This document shows, piece after piece, positions 1 through 64,000 of a stretch of 64,000 nt of DNA. The stretch is from Candidatus Thalassarchaeum sp. Lineage in GTDB: Archaea > Thermoplasmatota > Poseidoniia > Poseidoniales > Thalassarchaeaceae. The notes under the pieces are model-generated. The model saw only the letters and a list, made by a program, of their open reading frames with translations, was not told the DNA's origin and made no database searches. The stretch is taken from the NCBI GenBank assembly GCA_022451235.1, contig JAKUOA010000001.1:40401-104400 (forward strand), given 5' to 3'. Position numbers and translations under genes: made by a program. The stretch's first letter is position 1. Each line of letters starts with the position of its first letter.

Positions 1-1342
1 ATTCCCCTATGATGACAATGGTCATGGCACCCATTGTGCAGGCATCACTGCTGGCACCGGGGCCCCCGACTATCAGCACATAGGTGTGGCCCCAAAAGCA
101 AACCTTGTGGGCGTCAAGGTTCTAGACGGAGGCGGCAGTGGATCTTTCGCTGCAGTCATGGCGGGAATGGAATGGACCGTAGAGAAAAGGCATGAGTTCA
201 ACATCAGGGCAGCCAGTATGAGCCTCGGAGCCCTCACTGGAGCAATCGAATGGACATCCTCAGAGGAAGAGTCAGTGAACAGAATGGCAAATGAGATGAT
301 GAGAGCAGGGGTCACTCTATTCATCGCAGCTGGAAACAGCGGAGGAACCGGAACGATAGGGACGCCGGGGAGTGCTGAGGATGTCATAACCGTCGGCTCG
401 CTGGACAAAGATACTGCAATTGCAGTCTACTCAAGCCAAGGGCCAACAGAGGAAGGCAGGGTCAAGCCCAACCTAGCGTTTGTTGGGAGCAGCGTCAACG
501 CACCCGATGCCAACACCGGAGATGGATACGTCGCATTGTCTGGTACTAGCATGGCAACGCCTGGTGCGGCTGGTGTTGCTGTTTTGATGTATCAGGCTAA
601 TCCCGACTTGAGTCCCTTCGATGTGCGCAACATAATGCAAGAGACCTCAACATACAGACAATGCCACTACATGCTCGCGAACGAGCCGTGTGCAGAGGAC
701 CTCATACCGAAGAACAGGCAGAATAACGTCTATGGCCATGGTCATGTGAATGCTCAGCCAGCAGTCGAGGAAGCTGCCAATTACTTCTACGAATTGAGCA
801 TGTCATTGAACGTTACTTTGGAAAGCGAATATGGACAAGATAACCGCGTTCACATTGGACAAGGTGAATCGATTGAATTCAATTTGGAAGGAGGAGTTCA
901 AAGAGTACAATGGCGAACTTGGGATATGAGAGACAATTGGATGGATTTGGCTGAATTTACTATTGGTGACGAGCGCTTTGAGGTGACTCATGACCTACTG
1001 GTAGATCGACTTCGATTCCTTCCCAACAATACGGTAGAAGGCGAACAAGTTATTCTCGTACGAGCAATATCCGGTGACCAAGCCTCAACCAATCTTGCAA
1101 TAGGAATTCAGATTATGGGTGAAGAAAAAATAACTCAATCCGATTCTGAAAGTTCCTTCATGGGAATTGTAGTTGGAATTTTGGCTCTACTGGTTCTAGT
1201 GCTTCTCAGTGCACTAATTTTTGCTGGCATTCAACTCCGTGACAGAGGATTCTTCGAAAAAGATGATGAATTTTTCCAAGATGATGAATTAGTGGAAGAA
1301 ATCTTCTCTGAAGCAGAAATCTCTCAATCCGAATCCGGATAG
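1..1342 (+). CDS. Subtilisin-like serine protease (peptidase S8), 5-prime truncated by the window edge, with a C-terminal TM anchor
   Basis: The same frame as the 86..1342 ORF is open from nt 2 (FPYDDNGHGTHCAGITAG, the S8 catalytic His motif). GTSMATPGAAG is the catalytic Ser motif. A C-terminal hydrophobic helix (IVVGILALLVLVLLSALIFAG) is followed by an acidic tail. Confidence 0.9.
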   Translation, partial: FPYDDNGHGTHCAGITAGTGAPDYQHIGVAPKANLVGVKVLDGGGSGSFAAVMAGMEWTVEKRHEFNIRAASMSLGALTGAIEWTSSEEESVNRMANEMMRAGVTLFIAAGNSGGTGTIGTPGSAEDVITVGSLDKDTAIAVYSSQGPTEEGRVKPNLAFVGSSVNAPDANTGDGYVALSGTSMATPGAAGVAVLMYQANPDLSPFDVRNIMQETSTYRQCHYMLANEPCAEDLIPKNRQNNVYGHGHVNAQPAVEEAANYFYELSMSLNVTLESEYGQDNRVHIGQGESIEFNLEGGVQRVQWRTWDMRDNWMDLAEFTIGDERFEVTHDLLVDRLRFLPNNTVEGEQVILVRAISGDQASTNLAIGIQIMGEEKITQSDSESSFMGIVVGILALLVLVLLSALIFAGIQLRDRGFFEKDDEFFQDDELVEEIFSEAEISQSESG

Positions 1343-1376
1343 TCTCAAGTCACCTCGTCCTAATGCTCAAACATGG

Positions 1377-3398
1377 GTGCTTATTCGACTAATTATGAGT
1401 CAGACTAGGGGCATCTATGTCTCAATTGTTCTGATTATGCTAATGGCCCCGTTAGTTTCCTCTTCCATTAGTGTTGATTCTTCCCGCAGAGGTGGTCTAG
1501 ATTTCAATGGAGATTGGGTCGCCTCAGTTGAACCTGAAATTCATTTTGAATGGTGGCTCGACTGGAGTAGAGACAAGGATGGTAATTCTATTGACGACCG
1601 GCTAGAATGGTTGATTGTACAACCCAGCGAAATACAAAATCAATGGTGGAAACGAGCATCGTCTGGAAATGCTAGAGTTTTCATAGACTACGATCATCAC
1701 CCAACAGATGCAGATATTTCAGCACTTGAAGAACTGAAAGTTGAGGTTACTTTCAGATTTAGTTATCTGGATACTGTGGCGGCTTCCGCTCCTTTCGACT
1801 CAATACTAGGGCCTGATGGAATCCTTTCTTTACCTGGTGTGGTGATGATTGAAGATCTAGGGCTTGCGGAACCAAACATGCATCAAGCAGTTCCAAACAT
1901 GGGAGTTGATACCGTATGGAATGACCTAGGTTTAGATGGAACTGGAGCGGTGATTGCTGTGCTCGATACGGGAGTGAGAGGGGATCATGAAGGACTCAAT
2001 GATATGGATGATGACCCCTTTACCTGTATAGACGAACCACCTGACCCCTTAGATCCAAATCCAGAGCCGATTCCCGCGGACTGTGATCCAAAAATCATAG
2101 CATTTTTCGATGCTGTATTTACTGATCAAGAACTAGATCCTTCAGAATCTTATGACTCAGGAACTCACGGAACTCATGTTGCAGGTATTGCAGCTGGTAG
2201 TGGAGGGGGACAAGTAGACCCTACAACTGGAGAGAAATATGTAGGAGCAGCACCCGGTGCATGGTTAATCAACATCTTAGCATGTTGTGATGGAGATATT
2301 GAAGACATAATGCAGGGCGCCCAATGGGCAATAGATAACAAGGAAAAATATGGTATCAATATCTTGACTTCCTCGCTGGGAGAGCAGCAATTTGAGATTC
2401 ATGTCGATAATGACGGTAGTTCTGCTTGGAGTCGCCAAATGGATGCCGTTGTAGAGGCAGGAATCATCACGACTCTCTCTGCCGGAAACGAATTCGGAGG
2501 AGCAACTTTTGCTGGCTGTAATACAATCGATAGTCCGGGGGATGCCGCTTTACCCGTAACCGTAGCCAGTCTCGATAAGGATCTAGGGCTAGCAATTTAC
2601 AGTAGTAGAGGATACACTTCTGACTTGCGAGTAAAGCCGGATGTAGCAACCATAGGATCTAGCATAATGGCCCCTGATGCGGCAACAAATGATGGATACA
2701 CAAGTAAATCTGGAACTAGTATGGCAACCCCATTGATGGCTGGAATTGCCGCTTTAATGGTACAAGCAAATCCAGACATCACCCCCTCTGAATTCAAAGA
2801 TATCATTGCAGCCTATTCAATCGAAAGAGAAATTGTTCTCTTAGATGATCCAGGGTTCAATGACTGTAGTGTTGCTGAAACTCGGCCGGATAATGAGTTT
2901 GGATATGGACAAGCGGATCCAATTGTATTTGTTGAAGTAGCAGGAAGCATTGATCGTTCACTTAATGTTTCAATGGATATTGATACCCTGCAGGTAATTC
3001 AAAATCAAAGCCAAATTACAGGGATTGCAAGTGGATTACCTTCGGGCTCAGAGGGCAGAGTGGAGGTAAGAGTGGGCGGTGCAGAATGGAGCGAAGCAAA
3101 AGATGAGTCAAACGATGGGGATTGGACAAGTTGGAGTATAGTACTAGAACCTCACAATAATTCAGGTAATACTACAATCTTTGCAAGATTATACCTTGAT
3201 GACGATCACATATCACCTATTGATGCTAAAAGAGTAATCCTAATTGATGAAGTAGCCACAAATCAGGAAAAGGGATTGAATGAAGAATCGCTATTGATTG
3301 TATTATTTGGCGCGTTGATTTTCTTGGTCCCTGTTATTGGAGTTGCGATTTACTTCAATCGCATCTCGATTTGGAGTGCAACTTCCGATGAGGATTGA
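1377..3398 (+). CDS. Subtilisin-like serine protease (peptidase S8) with signal peptide and C-terminal TM anchor
   Basis: Catalytic triad motifs are VLDTGVRGDHEGL (Asp), HGTHVAGIAAG (His) and GTSMATPLMAGIAAL (Ser). The N-terminus is hydrophobic and the C-terminal helix is LLIVLFGALIFLVPVIGVAIYF. The ORF opens at GTG 1377. ATG 1395 (MSQTRGIYVSIVLIML) is an equally plausible start. Confidence 0.9.
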   Translation: MLIRLIMSQTRGIYVSIVLIMLMAPLVSSSISVDSSRRGGLDFNGDWVASVEPEIHFEWWLDWSRDKDGNSIDDRLEWLIVQPSEIQNQWWKRASSGNARVFIDYDHHPTDADISALEELKVEVTFRFSYLDTVAASAPFDSILGPDGILSLPGVVMIEDLGLAEPNMHQAVPNMGVDTVWNDLGLDGTGAVIAVLDTGVRGDHEGLNDMDDDPFTCIDEPPDPLDPNPEPIPADCDPKIIAFFDAVFTDQELDPSESYDSGTHGTHVAGIAAGSGGGQVDPTTGEKYVGAAPGAWLINILACCDGDIEDIMQGAQWAIDNKEKYGINILTSSLGEQQFEIHVDNDGSSAWSRQMDAVVEAGIITTLSAGNEFGGATFAGCNTIDSPGDAALPVTVASLDKDLGLAIYSSRGYTSDLRVKPDVATIGSSIMAPDAATNDGYTSKSGTSMATPLMAGIAALMVQANPDITPSEFKDIIAAYSIEREIVLLDDPGFNDCSVAETRPDNEFGYGQADPIVFVEVAGSIDRSLNVSMDIDTLQVIQNQSQITGIASGLPSGSEGRVEVRVGGAEWSEAKDESNDGDWTSWSIVLEPHNNSGNTTIFARLYLDDDHISPIDAKRVILIDEVATNQEKGLNEESLLIVLFGALIFLVPVIGVAIYFNRISIWSATSDED

Positions 3399-3945
3399 CA
3401 GAGGGATTGTACTAGCTGCAGGGGCCAGTAAGCGCCTTGGTAGCCACAAGGCATTGATAGAAGTCGAAGGGGAAACTCTTGTCCAGTTAGTTTGTAGTAA
3501 ATTGCAAAGTGCAGGCCTTTCTGTAACCGTAGTTACCCGTAATTCTCTAGAACAAAAAATTGAGAATTTACTTCCCAATGTTAGTACCGTAGTGAATCCA
3601 AATCCTGAATTAGGTAGAACAGGAACTATTCAACGCGGAATTGAATCAATTGGTGCCGGACCCCTACTGATTGCACCAGTAGATCGACCCGGATTTAGCC
3701 TAGAAACCATCAATTTACTCTGTGAAACAAACACCACAACCATTCCAACCTACAAAGAAAAAGGCGGTCATCCGATTGCAATAACTTCTCAGGATTGTGA
3801 GAATATTTTGCAAGCAGAACCTGATATTCCATTACGTGAACTAATCAGTCCTGAAAAGATGCAGGTAGAAGACCCTCATCTACACCTAAACATAGACACT
3901 AAAGAAGATGTTAACCAACTAATCAAGGTTGCAAAGCATCTGTAA
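3388..3945 (+). CDS. mocA: MobA/MocA-like molybdenum cofactor nucleotidyltransferase
   Basis: N-terminal GIVLAAGASKRLGSHKALIEVEGETL is the NTP_transf_3 P-loop-like motif. PVDRPG and GGHPI motifs are present. The gene is adjacent to a molybdenum hydroxylase cluster. Start chosen at ATG 3388 (MRIDRGIVLAAG), overlapping the upstream stop. The ORF itself opens at 3337. Confidence 0.75.
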   Translation: MRIDRGIVLAAGASKRLGSHKALIEVEGETLVQLVCSKLQSAGLSVTVVTRNSLEQKIENLLPNVSTVVNPNPELGRTGTIQRGIESIGAGPLLIAPVDRPGFSLETINLLCETNTTTIPTYKEKGGHPIAITSQDCENILQAEPDIPLRELISPEKMQVEDPHLHLNIDTKEDVNQLIKVAKHL

Positions 3946-5188
3946 TAGAGGGATATTGGCCCATCGCCCAAAGGAATACCAAACCCACAATAATTGCTGG
4001 AAGGGTGGTATGTATTGTTGCCCAAATGGATGCAACCTTGTGCCTAACCAATAAAGGGAAAAGGGCGTCTCCATCTTGAGAAATGGCATTTGCAACTAAA
4101 GCTGGAAAAGAGATGATTCCCTCGATATATGCCGTAATTGCGATGATTTGAGGCCCACATCCAGGGATTAGTCCAATAGTCGCCGCAACCAAAACTGCAC
4201 CTGCGCCGGAACCATATTCAGACATATCTGATTCTTTAATTCCAGAAAATAACATACCGAACTCAAATATGAGGTAAGCAATCAAAACCCAAAAAGTAAC
4301 GAATGCTGTTTCCGAGGCCGCATGAACCAGAGTTTCGTCAAGCGAATTGAGTTTATCTCCAATAGTAGCCTCGGTATCATCGGCAAAGAAATTCTTAGAA
4401 GATACATAGAGAATAATTGACAAAGAGGTCCCAATGAATCCTATCCAAGTGACTATTCCATCTCGAGTTGTTGGGTCCCAAACTAACTCAGGTGAGTATT
4501 CTGGATCCTGTGCATACCAACCGAGAAGCAAGATTGCAAGACACAAACCCACTGCGGTTACCAACCACCAAATTCTGTAACCTTGATGTAGGACACGATA
4601 CCCCCATCCCTCTGGAACCTCTCTGGGTAGATTTTCGATTAGTGAATCTTTACTTTCCATTGCCTTTGCAACTTCTTCCCCTAATGGCTCATCATTACCA
4701 AACTTAGGGCCGAAGCCACCTAGCGGAGTAGTTGGTGTAACCCCTATTGAATCAACACCGTACCCCCATAAAACACCGACAACAAAGGATGTTATGTGAA
4801 CAACAATTACTGGAGTCAGGTATGAAGAATCTTGGAAAATAGCCCCAATTAGCACGAAAGCGGCATCGCCGAGGGTTGCGATTAAAGTCGCAATAACTGT
4901 TCCATAAGTGACATACCCTCTAGCATACATAGGCATGACAATTATTGCACCACCACAACCTGGAGTTAGCCCCATCATTGCACCAATTACTGGCTGAAGG
5001 CTCCTATTTTCACGAATCCAAATTACAAATCGACCTGCTGTGATGAATTGTAACCAACTGAACAGCAGAATCATTGCAGCGACAAAAACTGTAACTGCAA
5101 GGAAAGCATCTCTCATTGAGACAACTAGAATTTCCAGCGCTTGAGCCGCGCTGATGTTCGATGACATACGACTCCCCGAGGCGCTCAT
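3923..5188 (-). CDS. Polytopic membrane protein with two PGCG motifs, possibly a 10-TM metal transporter (ArsP_2/DUF2899-like)
   Basis: About 10 hydrophobic segments. There is an internal two-fold repeat, each half carrying a Pro-Gly-Cys-Gly motif (GLTPGCGGAIIVMPMY and GLIPGCGPQIIAITAYIEG). The family name is from memory and is tentative. Confidence 0.45.
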   Translation of the reverse strand: MSASGSRMSSNISAAQALEILVVSMRDAFLAVTVFVAAMILLFSWLQFITAGRFVIWIRENRSLQPVIGAMMGLTPGCGGAIIVMPMYARGYVTYGTVIATLIATLGDAAFVLIGAIFQDSSYLTPVIVVHITSFVVGVLWGYGVDSIGVTPTTPLGGFGPKFGNDEPLGEEVAKAMESKDSLIENLPREVPEGWGYRVLHQGYRIWWLVTAVGLCLAILLLGWYAQDPEYSPELVWDPTTRDGIVTWIGFIGTSLSIILYVSSKNFFADDTEATIGDKLNSLDETLVHAASETAFVTFWVLIAYLIFEFGMLFSGIKESDMSEYGSGAGAVLVAATIGLIPGCGPQIIAITAYIEGIISFPALVANAISQDGDALFPLLVRHKVASIWATIHTTLPAIIVGLVFLWAMGQYPSITDALQP

Positions 5189-5265
5189 TCATTTGAAAGT
5201 TAGTCGAGGCTAACTCTTGAATTTCTTGTGTAAATCGCTATTCCCCAGCGAGCAAATCCAATACC

Positions 5266-6108
5266 TTGAGTCGTTTCCGGACGTCTATGACCAGCGCCAC
5301 GCTAGCATGGGTTTTGGACCGTTTAAATCACGGTGAAAGGGTTGCCCTTGCGTCTGTGGTTGAAGCTAGTGGAAGCGTACCTGGAAAACCCGGAGCGAGA
5401 ATGGCACTAACCAATTTGAGAAAAAGACACGGTACTATCGGAGGTGCTGGTTTAGAACTGAAGGTAGAGAAACATCTTGGGCAGATGTTGGCCAATGGAT
5501 CCAGCACTAGTAGGGTAGAGACTTACGTCTTACATCGAGATGCGAAGAGCCAAGAGTCGGTGGCCCTTAACAGTCTATGCGGCGGTCGCGTAACCGTCTC
5601 TCTGGAGGTATTGGAACCCGTGCCACACATACTAATCGCCGGTGGGGGCCATTGTGGTCTAGCCGTCGCCGCAGCATGTGATAATCTAGGTTGGTCGCAC
5701 AGTGTTTTCGATGTTCGAAACGAGTTCGCTGATCTGGAATTATATCCTAATGCGGTAGAACATCATTCTAGCGATGTTGAGGTATTTATTGCCAGTATTT
5801 CGGATAATGGATTTATGCGATTTTCAGACGTTCTATTGTTAGGTCATGATTGGTCGGTAGACCAAGACTTACTGATTGGTCTTTTATTGAATCGGGGCGA
5901 AGGTGAAAGACCACGTATTGGAGCAATTGGGTCTCGGGCAAAATGGAAGGTTTTCAGAGAGGAAGCAATCTCTGCTGGGGTGCCCGAAAATGTGATCGAT
6001 TCCGTTCGTTGTCCTATCGGTATTGAAATCGGTGCGGAAACTCCCGAAGAGATTGCGATTGCCGTATGCGCGGAAATTTTAGCGATTGAGAAAGGTGTTC
6101 AGGAATAA
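5266..6108 (+). CDS. xdhC: XdhC/CoxF-family molybdenum hydroxylase maturation factor
   Basis: The N-terminal XdhC_CoxI-like region has GSVPGKPGARM. The Rossmann-like part has HILIAGGGHCGLAVAAAC. The characteristic C-terminus is CPIGIEIGAETPEEIAIAVCAEILAIEKG. TTG start at 5266, alternative ATG at 5287. Confidence 0.85.
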   Translation: MSRFRTSMTSATLAWVLDRLNHGERVALASVVEASGSVPGKPGARMALTNLRKRHGTIGGAGLELKVEKHLGQMLANGSSTSRVETYVLHRDAKSQESVALNSLCGGRVTVSLEVLEPVPHILIAGGGHCGLAVAAACDNLGWSHSVFDVRNEFADLELYPNAVEHHSSDVEVFIASISDNGFMRFSDVLLLGHDWSVDQDLLIGLLLNRGEGERPRIGAIGSRAKWKVFREEAISAGVPENVIDSVRCPIGIEIGAETPEEIAIAVCAEILAIEKGVQE

Positions 6109-6165
6109 TATGGAATAAATCCCCCCTGAGTACCAAAGCATAGAGTTGAATAGCGCTACTGTAAG

Positions 6166-6822
6166 GTGCAATGTATGCGAAAGGTTGTGTTGAGATGGAA
6201 TCTCACAACCATTCAGGGCGCTAAGGAATTGGGGAGTATCCTGCAAATCTGTCAGAGATTTGAGGTATTGGCCCATTTGGGGGTTTCTCCAGTTGGAATC
6301 GTTCAATTAGCAGAGATTGTATTACAAGATGGAAAAGATATCAATGAACTAAACGATTTAGATAGTTTTCAGGTAATGGAAATACACGAGGAATCGGAGG
6401 ATGGAATACTGGCCAGCATCCTATGTTCACACAGTTTGGCAAAGTCTGCTATCGACCTATCCAATCTACACCTCCAACCTCCCTATAGTTTGGATGCGGC
6501 AGTTGGAATGGAAATGCGAGTAACCGGGTTAACTGGAGCAATGCGAAGGTTTCTCGCTCTTCTTAGAGTGGTTTTACCTCCAGACAAAGTTAGTGTCATA
6601 ACTATGCGGGGAGAAATGGTAAATGGCTGGGACAAAGTACTGACAAAAAGACAGCAAGAAGTGCTAACATTTGCTGTCGAGAGAGGTTACTACGAAGAAG
6701 GTACATCAATTACAATCAAGGATTTGGCAGAAGAAATGGGGATTTCTCGTTCCACTTTTGGCGGTCACCTACAAGATGCGGAAAGAGCAGTGATGCATAA
6801 GGCTGGTTCAGACTTGAATTGA
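6166..6822 (+). CDS. HTH_10 (bacterio-opsin activator type) transcriptional regulator
   Basis: C-terminal LTKRQQEVLTFAVERGYYEEGTSITIKDLAEEMGISRSTFGGHLQDAERAVM is the archaeal HTH_10 DNA-binding domain. The N-terminal roughly 150 aa sensor region is uncharacterised. Confidence 0.8.
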   Translation: MQCMRKVVLRWNLTTIQGAKELGSILQICQRFEVLAHLGVSPVGIVQLAEIVLQDGKDINELNDLDSFQVMEIHEESEDGILASILCSHSLAKSAIDLSNLHLQPPYSLDAAVGMEMRVTGLTGAMRRFLALLRVVLPPDKVSVITMRGEMVNGWDKVLTKRQQEVLTFAVERGYYEEGTSITIKDLAEEMGISRSTFGGHLQDAERAVMHKAGSDLN

Positions 6823-6876
6823 GTCCGTAGGACTCAGACCGAAGCGTAATAGGATAATCCTCAGTGGATTCTCTCC

Positions 6877-7446
6877 ATGGTGCAACACCGGCTACCGATG
6901 ATACCCTCAGCTGGAGAAGTATCTTGGGTTGCATCAATTAATGGTGTCAAGAAACAATTGAACATCGAAAATAATGCAATCTTGCTCGATGTATTGAGGG
7001 ATAAAGCAGGAAGTCTTGGCACCAAAAGGGGCTGTGACATGGGCACATGTGGCTGTTGTTCTGTATTGATTAATGGAGAGCCAAGACTCTCCTGCTTAAC
7101 TCTTGCCGCAGAAGCAGAAGGTTATGAGATTACTACAGTTGAAGGTCTTGCAGACGGACACCATCTACACCCAATTCAGGAGATGTTTGCTGAATGTGGC
7201 GGCTCTCAGTGTGGCTTTTGCACCCCTGGATTCCTTGTGGTCTCTTCGGCATTGCTCGAAGAAAACCCTAGCCCAAGTGATGAAGAAATCAAAACTGCGA
7301 TCGAAGGAAATCTATGCAGATGCACAGGTTATCAACAGATTGTCGACTCAGTTCGGGCCGCATCTGCAATACTAACCTCAGGAGAATCGGTCGAAGATTC
7401 AACCTCGCCAAAGAGCGACCCACACCCCGGATTCTCTGGAGAGTGA
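6877..7446 (+). CDS. Molybdenum hydroxylase (xanthine dehydrogenase family) small subunit, 2x[2Fe-2S]
   Basis: Plant-type cluster motif CDMGTCGCCSVLINGEPRLSC. Second cluster motifs QCGFCTPGF and NLCRCTGYQQI. Confidence 0.92.
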   Translation: MVQHRLPMIPSAGEVSWVASINGVKKQLNIENNAILLDVLRDKAGSLGTKRGCDMGTCGCCSVLINGEPRLSCLTLAAEAEGYEITTVEGLADGHHLHPIQEMFAECGGSQCGFCTPGFLVVSSALLEENPSPSDEEIKTAIEGNLCRCTGYQQIVDSVRAASAILTSGESVEDSTSPKSDPHPGFSGE

Positions 7447-7450
7447 TTCA

Positions 7451-10234
7451 ATGTCAAAAGATGAAAATGAGGATGAGATGGTCGGTTACCGACAACAGCC
7501 GGGTAAGCTGCCTTTTGCCAAACCAGGTTCTGGAGGGAAAGACCGATTCTCTCGTCCCACAGACCAAGAGATGATTCCGGAATCTCAAGGTGGAGAATTA
7601 GCCCAACCATGGGGTTCGCATCGTCATGACAATTTAGTAAGTGGACAAGTTATTGGTAAGGCAACCGCATTGGTAGATGGGAGATGGAAGGTAACAGGTC
7701 AGGCTCAGTATGGGGATGATATCAGATTACCCGGAGAACTAATTGGAAGAATTATTCGCTCGCCGCACCATTATGCACGGGTACTTTCTGTCGATTTTTC
7801 AAAGGCACTTGAAGTTCCTGGAGTTGTCGCAATTGCAACTGGCGCTGATGCAGAAAACAAGTTCGGGGTTTTGCCGGTAACTAAAGATGAACATGCAATG
7901 GCTGTGGAAAAAGTCCGCCACGTAGGTGATCTTGTCGCATGTGTTGCAGCAGAAGATGAGGCGACTGCGCGTGAAGCCGAACGTTTAATCGAAGTCGAAT
8001 ACGAAATCTTGGATTCAATTCACGACATGCGTGATGGTTTGCAAGATAGTGATCTTCCTATTCACGACAGAGGTAAGTATCACATCGGTGAAGCTAATGT
8101 TCAGAAGCGTGTTTTCCAGGAATTTGGCGATGTTGATGGTATTGAAGAAAATGCAATTGCGAGTCACAAGGAAAACTGGTTATTCGCTGGAGTCAATCAT
8201 GCTGCAACAGAACCTCATGCTGTGGTTGCAAATTGGGACCCAGCCGGTAGATTGACCCTCTACACACCCCAACAGGTCCCTCATTATGTACATCGAGCCC
8301 TAGCTGATGTACTAGAAATCCCCATGCATCAAATCAACGTTCACAGAACATTTGTTGGTGGAGGGTTTGGGGGCAAATCAGATCCATTCCCTCACGAGAT
8401 GTGCTCTGCGATTTTAGCAAGAAAGTCCGGTAGACCAGTTAGGATTACATTCGACCGTGAGGAAGTATACTGGATCAATCGTGGCCGCCATCCTTCTAGA
8501 ATCGAAATGAATCTACATGCAGATAGCCAAGGTCGTATTTGTGGAATAGAAACAGACGCACTAATTGACGGCGGTGGTTTTGCCTCATTCGGGCATGTAA
8601 CCACTTACTACAACGGAGTTCTGCACACAGCACCCTATGAAATTGGAGCATTCCATTACACCGGCGCCAGGGTATGGACGAATAAACCAGCTAGCGGAGC
8701 TATGCGTGGACACGGGGCAGTGAATTCTCGCTGTGCGGTAGAAACTGGATTGGATGACTTAGCGGAGAAACTATCGGTTGACCCAATAGACCTCAGACTA
8801 GCCAATTTACTACCTCCTCATTCCGCTACAATTACTGGATTCAGGGTAACCAGTATCGGAATGCGTGAATGTTTAGAACGTGTGAAAAAAGAAAGCGGTT
8901 GGGATGAAAAATTCCGAAAGATGCCTTTGGGTAAAGGGATTGGAATAGGCTGTGGATTCTTTATCTCTGGTTCTGGATTACCTATTCATTGGGACCCGAA
9001 TAAATTCCCACATGCAACAGTCCATCTGAAAATCGATATGGATGGTGGAGTTACTGTTCACACTGGTGCTGCTGAAATCGGGCAAGGTTCTGACACCGTT
9101 GTTGCACAGTCTGTAGCAGAGGTCTTGGGTCTACCTCTAGACTTGATTAGAATTAGGTCAAAGGAATCGGACACTTCGCCGGTCGACTTAGGTTCATATT
9201 CGTCCAGAGTGACATTCATGAATGCAAATGCTGCGATTTCTGCCGCAATGCAAATTCGCGACGAATTACTTGATGCTACAGCTGAAATTACCGGTGCGAA
9301 GCGAGAAAAGTTAGTCATTGGTGACCGTCGAATATTTGCCAAAAATGACCCTGCAGTTGGAGTCTCATACCTCGAAGCTCTGCACAAAGCACAAGAAGAC
9401 CGAGGAGCACTTGTCGCATCAGGAGCATACAGAACCCCTCCAATGGGCCGTACTCACAAGGGTGCAGCCGCCGGATTGGCCCCTGCATATTCATTCTCAG
9501 CCTATGTTGCTGAAGTTTCTGTAGACGTTGAAACTGGCCAAACAAAAGTCGAGAAAGTATGGGCGGCCCATGATTGTGGTAAAGCACTGAATCCATTAGC
9601 AGTCAAAGGACAGATAATCGGCTCTTGCCATATGGGGATGGGTCAGGTTTTGAGTGAGGAAATGAAATATGGCAGGAGTGGTCACCTGATGAATCCAGAT
9701 TTACTAGATTACAAGATTCCAAGTGTTCACGAAATGCCCGAAGTTGTTCCAATTATAGTCGAATCTAATGACCCTGAAGGTCCATTCGGAGCAAAGGAAG
9801 CAGGAGAAGGGCCACTTCTCCCTATACTACCCGCTGTTTGTAACGCGGTTTACGATGCAGTAGGAGTTAGGACCGCGGAATTACCAATTACTCCTGAAAG
9901 ATTACTGAGAATTATTGAAAGAAAATGTAAGGCTGAAGGTGTAGATGACCCAATAAAATTACCAAGCCCACGACTTGAGTACTCTGAGCTACAAGCAGTG
10001 CTATCGAAGAGAGCAGAAGAACATGCAAAGCGCGATCTAGAACGACGCTTGAATGATAATAGACAACCATACCACAATGGAGCATTGTTCGGATTAGACC
10101 CCACAACTCCTCCTGATGAAGTGGATCAAAAATGGGCAGTCAATGTAATTCCCTCTGAAGAATATCTGTCTGATCCTCGTTTAGCTGGTAGTGCTTGGAA
10201 GCATACAGAAAGAAGACACAGGGGTGATTCTTGA
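7451..10234 (+). CDS. Molybdenum hydroxylase large (molybdopterin-binding) subunit with N- and C-terminal extensions
   Basis: a/b-hammerhead region (GKATALVDGRWKVTGQAQYGDD), GGGFGGK motif, active-site loop ASGAMRGHGAVN and C-terminal GAKEAGEGPLLP. Lacks the form I CO dehydrogenase AYxCSFR loop. Confidence 0.92.
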   Translation: MSKDENEDEMVGYRQQPGKLPFAKPGSGGKDRFSRPTDQEMIPESQGGELAQPWGSHRHDNLVSGQVIGKATALVDGRWKVTGQAQYGDDIRLPGELIGRIIRSPHHYARVLSVDFSKALEVPGVVAIATGADAENKFGVLPVTKDEHAMAVEKVRHVGDLVACVAAEDEATAREAERLIEVEYEILDSIHDMRDGLQDSDLPIHDRGKYHIGEANVQKRVFQEFGDVDGIEENAIASHKENWLFAGVNHAATEPHAVVANWDPAGRLTLYTPQQVPHYVHRALADVLEIPMHQINVHRTFVGGGFGGKSDPFPHEMCSAILARKSGRPVRITFDREEVYWINRGRHPSRIEMNLHADSQGRICGIETDALIDGGGFASFGHVTTYYNGVLHTAPYEIGAFHYTGARVWTNKPASGAMRGHGAVNSRCAVETGLDDLAEKLSVDPIDLRLANLLPPHSATITGFRVTSIGMRECLERVKKESGWDEKFRKMPLGKGIGIGCGFFISGSGLPIHWDPNKFPHATVHLKIDMDGGVTVHTGAAEIGQGSDTVVAQSVAEVLGLPLDLIRIRSKESDTSPVDLGSYSSRVTFMNANAAISAAMQIRDELLDATAEITGAKREKLVIGDRRIFAKNDPAVGVSYLEALHKAQEDRGALVASGAYRTPPMGRTHKGAAAGLAPAYSFSAYVAEVSVDVETGQTKVEKVWAAHDCGKALNPLAVKGQIIGSCHMGMGQVLSEEMKYGRSGHLMNPDLLDYKIPSVHEMPEVVPIIVESNDPEGPFGAKEAGEGPLLPILPAVCNAVYDAVGVRTAELPITPERLLRIIERKCKAEGVDDPIKLPSPRLEYSELQAVLSKRAEEHAKRDLERRLNDNRQPYHNGALFGLDPTTPPDEVDQKWAVNVIPSEEYLSDPRLAGSAWKHTERRHRGDS

Positions 10235-11223
10235 TGCGTATGCCTCCATTCCAATTACACACTCCAACCAGTTTGGATGAGGCAATTTCCATTTCTGAAG
10301 AGTTGGTATCCGAAAATCAAGAATTTGACTGGGTGGCTGGGGGAACTGACTTGCTTCCAAATTATAAATGGCACCTCAACGTCAAACCTAACGTGATTTC
10401 TCTTGCAAAGATAAGTGAATTAACAGAACTCAATGAGACTCATATTGGAGCCATGGTCAGGCTTCATGACCTAGTTCAATCAAGCGCTACACACCCAGTT
10501 CTTGCCAAAGCGGCTGATACGATTGCCAGTGTTATGGTCAGACGTTCTGGAACGGTGGGGGGTAATATTTGCCTTGATACTCGATGTTATTGGTTCAATC
10601 AAACCGAACAATGGAGAGAATCCATCGATTGGTGTCACAAATGTGATTGTGGAACAGAAGCAGATTGTAGAGTGATTCCAAATCAAAATACACTCTGTGT
10701 GGCTACCTATCAAGCAGATCTCGCCCCAGTTCTAATGTGTCTCGGAGCAGTAATACACCTCGCTGGATCAAACGGTATCCGCTCGATGCCGCTTAGCGAA
10801 TTTTTCCAACTTGATGGAATGACTCGTAATGTACTCCAACCCGGAGAATTAGTCACACACCTCACACTTCCAGAAGATGTTGCTGAATGGCATGGAGATT
10901 ACCAGAAATTACGGCAACGTGAATCTTGGGATTTCCCAGAGGCTGGAGTCGCCGCTGTTTGGAAGAAAAATGGAACCACAAAACCAACCGAACTCAAGGT
11001 GGCAACAACTGGACTGGAATCTATTCCAATGCTTCATACAAAAGAGGTTGACTCCTGCCTAAATGGTTGGTCCGGTGCAGAATCAATTAACGAGTTAGCC
11101 GAATCTATTAGAAAATCTGTGAAGCCCGTTCAAAACACATGGTTCTCACCTTCCTACAGAAGAAAAATGGTGAAGGTGTTAACACGGCGAGCTTGCGCCG
11201 GATTGGTGGAGGGAGACTCTTGA
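10234..11223 (+). CDS. Molybdenum hydroxylase medium (FAD-binding) subunit with a Cys-rich insertion
   Basis: FAD_binding_5 motifs (VAGGTDLLP, RRSGTVGGNIC) and a CO-dehydrogenase-flavoprotein C-terminal domain. ATG 10234 overlaps the upstream TGA by 1 nt (the ORF opens at TTG 10231). Seven Cys lie within about 45 residues (see finding). Confidence 0.88.
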   Translation: MRMPPFQLHTPTSLDEAISISEELVSENQEFDWVAGGTDLLPNYKWHLNVKPNVISLAKISELTELNETHIGAMVRLHDLVQSSATHPVLAKAADTIASVMVRRSGTVGGNICLDTRCYWFNQTEQWRESIDWCHKCDCGTEADCRVIPNQNTLCVATYQADLAPVLMCLGAVIHLAGSNGIRSMPLSEFFQLDGMTRNVLQPGELVTHLTLPEDVAEWHGDYQKLRQRESWDFPEAGVAAVWKKNGTTKPTELKVATTGLESIPMLHTKEVDSCLNGWSGAESINELAESIRKSVKPVQNTWFSPSYRRKMVKVLTRRACAGLVEGDS

Positions 11224-12161
11224 GGCGAGAGATTTTACCGATTTTCCTCATCACAGCAATGATAATTGCAATAATCCCAAACTCCATGGCTCAACCGGAA
11301 CCATCTCTAGGAAATTGGGAATTGGGAATAGAATATCCAGATGAAGATGAAAGCAACCCATTCATAGTCTCTGAAGCAGGCATGGCTTCGATTACGATGT
11401 TTGTCGATAACCAAGGTCTTCTTTCGGTAAAAGTCGCTTTTGAGTATGATTTCCCATTTGAAGCGGAAGTTATGGGTGCACCTGAAGACGCAACCATAGA
11501 GCCAGGAAATAACGACTCATTCACGATTATGATTCGTGGTATCGATGTCTACCAAATAGATGCTGGAAAGAAGGAAAGCTTCTCAATTACAGCGAATTTA
11601 GAAGAGAGGAATGGAATGCCAGTATTTATTCCTGAAAGTCAAGAAAAGATTGGAGACCTTGAAATCCCAGAAATTTTCATGCTAAATGTTGAGATTGCTG
11701 ACCCGGTTGGGCCGATGAACTCGGGAACTGATACAATACTCAAAGTCACTGTAACAAACGATGGGAATTCTAGAGACAAAGTTCGCGAGTTAGAAGTTAC
11801 TGACGATTGTCCATTGATGACCACTGACTCCGGGCTTGATGCATTACTAACAAGAAACATAGAGAAAGGAGGAAGTACTACCGCAGACCTCAAAGTAACA
11901 GCATCGGAAAGTCATCCACAAAGAAATTGTCGCGTTGAGGTGACGGTTGCATCCGATGGTGCAGATGGAAGCCAGCTCTCAACTGACTTTACACGAATAA
12001 CCGTTGAACAACCACCAACAAATACCCAAGACCCCGATGATCCTGATGATCCAGAAGACCCTGTAGAAGTGGTCACATCAAATCTCCCAGCACCCGGAAT
12101 AATCGTGATACTTAGTTCGTTAATTGGCGCCTTATTTTTGAACCCTGAAAGAAGACAATAA
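11220..12161 (+). CDS. Secreted and anchored surface protein, beta-rich (CARDB-like?), with an acidic Pro/Asp linker and C-terminal TM
   Basis: TTG 11220 overlaps the stop of the FAD subunit. The signal-like N-terminus is LRREILPIFLITAMIIAIIPNSMAQP. CARDB-like strings such as VTVTNDGNSRDKV are present. The C-terminus is QDPDDPDDPEDP followed by LPAPGIIVILSSLIGALFL, resembling a PGF-CTERM variant. The domain name is tentative. Confidence 0.6.
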   Translation: MRREILPIFLITAMIIAIIPNSMAQPEPSLGNWELGIEYPDEDESNPFIVSEAGMASITMFVDNQGLLSVKVAFEYDFPFEAEVMGAPEDATIEPGNNDSFTIMIRGIDVYQIDAGKKESFSITANLEERNGMPVFIPESQEKIGDLEIPEIFMLNVEIADPVGPMNSGTDTILKVTVTNDGNSRDKVRELEVTDDCPLMTTDSGLDALLTRNIEKGGSTTADLKVTASESHPQRNCRVEVTVASDGADGSQLSTDFTRITVEQPPTNTQDPDDPDDPEDPVEVVTSNLPAPGIIVILSSLIGALFLNPERRQ

Positions 12162-12166
12162 TTGGG

Positions 12167-12173
12167 TTTTTTT
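12167..12173 (+). terminator. Oligo-T tract (T7), archaeal-type terminator candidate
   Basis: TTTTTTT begins 6 nt after the TAA stop at 12159-12161 and is followed by a 190-nt non-coding gap. Confidence 0.4.
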
Positions 12174-12352
12174 ATTCTAATTTGAATTCCTAAATCAATA
12201 CACTGAGATGGTGCAATATGCATATCGGACCGTGGGTAATTCCCCCAATTGTGGTGCCCTGTAATCAACAACATATATCTGTGAAATGAGGCTCGCGTGG
12301 AAGCGTAGGTGTCCCTAGCCTAGGCTAAATCTTTGAATGGAATGGAATTTAC

Positions 12353-13954
12353 ATGGCTGAAGATAAATCAGAAGAGGAAAATTTCACCAGAATGGTGGTT
12401 GGCTCTTTAGCCATCACAATGGTACTTCTTTTGATTCTCCCCATGATTTTCGTTGCAGGAAAAGCAACCTACTATTCTGCCTACACAGAAGGTGAAGGAG
12501 GAGAGATTAGTTCTCTCGCCCAAGTCACTGACATGAGAGAAACAATGGCTACTGATGAAGGCTATTTTATTGCAAACACAATGTCTACTCCAATGTTGGT
12601 AAATGATTGGAGAGATCCTCATCGAACGGCATTGATGATAATTGGACCAGAGAAGCCAATTGCTGAAACTGAAGCTGATGCGATTTACGACTTTGTAACC
12701 AACAGAGGAGGTAAAGTAATCGTCGCCGCTGATGGAACAAATGCAAATCGATTGGCTGAGAAATTTGGTATAACTTTCTTTGATTCCCCTCTAAATGATG
12801 AGAATCAGTTTTGGATGGAATATGAAGATGGGCAACCAACCGACGGATCCTGGCTAAACGTATGGGGCCTTGCAGCTGTTTCAGAAGATGTCAACGATAT
12901 GCCAAGTTCTTACCTAAGGCAAGGATGCGTTGATACAGACGTCTTACAAGAAAATCGACTAAATTGTAGGCTTCCGGTCATGTTCCGTTCCCCCACTGGA
13001 ATGAAATTCGAGCCTCTACCAGAAGATGACCCGAGCCAAGTAACAGAGAATCAAAGGCAAGTAAAAATCCTGGCTACCGCTTCTCCATCTGCATTTATCG
13101 ATGTACAGGGGAACGGTCTTGCAGACGACCAGAGAAATCCAGCACCTGGTGATCTAGCCTTAATCGTCAGAATCGACTATCCCGGAATTACTACCTTCGA
13201 CAAGGTTAGCGCTGGTTCTGGAGGATTGGTTGGAGGAAATACCAGAGAACTGCAGGTTACAGGCAGCATTGTATTTGTGTCCGATGAAGAAGCTTTCTCA
13301 AACCGATTGTGGAGTCTCGATGTGGCGATAGAAAACGACATGAGTTCTTCCTGCGAACAGCAAGCTAACAACTGCTGGTTAAACACAGTCAGAGAAACAT
13401 ATTGGCAAGGTAACGAAGAATACTTTTCGCTTCTTATTGACGACATGATGGAACATGATAACAAGAAGATGGCTAAATCTATTCGTGACGATAAAAGCCA
13501 ATTCCAGGTTGTCTTTGACGAAAGCCGACACGTTACCGGAATCATATCTGCTCCATTCGTGGAAACCATGGGGACGGTTGTACTCCTGACTTCCAATACA
13601 TTCCTCAAGTGGCTGGTGGTTCTGAATGTTGGATTACTATTGCTTGTTGCGATGATGGTAGTTCCTGAAAAAGAAAACTGGCGCCATATTTTCGATCTTA
13701 CACGATTCAAAGAAAGGCCGAATAAATTAGATCCTGGCTCCTATCGGGAAAGGGTGCAAAAAGCACTATTCACGAAAGTTAGAGTTCATCACGACCTAAC
13801 TAGAGATCAGATGGCAATTAAACCGCCAGCCGAGGTTCAGACGATGATTGGCGATCCAAGACTCGTTGAACTGGCATATAGCCAGAGCAGAAAATACACT
13901 CCCCAAGAATTACGCCAACTAATGGTGGCGATAAGACGATGGGGTAAAAACTGA
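12353..13954 (+). CDS. Membrane protein, DUF4350/GldG-like, commonly partnered with MoxR-DUF58
   Basis: An N-terminal TM and a second TM near residue 400. The motif ALMIIGPEKPIAETEADAIYDFVTNRGGKVIVAADG resembles DUF4350. Sits directly upstream of moxR. The family call is from memory. Confidence 0.5.
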   Translation: MAEDKSEEENFTRMVVGSLAITMVLLLILPMIFVAGKATYYSAYTEGEGGEISSLAQVTDMRETMATDEGYFIANTMSTPMLVNDWRDPHRTALMIIGPEKPIAETEADAIYDFVTNRGGKVIVAADGTNANRLAEKFGITFFDSPLNDENQFWMEYEDGQPTDGSWLNVWGLAAVSEDVNDMPSSYLRQGCVDTDVLQENRLNCRLPVMFRSPTGMKFEPLPEDDPSQVTENQRQVKILATASPSAFIDVQGNGLADDQRNPAPGDLALIVRIDYPGITTFDKVSAGSGGLVGGNTRELQVTGSIVFVSDEEAFSNRLWSLDVAIENDMSSSCEQQANNCWLNTVRETYWQGNEEYFSLLIDDMMEHDNKKMAKSIRDDKSQFQVVFDESRHVTGIISAPFVETMGTVVLLTSNTFLKWLVVLNVGLLLLVAMMVVPEKENWRHIFDLTRFKERPNKLDPGSYRERVQKALFTKVRVHHDLTRDQMAIKPPAEVQTMIGDPRLVELAYSQSRKYTPQELRQLMVAIRRWGKN

Positions 13955-13980
13955 AACAAACAGAAAATGGAGAGAGAAAA

Positions 13981-14988
13981 ATGACTGAAGAAAAAGCTGC
14001 AACCAAAAAGAAGCCTAAGGGCGGCTCAAAAAAGATGAGTGATAAACTCGAAGCCGTCGGTGCAATCGGACAAGCGATTGCCACCGAGGTGCAGAAAGTA
14101 ATCATTGGAAAGAGCCATGTTATCGACAATGTGTTGGTTAACATCCTGTCCAATGGTAACCTCTTGTTCGAGGATTACCCTGGACTTGCAAAGACCCTGA
14201 TGACGAATACGTTCGCCGATGCACTCGGCTGTGATTTCAAGCGTGTACAATTTACACCTGATCTTCTACCAGCCGACATCACAGGAACGAACATCTACGA
14301 TGCAAAGAAAGGAGAGTTCTCCTTCAAGCCGGGACCGATTTTCTGTAACCTACTATTGTCTGACGAGATTAACCGTGCGCCTCCAAAGACGCAAGCGGCG
14401 CTTCTAGAAGCGATGCAAGAAAAGCAGGTTACTATCGGAACTGTAACTCACAAACTTCCAGCACCGTTCCTAACAATGGCGACACAAAATCCAGTGGAAC
14501 AGGAAGGAACTTACCCTCTACCAGAGGCTCAACTTGACCGATTTATGTTCAAGATGAGTGTTGGGTACCCAGACCGTGCAGACGAGGATGAAATTCTCGC
14601 ACGACGTATTGCTCGAAAGAAGGACGATGTAGAAGTAGAGACAATTACCGATCCTGCTCGTGTGGTTGCTATGCAGACTGCAATTGAAGATGTCTTTGTC
14701 GACCCTGCAGTTCGAATGTACATGGTTGAGATTGTATCTCGAACCCGTGAAGACCCAAGAGTTCTCGTCGGTTCATCACCACGTGGTTCACAGGCTCTTC
14801 TGAAGACAAGTCGGTCCGCTGCTGCTATGCGTGGACGTGACTTTGTTACACCTGATGACGTGAAGTCGGTTGCAACCCTCGCGGTAGCTCACCGATTAAT
14901 CCTCAAACCTGAGCACCAGATTAAGGGTCTCGAGACTGATGAAGTAATCTCGGACATCCTACGTCAGGTACCTGTACCAACAGTTTGA
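13981..14988 (+). CDS. MoxR-family AAA+ ATPase
   Basis: Walker A-like LLFEDYPGLAKT, Walker B/sensor LLSDEINRAPPKTQAALLEAMQE, QNPVEQEGTYPLPEAQLDRF, and a typical MoxR C-terminal lid. Confidence 0.93.
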   Translation: MTEEKAATKKKPKGGSKKMSDKLEAVGAIGQAIATEVQKVIIGKSHVIDNVLVNILSNGNLLFEDYPGLAKTLMTNTFADALGCDFKRVQFTPDLLPADITGTNIYDAKKGEFSFKPGPIFCNLLLSDEINRAPPKTQAALLEAMQEKQVTIGTVTHKLPAPFLTMATQNPVEQEGTYPLPEAQLDRFMFKMSVGYPDRADEDEILARRIARKKDDVEVETITDPARVVAMQTAIEDVFVDPAVRMYMVEIVSRTREDPRVLVGSSPRGSQALLKTSRSAAAMRGRDFVTPDDVKSVATLAVAHRLILKPEHQIKGLETDEVISDILRQVPVPTV

Positions 14989-15026
14989 GGACATTGATTA
15001 AATTTAGCAAAAGGAGGTGTTAGCCG

Positions 15027-16343
15027 ATGGCATGGAGCAGAAAATCAGCCATGTTTGCCGCTCTTGCGGTAGCCATGTATCTGCTCGGATTAGTGTTGAG
15101 AAATCAGCAACTGGTCACGGTCGCCGTTGTGCTACTATCTTTCCTTACCTATGCTGCATTCCGAACAACCCATGCCGACGTTGCTTCTAGTGGACGTCGC
15201 TTGGATGATGCAGACGCTGATTCAGGAGTTGCTCTTCAGTCAATTGTCGCAATGCGAAAACTATCCTCTGCGAGAGTTTTCGAGGACGGTGAAATTGATG
15301 TTATCCTTAGGATTCAGAACCGATCTACTCTCTCCAAGGTTCTAGAGGTCCGAGACAGAGTCCCTGAAGTTATGCGAATAAAGAAAGGAGCAAATTATGT
15401 TCTGATGGAATTAGGTGGAAGGAAAGAAACTGAAATCTCCTATACAATTGAGGCCCCTCTAAGAGGATTCTATACAATTGGTCCCGTTTGTGTCAGAGTA
15501 CAGGATGCCTTCGGATTATTCCACAATGAAAGGGAAATTCAACTCTACGACGATTTCCTTGTATTCCCCAAGATGGAAGATATCAAGGATGCGTTGATCA
15601 AGAGTAGAGTTCCAAAAATCTTCACAGGTGCCGTGAATATTCGTAACCCTGGTGAAGGTACGAATTTCTACAACTTGCGCGAGTACATCCCAGGAGATCC
15701 AATGAAGAAGGTAAACTGGAAGGCTTGGGCTAGGTCTGGAAAGATGATGGTAAACGAGTTTGAACGTGACGCGGTTAGCGACATAATTCTAATCATCGAT
15801 AGTCGATCTGTATCTGAAACTGGTCCAGTAAGTCGGAATTCCTTGGTATACAGTACAAGAGCTGCTGCAAGCCTTGCACAGTATTTCTTGTCTCGAAGAG
15901 ACTCAGTTGGTTTGGTGACTTATGGTGACGAAATCGTATCAGTTGACCGAGATACTGGGAAGAAACAATTGTACGTTATTTTGACTAAGTTAGCCGGCGC
16001 CATGGCAAAGGGCAACACACCTCTGAAAGTGGTGACAAATCGTATTCTTCCTCACATCAATCGTGGAAGCCCAATTATTATTCTAAGTCCATTAGAAGAT
16101 GATCCAACTGTAATTGACGCAGTAAGAGACCTCAGAGCTAGGAACTTCGACGTAACCATACTATCTCCGTCTAGCCTTGAATTCGAGTTCGACGCCAGAA
16201 GACTTGATCGTACTGGATATGAAGTTCTCAAGACTGAGCGAGATATCCTAATCAGTGAATTACGTGGATTAGGTGCTAATGTTATGGATTGGGAACCAGA
16301 CATGATGCTCGTAACTGCATTAGCCGGAGCAAGAGGATTCTAG
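15027..16343 (+). CDS. DUF58 (vWA-like) protein, MoxR partner
   Basis: The DUF58 signature REYIPGDPMKKVNWKAWARSGKMMVNEFE is present, with two N-terminal TM helices. A strong SD-like AAGGAGGTG lies 7 nt upstream of the ATG. Confidence 0.88.
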   Translation: MAWSRKSAMFAALAVAMYLLGLVLRNQQLVTVAVVLLSFLTYAAFRTTHADVASSGRRLDDADADSGVALQSIVAMRKLSSARVFEDGEIDVILRIQNRSTLSKVLEVRDRVPEVMRIKKGANYVLMELGGRKETEISYTIEAPLRGFYTIGPVCVRVQDAFGLFHNEREIQLYDDFLVFPKMEDIKDALIKSRVPKIFTGAVNIRNPGEGTNFYNLREYIPGDPMKKVNWKAWARSGKMMVNEFERDAVSDIILIIDSRSVSETGPVSRNSLVYSTRAAASLAQYFLSRRDSVGLVTYGDEIVSVDRDTGKKQLYVILTKLAGAMAKGNTPLKVVTNRILPHINRGSPIIILSPLEDDPTVIDAVRDLRARNFDVTILSPSSLEFEFDARRLDRTGYEVLKTERDILISELRGLGANVMDWEPDMMLVTALAGARGF

Positions 16344-17293
16344 GAGGTGAAATTATCGCGGACGATGTCAAAACAGATGGACCATCAGACACCTCCCACC
16401 TTTACGATGGGAAGACCGTTAGGTCATCCGCGCCAAGCAGGAAAAAGGCTGCAGGCCGACTAAAGTCGAGTACTGATATCCCCAAAGATGCAATTCCGGA
16501 AGTACATGTGCCATCTTGGATTGAGTCTTTCTTCGGAGGACCAATTGTATCTTCGATGAAGTTCCTCCCAGCTAACCGAACTGTTACTAATTTACAGGTA
16601 AGTTCGGCGGGATGTCTAGTACTTCTAACCGCACTTACCCTACTATTCACTCCGGTATCTGGAACCGCTTGGTTTGCTATCGCAAATTTAATTGGAATGC
16701 CAATAATTGGAGGAGTTATTCACATCCTCATCATGATTATTGGTGCTATTGGAGGGGCATATGGTATCTTCCAGCGTGACCAGAGGGCATTGTTGGTCTC
16801 ATACGTTGCAATGCTACTCGTAACCCTAAGGTTCGCAGGAAGCAAAGTAGAATTCGGATTCGACCTACTACCTGAGCAAGAGATTCTACAGAAGGTGTTA
16901 CTAATTGCCTACGCGGTTTTCTTGGTCATGTACTTCGAATTAACTAACGGAATTATTCGATTTTCAATGTTAGACACTTCAATTAGAACTGGAGAAGTCT
17001 ACGTAATGGGAGAAGGTAAAATCATCAGGCAATATTACAGAGCGATTGGAATCACTCCAGTGGTTGCAGGAATTGTAGCCTTGCTAACCCTTCTCATCAA
17101 CCTAATTATTCCTGCAATGGTCGGTATATTCGATAGCGTGCAAGCAGACAGATTGAGAGAGTCAGTGGAATTAACTTCGGTATACGGTGTAGCGCTCGGA
17201 ACAGCCATGGTGTTCACGGTTATCGCAGCCGCATTTGCAGTAAACCTACCTCTACGCCTACAGCAAATGCAAGAAGGCCGAGCAAACAAGTAA
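16289..17293 (+). CDS. Polytopic membrane protein of unknown function, start uncertain
   Basis: Six or more hydrophobic helices after a basic N-terminal region. ATG 16289 overlaps the DUF58 gene by 55 nt. In-frame alternatives are GTG 16508 and ATG 16556. See the finding on the GGAGGTG site at 16343. Confidence 0.6.
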   Translation: MGTRHDARNCISRSKRILGGEIIADDVKTDGPSDTSHLYDGKTVRSSAPSRKKAAGRLKSSTDIPKDAIPEVHVPSWIESFFGGPIVSSMKFLPANRTVTNLQVSSAGCLVLLTALTLLFTPVSGTAWFAIANLIGMPIIGGVIHILIMIIGAIGGAYGIFQRDQRALLVSYVAMLLVTLRFAGSKVEFGFDLLPEQEILQKVLLIAYAVFLVMYFELTNGIIRFSMLDTSIRTGEVYVMGEGKIIRQYYRAIGITPVVAGIVALLTLLINLIIPAMVGIFDSVQADRLRESVELTSVYGVALGTAMVFTVIAAAFAVNLPLRLQQMQEGRANK

Positions 17294-17302
17294 GCGCCTA
17301 AT

Positions 17303-18400
17303 CTACTCTGGATTTAGGAATCCACCAATCATCCCCAAGTCTGCTACAACTAGCCTAGCGATAGCTCCGACAACTGGAACCGCCCGAGGACCCAATACAG
17401 GGTCATGTCTTCCACCGACTTGTAGTGGACGTTTTTCTCCACTAGGGAGGTGCAAAGTCGATTGTTCACGGGATATACTACTTGGTGGTTTGAAGTGGAC
17501 AACCACTCGAATCGGAGCGCCGGTTGACCTACCACCGAGTGCGCCATCTGCTTGAGCTGATTCTGACCCTTCCAACTCGGGTTTATCGCCATCAAAATAC
17601 CATGCATCATTATGATCGGAACCTCGCATCTTTGATGCTTGAACTCCTCTAGAGAATTCAACAGCACGAGCACCAGGAATTGCCATCATGCCTCTCGCTA
17701 GAGCCGGTTCTAAGCCATCAAACCAAGGCTCACCTACACCTATTGGTAATCCTTCAATGATACACTCAACACTCGATCCGACCGAGTCTTGATCCATCCT
17801 AACTTCTTCGATAAAGTTCGAGAATGATTCAGCAGCCTGTGAATCTAGGCAATTCAACCGGGCCATTGTCGAACCTTCGGGAGGCTCTGTATCTCTATCT
17901 AGTTGGAACAATGGTTTAGAATGTAAATCACCAACACTGTGTAAATGAGCATCAGCTCTCCAGCCAGCCTGATCCAACAATCCTCGTAATTGGCTGGCTG
18001 CAGTCACCAATCCGTAGGTCAATCTAGCCGATTGAGAGCCTCCTCCTCGCAAGTCGGCTGCACCATCTGTACGGACCATTTCAGGAAGGTCAGCATGTCC
18101 GGGACGAGGTTGATCAGGAAGGAAACTGTAATCCTTCGATTTAGCATTGGAATTCCAAGTAAGCAGAAGAATAGGCCAACCTGTTGCCTTCCCTTCATGG
18201 ACTCCCGAAAGAATCTCGCATTCGTCGGATTCGGAACGCATACTGAGACCTTTTCTTCCAGGCTTTCTTCTCGCAATATCTTCGTTCAATGCCTGTAAAT
18301 CAATCTCTGTTCCAGCTGGAATTCCCTCTACCAGAGCGCCTACACATTTTCCGTGACTTTCTCCAAAGAGAGTCACGCGGACAGAGTCTCCTAGCCTCAT
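17303..18400 (-). CDS. aroC: Chorismate synthase
   Basis: RVTLFGESHGKCVGALVEGIPAG, GRHDPVLGPRAVPV. Start set at the ATG forming an ATGA overlap with the upstream shikimate kinase stop (18397-18400). The ORF extends to 18421. Confidence 0.95.
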   Translation of the reverse strand: MRLGDSVRVTLFGESHGKCVGALVEGIPAGTEIDLQALNEDIARRKPGRKGLSMRSESDECEILSGVHEGKATGWPILLLTWNSNAKSKDYSFLPDQPRPGHADLPEMVRTDGAADLRGGGSQSARLTYGLVTAASQLRGLLDQAGWRADAHLHSVGDLHSKPLFQLDRDTEPPEGSTMARLNCLDSQAAESFSNFIEEVRMDQDSVGSSVECIIEGLPIGVGEPWFDGLEPALARGMMAIPGARAVEFSRGVQASKMRGSDHNDAWYFDGDKPELEGSESAQADGALGGRSTGAPIRVVVHFKPPSSISREQSTLHLPSGEKRPLQVGGRHDPVLGPRAVPVVGAIARLVVADLGMIGGFLNPE

Positions 18401-19260
18401 TCCCATTCTTCTCTCTCCCAATGAAGTTCAACACCATGATGAGTTCGTGTGTGGACAAATTCTAAGCCTTCAGATTTGATATGTTGCTTAACGGGTTCTG
18501 TCTGCTCAGGCTCACAGATAATGGCGATTGCTGGACCAGAACCCGAAATCGCAGCAGGGCAACCAAATCGAAGTTCGATATCTTCGCATATACTCAATGC
18601 CTCTTCATCTCCCATTGCCTCAGCAACCGCTTGCCCGTTCATCCTGAAGGCATCAATCGGAGAGCCATTTCTTAATTTCAAAACAATTTGTTCAAACCTT
18701 GGCCGGAGATTCTCAAATGATTGTGCGTCTACAGCCCCCTTCTGCATCTCTCTAAGGACAATTATCACTTCCTTTTCTGGAAATTCAATTTGTTCAATTA
18801 TTCCGGTTCCTGCCGCATTTGCATCTACGATCCAAGTAGCAGGAAAGTAAGAGCATGCGATATCATCTCTACCTCCTGAGATACTACAACCGGCCTTTGT
18901 TTGAATCGCTGAAATTAGATTGAATATGTCAGTATCACTGAGAATTACTGAATTACCTGTGGATAATGCATTTACTGCAGCCATCAATAATGCTGAACTG
19001 GATTTCAGCCCCATCCCTGTTGGTATGTCCGACTTGACGAGCCATCCAAGTTCACCTGAAGGAAGCGGTAAATCTCGTTCTTTCCAAGCTTCAAGCAGTG
19101 ATTGAAGCAAATTGTGTTCATCTCCCTCGGGAATCGAAGGACCTTCCACTAAACCAACATAGGTCCAAAGTTCGATTGGAGTCGAGCAACCATTGCCACA
19201 ACCAAGAGCGTGGAGAAGACTGATTCCAGCATGAGCCCTACCTGACCCGTAGACCTTCAT
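18397..19260 (-). CDS. Archaeal shikimate kinase (GHMP kinase family)
   Basis: GHMP motif PTGMGLKSSSALLMAAVNA, about 287 aa, embedded between DHQ synthase II and chorismate synthase with ATGA overlaps at both ends. Confidence 0.85.
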   Translation of the reverse strand: MKVYGSGRAHAGISLLHALGCGNGCSTPIELWTYVGLVEGPSIPEGDEHNLLQSLLEAWKERDLPLPSGELGWLVKSDIPTGMGLKSSSALLMAAVNALSTGNSVILSDTDIFNLISAIQTKAGCSISGGRDDIACSYFPATWIVDANAAGTGIIEQIEFPEKEVIIVLREMQKGAVDAQSFENLRPRFEQIVLKLRNGSPIDAFRMNGQAVAEAMGDEEALSICEDIELRFGCPAAISGSGPAIAIICEPEQTEPVKQHIKSEGLEFVHTRTHHGVELHWEREEWE

Positions 19261-20192
19261 CTCTCATTCATCTCCCCTGCTAGTTCTCGACCTATGTGTC
19301 GCATACCCGAGGAAAATAATACAGCGATTTTATCTCGGTTCTGGATTGAGGTAACGCTGATGTTTCCTTCTTCATTGATGAAGCGTACAGTTTCGGCCTG
19401 TTGTACAAGCACTTGTGCCGATTGATTATTCCATTCAAAATGAACCAAAAGAAATGGCCTCCTCTCAATTTTCAGGCGACCGATAGTAGCGCTACGAATT
19501 TCATTAGAGTGATTTGCGATTGCAACTTGGTCGCCTGCAGTTAATTCACTTAGATATTTTGTTGAGCCATCGGCCATTAAGCAGTAAGCGTGTACCGCCC
19601 CTGCATTAACCCGAAATGGTCTTGATGGAACAAATTCAGAGGGAATAGTTTCTCCATGAATCAAAACTAATGCATTTGCAGAAGAACCGATTAGCATACC
19701 TTCTCCTTCAGAAAGTCTCTCTGTCAAATCAACACAGATTCGTTCACCTACACCCCCTGATTCGACATTGGTGACATTTGCCATAACCAATGATGGAACG
19801 GCCTTTCTTTCTTCCAGTTGGACAGAAGCCCTCTCTCCAGAAATCTCCTCTGCAGCACCCCACAATTTTTCATCAGCAGGAAGTAGTAATGCATCAACAC
19901 CATGTTGCAATGCAAAGGCTGCTCCACTAAGGTCTACGATTTGTGAAATTGCAGCCGCGATTCTAGTGCCACTCCCTGCGGCTGCGGCTACGATGTTCTC
20001 AAGAGGAATCATTGTCCAATCCGAACATCGAACCAAAATCCAATCAATCATACCAACTAGTGAGATCGCCTCGTCTTGACCGTGAAAATCATCTAATTGC
20101 ACTACTGCTACATCATGGTCTGAGGTTTTCCATACTCTGTCTGCTCTCTTGGCAAAATCAGAGGATTCCTCGCCCTCAAGCCACAATTGCAA
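19257..20192 (-). CDS. 3-dehydroquinate synthase type II (archaeal AroB-prime)
   Basis: RICVDLTERLSEGEGMLIGSSANALVLIHGE, SRPFRVNAGAVHAYCLMADGSTKYLSELTAGDQV and IGRLKIERRPFLLVHFE are hallmark blocks of the archaeal DHQS-II family. Confidence 0.9.
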   Translation of the reverse strand: MQLWLEGEESSDFAKRADRVWKTSDHDVAVVQLDDFHGQDEAISLVGMIDWILVRCSDWTMIPLENIVAAAAGSGTRIAAAISQIVDLSGAAFALQHGVDALLLPADEKLWGAAEEISGERASVQLEERKAVPSLVMANVTNVESGGVGERICVDLTERLSEGEGMLIGSSANALVLIHGETIPSEFVPSRPFRVNAGAVHAYCLMADGSTKYLSELTAGDQVAIANHSNEIRSATIGRLKIERRPFLLVHFEWNNQSAQVLVQQAETVRFINEEGNISVTSIQNRDKIAVLFSSGMRHIGRELAGEMNER

Positions 20193-20196
20193 ACAA

Positions 20197-20991
20197 TCAC
20201 CTCAAATGTTCTGCGGCTTCAGCAGCACTCATTCCTTCGTGAATCACTGATTTCAGAGCGCGAATATGAGAGGCTGGATCATCTGCTCCAAACACCTGTC
20301 TACCCATGCAGACTCCAGCGCCGCCCGCTGAAATTGACTGCTCGACAATTCTGAGTAATTCTGTGAATGATGTTCCACGTGATCCGCCTGCAATTAGAAC
20401 TGGAATCGGAACTGCCGAGCATACTTCGGCAAAAGATTCTGCATCTCCAGTCCATGGAACTTTGACAACATCGCAACCAAGTTCCCACGCAACTCTTGCA
20501 GCGTGGGCAATTCCTCCTGTTTTGTCATCATCGGAGACAATTAGATTTGCTCCTCGGGGATATACCATACCAAGCACAGGTATCCCTAGGGCTATTGCCT
20601 CGCCGGTCAAAGCGCCCATTTCGACAATCATTTCCGGTTCGTACTCATCACCAAGATTAATCTGAGCGGAACATCCTGTTGCTCCTCGGAATAGGCATTC
20701 TTCTGCGGTTGCCACTCGTACTTTGTATCCAGCACGTTCACCAGCATGTTTGGTAGAAACTGACACATGACAAACAAAACGATTCCATCCGGTTCTTTCG
20801 ACGTGATGAGTCAAGGTTCCTTTCTGGAGAACTATTGCATCAGCACCTGCTTCTATACAAGAATCGACTACCTCGTCCATCCTTTCAAGTCCCCTTTCTG
20901 GATATCCCGATATACCGTGATCCATAGGAATCCAAACACCCTTCCCACCTGGGAGTAAGCGATTCAACCTCTCGAATAGGGTCTCGGCCAT
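20197..20991 (-). CDS. 2-amino-3,7-dideoxy-D-threo-hept-6-ulosonate (ADH) synthase, class I aldolase family (AroA-prime)
   Basis: VWIPMDHGISGYP, the DeoC/FbaB-type TIM barrel with catalytic Lys context VVKVPWTGD, and IAGG. Located first in the aro operon. Start taken at MAETLFERL (20991). The ORF opens at 21015. Confidence 0.85.
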   Translation of the reverse strand: MAETLFERLNRLLPGGKGVWIPMDHGISGYPERGLERMDEVVDSCIEAGADAIVLQKGTLTHHVERTGWNRFVCHVSVSTKHAGERAGYKVRVATAEECLFRGATGCSAQINLGDEYEPEMIVEMGALTGEAIALGIPVLGMVYPRGANLIVSDDDKTGGIAHAARVAWELGCDVVKVPWTGDAESFAEVCSAVPIPVLIAGGSRGTSFTELLRIVEQSISAGGAGVCMGRQVFGADDPASHIRALKSVIHEGMSAAEAAEHLR

Positions 20992-21064
20992 GGAATTCCG
21001 TCTACACTGCCTCACTTGAAAGGATGCGTTTGGTATTATTGGAATAATTACTAGATATTCTTAA

Positions 21065-22357
21065 TCATTCCAAATTATCTATACCAATCATAAGCAAAGT
21101 TAACACTACAATTAATCCCAATGCAAATGTATGGAATATTAGATTAAAGAGAATATGCAAGGATTTGTCATCGGTATAATTGTACGGAAACAATTCCAAC
21201 ACCTTCTCACGGCCTCCTTTAATTCCAAAAAGAGGCCTTAGTAATGAAGCACGCTTGACCAACTCAAAACAAGCTAATACTCCAAAAATCAAAACAGGGG
21301 TTCCTATGATCATCGCGGGTAGAAATCCTATGCCAATAATTGCTAAAATCACTATCAAAATAATAGTAAGGTGCATGTGTAGGATATAGGTTGCATAAAC
21401 TGATTCATTTAGGTAAGAGACATATTTACCGGGTTTGTTTAGTACTTTAGAGGCCCAGGTAAAAATAAGCAGGCACCAGAACCAGGCATGAAAAGATTGC
21501 AGAATTGAGGCAATTATTACCTTCAACGAGAATGGAGAATAACCTTCGTTTACCCATCCACCTTCCATAACATACGGTACATCGATTAAGATAATGAAAA
21601 TGAACCAGAATATGGCTAATAAGGGTGTGATTATTGTGATAGGGATACGTATTTTTTCCAATGATTGGAAGTAGTCATTTTTCGCAGATATGAGAAGAAA
21701 ACCAATTAAAAAATAAATCATATATCTAGGAAATTCCCACCACATACCAACCTCTCCAAATTCCCATGGTTTCAATAAAATTCCATTTATTGATAGTATG
21801 ACAGGAGGTAAAATAAGAATTCCGAGGCCAGATTTCATTCGAAGGATTCGGCGCATTAAACGCATTATTGAACCATTGGGATTAGTCTTTACATGATAGA
21901 AAATAGGAGTAAGTACAATTGAGTAAATCAGTAAGTTGTAAACAAACCAAAGGTGACCATACGGCATATTTTCTGAACCTGGAAAAATAGAGAACAATAG
22001 TACGGTATTTTCTGCAAAATCAAGTATTCCGAAAAAAAGAATGTACACTGTGAAAAGAAGAGGCAATCCAAGCCTAGTAAGTCTCTCCTTGACATATTGT
22101 TTCCAAGTTCTTTTTCTTAGCGCAAAAGCAGTTCCCATACCTGAAATCACAAACAGAGCCGCTAATCTCCACTGATGCATTACAGAAACTACGAAGAAAT
22201 ATGGTAGGCCAAAAATCCCCTCTGGTTGTTTGAAATAGAATACTGCAAAATGAAACCAAATCAGTAATCCAAACAAAATTACTCTTAGCCAATCTATGTC
22301 ATATCGGCGGATGGATTTGTTAGATTCAAGAATCACAACATTGGGAGACCCTTGCAT
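21065..22357 (-). CDS. Integral membrane acyltransferase (Acyl_transf_3 family)
   Basis: N-terminal RRYDIDWLRVILFGLLIWFHF is the typical acyltransferase-3 opening motif. About 10-11 TM helices over 430 aa. Confidence 0.6.
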   Translation of the reverse strand: MQGSPNVVILESNKSIRRYDIDWLRVILFGLLIWFHFAVFYFKQPEGIFGLPYFFVVSVMHQWRLAALFVISGMGTAFALRKRTWKQYVKERLTRLGLPLLFTVYILFFGILDFAENTVLLFSIFPGSENMPYGHLWFVYNLLIYSIVLTPIFYHVKTNPNGSIMRLMRRILRMKSGLGILILPPVILSINGILLKPWEFGEVGMWWEFPRYMIYFLIGFLLISAKNDYFQSLEKIRIPITIITPLLAIFWFIFIILIDVPYVMEGGWVNEGYSPFSLKVIIASILQSFHAWFWCLLIFTWASKVLNKPGKYVSYLNESVYATYILHMHLTIILIVILAIIGIGFLPAMIIGTPVLIFGVLACFELVKRASLLRPLFGIKGGREKVLELFPYNYTDDKSLHILFNLIFHTFALGLIVVLTLLMIGIDNLE

Positions 22358-22376
22358 GCTAAATGCCTCTTATTTA

Positions 22377-23159
22377 CTACAAACTGAAGTCTATTATTAG
22401 TGGTGCATGATCCGAGCATTCCAAGCCGGCTCGTCGATTGACCTCTGCGTATTCAAAATTTGACAAAGCGGCATCATTAGCCAACACATAATCGATACGC
22501 CAGCCTCTGTCGAGAGCCCTGGCTTGACCTCTATTCGACCACCAAGTGTAGGGTCCTTTTCTGTCCCCGAAGTGAATTCTATGCAAATCATGCCAGCCAC
22601 TGTCAAGGAAGCGGCTGAACCATTCTCTCTCATGGTCAAGGAAACCAGATGTCATGCGGTTTCCACTAGGATTCCATATGTCATTCTCCGTGTGTGCAAT
22701 GTTCAAATCTCCAACCAAAACAACAGGCTCAGGCGAATTCAGATACTGTTTAGACCAAATCAACAAATCTTCCAACCACTGATCTTTGTAGGCCTGTCTC
22801 GCTGGACCTGAACCCCCATTAGGCAGGTAGATATTGATGCAAGTCAATCCTCCAGATTTGGTCGTTAGAACTCTTCCTTCCAAATCATCAGGATCTAAAT
22901 CAGTATCAATCCCTCTTGCAATTTCTTCTATCCCCAAACGCGAAAAGGAGGCCACTCCCGAGTAACCCTTTTTCTCCGCAGGATGCCAAACGACTTCATG
23001 CCCAGAAGGTAATTCCCAATCCTTAGGTAATTGTTCAGGCAATGCCCTTACCTCTTGTAAAAGCCAAACATCTGCATCTATTTTTGCCATCCAATCATCC
23101 ATGCCTTTTCGGATAGCGGCCCGGATTCCATTAACATTCCAAGTCACTACTCGCATCAA
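22377..23159 (-). CDS. xth: Exodeoxyribonuclease III / AP endonuclease
   Basis: MRVVTWNVNGIRAAIRKG, LLQEVRA, GDLNIAH, RIDYVL, SDHAPL. These are the full ExoIII motif set. Confidence 0.95.
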   Translation of the reverse strand: MMRVVTWNVNGIRAAIRKGMDDWMAKIDADVWLLQEVRALPEQLPKDWELPSGHEVVWHPAEKKGYSGVASFSRLGIEEIARGIDTDLDPDDLEGRVLTTKSGGLTCINIYLPNGGSGPARQAYKDQWLEDLLIWSKQYLNSPEPVVLVGDLNIAHTENDIWNPSGNRMTSGFLDHEREWFSRFLDSGWHDLHRIHFGDRKGPYTWWSNRGQARALDRGWRIDYVLANDAALSNFEYAEVNRRAGLECSDHAPLIIDFSL

Positions 23160-23169
23160 ATCACCAACA

Positions 23170-25617
23170 TCAATTTGAAAATTCCTTGACCTTTTCTACA
23201 AGATCCATTCTGTGTACTCTCCACATACCTACCGGAGTTAATGCGACCGAGATAAATAATACAATTCCAACCAGATATGAAGAAATCAAAGGATCAGCAT
23301 CGACTTTGAAATAGAACGACCATTGTACTAAACTGCTAATCATCCATTGAGTTCCAAGAATTGAAAATATAGCGCCCAAAACTCCGCCAATCAAGCCAAT
23401 AGCAAAGTGTTCACCAAGCATCATTGAACCAATTCTACTAATCGGTGCGCCTAGAACTCTGAGTGTTGCTAATTCCAAATCTCGCTCTGCTAAGTTGATA
23501 ATTAGAGTGTTAAACAACACCACAATTGCAACTACGATTCCTAATAATTGAATCGAAATGAAGAAACCTTGTTGCTGTTCCATCAGTGATTCCATCGCAT
23601 CAATAGTTTGTTGTTTATCGATAATTCCAATCGACATATCTCCTAACTCATTTGTTCTGTTAAACTCCTCAGGATAGGTCAAGAATACTGAGGTAGTCTC
23701 TAGGTCAACTTCGGAAGCCAAATCTGCTCGATTAAAGTAAACCGTTCTAGCAATCTCCCCCTCCGTTATTCCGGTGATCTTGAACTCAACAAGTTGTGAA
23801 CCAAATCTGATTGCCTGCACTTCTCCAACTTCCCATCCAAGGAAGTGTTGAATTCCTTCGTCAACTAATGCCTCTGGAGGGTCACTGCCCTGATTCGGCA
23901 AATCTCCTTCAATCAGACTCAATGTCTGCATAGCTTGATTTCCTGAAGTTGAAAATACATCCAAACCCATTGCTACTAATTGTCGGGAATCTCCATCAGG
24001 ATTTGCAGGTAGGGTAAGCAATAATTCGTAATCGATTGAGTTTTCTTCAGCCCATTCAACAATCTCTACTTCCATTCCAGGATATACTATTGCCTGTTGA
24101 TCCCAGTTGGAGCTCTCATCAGCATTGCCGATGAAAACATTCTCCATTGAATCCATCATAAATAGCATTGAGCCGAGAATTAGCATCGATAATCCAACTG
24201 CAAAGAAAGTGAAAGCCAAACGAATTGGTTTACGGGTACTTGATCTGATTGTGAGTCCAATTGTGGTTGGAAGTTTCGAGGTGAATTGTTGAATTGCTTT
24301 CGATGATAACTTGACTTCGACTTGCCCCCTGAGGACTTTCAAGGGGTCTAAATTAGCAGCTTGCCATGCAGGTCTAATCCCTGAAAACATTACAAGAAGC
24401 ATTGTGATTATCGAAATTTCAAAGACCTGCATAAATGAATAATTGTCGCCTATAATTGGGATACCCATAATTTCTTCATAAACTAATTCCATCGCAGGGG
24501 AACCCACGAAAATACCACCAATAATTCCAAGAATTATTCCAAACAAACCTATCCCCATAGGCGCTAAAACGTAAGAGGGCATAATAGCTGAACGAGGGAT
24601 TCCTAACGTTCTGAGAATCGCAATTTCTCTTGCTTGAGATTGAATTAATCTTTGTAGACTCAAGAATATTGTAATTCCAGCAACTAGTACCAGCATTGCT
24701 GTAATTACTGGATATGTTTTCATTGCACCTTCAGCATCAGCCCTAAGTAATTCAACCGATTCTACCCCTGAACGGTCATAGATGATTGCCGATTGGTCGA
24801 TGTCAGTAACTGTAATTGTCATCGAATCAATAATTGCAGAGAGTTCTTCGCCTTCTTTCTCATCTGTCGATTCTAAATCATATTCCGGAGTATCCAAAAC
24901 ATCAATCAACAGCATATTTGCAGTCCCTGCAGATACGTTTGCCAATGCTTCTAATCCTGATGAAGTTAGGTATCCTGCTGCAAAAGTACCAGATTCAGCG
25001 GGAACTATTGACCCTGGTGCTGCGAAATAAAGATGCATTGGGTGATACCCAAATCCTACTATTGTGAAATTCAAGGTTCCCTGACCTGCACCAATTGTAA
25101 TGGTATCACCCAACTCGACACCTAATCCCTCAACTACATGGGCATCGAGCACTATTTCATCATGGGACTCAGCAAGACGGCCCTCGCAACATGAATCATC
25201 AGGCATCCAAACTCGATTGACATAGCCCTCATCAATACCGTGCCAAACACCTGGCACCAGCCGCTCTGAACCATCATCTTCTGTAGCTATCAATAAGCCT
25301 TCGAGAACTAAACGGGATTCACATTCTACCATAGGTAGTTGAGAATTTGTCCATTGAAGTGAAATTTCTTCACATAGATTTTCAGATTCTTCTAAATCCC
25401 AAATATCCCTTGGATTTTCAACCCATATATCGGCCAAATTCACTCCATTTTCAGAATCTTCATAGATTTCGGAATACATGTTTGTTGTCATGTGTGCGTA
25501 ATGACCGAATGCTATACCCGACATCACTCCTACCATTATGATAAGGACTACCGCAACCAATCGTATTTTACTACGCCAAAGGCTTCGAAAAAGCCTCTTT
25601 GTCAACAGTGCTTTCAT
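23170..25617 (-). CDS. ABC transporter permease, double FtsX domain (MacB/YbbP-like) with large extracytoplasmic domains
   Basis: 815 aa. It has an N-terminal TM, a large loop, a 3-TM FtsX block (REIAILRTLGIPRS), a second large loop and a second FtsX block (RDLELATLRVLGAPISR). Confidence 0.88.
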   Translation of the reverse strand: MKALLTKRLFRSLWRSKIRLVAVVLIIMVGVMSGIAFGHYAHMTTNMYSEIYEDSENGVNLADIWVENPRDIWDLEESENLCEEISLQWTNSQLPMVECESRLVLEGLLIATEDDGSERLVPGVWHGIDEGYVNRVWMPDDSCCEGRLAESHDEIVLDAHVVEGLGVELGDTITIGAGQGTLNFTIVGFGYHPMHLYFAAPGSIVPAESGTFAAGYLTSSGLEALANVSAGTANMLLIDVLDTPEYDLESTDEKEGEELSAIIDSMTITVTDIDQSAIIYDRSGVESVELLRADAEGAMKTYPVITAMLVLVAGITIFLSLQRLIQSQAREIAILRTLGIPRSAIMPSYVLAPMGIGLFGIILGIIGGIFVGSPAMELVYEEIMGIPIIGDNYSFMQVFEISIITMLLVMFSGIRPAWQAANLDPLKVLRGQVEVKLSSKAIQQFTSKLPTTIGLTIRSSTRKPIRLAFTFFAVGLSMLILGSMLFMMDSMENVFIGNADESSNWDQQAIVYPGMEVEIVEWAEENSIDYELLLTLPANPDGDSRQLVAMGLDVFSTSGNQAMQTLSLIEGDLPNQGSDPPEALVDEGIQHFLGWEVGEVQAIRFGSQLVEFKITGITEGEIARTVYFNRADLASEVDLETTSVFLTYPEEFNRTNELGDMSIGIIDKQQTIDAMESLMEQQQGFFISIQLLGIVVAIVVLFNTLIINLAERDLELATLRVLGAPISRIGSMMLGEHFAIGLIGGVLGAIFSILGTQWMISSLVQWSFYFKVDADPLISSYLVGIVLFISVALTPVGMWRVHRMDLVEKVKEFSN

Positions 25618-25626
25618 GCTATCACC

Positions 25627-26478
25627 TCAAACGATTTCGTCGGAAATAACGACTCCACTGTCGAGTCTGATTATTCTTGTTGCATATTTTGTAAGCGATT
25701 CATCATGAGTAACAAAAACAGTAGTGATATTCTCTGCTTCACAGGCTTTGACTAGTACTTCCATGACCATCGAAGAGGTCTTTGTATCTAGGTTGCCAGT
25801 TAATTCGTCTCCCAGTAATAACTTAGGCCTCTTTGCTAAACTTCTAGCAATAGCAACACGTTGTTGTTGCCCTCCACTAATCTCTGTAGGGAAACGATCT
25901 ACTTCTTCTTCTAAACCAACGAGGGCCAGTAATTCTCTCGCACGATTCTCATCTCGTCCTCCAGCCAATTCCTGAATCAACAGAATGTTTTCAAGCACGG
26001 TTAGGTCTTGTAACAGGTTAAAAAATTGGAATACATAACCAATATTTTCTCTTCGGAAAGAGGTGGCTTCTTCACTAGCCTTAGCTAGAGGCTTAGAGTA
26101 AGTGAAATAATGTAACGGATAGAAAAGCAAGCGCAGAGGAACATTGTTGAAATAACGGAATATTTCTGCGATTCTGTTGAATCTACCCAAGCCTTTGAGA
26201 GGAGGAATGGGGTTCCACCATCTTGGTATAATTTCTGGAGTTCGAGGTACATCTTTGCCTGCAAAACTGTATTGTCCAGCAGTCGGACTGTCTAATGCAG
26301 CTATGCAATTTAGTAGGGTTGTTTTTCCGGAACCCGAAGGGCCTAGAAGGATAATTCGTTCGCCTTCCTTGACTTGTAAATCAACTCCATCGAGGGCCTT
26401 TACGGTGCCAGAAACCATCTCATAATATCGTTTCATTCCTTCAATTTCTACTAGATTATCTATCATATTCTTCACCAA
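25627..26478 (-). CDS. ABC transporter ATP-binding protein (MacB/LolD-like) with a roughly 55-aa insertion
   Basis: Walker A GPSGSGKTT, Q-loop YVFQFFNLL, signature SGGQQQRVAIARS, Walker B LLLGDELTGNLD and H-loop VTHD. There is extra sequence between Walker A and the Q-loop. Confidence 0.92.
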   Translation of the reverse strand: MVKNMIDNLVEIEGMKRYYEMVSGTVKALDGVDLQVKEGERIILLGPSGSGKTTLLNCIAALDSPTAGQYSFAGKDVPRTPEIIPRWWNPIPPLKGLGRFNRIAEIFRYFNNVPLRLLFYPLHYFTYSKPLAKASEEATSFRRENIGYVFQFFNLLQDLTVLENILLIQELAGGRDENRARELLALVGLEEEVDRFPTEISGGQQQRVAIARSLAKRPKLLLGDELTGNLDTKTSSMVMEVLVKACEAENITTVFVTHDESLTKYATRIIRLDSGVVISDEIV

Positions 26479-26499
26479 GTTTAACCTATTTTTGGTATC

Positions 26500-28623
26500 T
26501 TAAATTGAATCAGATGAGCCAGCGAAGAATGCCATAGACTCACGGAACAATTCTTCTCTACGCTTCTTCTTGTTGCGACGCAGATGCATCAATGTAAATC
26601 CAATTGCGAGTAAAATCACAAATGGAATGAATGCTTCTGCGTGGTATCTTTCCATGAATTCTATAATCCCCTTGGCGGTATATGCCCAAGTGAGAGATGC
26701 TGCAGTACCTCCCATCAAACAAGCCGCCAATACCCTTTGGAAGCGCATTCTAGCAACAAGTCCTAACATAGCACCAACTAGGACTCCGCTTGCCATGAAG
26801 GGTATCCAAACGAAGACGATAAGGAACCAGAATCCATACTTCTCAATTCTATCCTGATTCTTATTTGCAATATATTCTACACCAGATAGAATATCTCCCA
26901 TGAATGGATTTTGTAGTAACGTTCCAGTTATTCCGCCCTGTCGTGCAACAAGTGCCTCACCAACCAATTCTTCTTTTCCGTCATTTGGTACTACGGCTGC
27001 GGGAATAAGACCTCCAATGACGCCATCCGATAGTGCGCCCTTGCGTGCTATTCCATAGGCGCCCAATGTTGGATCTTCTACTCTACCTGCCATCGCCCTA
27101 TCCGAAAGTGTAGCCTTCTCATTTCGAGCGCTTACAATCAACACCTTCCCGTCAAGATACTTCTGTAAATCATTGCTTAAGTGAGCATGTAGATCCTCTT
27201 GCATATCCTGATATGTAGGCTTGAATAGGAAATAGGTAAACCGTGTAACTGGTTTGTAAATTACTCTAACAAATACTGCATCTTCATCAGACAACACAGC
27301 AGTCCCATAATCTACCAAATCATGTTTCTTGAACCAGCGATTTAGGCTGTTGTTCGCAGCCACCTCTAACCAGCCATATGCACTCATATTGACGAAGAAA
27401 TCAGAATAATCTTCCATTAAAACAGGTATTTCTCCTAAGGCCAATGAACGTCTATTTCCTTCGTGAGATTCATGAGTTCCTTCATCTACACAGACAATTT
27501 TCATCTGAAGTGGTTTCATTTCTCCAAATACGGCGAACTCCTCAAGCAGACTCTTTGTTAATACAGCGCGGATATCTGATGGTTGTTCAATTGTAGTAGA
27601 GCGAGTAGTGTAGGGTACGATGACATCTATCGAAATTGTTCTCAATTGCATCTTTAGTTTATCAACATCGATGTCAATATGCAACTTTTCTGTAGACTGT
27701 CGTAAAGTTCGACTGATCAGTCTAGTAAGTTGTTTGTCATTCAATATATCATCTGTATCACGATGATACATCTTGTGCATCAGAGGATATTGTACACAGA
27801 GGAAAAACAGCGACATTCCAAGAGATACCATTGCCATCCACCATGCTGGGATACCGGCACTTCCACCCGTTAGCATAGCTGCCTCACGACCACCTACCCA
27901 TTCGGCGCCCATCATTATCCATCCCCAATTACCCAAACCTTGAATCGTCCAACAGGAGCGAGGGTCGTCATCGATAATTTCTACATGAGCGGAATTTTCT
28001 ATTTCGAATGATTTGCTTTCTAGGTTAACTCCGGAAGAGTCCACCAATAACAGTAATTCTTCCTGGCTCATATCTTCTAAACTAGACTCAGTAGTAACTT
28101 GCCAAATTGATACAGATGCGTTGTAATGACCTTTTTCTAAATCATCTGGATCGTATTCCAGTTCTTGGTCGCCAAAGCCACCTTGGAGTAAAGTAATCGA
28201 TTCAGCTTCCGAAATCACAATTACAATCCCGATTACTGTTTGAATTTCAGGATCGACATTATGAGAAATTACCTTGATTACGTGTCCTTCAACATCGTAG
28301 AAGACATTGAACCAAACTTCACCTCTCTTGTCAACACATTCATCCCCTGGGTCTAGAGGTGTGGCTGAAAGGGTCTTGTCAATTACAATTGAGTCAGATG
28401 CAACCCAACCTGATGACATGACGAAGACCCCACCAAAGAATACGGCCCCGATAATTATCCCAGTAAGTAGAGTGTAGTCTTCGAAGGCTCCACGAAAGAA
28501 TCTCTTGTCACCTTCACGCCGAGCACGAATCAAGTCTAGCTCTCTGTCGAGACTGCCCTTCTCAGTCTCCTCGGGTAGCCCCGCCTCAGTCACGGTGCGA
28601 AAAGACAAGGGGCGGGTCATCAA
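26500..28623 (-). CDS. Large membrane protein of unknown function with a C-terminal small-multidrug-export-like (PF06695-like) 4-TM module
   Basis: 707 aa with TM segments near residues 50-70 and 255-285 and in the last ~120 residues (FWFLIVFVWIPFMASGVLVGAMLGLVARM...). The C-terminal family call is from memory. The rest has no recognisable motif. Confidence 0.55.
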   Translation of the reverse strand: MMTRPLSFRTVTEAGLPEETEKGSLDRELDLIRARREGDKRFFRGAFEDYTLLTGIIIGAVFFGGVFVMSSGWVASDSIVIDKTLSATPLDPGDECVDKRGEVWFNVFYDVEGHVIKVISHNVDPEIQTVIGIVIVISEAESITLLQGGFGDQELEYDPDDLEKGHYNASVSIWQVTTESSLEDMSQEELLLLVDSSGVNLESKSFEIENSAHVEIIDDDPRSCWTIQGLGNWGWIMMGAEWVGGREAAMLTGGSAGIPAWWMAMVSLGMSLFFLCVQYPLMHKMYHRDTDDILNDKQLTRLISRTLRQSTEKLHIDIDVDKLKMQLRTISIDVIVPYTTRSTTIEQPSDIRAVLTKSLLEEFAVFGEMKPLQMKIVCVDEGTHESHEGNRRSLALGEIPVLMEDYSDFFVNMSAYGWLEVAANNSLNRWFKKHDLVDYGTAVLSDEDAVFVRVIYKPVTRFTYFLFKPTYQDMQEDLHAHLSNDLQKYLDGKVLIVSARNEKATLSDRAMAGRVEDPTLGAYGIARKGALSDGVIGGLIPAAVVPNDGKEELVGEALVARQGGITGTLLQNPFMGDILSGVEYIANKNQDRIEKYGFWFLIVFVWIPFMASGVLVGAMLGLVARMRFQRVLAACLMGGTAASLTWAYTAKGIIEFMERYHAEAFIPFVILLAIGFTLMHLRRNKKKRREELFRESMAFFAGSSDSI

Positions 28624-28682
28624 CCCGCCGGTCTTGCAATCCGAGTTCCTACGGAACTCGTCATAAGTGACTAATTGTGAAT

Positions 28683-31130
28683 TCAGTCTCTTCGACTAGC
28701 TATAGCTGCACCTAGAAGAGCCAGAGCGCCAAGTATTGCACCAAACCCGGGCAATACAGGTGGCATAGCTGCTGATTCTGATGAATACTGGGACGCATAG
28801 GTGTCGTAAATTTCCATCTTGTCAATCTCTTCACCATCATAATCGCCCCATTCAACCGACATCTCATCTCCAGGTGAGACAAGTCCGTCACCATCGTGAT
28901 CAGTGTAAGTAATCGTAACACCTTCCGCTTCTCCACCGTTTAGTGGAATGCTGAATTCGTTTGTGCAGGTGCTTAGATCTGGCTGAATCATTTGATCCTC
29001 TTCCTCATCGTACTCCTCCTCACAGTCGCTGAGGAAGTGAACTTCAAAGTCGGTGATTGGAGCATTAAGTGTCTGATTCTCTGCGACAAATCCGGTAGCG
29101 TCATTTCGCTCCATACCATGGCCATCATCATCACCATCGTCGCCATCATCACTGTCTACCATCATATCGTAAAGAGGCTCGAATTCATAATAATCCAGAC
29201 CGCCGCTTTCATCATTGTCATACATGTCAAACATGTCATGAACACCATCCTGATCTTCATCAGGAATTTCACCATCGTGAGCATCTATGAATTCGGTTGC
29301 TGTAAGATGCCCGTCACCATCGGTATCAAAGTGATTGAAAAAGTCATCCAGACTCGGAGTGTTTTCATCATTAGGCATCATTCCGACTAGGTTATCGATG
29401 AAGCACTGCATTTCATTGATATCAATGAGATCTGAGGGAGCATCGTAGTCGCACAACTCAATCAAATCCTCTACGTCCTCAGTTGTTAGGAAGGATTGGT
29501 CTGAGTCTATCGGCGCGTCCGGATTTTCATTGTTCCAGTATGTAACAAACTCTTCTTGAGACATGTTGCCATCTCCATCTGAGTCAGCCATATACATTGC
29601 ATCCTCAGGTGATGGTGGTCCATCGTCATCGTCGTGTCCATCTTCTCCATCCTCCGAACCTGACCACTCGTCTCCGTCCGCAGAGTACTCGAATTCCTCG
29701 CTCTGTCCGAAGTCGTCAGTGCAGTGCCAGTCTGAGTCATGGTGCTCACAGTAATACCACCATGTGTCCCAGTACTCATCGTCCTGAGATTCCTTACACC
29801 ACCATCTAGTATCATCACCATCTGGATCGCCTTCCCATTCACAGTAGCCGTCATAATAACTGTTCCAACTGATATGATTGCCATCATCATGGTGGTCGTC
29901 GTCACCGTGGTCGTCGTGGTCGTCATCATCGAACATCTCAGAATCTACCCACATGAATGTGGTGCATTCCTCCTCGGACATCCCCTCTAACTGAACGTGA
30001 GTATGACTATTGTAACAGCCAGTGAATGGCTCGTCAGAGTGGGGTGAATCGTAGTCCTCTAGATACATCCATGAGTAGCAAGTGTCCTGGTCCGCATCTG
30101 TAATGTAATCTCCGTAGGAATTCCAGCAGACCATCTCTGGTTCAGGCTCATCGGAGCCGTCTTCACAATCAGCGTATCCATCGTCGACCCAATCCATCGG
30201 AATTGTCTCCCCTGATCCACAGACAAATTCATCCTCACCTGCGAAATCTAACCAAACTGGAATCGAGGTTTTTGGAAGAGTCTCATCCACCTCGATGACT
30301 ATTGCATCTCCCCACATCACTTCGTAAGTTATTGATGAGGTCGCAGAGCCGTTTTCGGTTTCAATGCTCATGGACATAAGGTCTTGATTCTGATCTATGT
30401 GAATGGTCATAGTAATCTCTGCTCCACCCTCCGTATACTCCATTGTCATTGTCTGGGTTTCCATATCATCACTCATAGTGATTGTAATTACTGCGTCTTC
30501 TGGTAAGCCACCATCATCATCATCATCCCCATCATCATCACCTCCGTCATTGAAGAGTCCGCCTTCATTGAAGAGTCCGCCCTGTTCTGCGATTACCTCC
30601 AAAACATTGGGAGTTGCATCTCGAGTTTGGTAGGAGCCGGTTGTTGCCTCTCCTTGAACCATCATTCCGCCCACCAACAGGTGGACATTGACAACCTCGC
30701 CGACCTGCACATGAGTATATTCCATTTGCAATAACCCTGCAATTGAAATTGAGTTGTGAACATAGACTGAGTCATTGTCAAGATCCGCCATTACAATGTC
30801 CTCTATCTCGACATCCATCTGCATCCCCAAATCTTGGTTCCACTCGCTCGATGAAATCGACTGAGAGTATCCTGCCTTCGGACTCTCTTCTAGCATATCT
30901 TCGATACTTCCCATATCAGTCATGGCCTCGATGAAAGTCTCCGTGGTGGCTATGTAAATACAGTCTCCAACTAACTCGGCCGTGGCGTTTTCTTCGTAAT
31001 TGGCTGCATTCTCGTCCATACATCCTAAGACATCGTCAACAAGTTCTTCCAAATCTTCACCAGAAAGGCAACCTGCCATTGGAGTGGCTATCAAAATTAG
31101 GCTAGCGAGTAAGGCATACGCGCGATTCAT
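28683..31130 (-). CDS. Highly acidic secreted Ca-binding surface protein: lipobox-like signal, EF-hand loops, LDLa-like motif, PGF-CTERM anchor
   Basis: N-terminus MNRAYALLASLILIATPMAGCLSGE. EF-hand loops DSDGDGNMSQEEF, DTDGDGHLTATEF and DNDESGGLDYYEF. LDLa-like motif CGSGETIPMDWVDDGYADCEDGSDE. C-terminus PPVLPGFGAILGALALLGAAIASRRD is PGF-CTERM. Confidence 0.8.
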   Translation of the reverse strand: MNRAYALLASLILIATPMAGCLSGEDLEELVDDVLGCMDENAANYEENATAELVGDCIYIATTETFIEAMTDMGSIEDMLEESPKAGYSQSISSSEWNQDLGMQMDVEIEDIVMADLDNDSVYVHNSISIAGLLQMEYTHVQVGEVVNVHLLVGGMMVQGEATTGSYQTRDATPNVLEVIAEQGGLFNEGGLFNDGGDDDGDDDDDGGLPEDAVITITMSDDMETQTMTMEYTEGGAEITMTIHIDQNQDLMSMSIETENGSATSSITYEVMWGDAIVIEVDETLPKTSIPVWLDFAGEDEFVCGSGETIPMDWVDDGYADCEDGSDEPEPEMVCWNSYGDYITDADQDTCYSWMYLEDYDSPHSDEPFTGCYNSHTHVQLEGMSEEECTTFMWVDSEMFDDDDHDDHGDDDHHDDGNHISWNSYYDGYCEWEGDPDGDDTRWWCKESQDDEYWDTWWYYCEHHDSDWHCTDDFGQSEEFEYSADGDEWSGSEDGEDGHDDDDGPPSPEDAMYMADSDGDGNMSQEEFVTYWNNENPDAPIDSDQSFLTTEDVEDLIELCDYDAPSDLIDINEMQCFIDNLVGMMPNDENTPSLDDFFNHFDTDGDGHLTATEFIDAHDGEIPDEDQDGVHDMFDMYDNDESGGLDYYEFEPLYDMMVDSDDGDDGDDDGHGMERNDATGFVAENQTLNAPITDFEVHFLSDCEEEYDEEEDQMIQPDLSTCTNEFSIPLNGGEAEGVTITYTDHDGDGLVSPGDEMSVEWGDYDGEEIDKMEIYDTYASQYSSESAAMPPVLPGFGAILGALALLGAAIASRRD

Positions 31131-31188
31131 TGAACGATTGCAGGAAAACCCCCCTTATCAACACAATGTCGGCGTATTAGATGAAAAA

Positions 31189-31273
31189 TGGTGCAGGGGA
31201 CAGGATTTGAACCTGCGAAGCACTACGCACTGGGACCTAAACCCAGCCCCTTTGACCGCTCGGGAACCCCTGC
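31189..31273 (-). tRNA. tRNA-Leu (anticodon UAG), class II with long variable arm, CCA encoded
   Basis: The reverse complement is GCAGGGGTTCCCGAGCGGTCAAAGGGGCTGGGTTTAGGTCCCAGTGCGTAGTGCTTCGCAGGTTCAAATCCTGTCCCCTGCACCA. The 7-bp acceptor is GCAGGGG/CCCCTGC. The anticodon stem is CTGGG/CCCAG with loop TTTAGGT. The T-loop is TTCAAAT and the variable region is 13 nt. Confidence 0.88.
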
Positions 31274-31377
31274 TTAACATCCGGCCGTAAACTCAAGGTC
31301 AAGAATCCAACGGTAGCCAGTTCTTACCCCAAAGAGGTGATAACGGGAGCATTGGGCGATGCGATTCAGGGGTGCAC

Positions 31378-32388
31378 ATGTCACGCATAGGTGTTCTTGG
31401 ACTGGGCAATTGGGGTACTGCACTAGCAAAGGTCTGGTGTGAAGACGGGCACAATGTGATGGGTTGGACAATCGAAGCAGAAGTATACGAGTCCTTGATG
31501 ACCAGCAATATCAACGAAAAGTACCTACCAGGACACGAGATTCAGAGTCTAGACTCCACCATGGAATTGTCCGATGTTACAGATACTTGCGAGATTCTTG
31601 TCTTAGCACTACCCAGTGGTGTAATTCTCTCAGTTGTTAATGAACTGATTCCTTTACTTCGCCCTTCTCATGTTTTGATTGATCTGGCGAAAGGATTAGC
31701 TCCAACATCGGAGAGTGAATCTGGTATGATTTCTCGTGAGATTGAAGACCGACTTTCCGCTGCAGGTAAATCCAATCCTGTGGTTGTACTAACTGGCCCT
31801 ACAATCGCTCCCGAAGTAGCTCGAGGAGTAATGACGACTGCCCTAGTTGCCTGCCATGATAGATCGGTTGCCGATAGAATCGCAGAGCGACTTTCGACTG
31901 AATCACTGGTTCTTACCGCAACGAATGATGTTGAAGGTGCAGAATTATGGGGCGCTTACAAGAACACGGTTGCCCTTGCTTGTGGTTTAGTCGATGGTCT
32001 AAGAGACGGAATAGGCGGTGACAATCTCAAAGCAGCCCTGGTTCTCGCAGGATTCTCAGAAGGGATTACTCTCCTAGACGCAATGGGTGCAAATTCCGGA
32101 ACAGCCTTTGGACCCGCTGGAATCGGAGACTTGTACGTGACTGCAACTAGTCCACGCTCAAGAAACCGAACGCTAGGAGAAAAACTTGGTTCTGGAAAAT
32201 CTCTCGAACAGGCTCTCGCAGAGATGCATATGGTGGCTGAAGGAGTTAGAGCGACTAGGATGTTCCTTAACCGAGCAGAGAGATTAGAAATTGAGGTACC
32301 TTTCCTTTCAGCCTTGGGTAACCTCCTTGATGGAGAGGAAGAAGTTTCAACTGCTGTTCGACGAATGGTCGAAGCTTATGGTGTATAA
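31378..32388 (+). CDS. gpsA: NAD(P)H-dependent glycerol-3-phosphate dehydrogenase
   Basis: IGVLGLGNWGTALAKV (Rossmann fold), NEKYLPG, LTGPTIAPEVARG, AYKNTVALACGL and GIGDLYVTATSPRSRNRTLGEKLGSG match bacterial GpsA block for block. ATG 31378, with GTG 31372 also in frame. Confidence 0.9.
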   Translation: MSRIGVLGLGNWGTALAKVWCEDGHNVMGWTIEAEVYESLMTSNINEKYLPGHEIQSLDSTMELSDVTDTCEILVLALPSGVILSVVNELIPLLRPSHVLIDLAKGLAPTSESESGMISREIEDRLSAAGKSNPVVVLTGPTIAPEVARGVMTTALVACHDRSVADRIAERLSTESLVLTATNDVEGAELWGAYKNTVALACGLVDGLRDGIGGDNLKAALVLAGFSEGITLLDAMGANSGTAFGPAGIGDLYVTATSPRSRNRTLGEKLGSGKSLEQALAEMHMVAEGVRATRMFLNRAERLEIEVPFLSALGNLLDGEEEVSTAVRRMVEAYGV

Positions 32389-32397
32389 TTTCCAAGT

Positions 32398-33285
32398 TCA
32401 ATTTCGAGTCCAAGATGGAATGAATACATCTCTCCAATTCGGAGTTGCAAGATATTCTTCCTCGGTAAAGAATGACCTTGCATAAATCGAAATAAAGTCG
32501 ATAATTAGAACAACAATGTAGATAATAATCAGGTATGCAAATACCTTGTCATATTGTAAAAATCTAAGATACAGATCGATGTAATATCCAATTCCTCCTG
32601 CACCGACAATGCCGATTACAGTACCAGAACGGAAATTATATTCAAACATGAATATCGAGTGAGAAATTAGATCATTTGCGGCTTCAGGAATAACTACGTT
32701 AACTGCTACTTCCCAACGACTCAAGCCTATTGCATTCGCCGCATCCAAAGGAGTTTTTGTCAGACCCTCAATTGATTCATACTGTAATTTTCCAAGATAT
32801 CCTACGGTGTAAATTGTCATTGCCAGAACGCCAGCTAATGGACCTAAGCCGACTAGAATAACCAAGAAAATAGCCCAAATCAATGCTGGAAGACTCCTGC
32901 ATGCTGAGATAAGAAAGCGGGTAGGGTAAGATATCCATCGCGGGCTTAAATTTCTTGAAGCCATGATTGACAAAGGTAATGTTACAACCATACCAAATAC
33001 AGTTGCAACAAACGCAATCTTTAGCGTCTCAATAACTCCCTTCCAAGCGGTTGAGCAAGTGAAATCGAAAATTGGTTGGGCAGTACAAACAGGGTATGTT
33101 TGAGGCTCTAGAACGCTCATATCTGGTGGCCAAAGAGACTGAAAGAAGAATCTGACAAGATTATCTGGGCCACCTGCTAATCTACCCCAGTCGCCAACCA
33201 TTCCGTTTAGAATTACAATTGCAAGCAAAAGGAGAATCCATAGCACCAGAGCCATCTTTTCGCCATCTACTGCTATCTTCTTCAT
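32398..33285 (-). CDS. phnE: ABC importer permease, PhnE-like
   Basis: 295 aa with 6 TM helices. The EAA-like loop is DAANAIGLSRWEVAVNVVIPEAANDLISHS. The start overlaps the stop of the upstream ATPase by 4 nt. Confidence 0.8.
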   Translation of the reverse strand: MKKIAVDGEKMALVLWILLLLAIVILNGMVGDWGRLAGGPDNLVRFFFQSLWPPDMSVLEPQTYPVCTAQPIFDFTCSTAWKGVIETLKIAFVATVFGMVVTLPLSIMASRNLSPRWISYPTRFLISACRSLPALIWAIFLVILVGLGPLAGVLAMTIYTVGYLGKLQYESIEGLTKTPLDAANAIGLSRWEVAVNVVIPEAANDLISHSIFMFEYNFRSGTVIGIVGAGGIGYYIDLYLRFLQYDKVFAYLIIIYIVVLIIDFISIYARSFFTEEEYLATPNWRDVFIPSWTRN

Positions 33286-33992
33286 GAATTCAACACCACA
33301 GCTTTTGGTTTGGTAATGAATGGATTCACTCTTCCATCATCAATAACTAGGAGGCGATTTGCCATTGACTTGGCTCTAGAAATATCATGCTCGACAACGA
33401 TTAATGCTGAATTATTATCTCTCACGTAGCTTGTCACGCTTTCCAAAACCATAGCCAATGTTTCTTCGTCTAATTCACTCAAAAATTCATCTGCTAGAAT
33501 TAATCTTGGTCGCTGAGCCAATGTTCTGGCCGTTGCGACTCTTCTCTGTTGGCCACCGGACAATCTCCTAATTGGTTCTCTTGACTTTTCCTTAAGCCCC
33601 ATTTGTTGAATTGCATTGGTAACTCGTTCCTTTCTTTCCTTCCTATCATTAGTTCCAGCTCGAGCACCCAACATTACATTGTGCCTAACACTTGCATGAC
33701 GAACTAAACCCAATTTTTGTGGAATATACCCTAGTGCGCCACGGAGAGGTTTCGAGGGAATTTCTGCACCACACACTGTGATCGAACCGGAAATTGGACG
33801 TATTAGTCCCGCAATTGTACCAAGTAAAGTGGACTTCCCGATACCAGAAGGGCCCGCTATGGCCACTATTTCACCAGGGAATATTTCGAGATTGGGAATA
33901 CTGACTAAGGGTGATTCAGTTTCATATCCGATTACTACATCTTCGAGGGAGACAATCGGATTTTCTGAACCCATACCCTCGGACAACTCCAA
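33282..33992 (-). CDS. phnC: ABC importer ATP-binding protein, PhnC-like
   Basis: Walker A GPSGIGKSTLL, Q-loop YIPQKLGL, signature LSGGQQRRVATART, Walker B LILADEFLSELD and H-loop VEHD. The ORF opens at TTG 33992. ATG 33974 (MGSENPIV) is a likely alternative start. Confidence 0.85.
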   Translation of the reverse strand: MELSEGMGSENPIVSLEDVVIGYETESPLVSIPNLEIFPGEIVAIAGPSGIGKSTLLGTIAGLIRPISGSITVCGAEIPSKPLRGALGYIPQKLGLVRHASVRHNVMLGARAGTNDRKERKERVTNAIQQMGLKEKSREPIRRLSGGQQRRVATARTLAQRPRLILADEFLSELDEETLAMVLESVTSYVRDNNSALIVVEHDISRAKSMANRLLVIDDGRVNPFITKPKAVVLNS

Positions 33993-34005
33993 AGCCCCCT
34001 TGTAA

Positions 34006-34021
34006 TTTAGGCGGCCCTAAA
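34006..34021. promoter_or_regulatory. Palindromic box A, TTTAGGCGGCCCTAAA (TTTAGG-N4-CCTAAA), upstream of phnC
   Basis: Perfect 6-bp inverted arms. Lies 14-30 nt upstream of the phnC ORF start, next to an AT-rich TATA-like ATATAT (34024-34030). One of four copies in 5 kb. Confidence 0.6.
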
Positions 34022-34078
34022 CCAATATATGGTATTGATGGGTTTAGTGATAACAAAATATCTTACGAATCAGATAAC

Positions 34079-36175
34079 TTATATCGATTCTTGCAAGAAT
34101 GAATAGGCTCCGGGTACAACACTTACCACCTCAGATAGCAAGCCAAGATGTTCTTGTGAATTTGTTCTAACAATCCCTGTACCATCGAGTATATTGTTTA
34201 GAATTTCATCACCACAGATTTCCCTATTATTATCTGAATTTACCTTGTGTGTAGAAATATCGTAACAACCAGTATATGTTCCAAATCCGGGTCTAGAATA
34301 ATTCTCTAGATACATCTGATAATTCAAAGTAACTAAGGCGTTGAGAATAGCGGCTCTACTTCTAGAATCAAGAGTCGAAGGGTTGTACATTACAGATTCA
34401 CTTGGAGACACACCGACTTGACCCAAAGATAGGTACTGGTCAATTTCCATGCACCAATCTTGATTTTCTTGTTCTTCTTGATTACAATTTTCTTCTAGTG
34501 CATCTTCTCCGACGAATGCTATTTCACTTACATTTTCGGATAGGCAGCTAATCGCACCTACCTCTCCCGCAGGGGTGCTTGAAGATGAAAGAAGAGATGA
34601 TTGATTTCCAAAATAGCCGCGTATTGTTTCGATAATCTCGACATTTTCTTGATTAGGCGAATAATACTCATTTTCAATTAGATAATGAATAGGAAGAATT
34701 GTGTGAATTGGAGATTGAGAACCGGTGAAGCAAGACACTCTTCCCTGCATCATTGCAAATGGATCGGTGCTAGATTCATTGTCTGAACTTGCGGTAGCCA
34801 ATTCTCCTAAATTTGAGACTAAGGCCATAGAATACCGCTGAGTCAATTGATCTTTGTTTTGTATGGCTCCTAGAACTGATAGATTATGTAATTTCCATCC
34901 AATTAACGAAGAAGATGAAGGAAGAAATCCAATATGAGCCTCGCCTGTTTCAATTGATTCAATCATTTCTGATTGAGAATTAACATAGTGAATTGAAACA
35001 TTAATTCCTAATTCTATGGATAAAAATTCGGCTAAATGGATCGGGTCACTATTGGTTTCTAATTTTGATTCATCTAGTTCAAATGCAACAATTAATTCTT
35101 CTATTGTTATTGTTATTGATTGACTTCCATTATCGGTATAATAAGCTGAAATCCCAGGGATATTCGAAACCAGAGGCGTGTATATACCAAGATGAGATTC
35201 AGAATCTGTAGAAACTACACCCTTTGTCCCTAGTGTGTTGTAGAGAATTTCGCTGTAATCCTCGTTTGAACTAAAGTCAATTAGAAAATCCGTAAGTTCA
35301 CTGATTACTAAATCATCATCAAAATTAGAATGAGTCATGAAAACATCACTGGGGGTCTTAGCGAATGGTTCGAGAGAAACATATCTCGAGGCATCCAAAC
35401 ACCATTCTTCGACATTATTTCCATTTTCTGTGGTGCAGTATTGAGAGACCGTGTTATCCTTCGCAAATGCAACCTCACCGGAACCATCTGAAAGACATCT
35501 TAGAGCCCCTGAAAATCCATAGTACTGTGTGCCAGGTTCCGGAATTGATGAGTTTTCGTTAAAGAATTGAAAAATTGTATTTCTTAGAGATTCGATATCA
35601 TTTGGATCGCCAATTACATTTGCATACCCCAATCCAAGGAAGAATCCCATTGGAACCATCATTCCTGTTGAGTGTAACCAACCCGTATGGCAGGAAGTTT
35701 TGCCTTGCATCAGTGAGAATGGATTTGTTAGCGGATCATCGTCAAAATATGCTTCTGCGATATCGCTATCGTCGAGAACCCAAGCGAGAGAATTGTAGTA
35801 TGTCCTGCCGTCTGATTTTTGGTCCGCTGCAAAAGCCTGCAAACCGTATTGATTCCACCCAATCCAAGCAGCACCGCTATCCATTAGAGCGATGTCGGCA
35901 TTTCCAAACCTTAGTGCCTCGAGTATCGCTGCTTCTGAATCAACGGCATATATTGTAAAATCAAATCTACTGTTTTGGGTAAGAATTTCTGCCAGCATCT
36001 CAGGATTAGTTTCTGACTCAAGCATACCTTCGGACACTTCGAATGCCAGAACAATGGGAGTTCTTGTTTGATTATTTGATTCTTCAGAATCACTCAAGCA
36101 ACCAGAGAGAGTGCTAGAAAGCAGGATAATGGTATAACAAATGACCAGTATTTTGTAATGTCTTTTTGTCGGCAT
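34079..36175 (-). CDS. Bilobal transferrin-family lipoprotein in the substrate-binding (phnD) position of the ABC operon
   Basis: Lipobox-like LSGCLSD. Lobe 1 has ALMDSGAAW, RTYYNSLAWV, QGKTSCHTGWLHSTGMMVPMGF and YYGFSGALRCLSDGSGEVAFAKD. These correspond to transferrin blocks LDAG, [28 protein letters not shown] and [19 protein letters not shown]. Lobe 2 repeats the fold with degenerate motifs (QGRVSCFTGSQSP, GAISCLSENVSEIAFVGED). Confidence 0.75.
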   Translation of the reverse strand: MPTKRHYKILVICYTIILLSSTLSGCLSDSEESNNQTRTPIVLAFEVSEGMLESETNPEMLAEILTQNSRFDFTIYAVDSEAAILEALRFGNADIALMDSGAAWIGWNQYGLQAFAADQKSDGRTYYNSLAWVLDDSDIAEAYFDDDPLTNPFSLMQGKTSCHTGWLHSTGMMVPMGFFLGLGYANVIGDPNDIESLRNTIFQFFNENSSIPEPGTQYYGFSGALRCLSDGSGEVAFAKDNTVSQYCTTENGNNVEEWCLDASRYVSLEPFAKTPSDVFMTHSNFDDDLVISELTDFLIDFSSNEDYSEILYNTLGTKGVVSTDSESHLGIYTPLVSNIPGISAYYTDNGSQSITITIEELIVAFELDESKLETNSDPIHLAEFLSIELGINVSIHYVNSQSEMIESIETGEAHIGFLPSSSSLIGWKLHNLSVLGAIQNKDQLTQRYSMALVSNLGELATASSDNESSTDPFAMMQGRVSCFTGSQSPIHTILPIHYLIENEYYSPNQENVEIIETIRGYFGNQSSLLSSSSTPAGEVGAISCLSENVSEIAFVGEDALEENCNQEEQENQDWCMEIDQYLSLGQVGVSPSESVMYNPSTLDSRSRAAILNALVTLNYQMYLENYSRPGFGTYTGCYDISTHKVNSDNNREICGDEILNNILDGTGIVRTNSQEHLGLLSEVVSVVPGAYSFLQESI

Positions 36176-36271
36176 TGATCAAAACCTCTGTCTACCCGAC
36201 TCTTGCTCAGGATGCTGATTTTTCAATGTTAGTCCTGAAGGAAATAACATAATTTTCAGTTTAATCCTGGT

Positions 36272-36340
36272 GTTGACAGGGGAACCTGTGATGTGTACAG
36301 ATTGCTCCTATGTGACGCTGTTAGAGTCCCCCCTGCCAAC
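36272..36340 (-). repeat. Long-range inverted repeat / hairpin element 1 (arms GTTGACAGGGG and CCCCTGCCAAC)
   Basis: 11-nt arms at 36272-36282 and 36330-36340. The single arm mismatch is A.C on the plus strand but a G.U wobble on the minus-strand transcript. Confidence 0.5.
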
Positions 36341-36370
36341 GGGTATTGCCAATGCTATTGGCTAAGGTTG

Positions 36371-36444
36371 TTGACAGGGGGCCTATTGCGTTCGAATACG
36401 AAATTCGAATGTAGGTGTCAGGCGCTGATACGCCCCCTGCCAAC
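36371..36444 (-). repeat. Long-range inverted repeat / hairpin element 2, with the same arm sequences as element 1
   Basis: Arms TTGACAGGGGG (36371-36381) and CCCCCTGCCAA(C) (36433-36444). It shows the same G.U-compatible asymmetry. The loop contains an internal hairpin TTCGAAT-acgaa-ATTCGAA. Confidence 0.5.
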
Positions 36445-36473
36445 TGTTTTGTCTTATCGACTGGTTACGTACT

Positions 36474-37709
36474 TCATTGGAGAGTTCCAATGTCTTCGGC
36501 TGTGATGCCAAATGCATCCCAGACTGGCTGTAGATAGGAGCGGATATCCGCTTCGTAATCTGCTGTTGCATCTCCATCATTCTTCAGATCGAAGATTTCG
36601 AGAATCTTGTCATTGTAGTAATTAGCATACCACCCAAATGCCTCGCACTCCTCCTCTGACATACCCTCATGCTGAGCGTGTGTCACTGAATTATAGCATC
36701 CTGTGAATTCCTCTCCACTCGGATCGTTTGGAGAAGTGTAGTTCTCCAGATACATGTATGCCTCGCAGGATGCCTGTGAGCTATCCGATGAGACCGTGTG
36801 AGATACCATGTTGTAGCAGATCGAAGTGTACTCAGCGACATATGCCTCGATTACCCTGTAGAAGGCGTGACCCTCTGCCTGGTGCTTGTCATAGTCTGCA
36901 GTATCTCCAGCAGCTAGGTCGTCCGTCATCTTTGATGCGTACCTTACAGAAGCCTGTGAGTAGACGATTACAATATTCTTCAGAACCTCGTCGCGTGCGT
37001 CGACTACTCCTTGCATATCTTCATTCTGGAGTGCAGTCAAGCCAGCGTTCATTGCGGCTAGAGTAGCGATGTTTGTAGCATCACCAGTCCCAAAGTTGCC
37101 ACCTCTCTTGGCGGCGGTTGCATATGGCCCACATCCATCGTAATCATGGTTGGAATCGTCAGGACCATGGTAGAAAGCCCATCCTTCGTCCCAAGCGTGT
37201 TGAGCGTCATCGGCCCCCCAGTTTCCTGCTTCCGCCTTGATGATTGCAGCGTTGAGTTCATGGATTGCATAAGCAGTCATCACACCATTCTGGATTCCCT
37301 TTTCGACTGCTTGATCTCTGACTGTGTCAGATTCTCCCTCGAAAGGACCTGTGCCATCAATAGCTGCGGATACGAAGTCATTCCATGAGCCGTCTGCATC
37401 ATAGTATGCGTCGTAGGCGTGGTTCTTGCCGGAAGCATCTGCGAAGCCCATGAGGGTCCTGTAGGAACCGTCGGACTTCTCCGCGTGCTTTCCATCATCA
37501 TAGATATCCTTCACACCGTCCCAATCGTATGCACCAGAGAGGTCCTTAATATCGCAGACATCACCCATTAACATTCGGTGATTATCAACGTTGGAAGCAT
37601 ACGTGTATCCTCCATCTGCGTCATCAAGATCTACATCATCTCCTGCACAACCGGCAATCGCACTGCCGATTAATACTAAAGTCATCATTAAAGTCATTGT
37701 TCTATTCAT
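36474..37709 (-). CDS. Secreted lipoprotein of unknown function (helical N-terminal domain plus Cys-pair module), co-located with the transferrin-like genes
   Basis: Signal and lipobox MNRTMTLMMTLVLIGSAIAGCAGDD. Acidic, with conserved-looking AQHAWDEGWAFYHG and YDKHQAEGHAFY. The C-terminal module CYNMVSHTV...CEAY...FTGCYNSVTHAQHEGMSEEECEAF is shared with the acidic surface protein. Confidence 0.75.
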   Translation of the reverse strand: MNRTMTLMMTLVLIGSAIAGCAGDDVDLDDADGGYTYASNVDNHRMLMGDVCDIKDLSGAYDWDGVKDIYDDGKHAEKSDGSYRTLMGFADASGKNHAYDAYYDADGSWNDFVSAAIDGTGPFEGESDTVRDQAVEKGIQNGVMTAYAIHELNAAIIKAEAGNWGADDAQHAWDEGWAFYHGPDDSNHDYDGCGPYATAAKRGGNFGTGDATNIATLAAMNAGLTALQNEDMQGVVDARDEVLKNIVIVYSQASVRYASKMTDDLAAGDTADYDKHQAEGHAFYRVIEAYVAEYTSICYNMVSHTVSSDSSQASCEAYMYLENYTSPNDPSGEEFTGCYNSVTHAQHEGMSEEECEAFGWYANYYNDKILEIFDLKNDGDATADYEADIRSYLQPVWDAFGITAEDIGTLQ

Positions 37710-37711
37710 AG

Positions 37712-37727
37712 TTTAGGTCTCCCTAAA
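37712..37727. promoter_or_regulatory. Palindromic box B, TTTAGGTCTCCCTAAA, 2 nt upstream of the lipoprotein start codon
   Basis: TTTAGG-N4-CCTAAA. Lies about 18 nt downstream (minus-strand sense) of the TATA-like TTCATATA, at the expected transcription start region. Confidence 0.6.
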
Positions 37728-37755
37728 CCGGCCGGATAGCGAATCGTATATGAAA

Positions 37756-37771
37756 TTTAGGGCGCCCTAAA
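37756..37771. promoter_or_regulatory. Palindromic box C, TTTAGGGCGCCCTAAA (perfect 16-bp palindrome)
   Basis: Perfectly self-complementary. It abuts the upstream side of the TATA-like element of the lipoprotein promoter. It lies in the divergent intergenic region shared with the GDPD-like gene. Confidence 0.6.
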
Positions 37772-37863
37772 CTCTTGAATCATGCGTGGAAAATTGTCAT
37801 ATAACTGATGAGCAGTCAATTGAATTGGAGACGAGGTTTTTTACTCATTTCTATTCGTAAATA

Positions 37864-38469
37864 TTGGTTTTAGTTACAAGGAGAGGATTAGTCTTGAGGA
37901 ATTTGGGGCATAGATTGGGGGCTTCTGGTACCAAAATGGAAAATACCATTGACGGGCTTATGGATTCATTAGAACAGGTAGATAATAGAAAATTTAAGTA
38001 TTGGGAATTTGATATTAGAGAATCTTTGGATGGAATAATTTTTGTCTTTCATGATGATCAAATACTTGCAGATGGAGAATTAATCGAAACCGCCAAATTG
38101 AATTTCTCTGAAATAATGAAAGCGGGTGAGGATTTGGGGGTAAAGATACCTACATTTTCAGAAGTTGTTGAAATATTGGGTGACCGGAAAGAAGATGTCA
38201 TGGTTGAAGTGAAAGAATTGAGAACTGATGCCGCTAGAAGAACCGTAATCACTGCGATTTCTAGTAAACCAAATTGGAAACTGATGGCTACTCCAACTAG
38301 ATTCTTGGAATCTTTTCCTAGTGAATCCAGGGAGTATTGGGAGCGATTTACTCGAGATTTGGACGTAGAATTCGTTAGAGTTGGCCGCCATAAATTGGAC
38401 CTTTTCAGCGCTTCTAAATCCTATTTTAGGTGGAAATTTGCTCAATTTAAATGGTTTTTCGGGATTTAA
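37864..38469 (+). CDS. Glycerophosphodiester phosphodiesterase-like (GDPD family) protein
   Basis: GHRLGASGTKMENTIDGLMDS and YWEFDIRESLDGIIFVFHDD match the GDPD HR...EN(T/S) and E.D...DG..v.HD motifs. Short at 201 aa. TTG start, start uncertain. Confidence 0.6.
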   Translation: MVLVTRRGLVLRNLGHRLGASGTKMENTIDGLMDSLEQVDNRKFKYWEFDIRESLDGIIFVFHDDQILADGELIETAKLNFSEIMKAGEDLGVKIPTFSEVVEILGDRKEDVMVEVKELRTDAARRTVITAISSKPNWKLMATPTRFLESFPSESREYWERFTRDLDVEFVRVGRHKLDLFSASKSYFRWKFAQFKWFFGI

Positions 38470-38532
38470 TAATGATGACTATTTTGAATTAATTTTTCCT
38501 ACAATTGATTATGAACCCCATTACTCACCCTA

Positions 38533-38967
38533 ATGTTGAAGAAAATGGTCAATACTGATGAGTTAATTGTGGCGCTAAATAATGCTCTCGCTTGGGAATT
38601 GAGGGCTATTGCAATGTATGCTCACTATTCCGCATACGTTTCAGGGATTCATAGATTACAACTTTCGGTATTCTTCAATAATGAAGTAACAGAATCAATT
38701 GCGCATGCTTCAACCGTAAGATCCGCTATAGTGAAATTACACGGTAAGGCCACTACGGAGAGGGCAGAAGAGCCTATTTTACACTCAATGGACTTCCGAG
38801 ATATGTTGGAAGAGGCACACAAAACTGAGTTGAAAGCTAGCGAGACATATGGAGACATTTTACCAATGGTTGAGCAAATTGGGGATAGCGAACTTTTTGA
38901 TGCCCTGGAAGTTATTTACTTTGATGAACTGAGATCTGTAGAAGAATTGAGAATGATGCTTGGTTGA
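38533..38967 (+). CDS. Ferritin-like / bacterioferritin-Dps-like four-helix-bundle protein
   Basis: LIVALNNALAWELRAIAMYAHYSAY parallels bacterioferritin helix A (LN..L..EL.AI.QY). Later Glu/His-containing helices are NNEVTESIAHAS, LEEAHKTELKASETY and FDALEVIYFDELRSVEEL. The spacing of one E/H pair deviates from canonical ExxH. Confidence 0.55.
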   Translation: MLKKMVNTDELIVALNNALAWELRAIAMYAHYSAYVSGIHRLQLSVFFNNEVTESIAHASTVRSAIVKLHGKATTERAEEPILHSMDFRDMLEEAHKTELKASETYGDILPMVEQIGDSELFDALEVIYFDELRSVEELRMMLG

Positions 38968-38993
38968 GATTTAAACATACTATTTATCGTTAG

Positions 38994-39009
38994 TTTAGGG
39001 TGCCCTAAA
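38994..39009. promoter_or_regulatory. Palindromic box D, TTTAGGGTGCCCTAAA, upstream of the monolobal transferrin-like gene
   Basis: TTTAGG-N4-CCTAAA. Begins 5 nt downstream of the TATA-like TATTTAT (38982-38988) and ends 31 nt upstream of ATG 39040. Confidence 0.6.
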
Positions 39010-39039
39010 CATTATCAAACAAACCGATTTCGGAGATGT

Positions 39040-40110
39040 ATGGAAAAAACTAGTTGGGCTGGTTGGGCCAAAGCTAACAAAGCACTTTTGCTCGCTGGAT
39101 TAGTGCTATCTGCGACCGTATTGTATCTCATTTTCGACATTAATTACGAACAATGTGATGATCAAGATAACTGTATTACAATCGCTTTTGAGGTACAAGA
39201 TGACTATTTGTATTTTGGAAAAGAGAACCCTCAGCACTTGGCAGACAAAATGAGTGCTCTGACTGGTATGGATGTTGAAATAATGCCTGTATCGAATTCC
39301 GGCGCGATAATCGAGGCTATCAATAATGGCAATGCGGATATTGGATTTGTAGATGGAGCGGCCGCTTGGCTTGCATGGGAAGTTTACGATTTGGACGTGC
39401 TAGCGGCTGAGTGGAAATTTGATCAAAGGACGTACTATAATGCGGCAGCCTGGGTGAAAAAGGACTCTGAAATTGCAGACGCATACCTAGATGATGATCC
39501 AGATACAGACCCATTTGCTTTGATGAATGGAAAAACGTCTTGCCACACAGGATGGCTGAAAAGTGCTGGGATGTTGATTCCAATGGGATACTTGATTGGA
39601 AATGGGTATGCTGAGGTACGTGGAGATCCTGAAGAAATTACTTCACTACGAGATACAGTGACGCATTTCTTCAACGAAGATTCAAGCATACCAGACGGAG
39701 GCACTCAATATTCTGGATACAAGGGTGCAATGAAGTGTATGATGACTGATCGCGGAGACGTTGCTTTAGTCAAGGATACAGCATATATGCTCTACTGTGA
39801 CGAAAATGAGGACGGAATTGCAGATGGTCCTGATTGGTGTTTAGATAGAGATGAGCTCGTTATGCTCGAGCCATTTGGTCAAGCACCGAGTCACCCCGCT
39901 TTGTATAATCCCTCGACTATGAATGACGAAATGGTCGAACTAATTCAAAATGCATTGGTGGATATGAATAATGATGAAGAAGGTACGAAGATACTCTCCG
40001 ATGTCTTAAACACTGAAGGGATGGTTGCTACGAATGCTACTGCTCACCTAGGCACATATGGTGCGGCTGTAGAGAACGTTCCTGGAATACAAGCATTTTT
40101 CGAGGATTGA
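39040..40110 (+). CDS. Monolobal transferrin-family protein with an N-terminal membrane anchor and all four canonical Fe ligands conserved
   Basis: Blocks GFVDGAAAW (Asp), RTYYNAAAWVKKDS (Tyr), NGKTSCHTGWLKSAGMLIPMGY (anion-site Thr, with Arg replaced by Lys), QYSGYKGAMKCMMTDRGDVALVKD (Tyr) and GQAPSHPALYN (His). N-terminal TM KALLLAGLVLSATVLYLIF. Confidence 0.8.
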   Translation: MEKTSWAGWAKANKALLLAGLVLSATVLYLIFDINYEQCDDQDNCITIAFEVQDDYLYFGKENPQHLADKMSALTGMDVEIMPVSNSGAIIEAINNGNADIGFVDGAAAWLAWEVYDLDVLAAEWKFDQRTYYNAAAWVKKDSEIADAYLDDDPDTDPFALMNGKTSCHTGWLKSAGMLIPMGYLIGNGYAEVRGDPEEITSLRDTVTHFFNEDSSIPDGGTQYSGYKGAMKCMMTDRGDVALVKDTAYMLYCDENEDGIADGPDWCLDRDELVMLEPFGQAPSHPALYNPSTMNDEMVELIQNALVDMNNDEEGTKILSDVLNTEGMVATNATAHLGTYGAAVENVPGIQAFFED

Positions 40111-40156
40111 TTATAGAACACCAATTAGCGTTCTGTACCAACGTCGAGGCTTCTAA

Positions 40157-41359
40157 ATGAGAGTGACGATTCCAATCCTAATTTTGTTGATATTATCCCT
40201 ATTTGCTGGATGCTTTTCAGACGATGGAGATGATTTTGACTGGGCTGATCCCCAAACAACGAATTGCAATTTAGCTAATGACTTGACTTGTACTAATTTG
40301 TTTCCGGGGACGGGGACGCCTCATCACTCCGAAGTAAATCCTCAAACCAACGAATTATGGATAATTTATCTCAGTGGAATGGTGAAAATTTGGCAAGATG
40401 GTGAACTAATACAAGCTGGAGACCTAAGTGAAATTGTAAATAGATGCCATACAGAACAAGGATTGCTTGGATTTGCATTCGATGCTAACTATAATTCCAC
40501 CAAACAACTCTTGTTATCATATGTGGAAAAAGGGAGTTGTGAAGGAGCGAATACCGCAGATCTTGTTCTAGCATCAGTTGTTGTTACTGATGATGTGATA
40601 AATTTGGACTCGTTAATCGTCTTGAAAACCGTCGAACAGCCATACAGGAATCATAACGGGGGGCATTTACTTGGTTTGGGTAATGGAGAATACCTCTGGG
40701 GAATTGGAGATGGAGGTGGGGCTAACGACCCAGAAAAGAATGGGCAAAATTCTGAAAATTTACTAGGCACTATTGTTTACTTCCAATACTCAAACGGCGA
40801 GGTTAATCCGGTTATGGATTCAGAAAATGAAAACTCCTACATCTTGCACTATGGTTTGCGAAATCCATGGAAATTCGACGTGGGCCCTAATGAGGAACTA
40901 TGGATTGCAGATGTCGGACAAAATTGTTGGGAAGAAATTAATTTGGTAAACTTGGTAAACAAATCAAACCTTGGGTGGTCAGAAAAAGAAGGGTTCAGTG
41001 ATTTTTCCGAAGGCGGAAGTTGTGAAGGAGGGGTTATGTCTGAAAATAACGAATATACGGACCCGGTCTTTGTCTATGGTCACAATAACGGAAATTGTTC
41101 CATAACCGGAGGGTTTTGGATTGAGAATACAATAATCTCAGACCAAGGTGGTTATCTGTTTGGAGACTTTTGTTCAGGTTCGCTATGGATTCTATCCAAT
41201 GGTGTAGATCACACATGGAAAGAGACCTATCTTGGTAACGTAGGGGGACTAATTGTAGGGTTTGGAGAAGGGGCTAATGGGGAGCTTCTGGTCTTTTTCT
41301 GGACTGGAGAAATCATACAAATCACTCAATCCGCTGCCGCCGATAGCAATATCGTGTGA
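40157..41359 (+). CDS. Soluble quinoprotein glucose/sorbosone dehydrogenase-like beta-propeller lipoprotein
   Basis: Lipobox-like LSLFAGCFSDD. GSDH motifs QGLLGFAFD, YRNHNGGHLLGLGNGEYLWGIGDGGGANDP, GLRNPWKFD and ITGGF. Confidence 0.75.
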   Translation: MRVTIPILILLILSLFAGCFSDDGDDFDWADPQTTNCNLANDLTCTNLFPGTGTPHHSEVNPQTNELWIIYLSGMVKIWQDGELIQAGDLSEIVNRCHTEQGLLGFAFDANYNSTKQLLLSYVEKGSCEGANTADLVLASVVVTDDVINLDSLIVLKTVEQPYRNHNGGHLLGLGNGEYLWGIGDGGGANDPEKNGQNSENLLGTIVYFQYSNGEVNPVMDSENENSYILHYGLRNPWKFDVGPNEELWIADVGQNCWEEINLVNLVNKSNLGWSEKEGFSDFSEGGSCEGGVMSENNEYTDPVFVYGHNNGNCSITGGFWIENTIISDQGGYLFGDFCSGSLWILSNGVDHTWKETYLGNVGGLIVGFGEGANGELLVFFWTGEIIQITQSAAADSNIV

Positions 41360-41378
41360 TTCCTGCTCCAGTATTGTG

Positions 41379-43376
41379 ATGAGACGCCAAGGCGCGCTTA
41401 GAATCGTGGTCATGATTACGATTATTGGAATGATGATTTCTTCGTTACAAATCGGCTACCAACAAGGTGGTCTTGATGAATCTCAAGACAGAAGAGAACA
41501 GCTCGGCCCTGATGAGCCTACGCTGGAGGAGCGATGTAGCGTCCTTACTTTCGAGGATATGTTTGAGTATACTAAAGCAGTATTCAATTTCACTATTGCC
41601 AATGATTGGAGTTCTGCCGAAATTGAAGCAGTTGCGTGGGTAAATGGGACTTTGGCAGATGATGTAAGACAGAGTTTAGATGAATATATTGCACAAATCT
41701 ACCCAAGTGGCGATGATGGATGGATTTCTACCGACGAAAGGGAAGGAGTCAGAGCTATTGCTTCGGAGTGCGTTCAATACACGTTTACTAGAATGGGTAT
41801 GCGTGATGGAAGTCCTCACAGAGGAGGTGACGGTACTGATTGGAAAAACACATCTTGGACCGAAGACGAGGTCCTAGTCGAAGAGTGGAATCTAGTCCCT
41901 CCTCGACATTCGGAATCGAGAGAATGTTCAGGAATTGGCAGTGGTAGCGATTGCTACGAGGTTCCGGTATATCCGGATAGTGACCGAGATTGCGATACCG
42001 ACGTAGATTCATCAAGCGGTCAAGATGAATGTAGAATGATGCTATGGCTAAATGCCACCATGACAATCTCAGGCATAAATGATCCAAGTGACTTCACTAT
42101 AGCCTATAATGCCTCAAACATGAGTGGGGCTGAATATCATATCAAATTCCCCGTAACCGAAGGACTCCGACTAGATATGTGGGAGGAATGTGAAGGACGA
42201 GACGTGCAAGTGGATATGGGTGATTTTGCTGGTGTGGCTCCTCTGAGAGGTAGTTGTATTGGTGACGGTTCTAGCAGCTATGAACTTAATGAAAACGAAG
42301 ATGGAAGTCTAACTTACTCCTTCTATCCCAACATGCCTCAGTGGCCTGTAGGAGAGGACCTGTTTGCCGACTTTACAACTGCACCAATCCCAGTGGACGA
42401 CCCTCCTGTCTGGACTGATAGCGCACCGACAGATGGAGCCTGGTTCCCTCGTGCGAGTGGGGGAGCACAGATTATCGCGGACTGGAATGAAGTTCAAAAT
42501 TGGTTCAATGATGAGGCTGGAGTATCGAACCTTGAGATGAATTGTAGAGGTGATGCAGGATTAGTAATTACCTACTCACAACGAGAGTTGTCGATGGATG
42601 TACCAAGAGGTCAGGCAGGAGAGGTCACCTGTGAAGCAATCGACAGTTCTGGCCAATCCTCAGGAAATAGAACTTGGAATGTAGGAGTTCCGTTCCAAAT
42701 TTCAACTACAGATACTGAACTATCAGACCCACATCCGATTACTCTCTCTCCAACCGATGGCTGGCCTGATCTATCTGTAGAAATCGGATTTTCCTCAAGC
42801 TTCGAAGAGGCAGGAACATATTACGGCCCATATTCAATTCAAGGCTCGGAAATAACTCAAGATATTGCTGTGGTGGGACTTGTCCCCGGTCCAGTATATG
42901 TCGCTGTAATAGTAACCGGAGAAGGAGTTTATAGTTTGCAAGCGACTTATGATTTGGGGATTCAAAAGGCCAGCAGCCCTCCAATAATGACAGTCACCAC
43001 CGAAGGGTGGGATGGTGATTCATGGTCGATGAGTGGTCAATTCTCCGATCCCGATGGTGAAACGATTAGTTTCAGCTTGATGATTGATGGGTCCTCAGTT
43101 GGAAGTATTACAGTCAGTGGGAATATGTGGTCCACACCTGCGATTGATTTCTCTGTCTGGACAGAAGGATCGCATATTGTTGAGGTTCAAGCCTGTGATG
43201 AGTCTGGCCTATGTTCAAGTCAACAACGTAGCGTTGACAATACTCATTTGTTCGTTGATCCAGAACCTGAACCTGAACCACCGAAGGACAACTCTTCGGT
43301 TCTTCCCTCAATGGGATTGGCCGGTCTGATTCTTGCGGCATCTGCCGCACTCATATACTCGGGCCGACGCGACTGA
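41379..43376 (+). CDS. Large acidic surface protein of unknown function with a PGF-CTERM-like anchor
   Basis: ATG 41379 gives MRRQGALRIVVMITIIGMMISSL as a signal/anchor (the ORF opens at 41262 and overlaps the upstream gene). An Ig-like C-terminal region, a DPEPEPEPP linker, then LPSMGLAGLILAASAALIYSGRRD. Confidence 0.75.
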   Translation: MRRQGALRIVVMITIIGMMISSLQIGYQQGGLDESQDRREQLGPDEPTLEERCSVLTFEDMFEYTKAVFNFTIANDWSSAEIEAVAWVNGTLADDVRQSLDEYIAQIYPSGDDGWISTDEREGVRAIASECVQYTFTRMGMRDGSPHRGGDGTDWKNTSWTEDEVLVEEWNLVPPRHSESRECSGIGSGSDCYEVPVYPDSDRDCDTDVDSSSGQDECRMMLWLNATMTISGINDPSDFTIAYNASNMSGAEYHIKFPVTEGLRLDMWEECEGRDVQVDMGDFAGVAPLRGSCIGDGSSSYELNENEDGSLTYSFYPNMPQWPVGEDLFADFTTAPIPVDDPPVWTDSAPTDGAWFPRASGGAQIIADWNEVQNWFNDEAGVSNLEMNCRGDAGLVITYSQRELSMDVPRGQAGEVTCEAIDSSGQSSGNRTWNVGVPFQISTTDTELSDPHPITLSPTDGWPDLSVEIGFSSSFEEAGTYYGPYSIQGSEITQDIAVVGLVPGPVYVAVIVTGEGVYSLQATYDLGIQKASSPPIMTVTTEGWDGDSWSMSGQFSDPDGETISFSLMIDGSSVGSITVSGNMWSTPAIDFSVWTEGSHIVEVQACDESGLCSSQQRSVDNTHLFVDPEPEPEPPKDNSSVLPSMGLAGLILAASAALIYSGRRD

Positions 43377-43380
43377 GTTC

Positions 43381-44130
43381 GTGAGCTTCTCAGGCACCGT
43401 GGACAGAGAGTCGCATGAAGGGGGCCTCCTCGTTTCCTTTGAGGGACGTGCGCCGAGACTTGGGGCTACTTTACGAATAATCGGTGGAAAGCCGATTGGT
43501 AAGGTTAATTCAGTAATTGGAGCGATTGATGGGGCGTTTGTTCACATTCATCCAATTACAGATCAAATAGAAGTCACAAGCACAATCGGCTCTCCGGTTG
43601 AAATCGCTCCAAGAGAGAAAAGAGAGTATCGTGGTCGTGGAAGAGATAGTTACTCGAAAAGAGATTCTCGCCGTGATGGGCGACGTGGTGGAAATAATGA
43701 CAGAAAAGGCGGAGATTGGACTTGTCCTAAGTGTAACAATTCTAATTTTGCCTTTCGAAAGAAGTGTAATCGCTGTGAAGCAGATAGGCCTCGAGATGGA
43801 GGAAGGAAATTCGAAAGAAAATTTGAACGAGGTGGTAACAATAAGCAAAAAGGAGGTGATTGGACTTGTCCTAAGTGCAACAACTCTAACTTTGCCTTCA
43901 GAGATAAATGCAATCGCTGTGATGCTAGTCGGCCTAGTTCAGGTGGAAAGCCCCCATCGAGAAGTAGATCCAACCAAAACCGAGGCCCTAGGCCTCAAGG
44001 AGGTCCATCTGGACGAGGACGAGGACGAGCGCCAGGGAGCGCAAGTAAACCACGAAGATCTGGATTCAGAGGCACTGGTCGAGGTGGTTCTAGAGGCAAT
44101 CGACCAGGAAGAGGTAGCGGTAGGCGCTGA
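43381..44130 (+). CDS. gar1: Gar1-like (H/ACA RNP) core fused to two RanBP2-type zinc fingers and RGG/GAR-rich tracts
   Basis: The N-terminal ~85 aa fit the archaeal Gar1 pattern (G.V....GGLLV.....P.LG..L....GKPIGKVNSVIG......V.I.P......IG..V). Two fingers are GGDWTCPKCNNSNFAFRKKCNRCEADRP and GGDWTCPKCNNSNFAFRDKCNRCDASRP (W-x-C-x2-C-x3-N-x6-C-x2-C). The C-terminal tract is RGRGRAPG...RGTGRGGSRGNRPGRGSGRR. GTG 43381 was chosen because ATG 43333 would overlap the upstream gene. Confidence 0.65.
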   Translation: MSFSGTVDRESHEGGLLVSFEGRAPRLGATLRIIGGKPIGKVNSVIGAIDGAFVHIHPITDQIEVTSTIGSPVEIAPREKREYRGRGRDSYSKRDSRRDGRRGGNNDRKGGDWTCPKCNNSNFAFRKKCNRCEADRPRDGGRKFERKFERGGNNKQKGGDWTCPKCNNSNFAFRDKCNRCDASRPSSGGKPPSRSRSNQNRGPRPQGGPSGRGRGRAPGSASKPRRSGFRGTGRGGSRGNRPGRGSGRR

Positions 44131-44177
44131 GTTTGGGTCACCCCAGCATTCATTTTGTCTAATCCTGAGCAAGACCT

Positions 44178-45206
44178 ATGGCGAACAAGGCGGATATGCT
44201 CTGGGAAGATGTTCTCGAGCTTGAAGAGGCTGGTGAGAGGCTGGAAGCCCTCGATCTATGTCGCCGAATCACCCGCATGGAGCCAGACCATGCCGCCGCT
44301 TGGAAAATGACCGCAAGGATGACTCTTCCAGCAGCAAGGAGAGGTGTGCAAGATATGCCTACTCTACCACAAGCGGCTAGTGCTTATTCCGCATTACAAA
44401 ATGTCGTGAGATTGGAACCGGAGGATACAGAATCATGGGCATTGGGAGGAATTCTTCTCGTTGACCACCTAGGTATGCTAGAAGAAGCACTTGAGTGGTG
44501 GCAGCAAAGAAGGCAAGTCAACCCCGAAGATGTGACGCCACTAATCGAACAAATTGCCATACTTGTACGACTTGGGATGTATTCTGAAGCTAGCGAGTTG
44601 TTGGAAATCATGTTCGACTCGGAAATGGAACAACCAGACCGTAAGCAACTCATGAATATGGATCGAGTTAGGCAGATGGTTGACAAGGCGGCCAAAATGG
44701 AGAAAGAGGAAATATTCAGGCCACAAAATTCCAAACATCCTCGATGGGAGATAATCGGTCGAATGAAAACTCGTAAACCACTCTCTGAGACTTTCTTCCT
44801 GTTCACTTTTGTTGCTCCAATTGTATTCATTATTGGTACTATAGCCATGAGTGCACTTGGAGGCAGTCAATATGGCTTCATTTTGGTGTTTTTGATTATT
44901 CTAGGGCTATTTATGGGGGTAAGTCGAGCTGGTGCTGGATTATTGCAAAAACTCAACCGACACGCACTCGACTTAGAAAGGGCAATCGATGTAGAGGCAA
45001 CTTCAGCAAAGATATGTGTACCTACTGAAATTCGCGGTAGTAAACTCTACAATTATACGATTGGAAAACGAACTGAAGCCTTCCAAGACCGTCATAGTAG
45101 AATTATAGAGTCAGACGAAATTATTGATAAAAAGTGGAGCCCAGAACTACCTGATTTTTCAAATACTGAAAGTTGGTGGGGAGAGGCTGAGGAATCCGAA
45201 GATTAA
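44178..45206 (+). CDS. TPR-like repeat protein with two central TM helices, function unknown
   Basis: N-terminal TPR-like helices (ALDLCRRITRMEPDHAAAWKMTARM, ALQNVVRLEPEDTESWALGG, LEEALEWWQQRRQVNPED). TM pair FFLFTFVAPIVFIIGTIAMSALGG and FILVFLIILGLFMGV. Confidence 0.65.
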   Translation: MANKADMLWEDVLELEEAGERLEALDLCRRITRMEPDHAAAWKMTARMTLPAARRGVQDMPTLPQAASAYSALQNVVRLEPEDTESWALGGILLVDHLGMLEEALEWWQQRRQVNPEDVTPLIEQIAILVRLGMYSEASELLEIMFDSEMEQPDRKQLMNMDRVRQMVDKAAKMEKEEIFRPQNSKHPRWEIIGRMKTRKPLSETFFLFTFVAPIVFIIGTIAMSALGGSQYGFILVFLIILGLFMGVSRAGAGLLQKLNRHALDLERAIDVEATSAKICVPTEIRGSKLYNYTIGKRTEAFQDRHSRIIESDEIIDKKWSPELPDFSNTESWWGEAEESED

Positions 45207-45220
45207 CTCTGAATTGTTTC

Positions 45221-46486
45221 TCATGTCCCTGCAGAATAATCTTCTAGATAGGCTAGTTGCTCATCGGTCAAACTATCGATACTAATTCCTTCTGCTGTGA
45301 GTTTTAATCTTGCCAATTCACTATCTTGTTCGGCACTAATGTCGTATACGATATTGTCGTATCCTTCACCCTCAGCCGCTAATCGACAAAGCGCTAGGAA
45401 TTGATTGGCGAATGACATATCCATTACTTCGCTTGGATGGCCTTCTGCTGCGGCTAGATTCACCAATCTTCCACGAGCAAGCAAATGTATAGTACGGCCA
45501 TCTTTGAGTTGGAAAGCTTCGTTATCTTCTCTAATCGTGTAAATTTTCTTGGCCCTATCCTCAAGATGTGAAATATTGATTTCGCAATCGTAATGCCCTG
45601 TATTGCAAACGATTGCTCCTTCTTTCATAATGTCGAAGTGACGCCCTATGATTACATCCTTCATTCCAGTTGCTGTACAGAAAATATCGCCAACCTTTGC
45701 AGCATCATCCATCTGCATCACACGGTATCCATCCATGACTGCTTTCAGAGCAGCGATTGGATCGACTTCCGTGACTATTACATTGGCGCCCATACCACGG
45801 GCACGGTTGGCTAATCCTTTGCCACAATGCCCGTATCCGGCGACCACGAAGGTTTTGCCTGCTAGCAAAACACTGGTCGCTCGGATAATTCCGTCAAGGG
45901 TTGATTGGCCCGTTCCGTGTACATTATCGAAGTCCCACTTGGTAGATGCGTCATTGACTGCAATTACGGGATAGAGGAGTTCTCCCGCTTCACCCATCGC
46001 TCTGAGTCTGTGAACTCCCGTGGTTGTTTCTTCGGTACCTCCGATTACGTCTTCTGCTAGCTCTGGAAATTTGCTATGTACTCGATAAATTAGGTCTGCG
46101 CCATCGTCTAATGTAAGTGTTGGATTTATTTCCAGAGTACGATCTATTGATTGGTAGAACTCGTCGGTGTTTTGACCATACCAAGCATGTACATCATAAC
46201 CCTCAGACGCAAGCCAAGCCGCTACGTCGTCTTGAGTAGATAGCGGATTACAACCGGACCAAGAGACCTTGCCGCCGGCGGCCTCAATGGTCTCAATTAG
46301 TACAGCGGTTTCTTTAGTAACATGCAAGCAACCAGCAATTCTTTGGCCAGCTAAAGGCAGTTCTTTCTCGGCCTTTTCGCGTAATACTGCTAGAGCCGGC
46401 ATTCTACTTCGGGCCCAGTCTACCTTTAGGCCACCAGCCTTTGCTAGGGATAGATCTGCCACAGTGTATGTGTCACCCGTGTCCAT
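45221..46486 (-). CDS. ahcY: S-adenosyl-L-homocysteine hydrolase
   Basis: SCNPLSTQDDVAA, DDGADL, GTEETTTGV, NVHGTGQS, and the NAD site VAGYGHCGKGLANRARGMGANVIVTEVDPI. Confidence 0.95.
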   Translation of the reverse strand: MDTGDTYTVADLSLAKAGGLKVDWARSRMPALAVLREKAEKELPLAGQRIAGCLHVTKETAVLIETIEAAGGKVSWSGCNPLSTQDDVAAWLASEGYDVHAWYGQNTDEFYQSIDRTLEINPTLTLDDGADLIYRVHSKFPELAEDVIGGTEETTTGVHRLRAMGEAGELLYPVIAVNDASTKWDFDNVHGTGQSTLDGIIRATSVLLAGKTFVVAGYGHCGKGLANRARGMGANVIVTEVDPIAALKAVMDGYRVMQMDDAAKVGDIFCTATGMKDVIIGRHFDIMKEGAIVCNTGHYDCEINISHLEDRAKKIYTIREDNEAFQLKDGRTIHLLARGRLVNLAAAEGHPSEVMDMSFANQFLALCRLAAEGEGYDNIVYDISAEQDSELARLKLTAEGISIDSLTDEQLAYLEDYSAGT

Positions 46487-46551
46487 AGCCTACGGCGGTC
46501 ACCAACAGGCCTTCAAGGTGCGTTTTGAGCATCCCCCTTTCGAGGGTTTAC

Positions 46552-49500
46552 TCAATTGCCGCCGCCTTGTTCTTGTTGGGCATAATATGCTGCGTAATAC
46601 TGCTCGGCATATTGCCTCGCAGTAGCCTCGTCATAGCCTTGTCCGACCATCTGTTGGACGTATGCTTCGACTGGGTCCATTTGCTCTACACCACCAAACT
46701 GTTCAACAGTGTCTTGGCCATCATCTGATTTACCTCTCGATCTAACTACAACTAGAGTTACACCAACAATTGCTAGAACCAAAATAAGTCCGATAGCAGC
46801 GAACATGATAACGTCGGTACTACCACTTTCTGACTCACAACCATCGCTTGATGGGTTCAGAGCACAGGGGTCGCTTGATCGAGGAAGTAAGTCGATTTTG
46901 AACTGGTCATCCAACGTGTACCGGCTTCCGTCTCCCTCAACAACTCTCCAGTATATTGTGACCTGTGTTCCACTAGTCTCCAAGTACAGATCTGCAATGT
47001 TTAGAGTGATTGTGAAGGTGTCCCCGTCTGCAAGTAAGGCTGGACCTGTGGAATTGTATTTTCCTAGTGCCTTCTGAGTAGCCTTTGGAGAGGGAGTCAA
47101 ATCCAAATGGGCTGAATCTAAAGCCACCTCAATCAAGACACCGTTTTCGGCACCTGATTCTACAATACCATTGATTGTGACTAAATCTTGACTCTGAGAA
47201 TCAGTAGAACGTGGTGAAGTAATATCCACAACTGGCGGTTCGTCTCCAAAGTCCTCGCCAACTACAATGAAGTAGATTCGTGCCTTTTCTGATTGCTTTC
47301 CAGCTCGATCGTATACAATCAATTCTAGCCTAATCTGGTTCTCAAGCGTTCCATCGCTGGTCATGTTACGGAATACATAATTCCACATGTCACCACCAGC
47401 TGCGTTCGGTACCTGGAAGTTGTGACCTTCTAGAGTTGGATTCGAGGAATCTACCGGATAATCGAAGAACACCCGATACTCAAACATCTCAATTCCTCTC
47501 TCGCCCTCAGGTGCATCATCGTCAGAGCTTGCTGAAGAATCGAAGGATAGACTGATGTCACCGCTGTCGGTTAATCTAACTCGATAAATTGGCCAATCTA
47601 TGCCCCCAACGGTTTTACTTCCTTCAAGACTGACGTACTCATCAGTAACGCTGTCCTCAATCAGTTGTAGATCTGCATTAGGTCGGAATTCGTCCGCCAA
47701 TGTATCATCTGTTACTAGATTGATGTAAGTGATTCTTGTGTGGCCCTCGTCATCGTGTAAATACAGAGTCAGAAGCCATTCTGCACCGATTCTACATCCA
47801 GTTGTGGAACTCGAATCGCCAACGCAGAAGCTACCAAGAGCAGGTATGCTTGCACTGTTTTGACGAATATGGCTAATTTCACCGAAATCGATAATTTCTC
47901 CTTCCCACCCTGTAACCGACTCGTTCATGTCTGTAGATTGTAATGTCCAATCGGCAATAATACCGTCAGCCAAGGATGAATCCGAAGTCAAGAAAGAGAA
48001 ATCCAGTTCAGAGTTCGACTTGATGTACATGGTTGCGTAGGCACCTGTAACTGTGTCAATCGAAGGGGCTTCTCCGTTCACAGTCAAGTCAAATCCATCG
48101 CCCGCAATTCCGAAGTTGCTTGGGTATGGAGTTACTTGATAGTCGAGCATATTGGATAACAGTGGCATAGAGGTTCCACTAAATGGTTGGGAGAAACTTG
48201 GATTCTCAACGTCAAGGGTAGTAACAATCATTCCACCTGCTCCGCGATTACATATCGAAAGTAACGACTGTGAGTCAAACGATTCACTTCGCATTAGAGT
48301 ATGGAAGGTTCCGGTTGGATCACTAATTCGACCGCCACAAACTTGTGGAATCTGGTCGAATTGTACCTGTGCTGTATCGAGACCCGCTAATGCGACGTAT
48401 GCGCCACCGTGAACGCCTGCAAAGGCTGCAGTATCGACGTTATTCATCAGTGGGTGGTATGCATCGACAATAACTAGGTCATCATTTGTGACTGTGTTAT
48501 TCCATTGGTTTCGCATAGCGATGTCCATTCCGAAAGGTAGCCTATTTGGCTGATATTCGTTGCGATATGGCCCAAGGTGAATCTGAACAGTTCCACCGTT
48601 AACCATGTATGCTTCTAGGACTTCTGTAACTGATAGACCGTCTGATTCTCTAGTAGAAGCTAGTGTCTCGTAATATTGTCCGTACTCGACATTGTAATCA
48701 GTCTGCCATGGTAGCAAGATTTTCTCATAATGAGACATCCAGTTCTCGGTTGCGTATCTATCCCAATCATTTACTGACAACTGAGTATATGTCATTCCCA
48801 TCGACTCTAGGTCCTGCTTAACTCTCTGCAAACGATTCTGGTCAGTAGGATTGGACAGAATTGCGACATCAACAGTGTCAAAGAATTCTATTTCGAAGAA
48901 TCGATCATTTCCTGATGACTCTCCATCTTCAGTCAATATAGCATAGAAACTAATGTTGTATTGATGACCATCGTACCAGCCGTTGTAAGGTGCAGTCCAA
49001 TTAGCGAAGTCTCGAGCATGGGCTTCAAGATCAAACGGCCCATTATCTGCCGGCTGTTCGTAAACAGTTTGACCTGTTGTCATATCTACAATCTTCATGT
49101 TCACCTCATACTCGCCTGCGATTACACCATTCAGAAGAGGAACGGTGAATGAGTGCTGAGAGACTGAATCATATGTGTAGACGCACTTGTATGTGATATC
49201 AGAAACACAATCAAGCACATTTGGTTGCATCAAAGTTATGTCCGCGCTTGCGATACTGAAGATAATTTGGGTATGATTATTTGCGGTGGTAATCTCAGTT
49301 TTATTATACCATGATGTATCTTCAATTGTACTATTGAATAGTGTTGTTGCATCAATTCGGTAAATTCCCGATTTGAAGTCATGCGTTGCCACCGTAACGT
49401 CTTCGCGCTCCGATGCATCAAGTCCATTGACGTCGTTGATGTAAGTTCCATCATCCTCGAAAGTGAATTCATCGATACGAATATTATCGACTGCAAATCC

Positions 49501-52500
49501 GGCAAGACCAGCATTTCCATTGACCCCATCGTCGTTTGATTGGAATCTCCATGTTAAGGTGACTTCCGAGCCGGAAAGATCTGTGCACTCCGTCCTCCAC
49601 TCGAAGGTATCGTTAGAGGTCTGGTTTAGCAGAGTTATGTGAGTCATATCAATGATTACTGACTTAACTAGACTTTCGGAATCAAACCAAACTACAGACT
49701 CGTATCGGTCGGAATGGTCTCCCATGTATTCGACCTCATCATATCGACCATTGTTGTCGAAATCTTCACAGGCACCTAGACCGCTACCATCTTGGAAAGG
49801 CCTTAGTCCATTTTCGTTAAGATCTGTCCAGCTTCCCCAAACGGTTCCACTATAGATTTCTCCACCCTTAGACCACTCAATTTCTAGGCCAGCAGCGTCA
49901 CGTATTGCTAGAATGTTCCCTTGCTGATCTGAAAGGAAGTCACCCTCTGCAAAGTAATCAAATGTTAGGTAAGTGAAGTCGGTTCCACCAGAAGCGACCG
50001 GGAAAGGATCGAGGGTTAGAGTCTCGTCCCAATTGTCACCATAACCTGTGTCTGGGTCGCCTAACCAATATGCAAAGGAATTGAACACACCTCTGCTTTG
50101 TGGTAACATTGGATGGTCACCATTGGTGTCATCTAAGCGACTTCCATTCATATTTCCATCATCTTCCCAAATAGGTTCTAATCCTGAGAAATCCTCAATT
50201 GCGATTAGATCAGGGAGAGCATTCTTGACTACAGTTTCCAATTGGAAGTCTGTCAGCGTGTTTCCAAAGTTCTGAACTCGAATCTCTATGTCGCGATCGC
50301 CAGATGCATATCTCAGTCCATTCTCAAGACTAATCCATGGCTCCTCTGCAACACCTGGATCGAATAGGTTCTTGACAGTGATCTGGAATTTTACCTCGTC
50401 ATTTGTTGCATCTGCATTATCAAATCCACTGGGGTTGGTTAATTCTGTCTTGATGTAATATGTTCGGTTGTCGATGAAATCAGCATTAAGAGTGACTTCC
50501 TCGGTAGCACCAGCTGCGAAATCTGAGAATGACAGAGTTTGGCTTACGACTTCTTCGGTGCCGAATATAACATCGGTTTTGCGAATAGAAATATTGTCAA
50601 ATGCAAACCCATCTAGTCCCGTTTCCTGAGACGATCCATCTGGGCCGACACTTCCCATCAAACCACTTCGGAAGCGGAAGCGGATGTCTACAACTTCACC
50701 TGCATAGCGAGTAAGGTCAATTGCATCGTCACCGGAATAACTGGTCCAGGTTGTTACGGTCTCGGTGTAGAAGTTTCCATTGTAAGTGTTGTATTCAGGA
50801 TCATATCCTAAGCCAATAAGTCGGAAGTATCTCTCATTATCCCAGCCTCCTGTGAAGAAAACCTGTTCCCATCCATTGCCGTCGCTCCAAACCTCAATAC
50901 CACAGGAGTCCTCATACAACCATCGCTCTACTACGGCGTATTGCTCAGCGAGATACAACTCAAAGAATGCGGCGCTGCAGAACAGATCCAAATCCAGATA
51001 TGCTGCATCTGCACCCGTTAAGTCGACATTCTCAATGATGAATGCCTCGTCCATATTGTTGTAGTAACCTGAATCGTTATCCTGGTCATTATGGTCCATT
51101 CCAGCCCACATGTAAGTGGTTGGGTTTCTGTCGGCTTCCCACCAGTCATCAGTGGCTGAACCATTAGAATCGGTAGATGCATTCCACTCTTCGTGCCACG
51201 ATGATGAACCTTCGCTATATTCTCCTGTGTAGGATTTTAGGGCAATTGAACAAGCAGGACAATTAGTATTGTCTATGTTACCCTCAAAGTCGTTGGAATA
51301 GACGAGAGTGTCAATTCCATCAAGAACTTCCTTTACTTCTAAATCGACATCAACTGAACCAGAAATAGGGTTTAGGCCAGTGTTTTTGACTGTTAAGTTG
51401 ACAAAACGGTTCCCCTCACCAATCATGGCTGCTCCAGTCGCTGGATCGTATGCCGCAGGTGCAATGCTTACCTCGGTAATTCCAACATCCTCATTATCGA
51501 GACTGAGGACTGAAAGGAAATCACCTGCTCCAGCCCAACCTTGAGTATCAAGCCACATAGCGCTGTTTGCGAATCTGTATGATCTGTCTCGCTGTCCGAT
51601 GGCTATCTCGTATGCACTATTTTCTCCGCCGGCTAGCTGACCTGGGACTGCCATAGTTGGTCGGCGGCCAACGTCAAAGGAAAGCGATGAAAGATACCCA
51701 TTTCCGTTTGGATTACCAAGAATGATTTCTACTGTATTGATTTCCCTTAGGTTATCCACCAGCAAGTATGTTTGGTTCTGTGCAGTGGAGTCCTGCAAGC
51801 GAGTTAGAGTAACTTCCGTTGGAACGAAGAAATCCATGTGTCCATCTCGATTTACATCAGCAATGGTAAGCGAGGCACCTAGATAATCCCCAAGAGGTAC
51901 GTAATTTTGAGTATTCCATGATGAACCGGATCGAGTTGCATAGGATATATTTCCTGTAATTCCATCGACAGCGGCGATTAGGTCAACCTCTCCATCATCA
52001 TTGGTATCGGAAATATCGATTCCATACAAAGGATAGTTGTGGTCTGCGTCCAGCTTGAAATTATGTACGCCACTTGCTGTTGCATCCAATGGGTTTGGAT
52101 AAGTTCCTAGAGTACAGTCGTATTCAAGCACGGTCATGTTGTCATAGTGACCATTCGAGAATCCAACACCAGTGTTGTACGGAGGTGAGCGTAGCAACCA
52201 AATGTCCAGATCTTCACAATCTCCAACACCACCACCAGGAAGGCCACCTCCGCCAAGAACATCTTCTCCCCAATGTCCTAGGATTAAGTTCGTGTGTAGT
52301 CCATTAGTAAGTGGCACTGGAATGGTTTGTTGAGCCGTTATTTGAGTTGGGTCCGGGCCCTTGTATATGTTGATGTAATTATTAGTGAAAGTAGGGTCAA
52401 CCACACTCATCACAATATCTGCATCTCCGTCACCATCAATATCCTCTACATCCATGTCCTGAAGATACGGATTGCTAACTGTGATTGCCTCAGAAGGATT

Positions 52501-53037
52501 CCAATTGTTGATTCTCTCGCTACAATCGCCCCAAAGTACGGTTAGATTTCCTGGAACCATTGGCCCTCCTACGAATCGAATGTTTTGTTGATAGTATACA
52601 ACATCGTTAACACCGTCGCCGTCTACATCGGCAACATAGACTCTGGTTCCGTCGGCTGTATCCCTGAATCCAGCACGGAACGAATCGTTGTTTGATATGA
52701 AGACGTCCTGCCTGTCTCCAAATCCTCCATTACCATCATTGTAAAGTGCCGTAATGAAGTGACCCATTGAACTGGCCGATACTATATCGTTATCATCATC
52801 GCAGTCAATATCTCCTATGGAAATGAAAGAGGGGTCTCTCTGTACGGCATAGTCGGTAATGTGGGATGCTGATACAGATGGAACCAATGACAACATTGGT
52901 GAACTTAACATCAGCATAACCAAGAAAATCGCTATTCGACCTTCTTTGGATTCGTTTCGGGCGTTCTTAGACAGGGACATCATGACTTCGCCGAATTTCA
53001 TTTCATTATTATGCCTAATGGGGAGATGTTTTTCCAA
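46552..53037 (-). CDS. Giant (about 2160 aa) surface protein: FG-GAP/VCBS repeats, jelly-roll (MAM / choice-of-anchor-J-like) modules, C-terminal TM and a Q/Y-rich cytoplasmic tail
   Basis: Signal-like IAIFLVMLMLSSPMLSLVPSVSA. FG-GAP-type Ca loops are DIDCDDDNDIV, ADVDGDGVNDVV, EDIDGDGDADIVM, DTNDDGEVDLIA and DVNRDGHMDFF. There are two modules ending GLDGFAFDNISI and GLAGFAVDNIRI. TM helix IMFAAIGLILVLAIVGVTLVVV. The ORF opens at TTG 53037. ATG 53001 (MKFGEV) is a plausible start. Confidence 0.85.
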   Translation of the reverse strand: MEKHLPIRHNNEMKFGEVMMSLSKNARNESKEGRIAIFLVMLMLSSPMLSLVPSVSASHITDYAVQRDPSFISIGDIDCDDDNDIVSASSMGHFITALYNDGNGGFGDRQDVFISNNDSFRAGFRDTADGTRVYVADVDGDGVNDVVYYQQNIRFVGGPMVPGNLTVLWGDCSERINNWNPSEAITVSNPYLQDMDVEDIDGDGDADIVMSVVDPTFTNNYINIYKGPDPTQITAQQTIPVPLTNGLHTNLILGHWGEDVLGGGGLPGGGVGDCEDLDIWLLRSPPYNTGVGFSNGHYDNMTVLEYDCTLGTYPNPLDATASGVHNFKLDADHNYPLYGIDISDTNDDGEVDLIAAVDGITGNISYATRSGSSWNTQNYVPLGDYLGASLTIADVNRDGHMDFFVPTEVTLTRLQDSTAQNQTYLLVDNLREINTVEIILGNPNGNGYLSSLSFDVGRRPTMAVPGQLAGGENSAYEIAIGQRDRSYRFANSAMWLDTQGWAGAGDFLSVLSLDNEDVGITEVSIAPAAYDPATGAAMIGEGNRFVNLTVKNTGLNPISGSVDVDLEVKEVLDGIDTLVYSNDFEGNIDNTNCPACSIALKSYTGEYSEGSSSWHEEWNASTDSNGSATDDWWEADRNPTTYMWAGMDHNDQDNDSGYYNNMDEAFIIENVDLTGADAAYLDLDLFCSAAFFELYLAEQYAVVERWLYEDSCGIEVWSDGNGWEQVFFTGGWDNERYFRLIGLGYDPEYNTYNGNFYTETVTTWTSYSGDDAIDLTRYAGEVVDIRFRFRSGLMGSVGPDGSSQETGLDGFAFDNISIRKTDVIFGTEEVVSQTLSFSDFAAGATEEVTLNADFIDNRTYYIKTELTNPSGFDNADATNDEVKFQITVKNLFDPGVAEEPWISLENGLRYASGDRDIEIRVQNFGNTLTDFQLETVVKNALPDLIAIEDFSGLEPIWEDDGNMNGSRLDDTNGDHPMLPQSRGVFNSFAYWLGDPDTGYGDNWDETLTLDPFPVASGGTDFTYLTFDYFAEGDFLSDQQGNILAIRDAAGLEIEWSKGGEIYSGTVWGSWTDLNENGLRPFQDGSGLGACEDFDNNGRYDEVEYMGDHSDRYESVVWFDSESLVKSVIIDMTHITLLNQTSNDTFEWRTECTDLSGSEVTLTWRFQSNDDGVNGNAGLAGFAVDNIRIDEFTFEDDGTYINDVNGLDASEREDVTVATHDFKSGIYRIDATTLFNSTIEDTSWYNKTEITTANNHTQIIFSIASADITLMQPNVLDCVSDITYKCVYTYDSVSQHSFTVPLLNGVIAGEYEVNMKIVDMTTGQTVYEQPADNGPFDLEAHARDFANWTAPYNGWYDGHQYNISFYAILTEDGESSGNDRFFEIEFFDTVDVAILSNPTDQNRLQRVKQDLESMGMTYTQLSVNDWDRYATENWMSHYEKILLPWQTDYNVEYGQYYETLASTRESDGLSVTEVLEAYMVNGGTVQIHLGPYRNEYQPNRLPFGMDIAMRNQWNNTVTNDDLVIVDAYHPLMNNVDTAAFAGVHGGAYVALAGLDTAQVQFDQIPQVCGGRISDPTGTFHTLMRSESFDSQSLLSICNRGAGGMIVTTLDVENPSFSQPFSGTSMPLLSNMLDYQVTPYPSNFGIAGDGFDLTVNGEAPSIDTVTGAYATMYIKSNSELDFSFLTSDSSLADGIIADWTLQSTDMNESVTGWEGEIIDFGEISHIRQNSASIPALGSFCVGDSSSTTGCRIGAEWLLTLYLHDDEGHTRITYINLVTDDTLADEFRPNADLQLIEDSVTDEYVSLEGSKTVGGIDWPIYRVRLTDSGDISLSFDSSASSDDDAPEGERGIEMFEYRVFFDYPVDSSNPTLEGHNFQVPNAAGGDMWNYVFRNMTSDGTLENQIRLELIVYDRAGKQSEKARIYFIVVGEDFGDEPPVVDITSPRSTDSQSQDLVTINGIVESGAENGVLIEVALDSAHLDLTPSPKATQKALGKYNSTGPALLADGDTFTITLNIADLYLETSGTQVTIYWRVVEGDGSRYTLDDQFKIDLLPRSSDPCALNPSSDGCESESGSTDVIMFAAIGLILVLAIVGVTLVVVRSRGKSDDGQDTVEQFGGVEQMDPVEAYVQQMVGQGYDEATARQYAEQYYAAYYAQQEQGGGN

Positions 53038-53070
53038 CCCCTATGGGGTTGATGGGTTTAATCAGTATAA

Positions 53071-53697
53071 TTAGTTCGCTTCGAGCCAACTGGGATTTGG
53101 AGCGTATTGAGTCTCGGAACCACCGTGTATTCGCTCCAATTTACCGAGAAGCCAAAGCCTGTCTAGGAACATCTGTAACTCTAATCCTGAACGGTTAATT
53201 CGCTCCCCCAATAAACTCTCTATTGAGCCTACTGAAAGAGAGGTGTGACCGTGTTCACGAACCACTAGAGTCATGACTAACTGAATCCAAGATTCCGCCA
53301 TTGGATCGCCAGACATGTTATCGGATAGAGGCTCGGGGTTTTCTTCCAATTCTTCCAAAAATAAGCTAATCTCTGCTAGGTTCGGTTCGCTTCTCTCAGG
53401 GACGCCTAACTCTGCAACTCCGGCATCTATGTCAAGGTCTCCGACGACTCTGACAATGGATGGTAATCGACTTGGGTCGGGGGGTGGCCCCGGTAATTCT
53501 CTAGCCTCTTTGACAGGTGTAGAGCCATCAGAGGTTCCTGAACTTGAGGAAATAACCGATTGTGTGTATCCGATATCCCCTTCGAGGCCTATTCTTTCCC
53601 GATATAGGTTAACCCAAGACGGAGGGCCTTGGATTACAACTTCTACTTCATGCTCGTTTGAGCGGAAGGAGAAGCGGATGTTTTCCTCGTCAGACAT
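53071..53697 (-). CDS. Hypothetical acidic protein
   Basis: Start set at ATG 53697 (MSDEENIRFSF), 31 nt after the aconitase stop. The longer ORF to 53796 would overlap aconitase. No recognisable motif. Confidence 0.55.
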   Translation of the reverse strand: MSDEENIRFSFRSNEHEVEVVIQGPPSWVNLYRERIGLEGDIGYTQSVISSSSGTSDGSTPVKEARELPGPPPDPSRLPSIVRVVGDLDIDAGVAELGVPERSEPNLAEISLFLEELEENPEPLSDNMSGDPMAESWIQLVMTLVVREHGHTSLSVGSIESLLGERINRSGLELQMFLDRLWLLGKLERIHGGSETQYAPNPSWLEAN

Positions 53698-53728
53698 GTA
53701 ATCACCGGCTAAGTTATCAGATTTCAAT

Positions 53729-56413
53729 TCAAGTATTTGCCAAATTGCGCAAAACGGCCTGAAGGATTCCACCATTTCGGTAATAGTCGACCTCAACAGG
53801 CGTGTCTAGTCTTACGACTGCATCGAATTCGATAACCTCTCCACTTTCCTTCGTCGCTTTGACGGTTATGGAGGATAGCGGAATTAGGTCAGCAGTAGCA
53901 GGAATGTCAAAAGTCTCAGTTCCATCAAGACCCAAAGAATCTGCGTTATCCCCCTCAGGGAAGGTCAATGGAAGCACCCCCATACCAACTAGATTGGAAC
54001 GATGAATTCGCTCAAAGGAGGTTGCAATTACTGCCTTAACACCAAGGAGAAGAGTGCCTTTGGCGGCCCAGTCTCTGCTACTACCGGTACCATATTGAGT
54101 ACCCGCTAAGACCACCAAAGGAGTTCCTTCAGCTTGGTATCTCATGCTTGCATCGAATACTGAGATTACTTCATCGGTTGGGAAATGAGTAGTGAATCCG
54201 CCTTCGGTCCCATGAGCTATATGATTACGAATTCGAACATTAGCAAAAGTTCCTCTCATCATCACTTCATGGTTACCTCGACGACTACCAAAGGAGTTGA
54301 AATCTCGAGGTTCTACACCCTTCGAAATGAGGTATTGGCCCGCTGGCCCATGGTGGGGGAATGCGCCGGCTGGACTAATATGATCCGTGGTAACAGAATC
54401 TCCTAACTTGAGCAGAACTTTAGCTCCGTGAATAGGCTCTATTGGAGCAGGTTCAGGTAGGATTCCTTCAAAGAAAGACGGGAGGCGAACATAAGTTGAT
54501 TCATCGGCCCAAGGATATAAGGCGGATTCAGAACTACTAATCGCGTCCCATCGAGGTTCCTGCAGAACATCTGAGTAGCGTCTTCGGAACATTTCAGGGT
54601 CGATTGAATTAGCTATGGTTTGCTTTATTTCATCATCACTCGGCCATATGTCGGCTAGCATCACTGGGCCATTTGGGCCGTTACCAACCGGGTCTGTCTC
54701 AAAATCGACATCTAGTGTTCCTGCAATTGCATAAGCAACTACTAGAGGAGGGCTTGCGAGATAATTTGCTTTGACCTTCTGGTGTATTCTCCCCTCAAAA
54801 TTTCGATTTCCTGAAAGTACACTTCCAACAATCAAATCCGCCTCATCAATTGCTGCTTCAATATCGGCGTCCAGGGGTCCCGAATTTCCGATACAGGTTG
54901 TGCATCCATATCCAACGACACTGAAACCGAGTGAATCTAAATCCTCAGTAAGTCCAGCCGCATCAAAATACTCGGTGACTACTCGAGAACCAGGCGCCAA
55001 GCTTGGTTTTACACTTGGTGCAATTGTTAAGCCCGCTTGTCTGGCTTTTCTTGCCAGTAAACCAGCGGCAATCATTACACTTGGATTACTGGTGTTGGTA
55101 CAACTCGTAATTGCGGCGATTACGATATCACCGTGTTTCAAATCAACCCCTCTAGAGCCAACTTTAGCAGAGGAATCATTGTTGCTTTCATGAATGCCAT
55201 GTCCACTATGTCCAACAGGTGCATTTAGACTTGTTTTCCAATGGTTTTTCATAGCTGAAAGATCGACCCTGTCTTGAGGCCTTTTAGGACCAGCCAATGC
55301 GGGTTCTACGGTCGATAAATCGAGCGATAGATTACTTGTAAAGGAAGGAGTTGGAGTTTCCAATGTATGGAACATTCCTTGAGCTGAAAGATAGCGTTTA
55401 ACATCCTCAATATGAGACTCTTCTCTACCAGAAAGTCGCATGTAATCTAGCGTAGTTTCATCGACTGGAAAGAATCCGCATGTCGCTCCATATTCAGGAG
55501 CCATGTTGGCAATTGTTGCCCTGTCGGGAAGACTTAGGTTTGCGAGTCCAGAACCATGAAATTCTACAAACTTTCCAACCACACCATGAGCCCTCAACAT
55601 CTCCACTATTCTGAGTGTCATATCGGTGGCTGTAACTCCAGGTCTGAGAGAGCCTATTAACTCAAAACCACAAACTTCGGGAAGAAGCATGTAAATTGGT
55701 TGACCTAGCATTACCGCCTCAGCCTCAATTCCACCAACGCCCCAACCTAAAACTCCGAGTCCGTTGATCATAGTTGTGTGACTATCTGTACCAACTAAAG
55801 TGTCGGGTAACCAAACACCATTTTCATCTCTAGCTACGCTAGCAATCCACTCTAGATTTACTTGGTGAACAATCCCCCTTCCGGGAGGTACTGCACGGAA
55901 ATTGTCCAAACTTTGCTGACCCCATTTAAGGAATTCATAGCGCTCCATATTTCGTTGGTATTCAATCTCCAAATTTCTCTCTCTTGCATCTGGGAATAAC
56001 CCGGATACATCAACCTGAACGGAATGATCGATAACCAAATCGACAGGAACTTGTGGATTTACTTTCTCAGGATCTCCGCCCAACTCTACCATTGCGTCCC
56101 TGAGGGCAGCAATATCGACAACAGCAGGTACTCCCGTGAAGTCCTGTAAAATCACCCGACTTGGTGAGAATGGAATTTCTTCAGGAGTCATTGTAGGTGA
56201 CCAAGATGCGATGCGTTCAACATCTTCACGAGTAATGAGGAAACCATCGCACTTTCGCAATGCGGCTTCCAACAATAATCGAATTGTGAAGGGAAGAGAA
56301 TCAAGGTCACAGAGACCTAATTCTTGCAGATGGGAAAGTGAGTGAAAGTCGGCTTCAGTACCGTCAGATTTGCTAAATGATCTCAGGGAATCAAAGCCTT
56401 CTGAATCCTTCAT
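53729..56413 (-). CDS. acnA: Aconitate hydratase A (AcnA/IRP type)
   Basis: 894 aa. [60 protein letters not shown] and [12 protein letters not shown]. Confidence 0.95.
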
Positions 56414-56503
56414 CCCAATACCTCTTGATTTAGTGGGTTAGGGAACCCTCCATCAATGTGACTATTGGAAGTATTCTATCCGATAGCCGAGGTTATGGCA
56501 ATA

Positions 56504-57559
56504 TCAATTTCTGTAGGCCTGAATTAGTCGAACATCCTCAACCGGCTTGTCGTTGCTACCAGTTGATACTTCGCTAATCGCATCAACGTGGTCCATTCCC
56601 GAAGTCACCATTCCGAATACCGTGTGAACACCGTCAAGGTGACTTGGTGTACTATCGGATGGAACAATGTAAAATTGGCTACCAGCAGTATTGGGTGCAG
56701 AGGTCTTTGCCATTGCAATTACATTTGGTTCGTGCAAGAGGCCGTTATCCGCCTCGTCAGGTACAGTCCAATCATCTCTTGGACAATTTTCAGAGGTGTA
56801 AATTTCTCCATTGCTTCCAGATATCTGTCCATTACAGTAACCATACCAAACTCCTGCATAGCCACCTGCGCCATTCATGTCATCAATGTCTCCACCTTGA
56901 ATCATAAATCCGTCAATTATACGATGGAAGATTGTTGAGTCATATATTCCATTGTCGACTAGATACAGGAAGTTCTCTACGTGCTTCGGTGCTTCTGAGG
57001 CATACAATTGTATGACGATTTCCCCCTCTACGCGAGAATTTGGATCATCAGGGTGAATATATGAGACTTGTAGGGTAACTTCGGTACTTTCCAATGGCTG
57101 TTCAAGCGACTCTCCTGCAAATTTGAAGGCAACTAAGAACACCATTATCCCTACAAATACGGCAGCAAGTCCTGCTGGTGTTGGATTTCCATCATCGAAT
57201 AACTGCAAACCTTTGCCCAATGAAATCGATTGCTCGTCCATCATCGATGCTAATTTATTCTGAGCACGACGGATATCTTTGTTTGATGGTTCGAGTTTTA
57301 ACGCGCGTTGGTAGCTATTGTGCGCATCTTGCCAATGCATTTTGCGATTGCCCATGTCAATATCGCCTTTGGCAATCTTTGCCTCGGCCGCCAAGGAAAT
57401 TACCTGTACCTTCTGAGAGTTATTTTCAGTTGCACCCCATGCTTCGGTTCTAAGTAGTTCCAGAGCATTATCTACGTCTCCGGAATCAATCATCGATTTG
57501 GCTCGGGACAGGGCGTCCTTCAGAGCGCTCGGTCCTGTAGGCATAGGCCCGCCGAACAC
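56504..57559 (-). CDS. Membrane-anchored cyclophilin-type peptidyl-prolyl isomerase with a TPR-like N-terminal region
   Basis: C-terminal cyclophilin motifs FHRIIDGFMIQGGD, SQFYIV and HTVFGMV. Central TM LAAVFVGIMVFLVAFKF. N-terminal helical repeats (AHNSYQRALKLEPSNKD). Confidence 0.85.
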   Translation of the reverse strand: MFGGPMPTGPSALKDALSRAKSMIDSGDVDNALELLRTEAWGATENNSQKVQVISLAAEAKIAKGDIDMGNRKMHWQDAHNSYQRALKLEPSNKDIRRAQNKLASMMDEQSISLGKGLQLFDDGNPTPAGLAAVFVGIMVFLVAFKFAGESLEQPLESTEVTLQVSYIHPDDPNSRVEGEIVIQLYASEAPKHVENFLYLVDNGIYDSTIFHRIIDGFMIQGGDIDDMNGAGGYAGVWYGYCNGQISGSNGEIYTSENCPRDDWTVPDEADNGLLHEPNVIAMAKTSAPNTAGSQFYIVPSDSTPSHLDGVHTVFGMVTSGMDHVDAISEVSTGSNDKPVEDVRLIQAYRN

Positions 57560-57737
57560 ACACCCCTTGAAAACCGCAACGGATAGGAAATCAAACCTTA
57601 GAGCGTGATTATGACTGTATCATGACTTTGGGATTGAGGAATTACGGAACGGGAACGGCTAATACCGGAATTAACACGCCGCACGTTGCGCAAGCATACC
57701 GCATGTGCACACAGACCCCCCCTGGAGACCTCAAACG

Positions 57738-59540
57738 ATGGCAAATACCGTCAACGATTTCACAGTCAATATTGCAACTGCAAATGGAACAGGGTCGCAG
57801 TCTGCGAACCTGATTCTACTTCATTCCATGTTTGAAATGGGAGTCCCTGTCAGTGGGAAGAATCTATTCCCAAGCAACATATCTGGTCTACCAACTTGGT
57901 TTATCATTCGAGCTAGTGATGAGGGTTATCAGGCTCCGGGAGATATCACACACATTCAGGTTGTAATGAACAAGGATACTTGGCTGGCTGATGTGGAGAA
58001 GGCTGAGCCCGGGACAATTATCATCCACAATATGGATGTAAAACTACCAGTTGAAAGAGATGATTGCATTGTGCTTGGAATGCCAATGACAAAGATGGCT
58101 CGCTCAATTAATCCAAAACTTGCGAGAATGATTGCAAACATGTACTATGTCGGGGCACTTGCTGAAACTCTCGGTATCGAAGAATCAGCAATCGCTTCTG
58201 CTGTGGCTCAGCAATTCAAGGGTAAGGAAAGGGCAATTGAATTGAATCTCCAGGCGATTTCGGAGGGCAGGGATTTTGCTAGAGAAAACTGGAATTGTGA
58301 TATTGGTTACTCTGTTACTGCCCGAAATAAAGACCCAAACACATTCCTAATCGAAGGTAACGAAGCGGCGGCTTTGGGATGTATTTTCGGTGGAATCAAT
58401 ATGCTGTCTTGGTATCCTATTACCCCTTCTTCTTCACTTGCTGAATCAATTATTTCGTGGCTGCCAAAACTTCGTGAAGCGGAAGATGGTGGGGCTACTT
58501 GTGCAGTTATCCAAGCTGAAGATGAATTAGCAGCTGCCGGAATGGTAGTCGGAGCCGGTTGGGCTGGCGGAAGAGGAATGACATGTACCAGTGGCCCTGG
58601 TATTTCCTTGATGTCCGAATTCATTGGATTGGCTTACTTCGCAGAGGTTCCTGGCGTGATTTGGGATGTCAACCGAGTCGGGCCTTCAACCGGGTTGCCA
58701 ACCAGAACTCAGCAAGGTGACCTAACTTTGCTTTACGAAGCCAGCCATGGAGATACTCAACATATTGTGTTGATTCCAGGAACTGTCGATGAATGCTTCG
58801 AATTTGGCTGGCGGTCTTTTGACGTAGCAGAACAATTCCAGACTCTTGTATTCGGGTTCTCAGACTTAGATTTGGGAATGAACCGTTGGGTTACAGCAGG
58901 ATTCGAATACCCTAATCAGAAATTGGACAGAGGTAAGGTAATCAGGACTCAAGAACAACTCGATGCTATCGAGAATTTTGGCCGATATAGAGATGTAGAC
59001 GGAGATGGAATTCCATACCGAACTCTCCCTGGTAGCGGATTAGAGCCGATTCTTTACAGAGGAACTGGTCACGATGAAGATGGAGTATATTCGGAAGATC
59101 CTGAAGTATACGCTGCAACAGTGGCACGCTTGAAGCGTAAAATCGAGGGCTCAAGGGACAAACTTCCTGCTCCAGTTATGCGCGAGGAAAACGATAAGCA
59201 AGTGGGAATAATCTACTACGGGTCAGTCGAGAATACGATTACAGAAATAGACGATATTCTAGAATCAACTACCGGCATGAAGGTCAGCACTTGTAGAGTT
59301 AGAGCGCTACCATACCATTCAGAGGTAGAGCGCTTCATAGCAGAACATGACCAAGTGGTAGTCTTAGAAATCAACAGAGATGGACAACTATTCGGAATTC
59401 TTCGCAAAGAATTACCTGTTGAACACCTAAGCAAATTGCATTCCGTCGCCTTTAGTGATGGAATTCCTCCGCGGGCCCGGGTATATGCTGAGATGATATT
59501 GGAAACCTTGTCTGGCGATACAAAAGAGGTGATTGCATGA
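57738..59540 (+). CDS. 2-oxoacid:ferredoxin oxidoreductase, alpha (gamma-alpha fused) subunit
   Basis: N-terminal gamma-like FTVNIATANGTGSQSANLIL, then alpha-domain GNEAAALGCIFGGINMLSWYPITPSS and SGPGISLMSE. Start at MANTVNDF (57738). The ORF opens at 57705. Confidence 0.9.
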   Translation: MANTVNDFTVNIATANGTGSQSANLILLHSMFEMGVPVSGKNLFPSNISGLPTWFIIRASDEGYQAPGDITHIQVVMNKDTWLADVEKAEPGTIIIHNMDVKLPVERDDCIVLGMPMTKMARSINPKLARMIANMYYVGALAETLGIEESAIASAVAQQFKGKERAIELNLQAISEGRDFARENWNCDIGYSVTARNKDPNTFLIEGNEAAALGCIFGGINMLSWYPITPSSSLAESIISWLPKLREAEDGGATCAVIQAEDELAAAGMVVGAGWAGGRGMTCTSGPGISLMSEFIGLAYFAEVPGVIWDVNRVGPSTGLPTRTQQGDLTLLYEASHGDTQHIVLIPGTVDECFEFGWRSFDVAEQFQTLVFGFSDLDLGMNRWVTAGFEYPNQKLDRGKVIRTQEQLDAIENFGRYRDVDGDGIPYRTLPGSGLEPILYRGTGHDEDGVYSEDPEVYAATVARLKRKIEGSRDKLPAPVMREENDKQVGIIYYGSVENTITEIDDILESTTGMKVSTCRVRALPYHSEVERFIAEHDQVVVLEINRDGQLFGILRKELPVEHLSKLHSVAFSDGIPPRARVYAEMILETLSGDTKEVIA

Positions 59541-60574
59541 GTATGAGGCCGATTCAACTCAATGTTATCGACCTACCAAAGGCAGACTATACTGGAGGGC
59601 CTTCCTCTCTATGCCCTGGTTGTGGGCACGATCAAATTTCCAACGTAATCATCCAAGCCGCTTGGGAAAATGGTATTGCACCAGAAACAATTGCCAAGAT
59701 GTCGGGTATCGGGTGTTCTTCCAAGACTCCTGCTTACTTCCTAGGCAAGTCTCACGGATTCAACACAGTACACGGTAGAATGCCCTCGGTTACAACCGGT
59801 GCAAACATGGTCAACAAGGACCTCGCCTTCCTCGGTGTATCTGGCGACGGTGATACCGCTTCAATTGGAATTGGACAATTTATCCATGCGATTAGACGTA
59901 ATCTAAACATGGTCTACATTATCGAAAATAATGGAGTTTATGGACTGACAAAGGGTCAGTACTCTGCAACAGTGGAAAAGGGTTCGAAGAAAAAGAAGGG
60001 GGCAACCAACGAAAATCCTCCAATCGATCTTTGTAAGATGGCAATTAACCTTGGATGTGGCTTCGTAGCAAGGTCATTTTCGGGTTCAAAAAAGCAGTTA
60101 ACTGCACTCTTACGGGCCGCCTTATCGCACAAGGGAATGGCGGTAATCGATGTGATTTCACCTTGTGTTACTTTCGCAAATAATGATGAATCATACCGTT
60201 CTTACAACTACGTTAAGGGGAATGAAGAGGAACTTCATACCGTTGATTACATCCCACACTTTACTCCGATCGAAGAGGTAGAAGTTCCGGAAGGCCAATT
60301 CGAGGATATCAGCCTCTTTGATGGTTCAACCCTGAGATTAGAAACACTTGGGGAAGATCACGACCCAGGTAATCCGGTCGCTGCATTGGCAGCGATTCAT
60401 GAGGCTGAAGAAAATGAAAAGCACGTAACGGGACTTCTCTATTATGATTCAGAGATGAAGACTGCTGACGAGGCACTGGGCCTTACTGACACTCCTTTAG
60501 TAGATTTATCTGAGGATGAATTAAGGCCAAGTAAGGCAGCTCTGAAAGAACTCAACCAATCTTTCCGCGCTTGA
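59537..60574 (+). CDS. 2-oxoacid:ferredoxin oxidoreductase, beta (TPP-binding) subunit
   Basis: CPGCGH, GIGCSS, GDGDTASIG and ENNGVYGLTKGQ. ATGA overlap with the alpha subunit stop. Confidence 0.92.
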   Translation: MSMRPIQLNVIDLPKADYTGGPSSLCPGCGHDQISNVIIQAAWENGIAPETIAKMSGIGCSSKTPAYFLGKSHGFNTVHGRMPSVTTGANMVNKDLAFLGVSGDGDTASIGIGQFIHAIRRNLNMVYIIENNGVYGLTKGQYSATVEKGSKKKKGATNENPPIDLCKMAINLGCGFVARSFSGSKKQLTALLRAALSHKGMAVIDVISPCVTFANNDESYRSYNYVKGNEEELHTVDYIPHFTPIEEVEVPEGQFEDISLFDGSTLRLETLGEDHDPGNPVAALAAIHEAEENEKHVTGLLYYDSEMKTADEALGLTDTPLVDLSEDELRPSKAALKELNQSFRA

Positions 60575-60639
60575 GTAATTGAGTCGATAATCTATCGAGC
60601 GGTTTTGTTGAAATATACGACCCGACTCGGCGAGTCGCT

Positions 60640-60715
60640 AGTCCCTTAGTGTAGCGGTCCATCATATGGCACTCTGGATGCCATGACCCTGGTTCAAATC
60701 CGGGAGGGACTACCA
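60640..60715 (+). tRNA. tRNA-Gln (anticodon CUG), CCA encoded
   Basis: AGTCCCTTAGTGTAGCGGTCCATCATATGGCACTCTGGATGCCATGACCCTGGTTCAAATCCGGGAGGGACTACCA. Acceptor AGTCCCT/AGGGACT. Anticodon stem TGGCA/TGCCA with loop CTCTGGA. T-arm CCTGG-TTCAAAT-CCGGG. A TATA-like AAATATA sits about 25 nt upstream. Confidence 0.9.
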
Positions 60716-60721
60716 AACAAA

Positions 60722-60901
60722 TCACAGTGCACGGTTGAGTAATCTAGAAGCGAATGAAATCATTAGGATAATCATAAACCAAGCTACGGCATATCTAGCC
60801 CAAGGAGTCTCCTTCTTTGGTTCAGGAAAAGGGTCAATTCCAGCTTCTATAGCTTCTGCGAACAGAGCTAATTCTTCCTCAATAGTCTCGGGGTCTCTCA
60901 T
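60722..60901 (-). CDS. Candidate small tail-anchored protein (59 aa), below the ORF-track cutoff
   Basis: My own translation of the minus strand gives MRDPETIEEELALFAEAIEAGIDPFPEPKKETPWARYAVAWFMIILMISFASRLLNRAL. It starts 9 nt after the aldo-keto reductase stop. It has an acidic N-terminus and one C-terminal TM helix. Confidence 0.35.
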   Translation of the reverse strand: MRDPETIEEELALFAEAIEAGIDPFPEPKKETPWARYAVAWFMIILMISFASRLLNRAL

Positions 60902-60910
60902 TTCTATTCC

Positions 60911-61774
60911 TCAAGGTTCGGCAGTTGGGTTCCAACCAGAAACATAGGCTTCTTCTAATTGATTAAACGCAGATTCTGTACCGTTAATATCTACTTTCAA
61001 ACTTGCAAGATTCTCATCTATTCTACTGGGATTACTAGATTTAGGAATGGTAATTGCACCAGTATCGTAAACCCATTTAATTGCGGCTTGGGCTGGTGTG
61101 CATCCTAGTGATTTTGCTATCTTTGTGAGATTACCACATTCCACTTTGTGACCTCTTGCCAACGGTGAGTAAGCCATTACATTGGCCCCAATGGCTTCTG
61201 TTGCTGCACGGAGCGCAGGTCGCTGATTCCAAGGATGCAATTCCACCTGATTGACGGCAGGTAAAATGGTGGCATAAGCTCGCATATCATCTAGATGATG
61301 AGCGCCATAATTACTTACTCCAATCGATCTAGTCCATCCACGAGCGAGGCATTCTTCCATTCCTCTCCAAACCTCTGCTCTAGCGTCGATATCTTCAGGT
61401 GGAGCATGAACGAGATATAGGTCAATAGAATCCATGCCAAGCATATCTAGACTGCTTCGACAGTGCTCTAAAGCTGCTTCATAACTCGTCGCATGTGGTC
61501 TTCGTAGTTTAGTTACGACAAAAATCTCCTCTCTTGCAACCCCGCTATCTCGAATAGCCGCTCCCGTCTCGGTTTCGTTTGCGTAAGATCTTGCAGTATC
61601 GATTAGTCGATATCCATTGTTGATTGCGTGCTTAACAGCGCTACGGCATTCGCCCCCTTCGGACATTTGCCAAACTCCTAGACCAAACCTAGGCATTTGC
61701 ACTTCATGCTCGCGATGGCCTGTGGCTGTATTGGTATGTCCAATGGTAATGTAGTCAAAGTCGCCAGCGCTCAT
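60911..61774 (-). CDS. Aldo-keto reductase (2,5-diketo-D-gluconate reductase-like)
   Basis: PRFGLGVWQM, GYRLIDTARSYANE, FVVTKL, DLYLVHAP, IGVSNY and IPKSSNPSRIDEN. A later start at MPRFGLG is possible. Confidence 0.9.
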   Translation of the reverse strand: MSAGDFDYITIGHTNTATGHREHEVQMPRFGLGVWQMSEGGECRSAVKHAINNGYRLIDTARSYANETETGAAIRDSGVAREEIFVVTKLRRPHATSYEAALEHCRSSLDMLGMDSIDLYLVHAPPEDIDARAEVWRGMEECLARGWTRSIGVSNYGAHHLDDMRAYATILPAVNQVELHPWNQRPALRAATEAIGANVMAYSPLARGHKVECGNLTKIAKSLGCTPAQAAIKWVYDTGAITIPKSSNPSRIDENLASLKVDINGTESAFNQLEEAYVSGWNPTAEP

Positions 61775-61860
61775 GTTCTTTCCTGAGAGATGCTTGACTT
61801 GAGTTTGCCGAGAGGCTACGCTCAGGGCTGGATTGAAGCGGTCAACCCCCTCGTTGAGTC

Positions 61861-63372
61861 ATGGGTGAGTTGCCAGAGGGGGTTGAATTACCCTCGGCCG
61901 AGGTCGCAAAACCACGACCTTCGGCTGCAGCAGTAATCAGTAGAAATTCAGGAGAAAACATGGAAATCCTACTCTGTCATAGAGTATCTGAAGTCCCTAG
62001 TTTCCCCGATTTTTGGGCATTTCCCGGCGGTGGGATTAGTAGGGTTGATCGAAAGGTAGCGGAATCCAACCCCTCTTGGTTTTCTGAAAGAGAAGATCGT
62101 GAGTGGTTAATCGCACTATTGAGAGAAATGTTGGAAGAAGTAGGTGTTGTACCCGATGGTAATGGGGATTTTGTGAATGTTGAAATTGAAATTATCGATC
62201 GAGTCAATGAAAATAAATCAGAATGGTCGAAACTAGTTTTTGAAAATAAATTATCAATTGACAATTTCAACCCTGTACAAATTACACAAAGAACTACTCC
62301 ACCGGTTGCACCAATTCGCCATAGGAATCGATTCTATCATGTCGATACTGGAAATAATCTAATTAAACCAAAATTACCTACAGGTCGTTCTGAATTTGAT
62401 GAATTTCAATGGTGGAAGCCAGCCGAACTGCTTCACGCCTGGCTTTCTCACAAAGTAAAGCTACCACCCCCTCAAGTCACACTTATTCGTGACATAGTTG
62501 AGTTAGGATTCTCTGAATTAGCCAAAAACCCTCCAAGCGGGTATCATAGAATCGAATATGCAAATGGTGTGGAACTAGTACCAATACCAACTGACACACT
62601 TCCTCCAGCAACCCATACAGATTGCTATGTTTTAGGCCACCCTGGCGGAAGTAGAATCATTGTCGACCCAGCTGCTAGGTCGATTGAGGCCTTGGAAATA
62701 CTAAGCAAAAAGGTGGCTGAAATAGAGAATTCTGGAAGTAAAATAATTGCTACTGTATTTACTCACAAACATCCCGACCACATAGGAGATTTATCAGAGA
62801 TTTCCAAGATTTACCAAGCACCAATTTTTGCCAGTGAAGAAACTCTTTCCGTTTTACCAAAATGCGAAACCGATAGGACTCTTAGCGAGGGAGATATTAT
62901 CGAGATTGATGATGAAACTTGGAGCGTTATCGAAACACATGGTCATTGTCCTGGACACATTTGCTTGGTTGGGGAAGCAGGTATTGTAAGTGGAGATAAC
63001 GCTGTACTATTCGGCACAATTCTAGTTCCATCTTCAGATGGAGACATGAATGAGTATCTTGCAGGATTAGAACGTCTGAGAGACTTGGATCCACCTCTTC
63101 TATTCCCAGGTCATGGACCCATGGTTGCAAATCCAAAGAGATTATTGACACGTTATTTGAATCATCGTAAAGAACGTCATTTGAGAGTATTAAATGCTGT
63201 GAAATCAAGTGACGGAAGTCTTGATTCGATTACCCGTGAAGCATACGCAGATACTCCAGATGCTCATCCAAATCTTGCCATGGATCAAACCTATTCACAC
63301 TTACTTGCACTTGAGGAAAGTGGAAACATTCGTCAAGAAGATGGAATATGGAATTTTGTTAAGGTGAAATGA
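61861..63372 (+). CDS. Nudix hydrolase / MBL-fold metallo-hydrolase fusion protein
   Basis: Nudix box FPGGGISRVD...REMLEEVGV in the N-terminal half. MBL motif THKHPDHIGD, then HGHCPGH and GHGP in the C-terminal half. Confidence 0.85.
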   Translation: MGELPEGVELPSAEVAKPRPSAAAVISRNSGENMEILLCHRVSEVPSFPDFWAFPGGGISRVDRKVAESNPSWFSEREDREWLIALLREMLEEVGVVPDGNGDFVNVEIEIIDRVNENKSEWSKLVFENKLSIDNFNPVQITQRTTPPVAPIRHRNRFYHVDTGNNLIKPKLPTGRSEFDEFQWWKPAELLHAWLSHKVKLPPPQVTLIRDIVELGFSELAKNPPSGYHRIEYANGVELVPIPTDTLPPATHTDCYVLGHPGGSRIIVDPAARSIEALEILSKKVAEIENSGSKIIATVFTHKHPDHIGDLSEISKIYQAPIFASEETLSVLPKCETDRTLSEGDIIEIDDETWSVIETHGHCPGHICLVGEAGIVSGDNAVLFGTILVPSSDGDMNEYLAGLERLRDLDPPLLFPGHGPMVANPKRLLTRYLNHRKERHLRVLNAVKSSDGSLDSITREAYADTPDAHPNLAMDQTYSHLLALEESGNIRQEDGIWNFVKVK

Positions 63373-63373
63373 A

Positions 63374-64000
63374 ATGCAGTCGGAATTGTGGCAGGAAATT
63401 CCAGAATTTGACGGAGCAGATGTTGAACAGAAATGGATTGAGGGAAATACGGGATACAATCTAAGAGTCCTACATTGGACTCCAAAAAATGAAGATTGTA
63501 AACACGCTAGAACTCTCGTAATGGTGCCAGGTTGGAATTCTGTACCTGAGGGATGGTTTCCGATTCTATCTGAGTGGGTTAAGCTGAGACCCGTTGTTTA
63601 CATAGAAACTCGAGAAAAAGGAAGTTGTCAAATTGATAAAACAATTTCTAAGGAGTCCTTCCTAATTCAAAATATAGCATCCGATTTGCCAATAATTTTG
63701 GAAAAGATAGGCCTTGATCCGTCAAAATGTGACGCCATGGGTTCATCATTAGGTGCCACATTATTACTTGAGGGGCTCAGAGAAGAAATGCTAGTTTTTC
63801 GAAGTATAGTTGTTTTATCTCCAAACCTAGCATTCACCCCCCCTATTTGGGCTAGACCTCTAATTCCTGCACCATTATTTCTGTACAATGCTTTGGTTAA
63901 ATTTGTAATTTGGTATCTGGATAAGCGTTTGAAGGAAGAGGGCCAAAGAATTCGTTATCGACGTACTCTATTAGCCGCGCCAATCGATAGACTAAGGCTT
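63374..64000 (+). CDS. Alpha/beta hydrolase, 3-prime truncated by the window edge
   Basis: ATG 63374 lies 1 nt after the upstream stop. I translated the frame by hand and it is open to nt 64000 (MQSELWQEIPEFDG...VMVPGWNS...AMGSSLGATLL). GSSLG is the GxSxG nucleophile elbow. It is absent from the ORF track because it has no stop. Confidence 0.7.
   Translation, partial: MQSELWQEIPEFDGADVEQKWIEGNTGYNLRVLHWTPKNEDCKHARTLVMVPGWNSVPEGWFPILSEWVKLRPVVYIETREKGSCQIDKTISKESFLIQNIASDLPIILEKIGLDPSKCDAMGSSLGATLLLEGLREEMLVFRSIVVLSPNLAFTPPIWARPLIPAPLFLYNALVKFVIWYLDKRLKEEGQRIRYRRTLLAAPIDRLRL

Follow-up and report, generated by a model that had tools for sequence, protein, structure and literature searches.

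A probable Gar1 of Thalassarchaeaceae with RanBP2-type zinc fingers and an RG-rich extension

In textbooks and in recent primary literature, Gly/Arg-rich extensions of snoRNP proteins are treated as a eukaryotic character, as regards both Gar1 (PMC8096250) and fibrillarin (PMC9957100, which also deals with the GAR domain of GAR1). Archaeal Gar1 lacks the Gly/Arg-rich domains of eukaryotic Gar1, a point made by the initial annotation of this locus and stated in the literature (PMC8096250). The same annotation read one gene as an archaeal Gar1-like core fused to two RanBP2-type zinc fingers and to eukaryote-style RGG/GAR tracts. The locus hence raises the question of whether an H/ACA subunit has been extended in these archaea, with which modules, and whether by convergence with eukaryotes or as their precursor. 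We considered the window, i.e. the whole 64,000-nt stretch of DNA, together with the orthologous loci of related genomes. The gene is probably the Gar1 orthologue of Thalassarchaeaceae (Marine Group II), an H/ACA subunit to which an extension of RG-rich segments and predicted RNA-binding fingers has been added.

The gene and its N-terminal barrel

The gar1-like gene lies on the forward strand at 43381..44130 and encodes 249 aa, with a GTG start and a TGA stop at 44128-44130, as read from the ORF list and the sequence. We accepted the GTG at 43381 as start because the homologues all begin with MSFSG; a longer, TTG-initiated ORF from 43333 was rejected, as it runs into the upstream gene and has no backing from the homologues. 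The upstream neighbour (41262..43376, forward strand), which we report as context and not as a functional part, encodes a membrane-anchored protein of 704 aa of unassigned family and without any significant Pfam match. Its stop is 4 nt before the gar1 start, and the gap was of a few nt in the 22 orthologous loci inspected. In the order 704-aa gene, gar1, TPR, (AhcY), giant ORF, the neighbours of gar1 are kept in 77, 67, 42 and 61 of 80 loci, the first figure being that of the 704-aa gene adjoining gar1. These neighbours (a surface protein, a TPR membrane protein and an AdoHcy hydrolase) are silent on RNA modification. In finger-bearing clades a CTCAT[A/G]TA element occurs about 30 nt upstream of gar1; we considered it uninformative as an archaeal promoter because it is part of the upstream CDS, where it codes for LIY or LMY, and is missing in finger-less clades.

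The first 79 residues (43381..43617, forward strand) are predicted by AF2, Foldseek and profiles to form the six-stranded beta-barrel of a Gar1 core. The AF2 model of the core (pLDDT 91.5, pTM 0.80) was searched with Foldseek, and each of the first 13 matches was a Gar1 chain, of archaeal, yeast, insect or human origin. P. furiosus Gar1 headed the list (2ey4_D; TM 0.81/0.85, rmsd 2.1 Å, about 22% identity in the structural alignment), and the eukaryotic Gar1 3u28_C gave a TM of 0.77. Query-normalised TM values were 0.71-0.81 for the 13 Gar1 chains, 0.67-0.70 for Naf1, 0.55-0.65 for aIF5B domain II and 0.58 for the RimM N-domain. A PUA domain, an EF-Tu domain 2 or another small barrel, which the initial annotation had named as what could overturn its reading, was rejected on this ranking, in which the aIF5B domain II and RimM-like structures follow the 13 Gar1 chains with clearly lower TM. 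Naf1, which is a paralogue of Gar1 and serves eukaryotes as an assembly factor, is not favoured either, because its TM values are lower than those of Gar1 and it is, to our knowledge, not known in archaea.

As for sequence profiles, two had been suggested for this protein, PF00641 and PF04410: the first passed, but the second, the sole Pfam family matching the core, was sub-threshold with 13.2-16.6 bits against a cut-off of 29.3 (precisely, 13.2 bits and E=0.077 for the whole window protein, 16.6 bits for the core alone). The NCBIfam model NF009632 gave 19.4 bits (E=9.5e-4) against a cut-off of 107, and phmmer with the single window sequence returned no Gar1 match in PDB. With the family profile, the best four PDB matches were P. 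furiosus Gar1 chains, at marginal E-values of 0.06-0.14. Among the orthologues, P0104 scored 29.2 bits with PF04410, and seven carry a precomputed PF04410 match.

An exhaustive hmmsearch with the family profile against 1.84 billion representative proteins gave 126 matches, which were, except for two long repetitive proteins, long proteins of the Poseidoniales type and short canonical Gar1, the latter reached at whole-library E-values of 1e-6 to 1e-3. The canonical archaeal Gar1 recovered in this way are 75-101 aa long and include the Methanothermobacter Gar1 and a Thermoproteota GAR1; PF04410 matched 7 of the 8 canonical-looking short proteins scanned, above its cut-off in 4. The hhalign comparison of the family with canonical Gar1 (99.1% probability, E=5.7e-19, 73 columns) is partly circular, because the canonical set came from the matches of the same family profile. 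The family barrel has a mean column identity of 75% and 24 invariant columns, and 7 of the 8 residues invariant in canonical Gar1 fall in invariant or nearly invariant family columns (G5, G15, P25, G40, V42, G47 and P58 in the numbering of the window protein). The N-terminal barrel is, as its predicted fold and the profiles indicate, a diverged Gar1 that by itself lies below curated thresholds, and the earlier reading of this region as Gar1-like holds on fold and profile, with the single-sequence thresholds of Pfam and NCBIfam not reached.

With archaeal Gar1 (PF04410; P. furiosus 2ey4 and 2hvy; Methanothermobacter MTH_886) the window protein has in common the six-stranded barrel (TM 0.81-0.85), N-terminal in both, and the conserved signature G-x-V-x2-V-x-G-P...P. 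Some canonical proteins also have a short basic tail, such as P0240, which ends in PRRGRGRRPGRGKRPGRRRRGGRK. The differences are the length (75-101 aa in the canonical proteins recovered, 249 aa here), the barrel score below curated cut-offs, and the zinc fingers and long R/G-rich disorder, which are additions of the window protein.

Zinc fingers, basic linkers and the tandem repeat

Two RanBP2-type zinc fingers follow on the forward strand, the first at aa 111-137 (43711..43791; Cys115/118/129/132) and the second at aa 159-185 (43855..43935; Cys163/166/177/180). Both were identified by Pfam PF00641, which matched the window protein over two stretches with E=2.4e-19 and 68.7 bits (cut-off 27), and by the strict motif W-x-C-x2-C-x3-N-x6-C-x2-C. 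In the six frames of the 64-kb window this motif has exactly two occurrences, at nt 43717 and 43861, in agreement with the perfect motif claimed for the two fingers, and in about 0.75 Mb of related loci we found none outside the gar1 gene.

The nearest solved structures are fingers that bind single-stranded RNA. The single sequence of finger 2 had as its best PDB match the FUS finger 6g99_B (E=1.7e-6). The finger profile ranked ZNF265/ZRANB2 finger 1 (3.6e-9), FUS (3.7e-7) and TAF15 (7.4e-7) at the top, followed by ZRANB2 finger 2, RBM10 and RBM5. A two-finger Nup153 construct (4e-6) was level with ZRANB2 finger 2, other Nup153 entries did no better than 4e-3, and TRABID/ZRANB1, which bind ubiquitin, reached about 0.02.

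On ZRANB2 finger 2, GGU is contacted by D4, N14, an aromatic residue at 17, R19, R20 and N24 (PMC6384913). Both window fingers have D4, N14, F17, F19, R20 and N24 at these positions, which is the pattern of FUS and EWS, where position 19 is W. Over 66 type-A modules the contact positions are 96-100% conserved, with the exception of position 19 (F 81%, R 9%, K 6%). The type-B fingers of sister clades have N/S-K in place of F-R at positions 19-20, so their specificity may differ or be weaker. These residues support an assignment of the fingers to the RanBP2 type of the FUS/ZRANB2 ssRNA-binding class, with zinc binding and GGU/GGN recognition predicted from the conserved positions; ubiquitin-type NZF and Ran-binding fingers are disfavoured by the contact residues and by the PDB ranking. 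A search of 5.8 billion proteins with the finger region (aa 101-195) gave 31 candidates and 7 matches, which are no gauge of how frequent the module is in archaea.

The remaining parts of the extension are basic and predicted to be disordered. Linker 1 (aa 80-110, KREYRGRGRDSYSKRDSRRDGRRGGNNDRKG; 43618..43710, forward strand) has an AF2 pLDDT <50 over aa 86-109, and the inter-finger spacer (RDGGRKFERKFERGGNNKQKG; 43792..43854, forward strand) over aa 141-158. The R/G/S/P-rich C-terminal tail (aa 186-249; 43936..44127, forward strand), delimited by composition and again with pLDDT <50, has the conserved terminal motif GRGRGRAPGSASKPRRSGFRGTGRGGSRGNRPGRGSGRR, and its final ~40 residues are nearly invariant within the subclade of the window protein. 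The full-length AF2 model hence resembles beads on a string, with pLDDT >90 in the core, 57-85 in the fingers (80-85 in finger 1) and <50 in linkers and tail.

From aa 78 to 249, R accounts for 22% and G for 18% of the residues, and K+R number 51 compared with 15 D+E. This region contains 11 scattered RG dipeptides, only 3 of them RGG, and one tri-RG motif; its tail has no di- or tri-RGG box. The tracts described in the initial annotation are RG-rich indeed, but "eukaryote-style RGG/GAR" was an overstatement for the window protein, because of the three RGG and the lack of a di- or tri-RGG box. RGG boxes of the eukaryotic GAR type are instead present in the sister orthologues L016, L018, L020 and L021, each with 15-20 RGG and 2-3 tri-RGG boxes, and GGYSGG repeats occur in L028, L030 and L033. 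No PRMT gene was found within the 64-kb window, and we know of no arginine methylation in these archaea.

At the DNA level, a repeat search (family D1) found a direct repeat on the forward strand whose first copy, at 43683..43804, comprises the finger unit and whose second copy, at 43827..43948, lies 144 nt downstream and is 76% identical over 122 nt. Both segments of the tandem duplication seen earlier, at about 43711-43790 and 43854-43935, fall inside these copies. Compared with each other, the two finger units of the window gave dN 0.138, dS 1.83 and dN/dS 0.075, with 8, 3 and 18 differences at the first, second and third codon positions. The fingers derive from an old 144-nt tandem duplication, and each is under strong purifying selection.

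Spread of the locus and origin of the extension

An orthologous, syntenic gar1 locus was found in 80 Poseidoniales genomes, one conserved locus per genome across 80 species; the named short canonical Gar1 matches come from other phyla. Throughout Thalassarchaeaceae this single locus has the extended form as its normal state, with 0-4 fingers, and Poseidoniaceae have more divergent homologues, in which fingers and RGG tracts are present too. The fusion, whose distribution the initial annotation had left to be surveyed, is hence not a one-off within Poseidoniales.

Finger numbers in the 71 complete orthologues were 0 in 21, 1 in 8, 2 in 28, 3 in 13 and 4 in 1. Protein lengths reach 379 aa, and 461 aa in Poseidoniaceae, and the finger-less orthologues (150-175 aa) are like an ordinary Gar1 with a longer basic tail. 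Finger architecture tracks the clustering of the cores; between close relatives (core identity 88-99%) the difference is exactly one 48-aa unit, of which the inter-finger spacer is part, and members of 296 aa and 239 aa fall together in one cluster at 90% identity. The array probably evolves by unequal recombination of this finger-plus-spacer unit.

As to names, orthologues are labelled "rRNA processing protein Gar1" in IMG, a Poseidoniaceae member is "H/ACA ribonucleoprotein complex subunit GAR1/NAF1" in NCBI, and most of these genes are "hypothetical protein" there. Truncation or a frameshift affects many database entries, since assemblies and gene calls break in the repetitive tail. Literature searches on Gar1 in Marine Group II/Poseidoniales, on Gar1-RanBP2 in archaea and on Cbf5/Nop10 in Poseidoniales returned nothing relevant, and we found no published description of a zinc-finger-extended archaeal Gar1.

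With eukaryotic Gar1 (yeast Gar1p, human GAR1/NOLA1) the window protein has in common the barrel and disordered, R/G-rich, presumably RNA-binding low-complexity sequence; the sister lineages add to this the RGG repeats with tri-RGG boxes. We know of no zinc finger in eukaryotic Gar1. Its GAR domains flank the barrel on both sides (PMC8096250; PMC9957100), whereas the extension described here is C-terminal only and carries RanBP2 fingers.

The arrangement had also been likened to that of the FET family and ZRANB2. This stands for the RG-finger-RG module: the RNA-contact positions are all common to the window fingers and those of FUS, EWS, TAF15, ZRANB2, RBM5 and RBM10, the window sequence gDWtCPKCkNsNFAfRdkCNRC is very close to that of the FUS finger, and in FUS, too, the fingers lie between RG/RGG tracts. 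It does not stand for the whole FET set (SYGQ-rich domain, RRM and RGG-ZnF-RGG), since the window protein has no SYGQ-rich prion-like domain, no true RGG boxes and no RRM, the weak Gar1 and the RanBP2 finger being the only domains found by Pfam. Moreover, its first zinc knuckle is C-x2-C, against C-x4-C in fingers of the FET/ZRANB2 type, and the archaeal fingers occur in tandem arrays of up to four and are joined to a probable H/ACA subunit and not to a splicing or transcription factor. An N-terminal RanBP2-type finger had already been noted in archaea, in Sulfolobus ArnA (PMC6509490); ArnA, however, regulates archaellum expression, has an FHA domain and a single finger, lacks RG tracts and is not connected with RNA modification.

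Between the convergence and the archaeal precursor proposed at first, we favour a lineage-specific, convergent elaboration of Gar1, because there are finger-less orthologues within the order, because the canonical Gar1 recovered from other archaea by the profile search are of 75-101 aa, and because eukaryotic Gar1 has no such finger; the precursor is without support. A further possibility, which we consider unlikely, is that the finger module came from a eukaryote by horizontal transfer and was fused to gar1, being in that case neither an archaeal invention nor an ancestor of the FET/ZRANB2 fingers. In favour of it, the 29-residue finger profile matches eukaryotic RNA-binding fingers (down to 3.6e-9) more closely than independent zinc ribbons usually do. 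Poseidoniales share their habitat with phytoplankton, gene transfer is documented in their past (PMC6461757), and a protein with EF-hand and LDL-receptor-A domains is also encoded in the window. However, a domain of 30 residues holds too little signal to polarise such an event, and the comparison with archaeal RanBP2 fingers rests on the module search with 7 matches. A transfer would in any case concern origin alone, and is compatible with the H/ACA function that we consider probable.

Proposed function and meaning

As for other archaeal Gar1, the barrel would dock on Cbf5, the pseudouridine synthase of the box H/ACA RNP, at its catalytic domain; through control of the Cbf5 thumb loop it would also govern how substrate is loaded and product released. 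To this the lineage would have added a flexible, strongly basic C-terminal extension, a finger array separated and trailed by R/G-rich disorder, which we infer to raise the affinity of the H/ACA particle for RNA. The fingers, presumably folded around zinc, would recognise G-rich trinucleotides (GGU/GGN), with the RG tracts adding non-specific contacts to RNA. Together they would help to catch rRNA or other substrates or to keep them bound, or would concentrate the particle on nascent rRNA, to a possible benefit in function. This would parallel the role proposed for the GAR domains of eukaryotic Gar1; in yeast, H/ACA activity is altered when Gar1 lacks its RGG domains (PMC8096250).

The barrel could also be Gar1-derived or Gar1-like and act outside H/ACA, in a free-standing, general RNA-binding or RNA-chaperone protein, e.g. 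associated with ribosome or nucleoid, where it would add to the fingers and RG tail a further module for binding RNA or protein. We consider this quite improbable. It would agree with the sub-threshold scores of the curated Gar1 models, with the low identity to P. furiosus Gar1 and with an extension about twice as long as the barrel, which dominates the protein. It would agree as well with the absence of H/ACA partner genes within 64 kb: no cbf5, nop10 or L7Ae was found by Pfam among the 44 larger ORFs of the window (at least 143 aa, hence above the size of Nop10), and Rfam found no H/ACA guide RNA in the whole window. The missing linkage to cbf5 is nevertheless uninformative, because gar1 is commonly unlinked to cbf5 in well-studied archaea. 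Against a free-standing RNA binder are the syntenic locus kept across Thalassarchaeaceae with its conserved barrel, the retention of most residues invariant in canonical Gar1, the exhaustive profile search, which recovers Gar1 alone apart from the two repetitive proteins, and the finger-less orthologues, which resemble an ordinary Gar1 with a longer basic tail.

Very improbable is a use of the fingers as protein-interaction modules, either Ran-binding as in Nup153/RanBP2 or ubiquitin-binding as in the NZF of Npl4, TAB2 and TRABID, with a ubiquitin-like SAMP or another RNP protein as the possible partner here: many members of the RanBP2 finger family do bind proteins, the two-finger Nup153 construct scored as high as ZRANB2 finger 2 and ArnA acts via protein contacts (PMC6509490), but the six ZRANB2/FUS contact positions are all conserved in type-A fingers, the top three solved matches are of the ssRNA-binding class with ubiquitin binders far down the ranking, the second Cys is followed by N-N in place of the T-F of ubiquitin-binding NZF, and the fingers are embedded, as in FUS, in RG-rich and strongly basic linkers.

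If the gene is a Gar1 orthologue with an RNA-binding extension, as we consider probable, a whole archaeal order, and the one that is most abundant among the archaeal plankton of surface seawater, has made to the same subunit an addition comparable to that of eukaryotes, together with fingers of the FUS/ZRANB2 type. A far-reaching reading, to which we give little credence, is that these archaea have independently evolved a eukaryote-like, "nucleolar" solution, in which RGG/RG and finger arrays cluster the rRNA-modification machinery on nascent rRNA in a condensate-like manner, or serve a guide-independent selection of substrates, with finger number tuned rapidly between populations. In its bolder version, the RG-finger-RG module of FET/ZRANB2 and the archaeal one may share an origin through gene exchange between archaeon and eukaryote.

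What GAR extensions do in H/ACA particles is still called elusive in the literature. In this order nature would have run an independent experiment on the use of RNA-binding low-complexity tails to the H/ACA particle, with a graded allelic series (0, 1, 2, 3 and 4 fingers, true RGG boxes present or absent). The order would also provide a prokaryotic case for studying RG/finger multivalency and the clustering of RNPs without a nucleolus.

The gene and its N-terminal barrel

The gar1-like ORF runs on the forward strand from a GTG at 43381 to 44130 and encodes 249 aa. We preferred this start to the TTG at 43333 because every homologue starts with MSFSG at the GTG position; the longer ORF would also overlap the upstream gene. 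The conserved N-terminal domain (first 79 residues) is followed by a basic linker (KREYRGRGRDSYSKRDSRRDGRRGGNNDRKG), by two RanBP2-type zinc fingers found by Pfam (aa 111-137 and aa 159-185) with a spacer between them, and by a C-terminal tail of 64 residues rich in R, G, S and P. The full-length AlphaFold model resembles beads on a string, with pLDDT >90 in the core, 80-85 in finger 1, 57-68 in finger 2 and <50 in linkers and tail.

An alternative reading in the +1 frame overlaps the gene (43598-44224). Among the database homologues, P0001, P0044, P0109, P0116, P0123, P0128 and P0139 are frameshifted or fused readings in which the off-frame peptide KAEIGLVLSVTILILPFERSVIAVKQ is present, and many NCBI entries of the family are marked 'partial'. 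Evidently, the repetitive finger/RG region breaks assemblies and gene calls, and the family is therefore under-annotated.

The initial annotation assigned the first ~85 residues to Gar1. From the single sequence the evidence is weak: PF04410 gave E=0.077 and 13.2 bits on the whole protein and 16.6 bits on the core alone (Pfam cut-off 29.3), the NCBIfam Gar1 model gave 19.4 bits against a cut-off of 107, and phmmer returned no Gar1 match in PDB. The family as a whole, however, gives strong evidence. With residues 1-100 as query, 121 relatives were retrieved, 7 of them with a precomputed PF04410 match and one named 'rRNA processing protein Gar1' in IMG. When a profile built from 27 diverse family cores was compared with PDB, the top four matches were Pyrococcus furiosus Gar1 chains and yeast Gar1 was sixth, with marginal E-values. 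AlphaFold2 modelled the same alignment as a six-stranded barrel (pLDDT 91.5, pTM 0.80), for which ranks 1-13 in Foldseek against PDB were all Gar1 chains (P. furiosus, yeast, insect and human telomerase Gar1), with TM 0.81/0.85 and rmsd 2.1 A for P. furiosus 2ey4_D. Other barrels ranked later (Naf1, TM 0.67-0.70; aIF5B domain II, 0.55-0.65; RimM N-domain, 0.58), which rules out the readings that would have spoken against the assignment, namely PUA, EF-Tu domain 2 and other small barrels.

An exhaustive hmmsearch with the profile gave 126 matches at E <=1e-3 among 1.84 billion cluster representatives. Strong matches were long proteins of the same kind as ours, and the weak end consisted of short proteins of 75-101 aa, including Methanothermobacter Gar1 (MTH_886 family) and a Thermoproteota GAR1; 7 of the 8 short ones scanned matched PF04410, 4 above the cut-off. 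Only two matches looked unrelated, both long repetitive proteins. Aligned by hhalign with the short canonical archaeal Gar1 proteins, a set picked from the profile's own matches, the profile reached 99.1% probability (E=5.7e-19, 73 columns), and 7 of 8 invariant canonical residues, including the G-x-V-x2-V-x-G-P...P motif, fell on invariant or nearly invariant family columns. We conclude that the N-terminal domain is a diverged Gar1 barrel.

Locus and distribution

Scanning a single genome for each GTDB species yielded 114 relatives. All 80 loci kept belong to Poseidoniales (Marine Group II), and most come from Thalassarchaeaceae (MGIIb); the cores closest to ours (97-99% identity) are those of AG-404-A19, a single-cell genome, and of two MAGs, UBA126 and MED-G37. 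Two of these archaeal loci lie in MAGs labelled Gammaproteobacteria and Rhodobacteraceae (PBUF01000091.1 and PARX01000028.1), probably through binning error.

The gene order is conserved and therefore defines one orthologous gar1 locus: a 704-aa upstream protein (77/80 loci), gar1, a TPR membrane protein (67/80), in some loci an AdoHcy hydrolase (42/80), and a giant FG-GAP-repeat ORF (61/80), which in the window encodes 2161 aa on the opposite strand (46552-53037). The upstream gene (41262-43376, forward strand) has hydrophobic anchors at both termini and no significant Pfam match; its stop precedes the gar1 start by 4 nt, and in 22 orthologous loci inspected it was likewise only a few nt away. 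This tight adjacency suggests that functionally unrelated genes are co-transcribed. The AdoHcy hydrolase lies between TPR gene and giant ORF in nearly all finger-bearing lineages and is missing there in finger-less ones, a synteny marker that divides the loci into the same two groups as the architecture of the Gar1 tail does.

More divergent homologues, whose cores start MF.G.V...SHEGGLL, come from sources named Poseidonia or Poseidoniaceae (MGIIa), and one carries the NCBI label 'H/ACA ribonucleoprotein complex subunit GAR1/NAF1'. They reach 461 aa and four fingers; the elaboration is therefore order-wide. The long ones (e.g. P0162, P0188, P0189 and P0203) have a conserved motif at the C-terminal end, ~FRKA+GK+xGHAHN+xP+xxR, absent from Thalassarchaeaceae.

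A Pfam scan of 44 of the larger window ORFs (at least 143 aa, a range above Nop10 size) found no Cbf5/TruB, Nop10 or L7Ae. It identified subtilases, a xanthine-dehydrogenase-like cluster, MoxR and DUF58, shikimate-pathway enzymes, ABC transporters, an iron-uptake set, AdoHcy hydrolase, aconitase, cyclophilin and 2-oxoacid:ferredoxin oxidoreductase; Rfam found two tRNAs only. Upstream of gar1 is an apparent iron-acquisition island (34079-40110) with two transferrin/phosphonate-binding-type substrate-binding proteins (34079-36175 and 39040-40110), a Fea1-like low-iron-inducible protein (36474-37709) and a ferritin-like protein (38533-38967), accompanied by ABC transporter genes (32398-33992). 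An 815-aa protein (28683-31130, reverse strand) has an LDL-receptor class A module (aa 299-329) together with an EF-hand pair (aa 567-617). Both are calcium-binding modules that are typically eukaryotic and uncommon among archaea.

Zinc fingers and RG-rich tail

Both fingers and their tandem DNA duplication, as initially annotated, were recovered. Pfam matched two stretches (combined E=2.4e-19, 68.7 bits, cut-off 27), and the strict pattern W-x-C-x2-C-x3-N-x6-C-x2-C occurred at just two sites in six frames of the 64-kb window, both in this gene, and nowhere outside it in ~0.75 Mb of related loci. The direct repeat (43683-43804 and 43827-43948; 122 nt, 144 nt apart) has 76% identity. Comparing the units gives dN 0.138 and dS 1.83 (ratio 0.075), with 8/3/18 differences at codon positions 1/2/3. 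The repeat is an old duplication under strong purifying selection, and neither recent slippage nor a product of misassembly.

In 71 complete orthologues (70 loci and the window protein) we counted no finger in 21, one in 8, two in 28, three in 13 and four in 1. Finger-less forms (150-175 aa) retain an R/G/K/S-rich tail of 70-95 residues. Fingers fall into type A (C-x2-C-x10-C-x2-C, GDWxCPKC[NK]NxN[FY]A[FRK]RxKCNRC; 66 modules) and type B (C-x2-C-x10-C-x4-C, GDWxCPKCKNHN[YF]A[NS]KxxCNRxxC; 41 modules). Tail architecture tracks core clustering: one cluster is finger-less, that of the window has AA or AAA, the Thalassarchaeum cluster B..BA, and another B, BB or BBB. Near relatives differ by exactly one 48-aa finger+spacer unit, with two fingers in the window, L003 and L004 and three in the loci L001, L002 and L005, and a single 90%-identity cluster holds members of 296 and 239 aa.

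The single window sequence matched in PDB the FUS finger 6g99 (E=1.7e-6), ZNF265/ZRANB2, RBM10 and RBM5. A profile of 27 type-A modules matched ZNF265/ZRANB2 finger 1 (3.6e-9), FUS (3.7e-7), TAF15 (7.4e-7), ZRANB2 finger 2 (3.9e-6), a two-finger Nup153 construct (4e-6; remaining Nup153 entries 4e-3 or weaker), RBM10 (1.9e-5) and RBM5 (2.9e-5). ZRANB2 finger 2 contacts GGU through D4, N14, W17, R19, R20 and N24, and FUS and EWS keep GGU specificity with W at position 19 (De Franco et al., PMC6384913). Both window fingers have D4, N14, F17, F19, R20 and N24; in the 66 modules of type A, the residues at these sites are D 96%, N 100%, F/Y 100%, R 100% and N 98%, with F 81%, R 9% and K 6% at position 19. 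Because the contact residues are conserved, we predict that type-A fingers bind single-stranded RNA with a GGU/GGN preference; type-B fingers, with N/S-K at positions 19-20, may bind differently.

The claim of eukaryote-style RGG/GAR tracts held only in part. The extension is strongly basic (22% R, 18% G) and has 11 RG dipeptides, of which only 3 are RGG; there is one tri-RG motif, but neither a di- nor a tri-RGG box. Strictly, it is RG-rich and does not qualify as a GAR domain. Low complexity is far more eukaryote-like in sister lineages (gar1 at locus coordinates ~6001-7140): L016, L018, L020 and L021 have 2-3 tri-RGG boxes and 15-20 RGG, runs like GGDRGGYRGGDRRDNRGG lie between their fingers, and L028, L030 and L033 have (GGYSGGRSGG)n runs reminiscent of FET proteins. 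Within the subclade of the window, the last ~40 residues (GRGRGR.PGSASKPRRSGFRGTGRGG.RGNRPGRGSGRR) hardly vary, which points to a specific function and not to a drift in composition. Some canonical archaeal Gar1 (e.g. P0240) already end in a short R/G-rich stretch, and the family tail seems to have expanded from a basic ancestral C-terminus.

Function, origin and significance

We consider most likely, with good though not full confidence, that the barrel would bind Cbf5 as in other archaea, that the extension would act as a multivalent RNA-binding arm raising the affinity of the particle for substrate or nascent rRNA, or localising it, and that the finger array would evolve by unequal recombination. 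There is a parallel in eukaryotic Gar1: without RGG domains, yeast Gar1 has altered H/ACA activity, and the precise RGG role has been called elusive (PMC8096250).

Acquisition of the finger from a eukaryote seems unlikely; it concerns the origin only and is compatible with this functional account. Quite improbable, in our judgement, is a Gar1-fold protein that left the H/ACA particle. We hold it very improbable that the fingers bind protein instead of RNA, the type-A profile reaching only E ~0.02 with the ubiquitin binders TRABID and ZRANB1. The suggestion of an archaeal precursor of the eukaryotic architecture is not supported: the exhaustive search found the feature solely with Poseidoniales-type cores, the order itself includes finger-less forms, eukaryotic Gar1 is not known to carry a finger, and by established phylogeny Poseidoniales are Thermoplasmatota, not near the eukaryotic stem.

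The component parts are already recognised by automated pipelines: one orthologue is a 'predicted nucleic-acid-binding Zn-ribbon protein/rRNA processing protein Gar1' in IMG, another a 'RanBP2-type domain-containing protein' in UniRef, and most are 'hypothetical protein' in NCBI. Our literature searches found no paper that connects Gar1 to either Marine Group II or RanBP2 fingers; one archaeal protein with a RanBP2-type finger, Sulfolobus ArnA, was previously noted (PMC6509490). We regard Gar1 with fingers and RG tail as a well-known RNP subunit to which one lineage has added domains; the family runs counter to a common generalisation and offers an allelic series made by nature.
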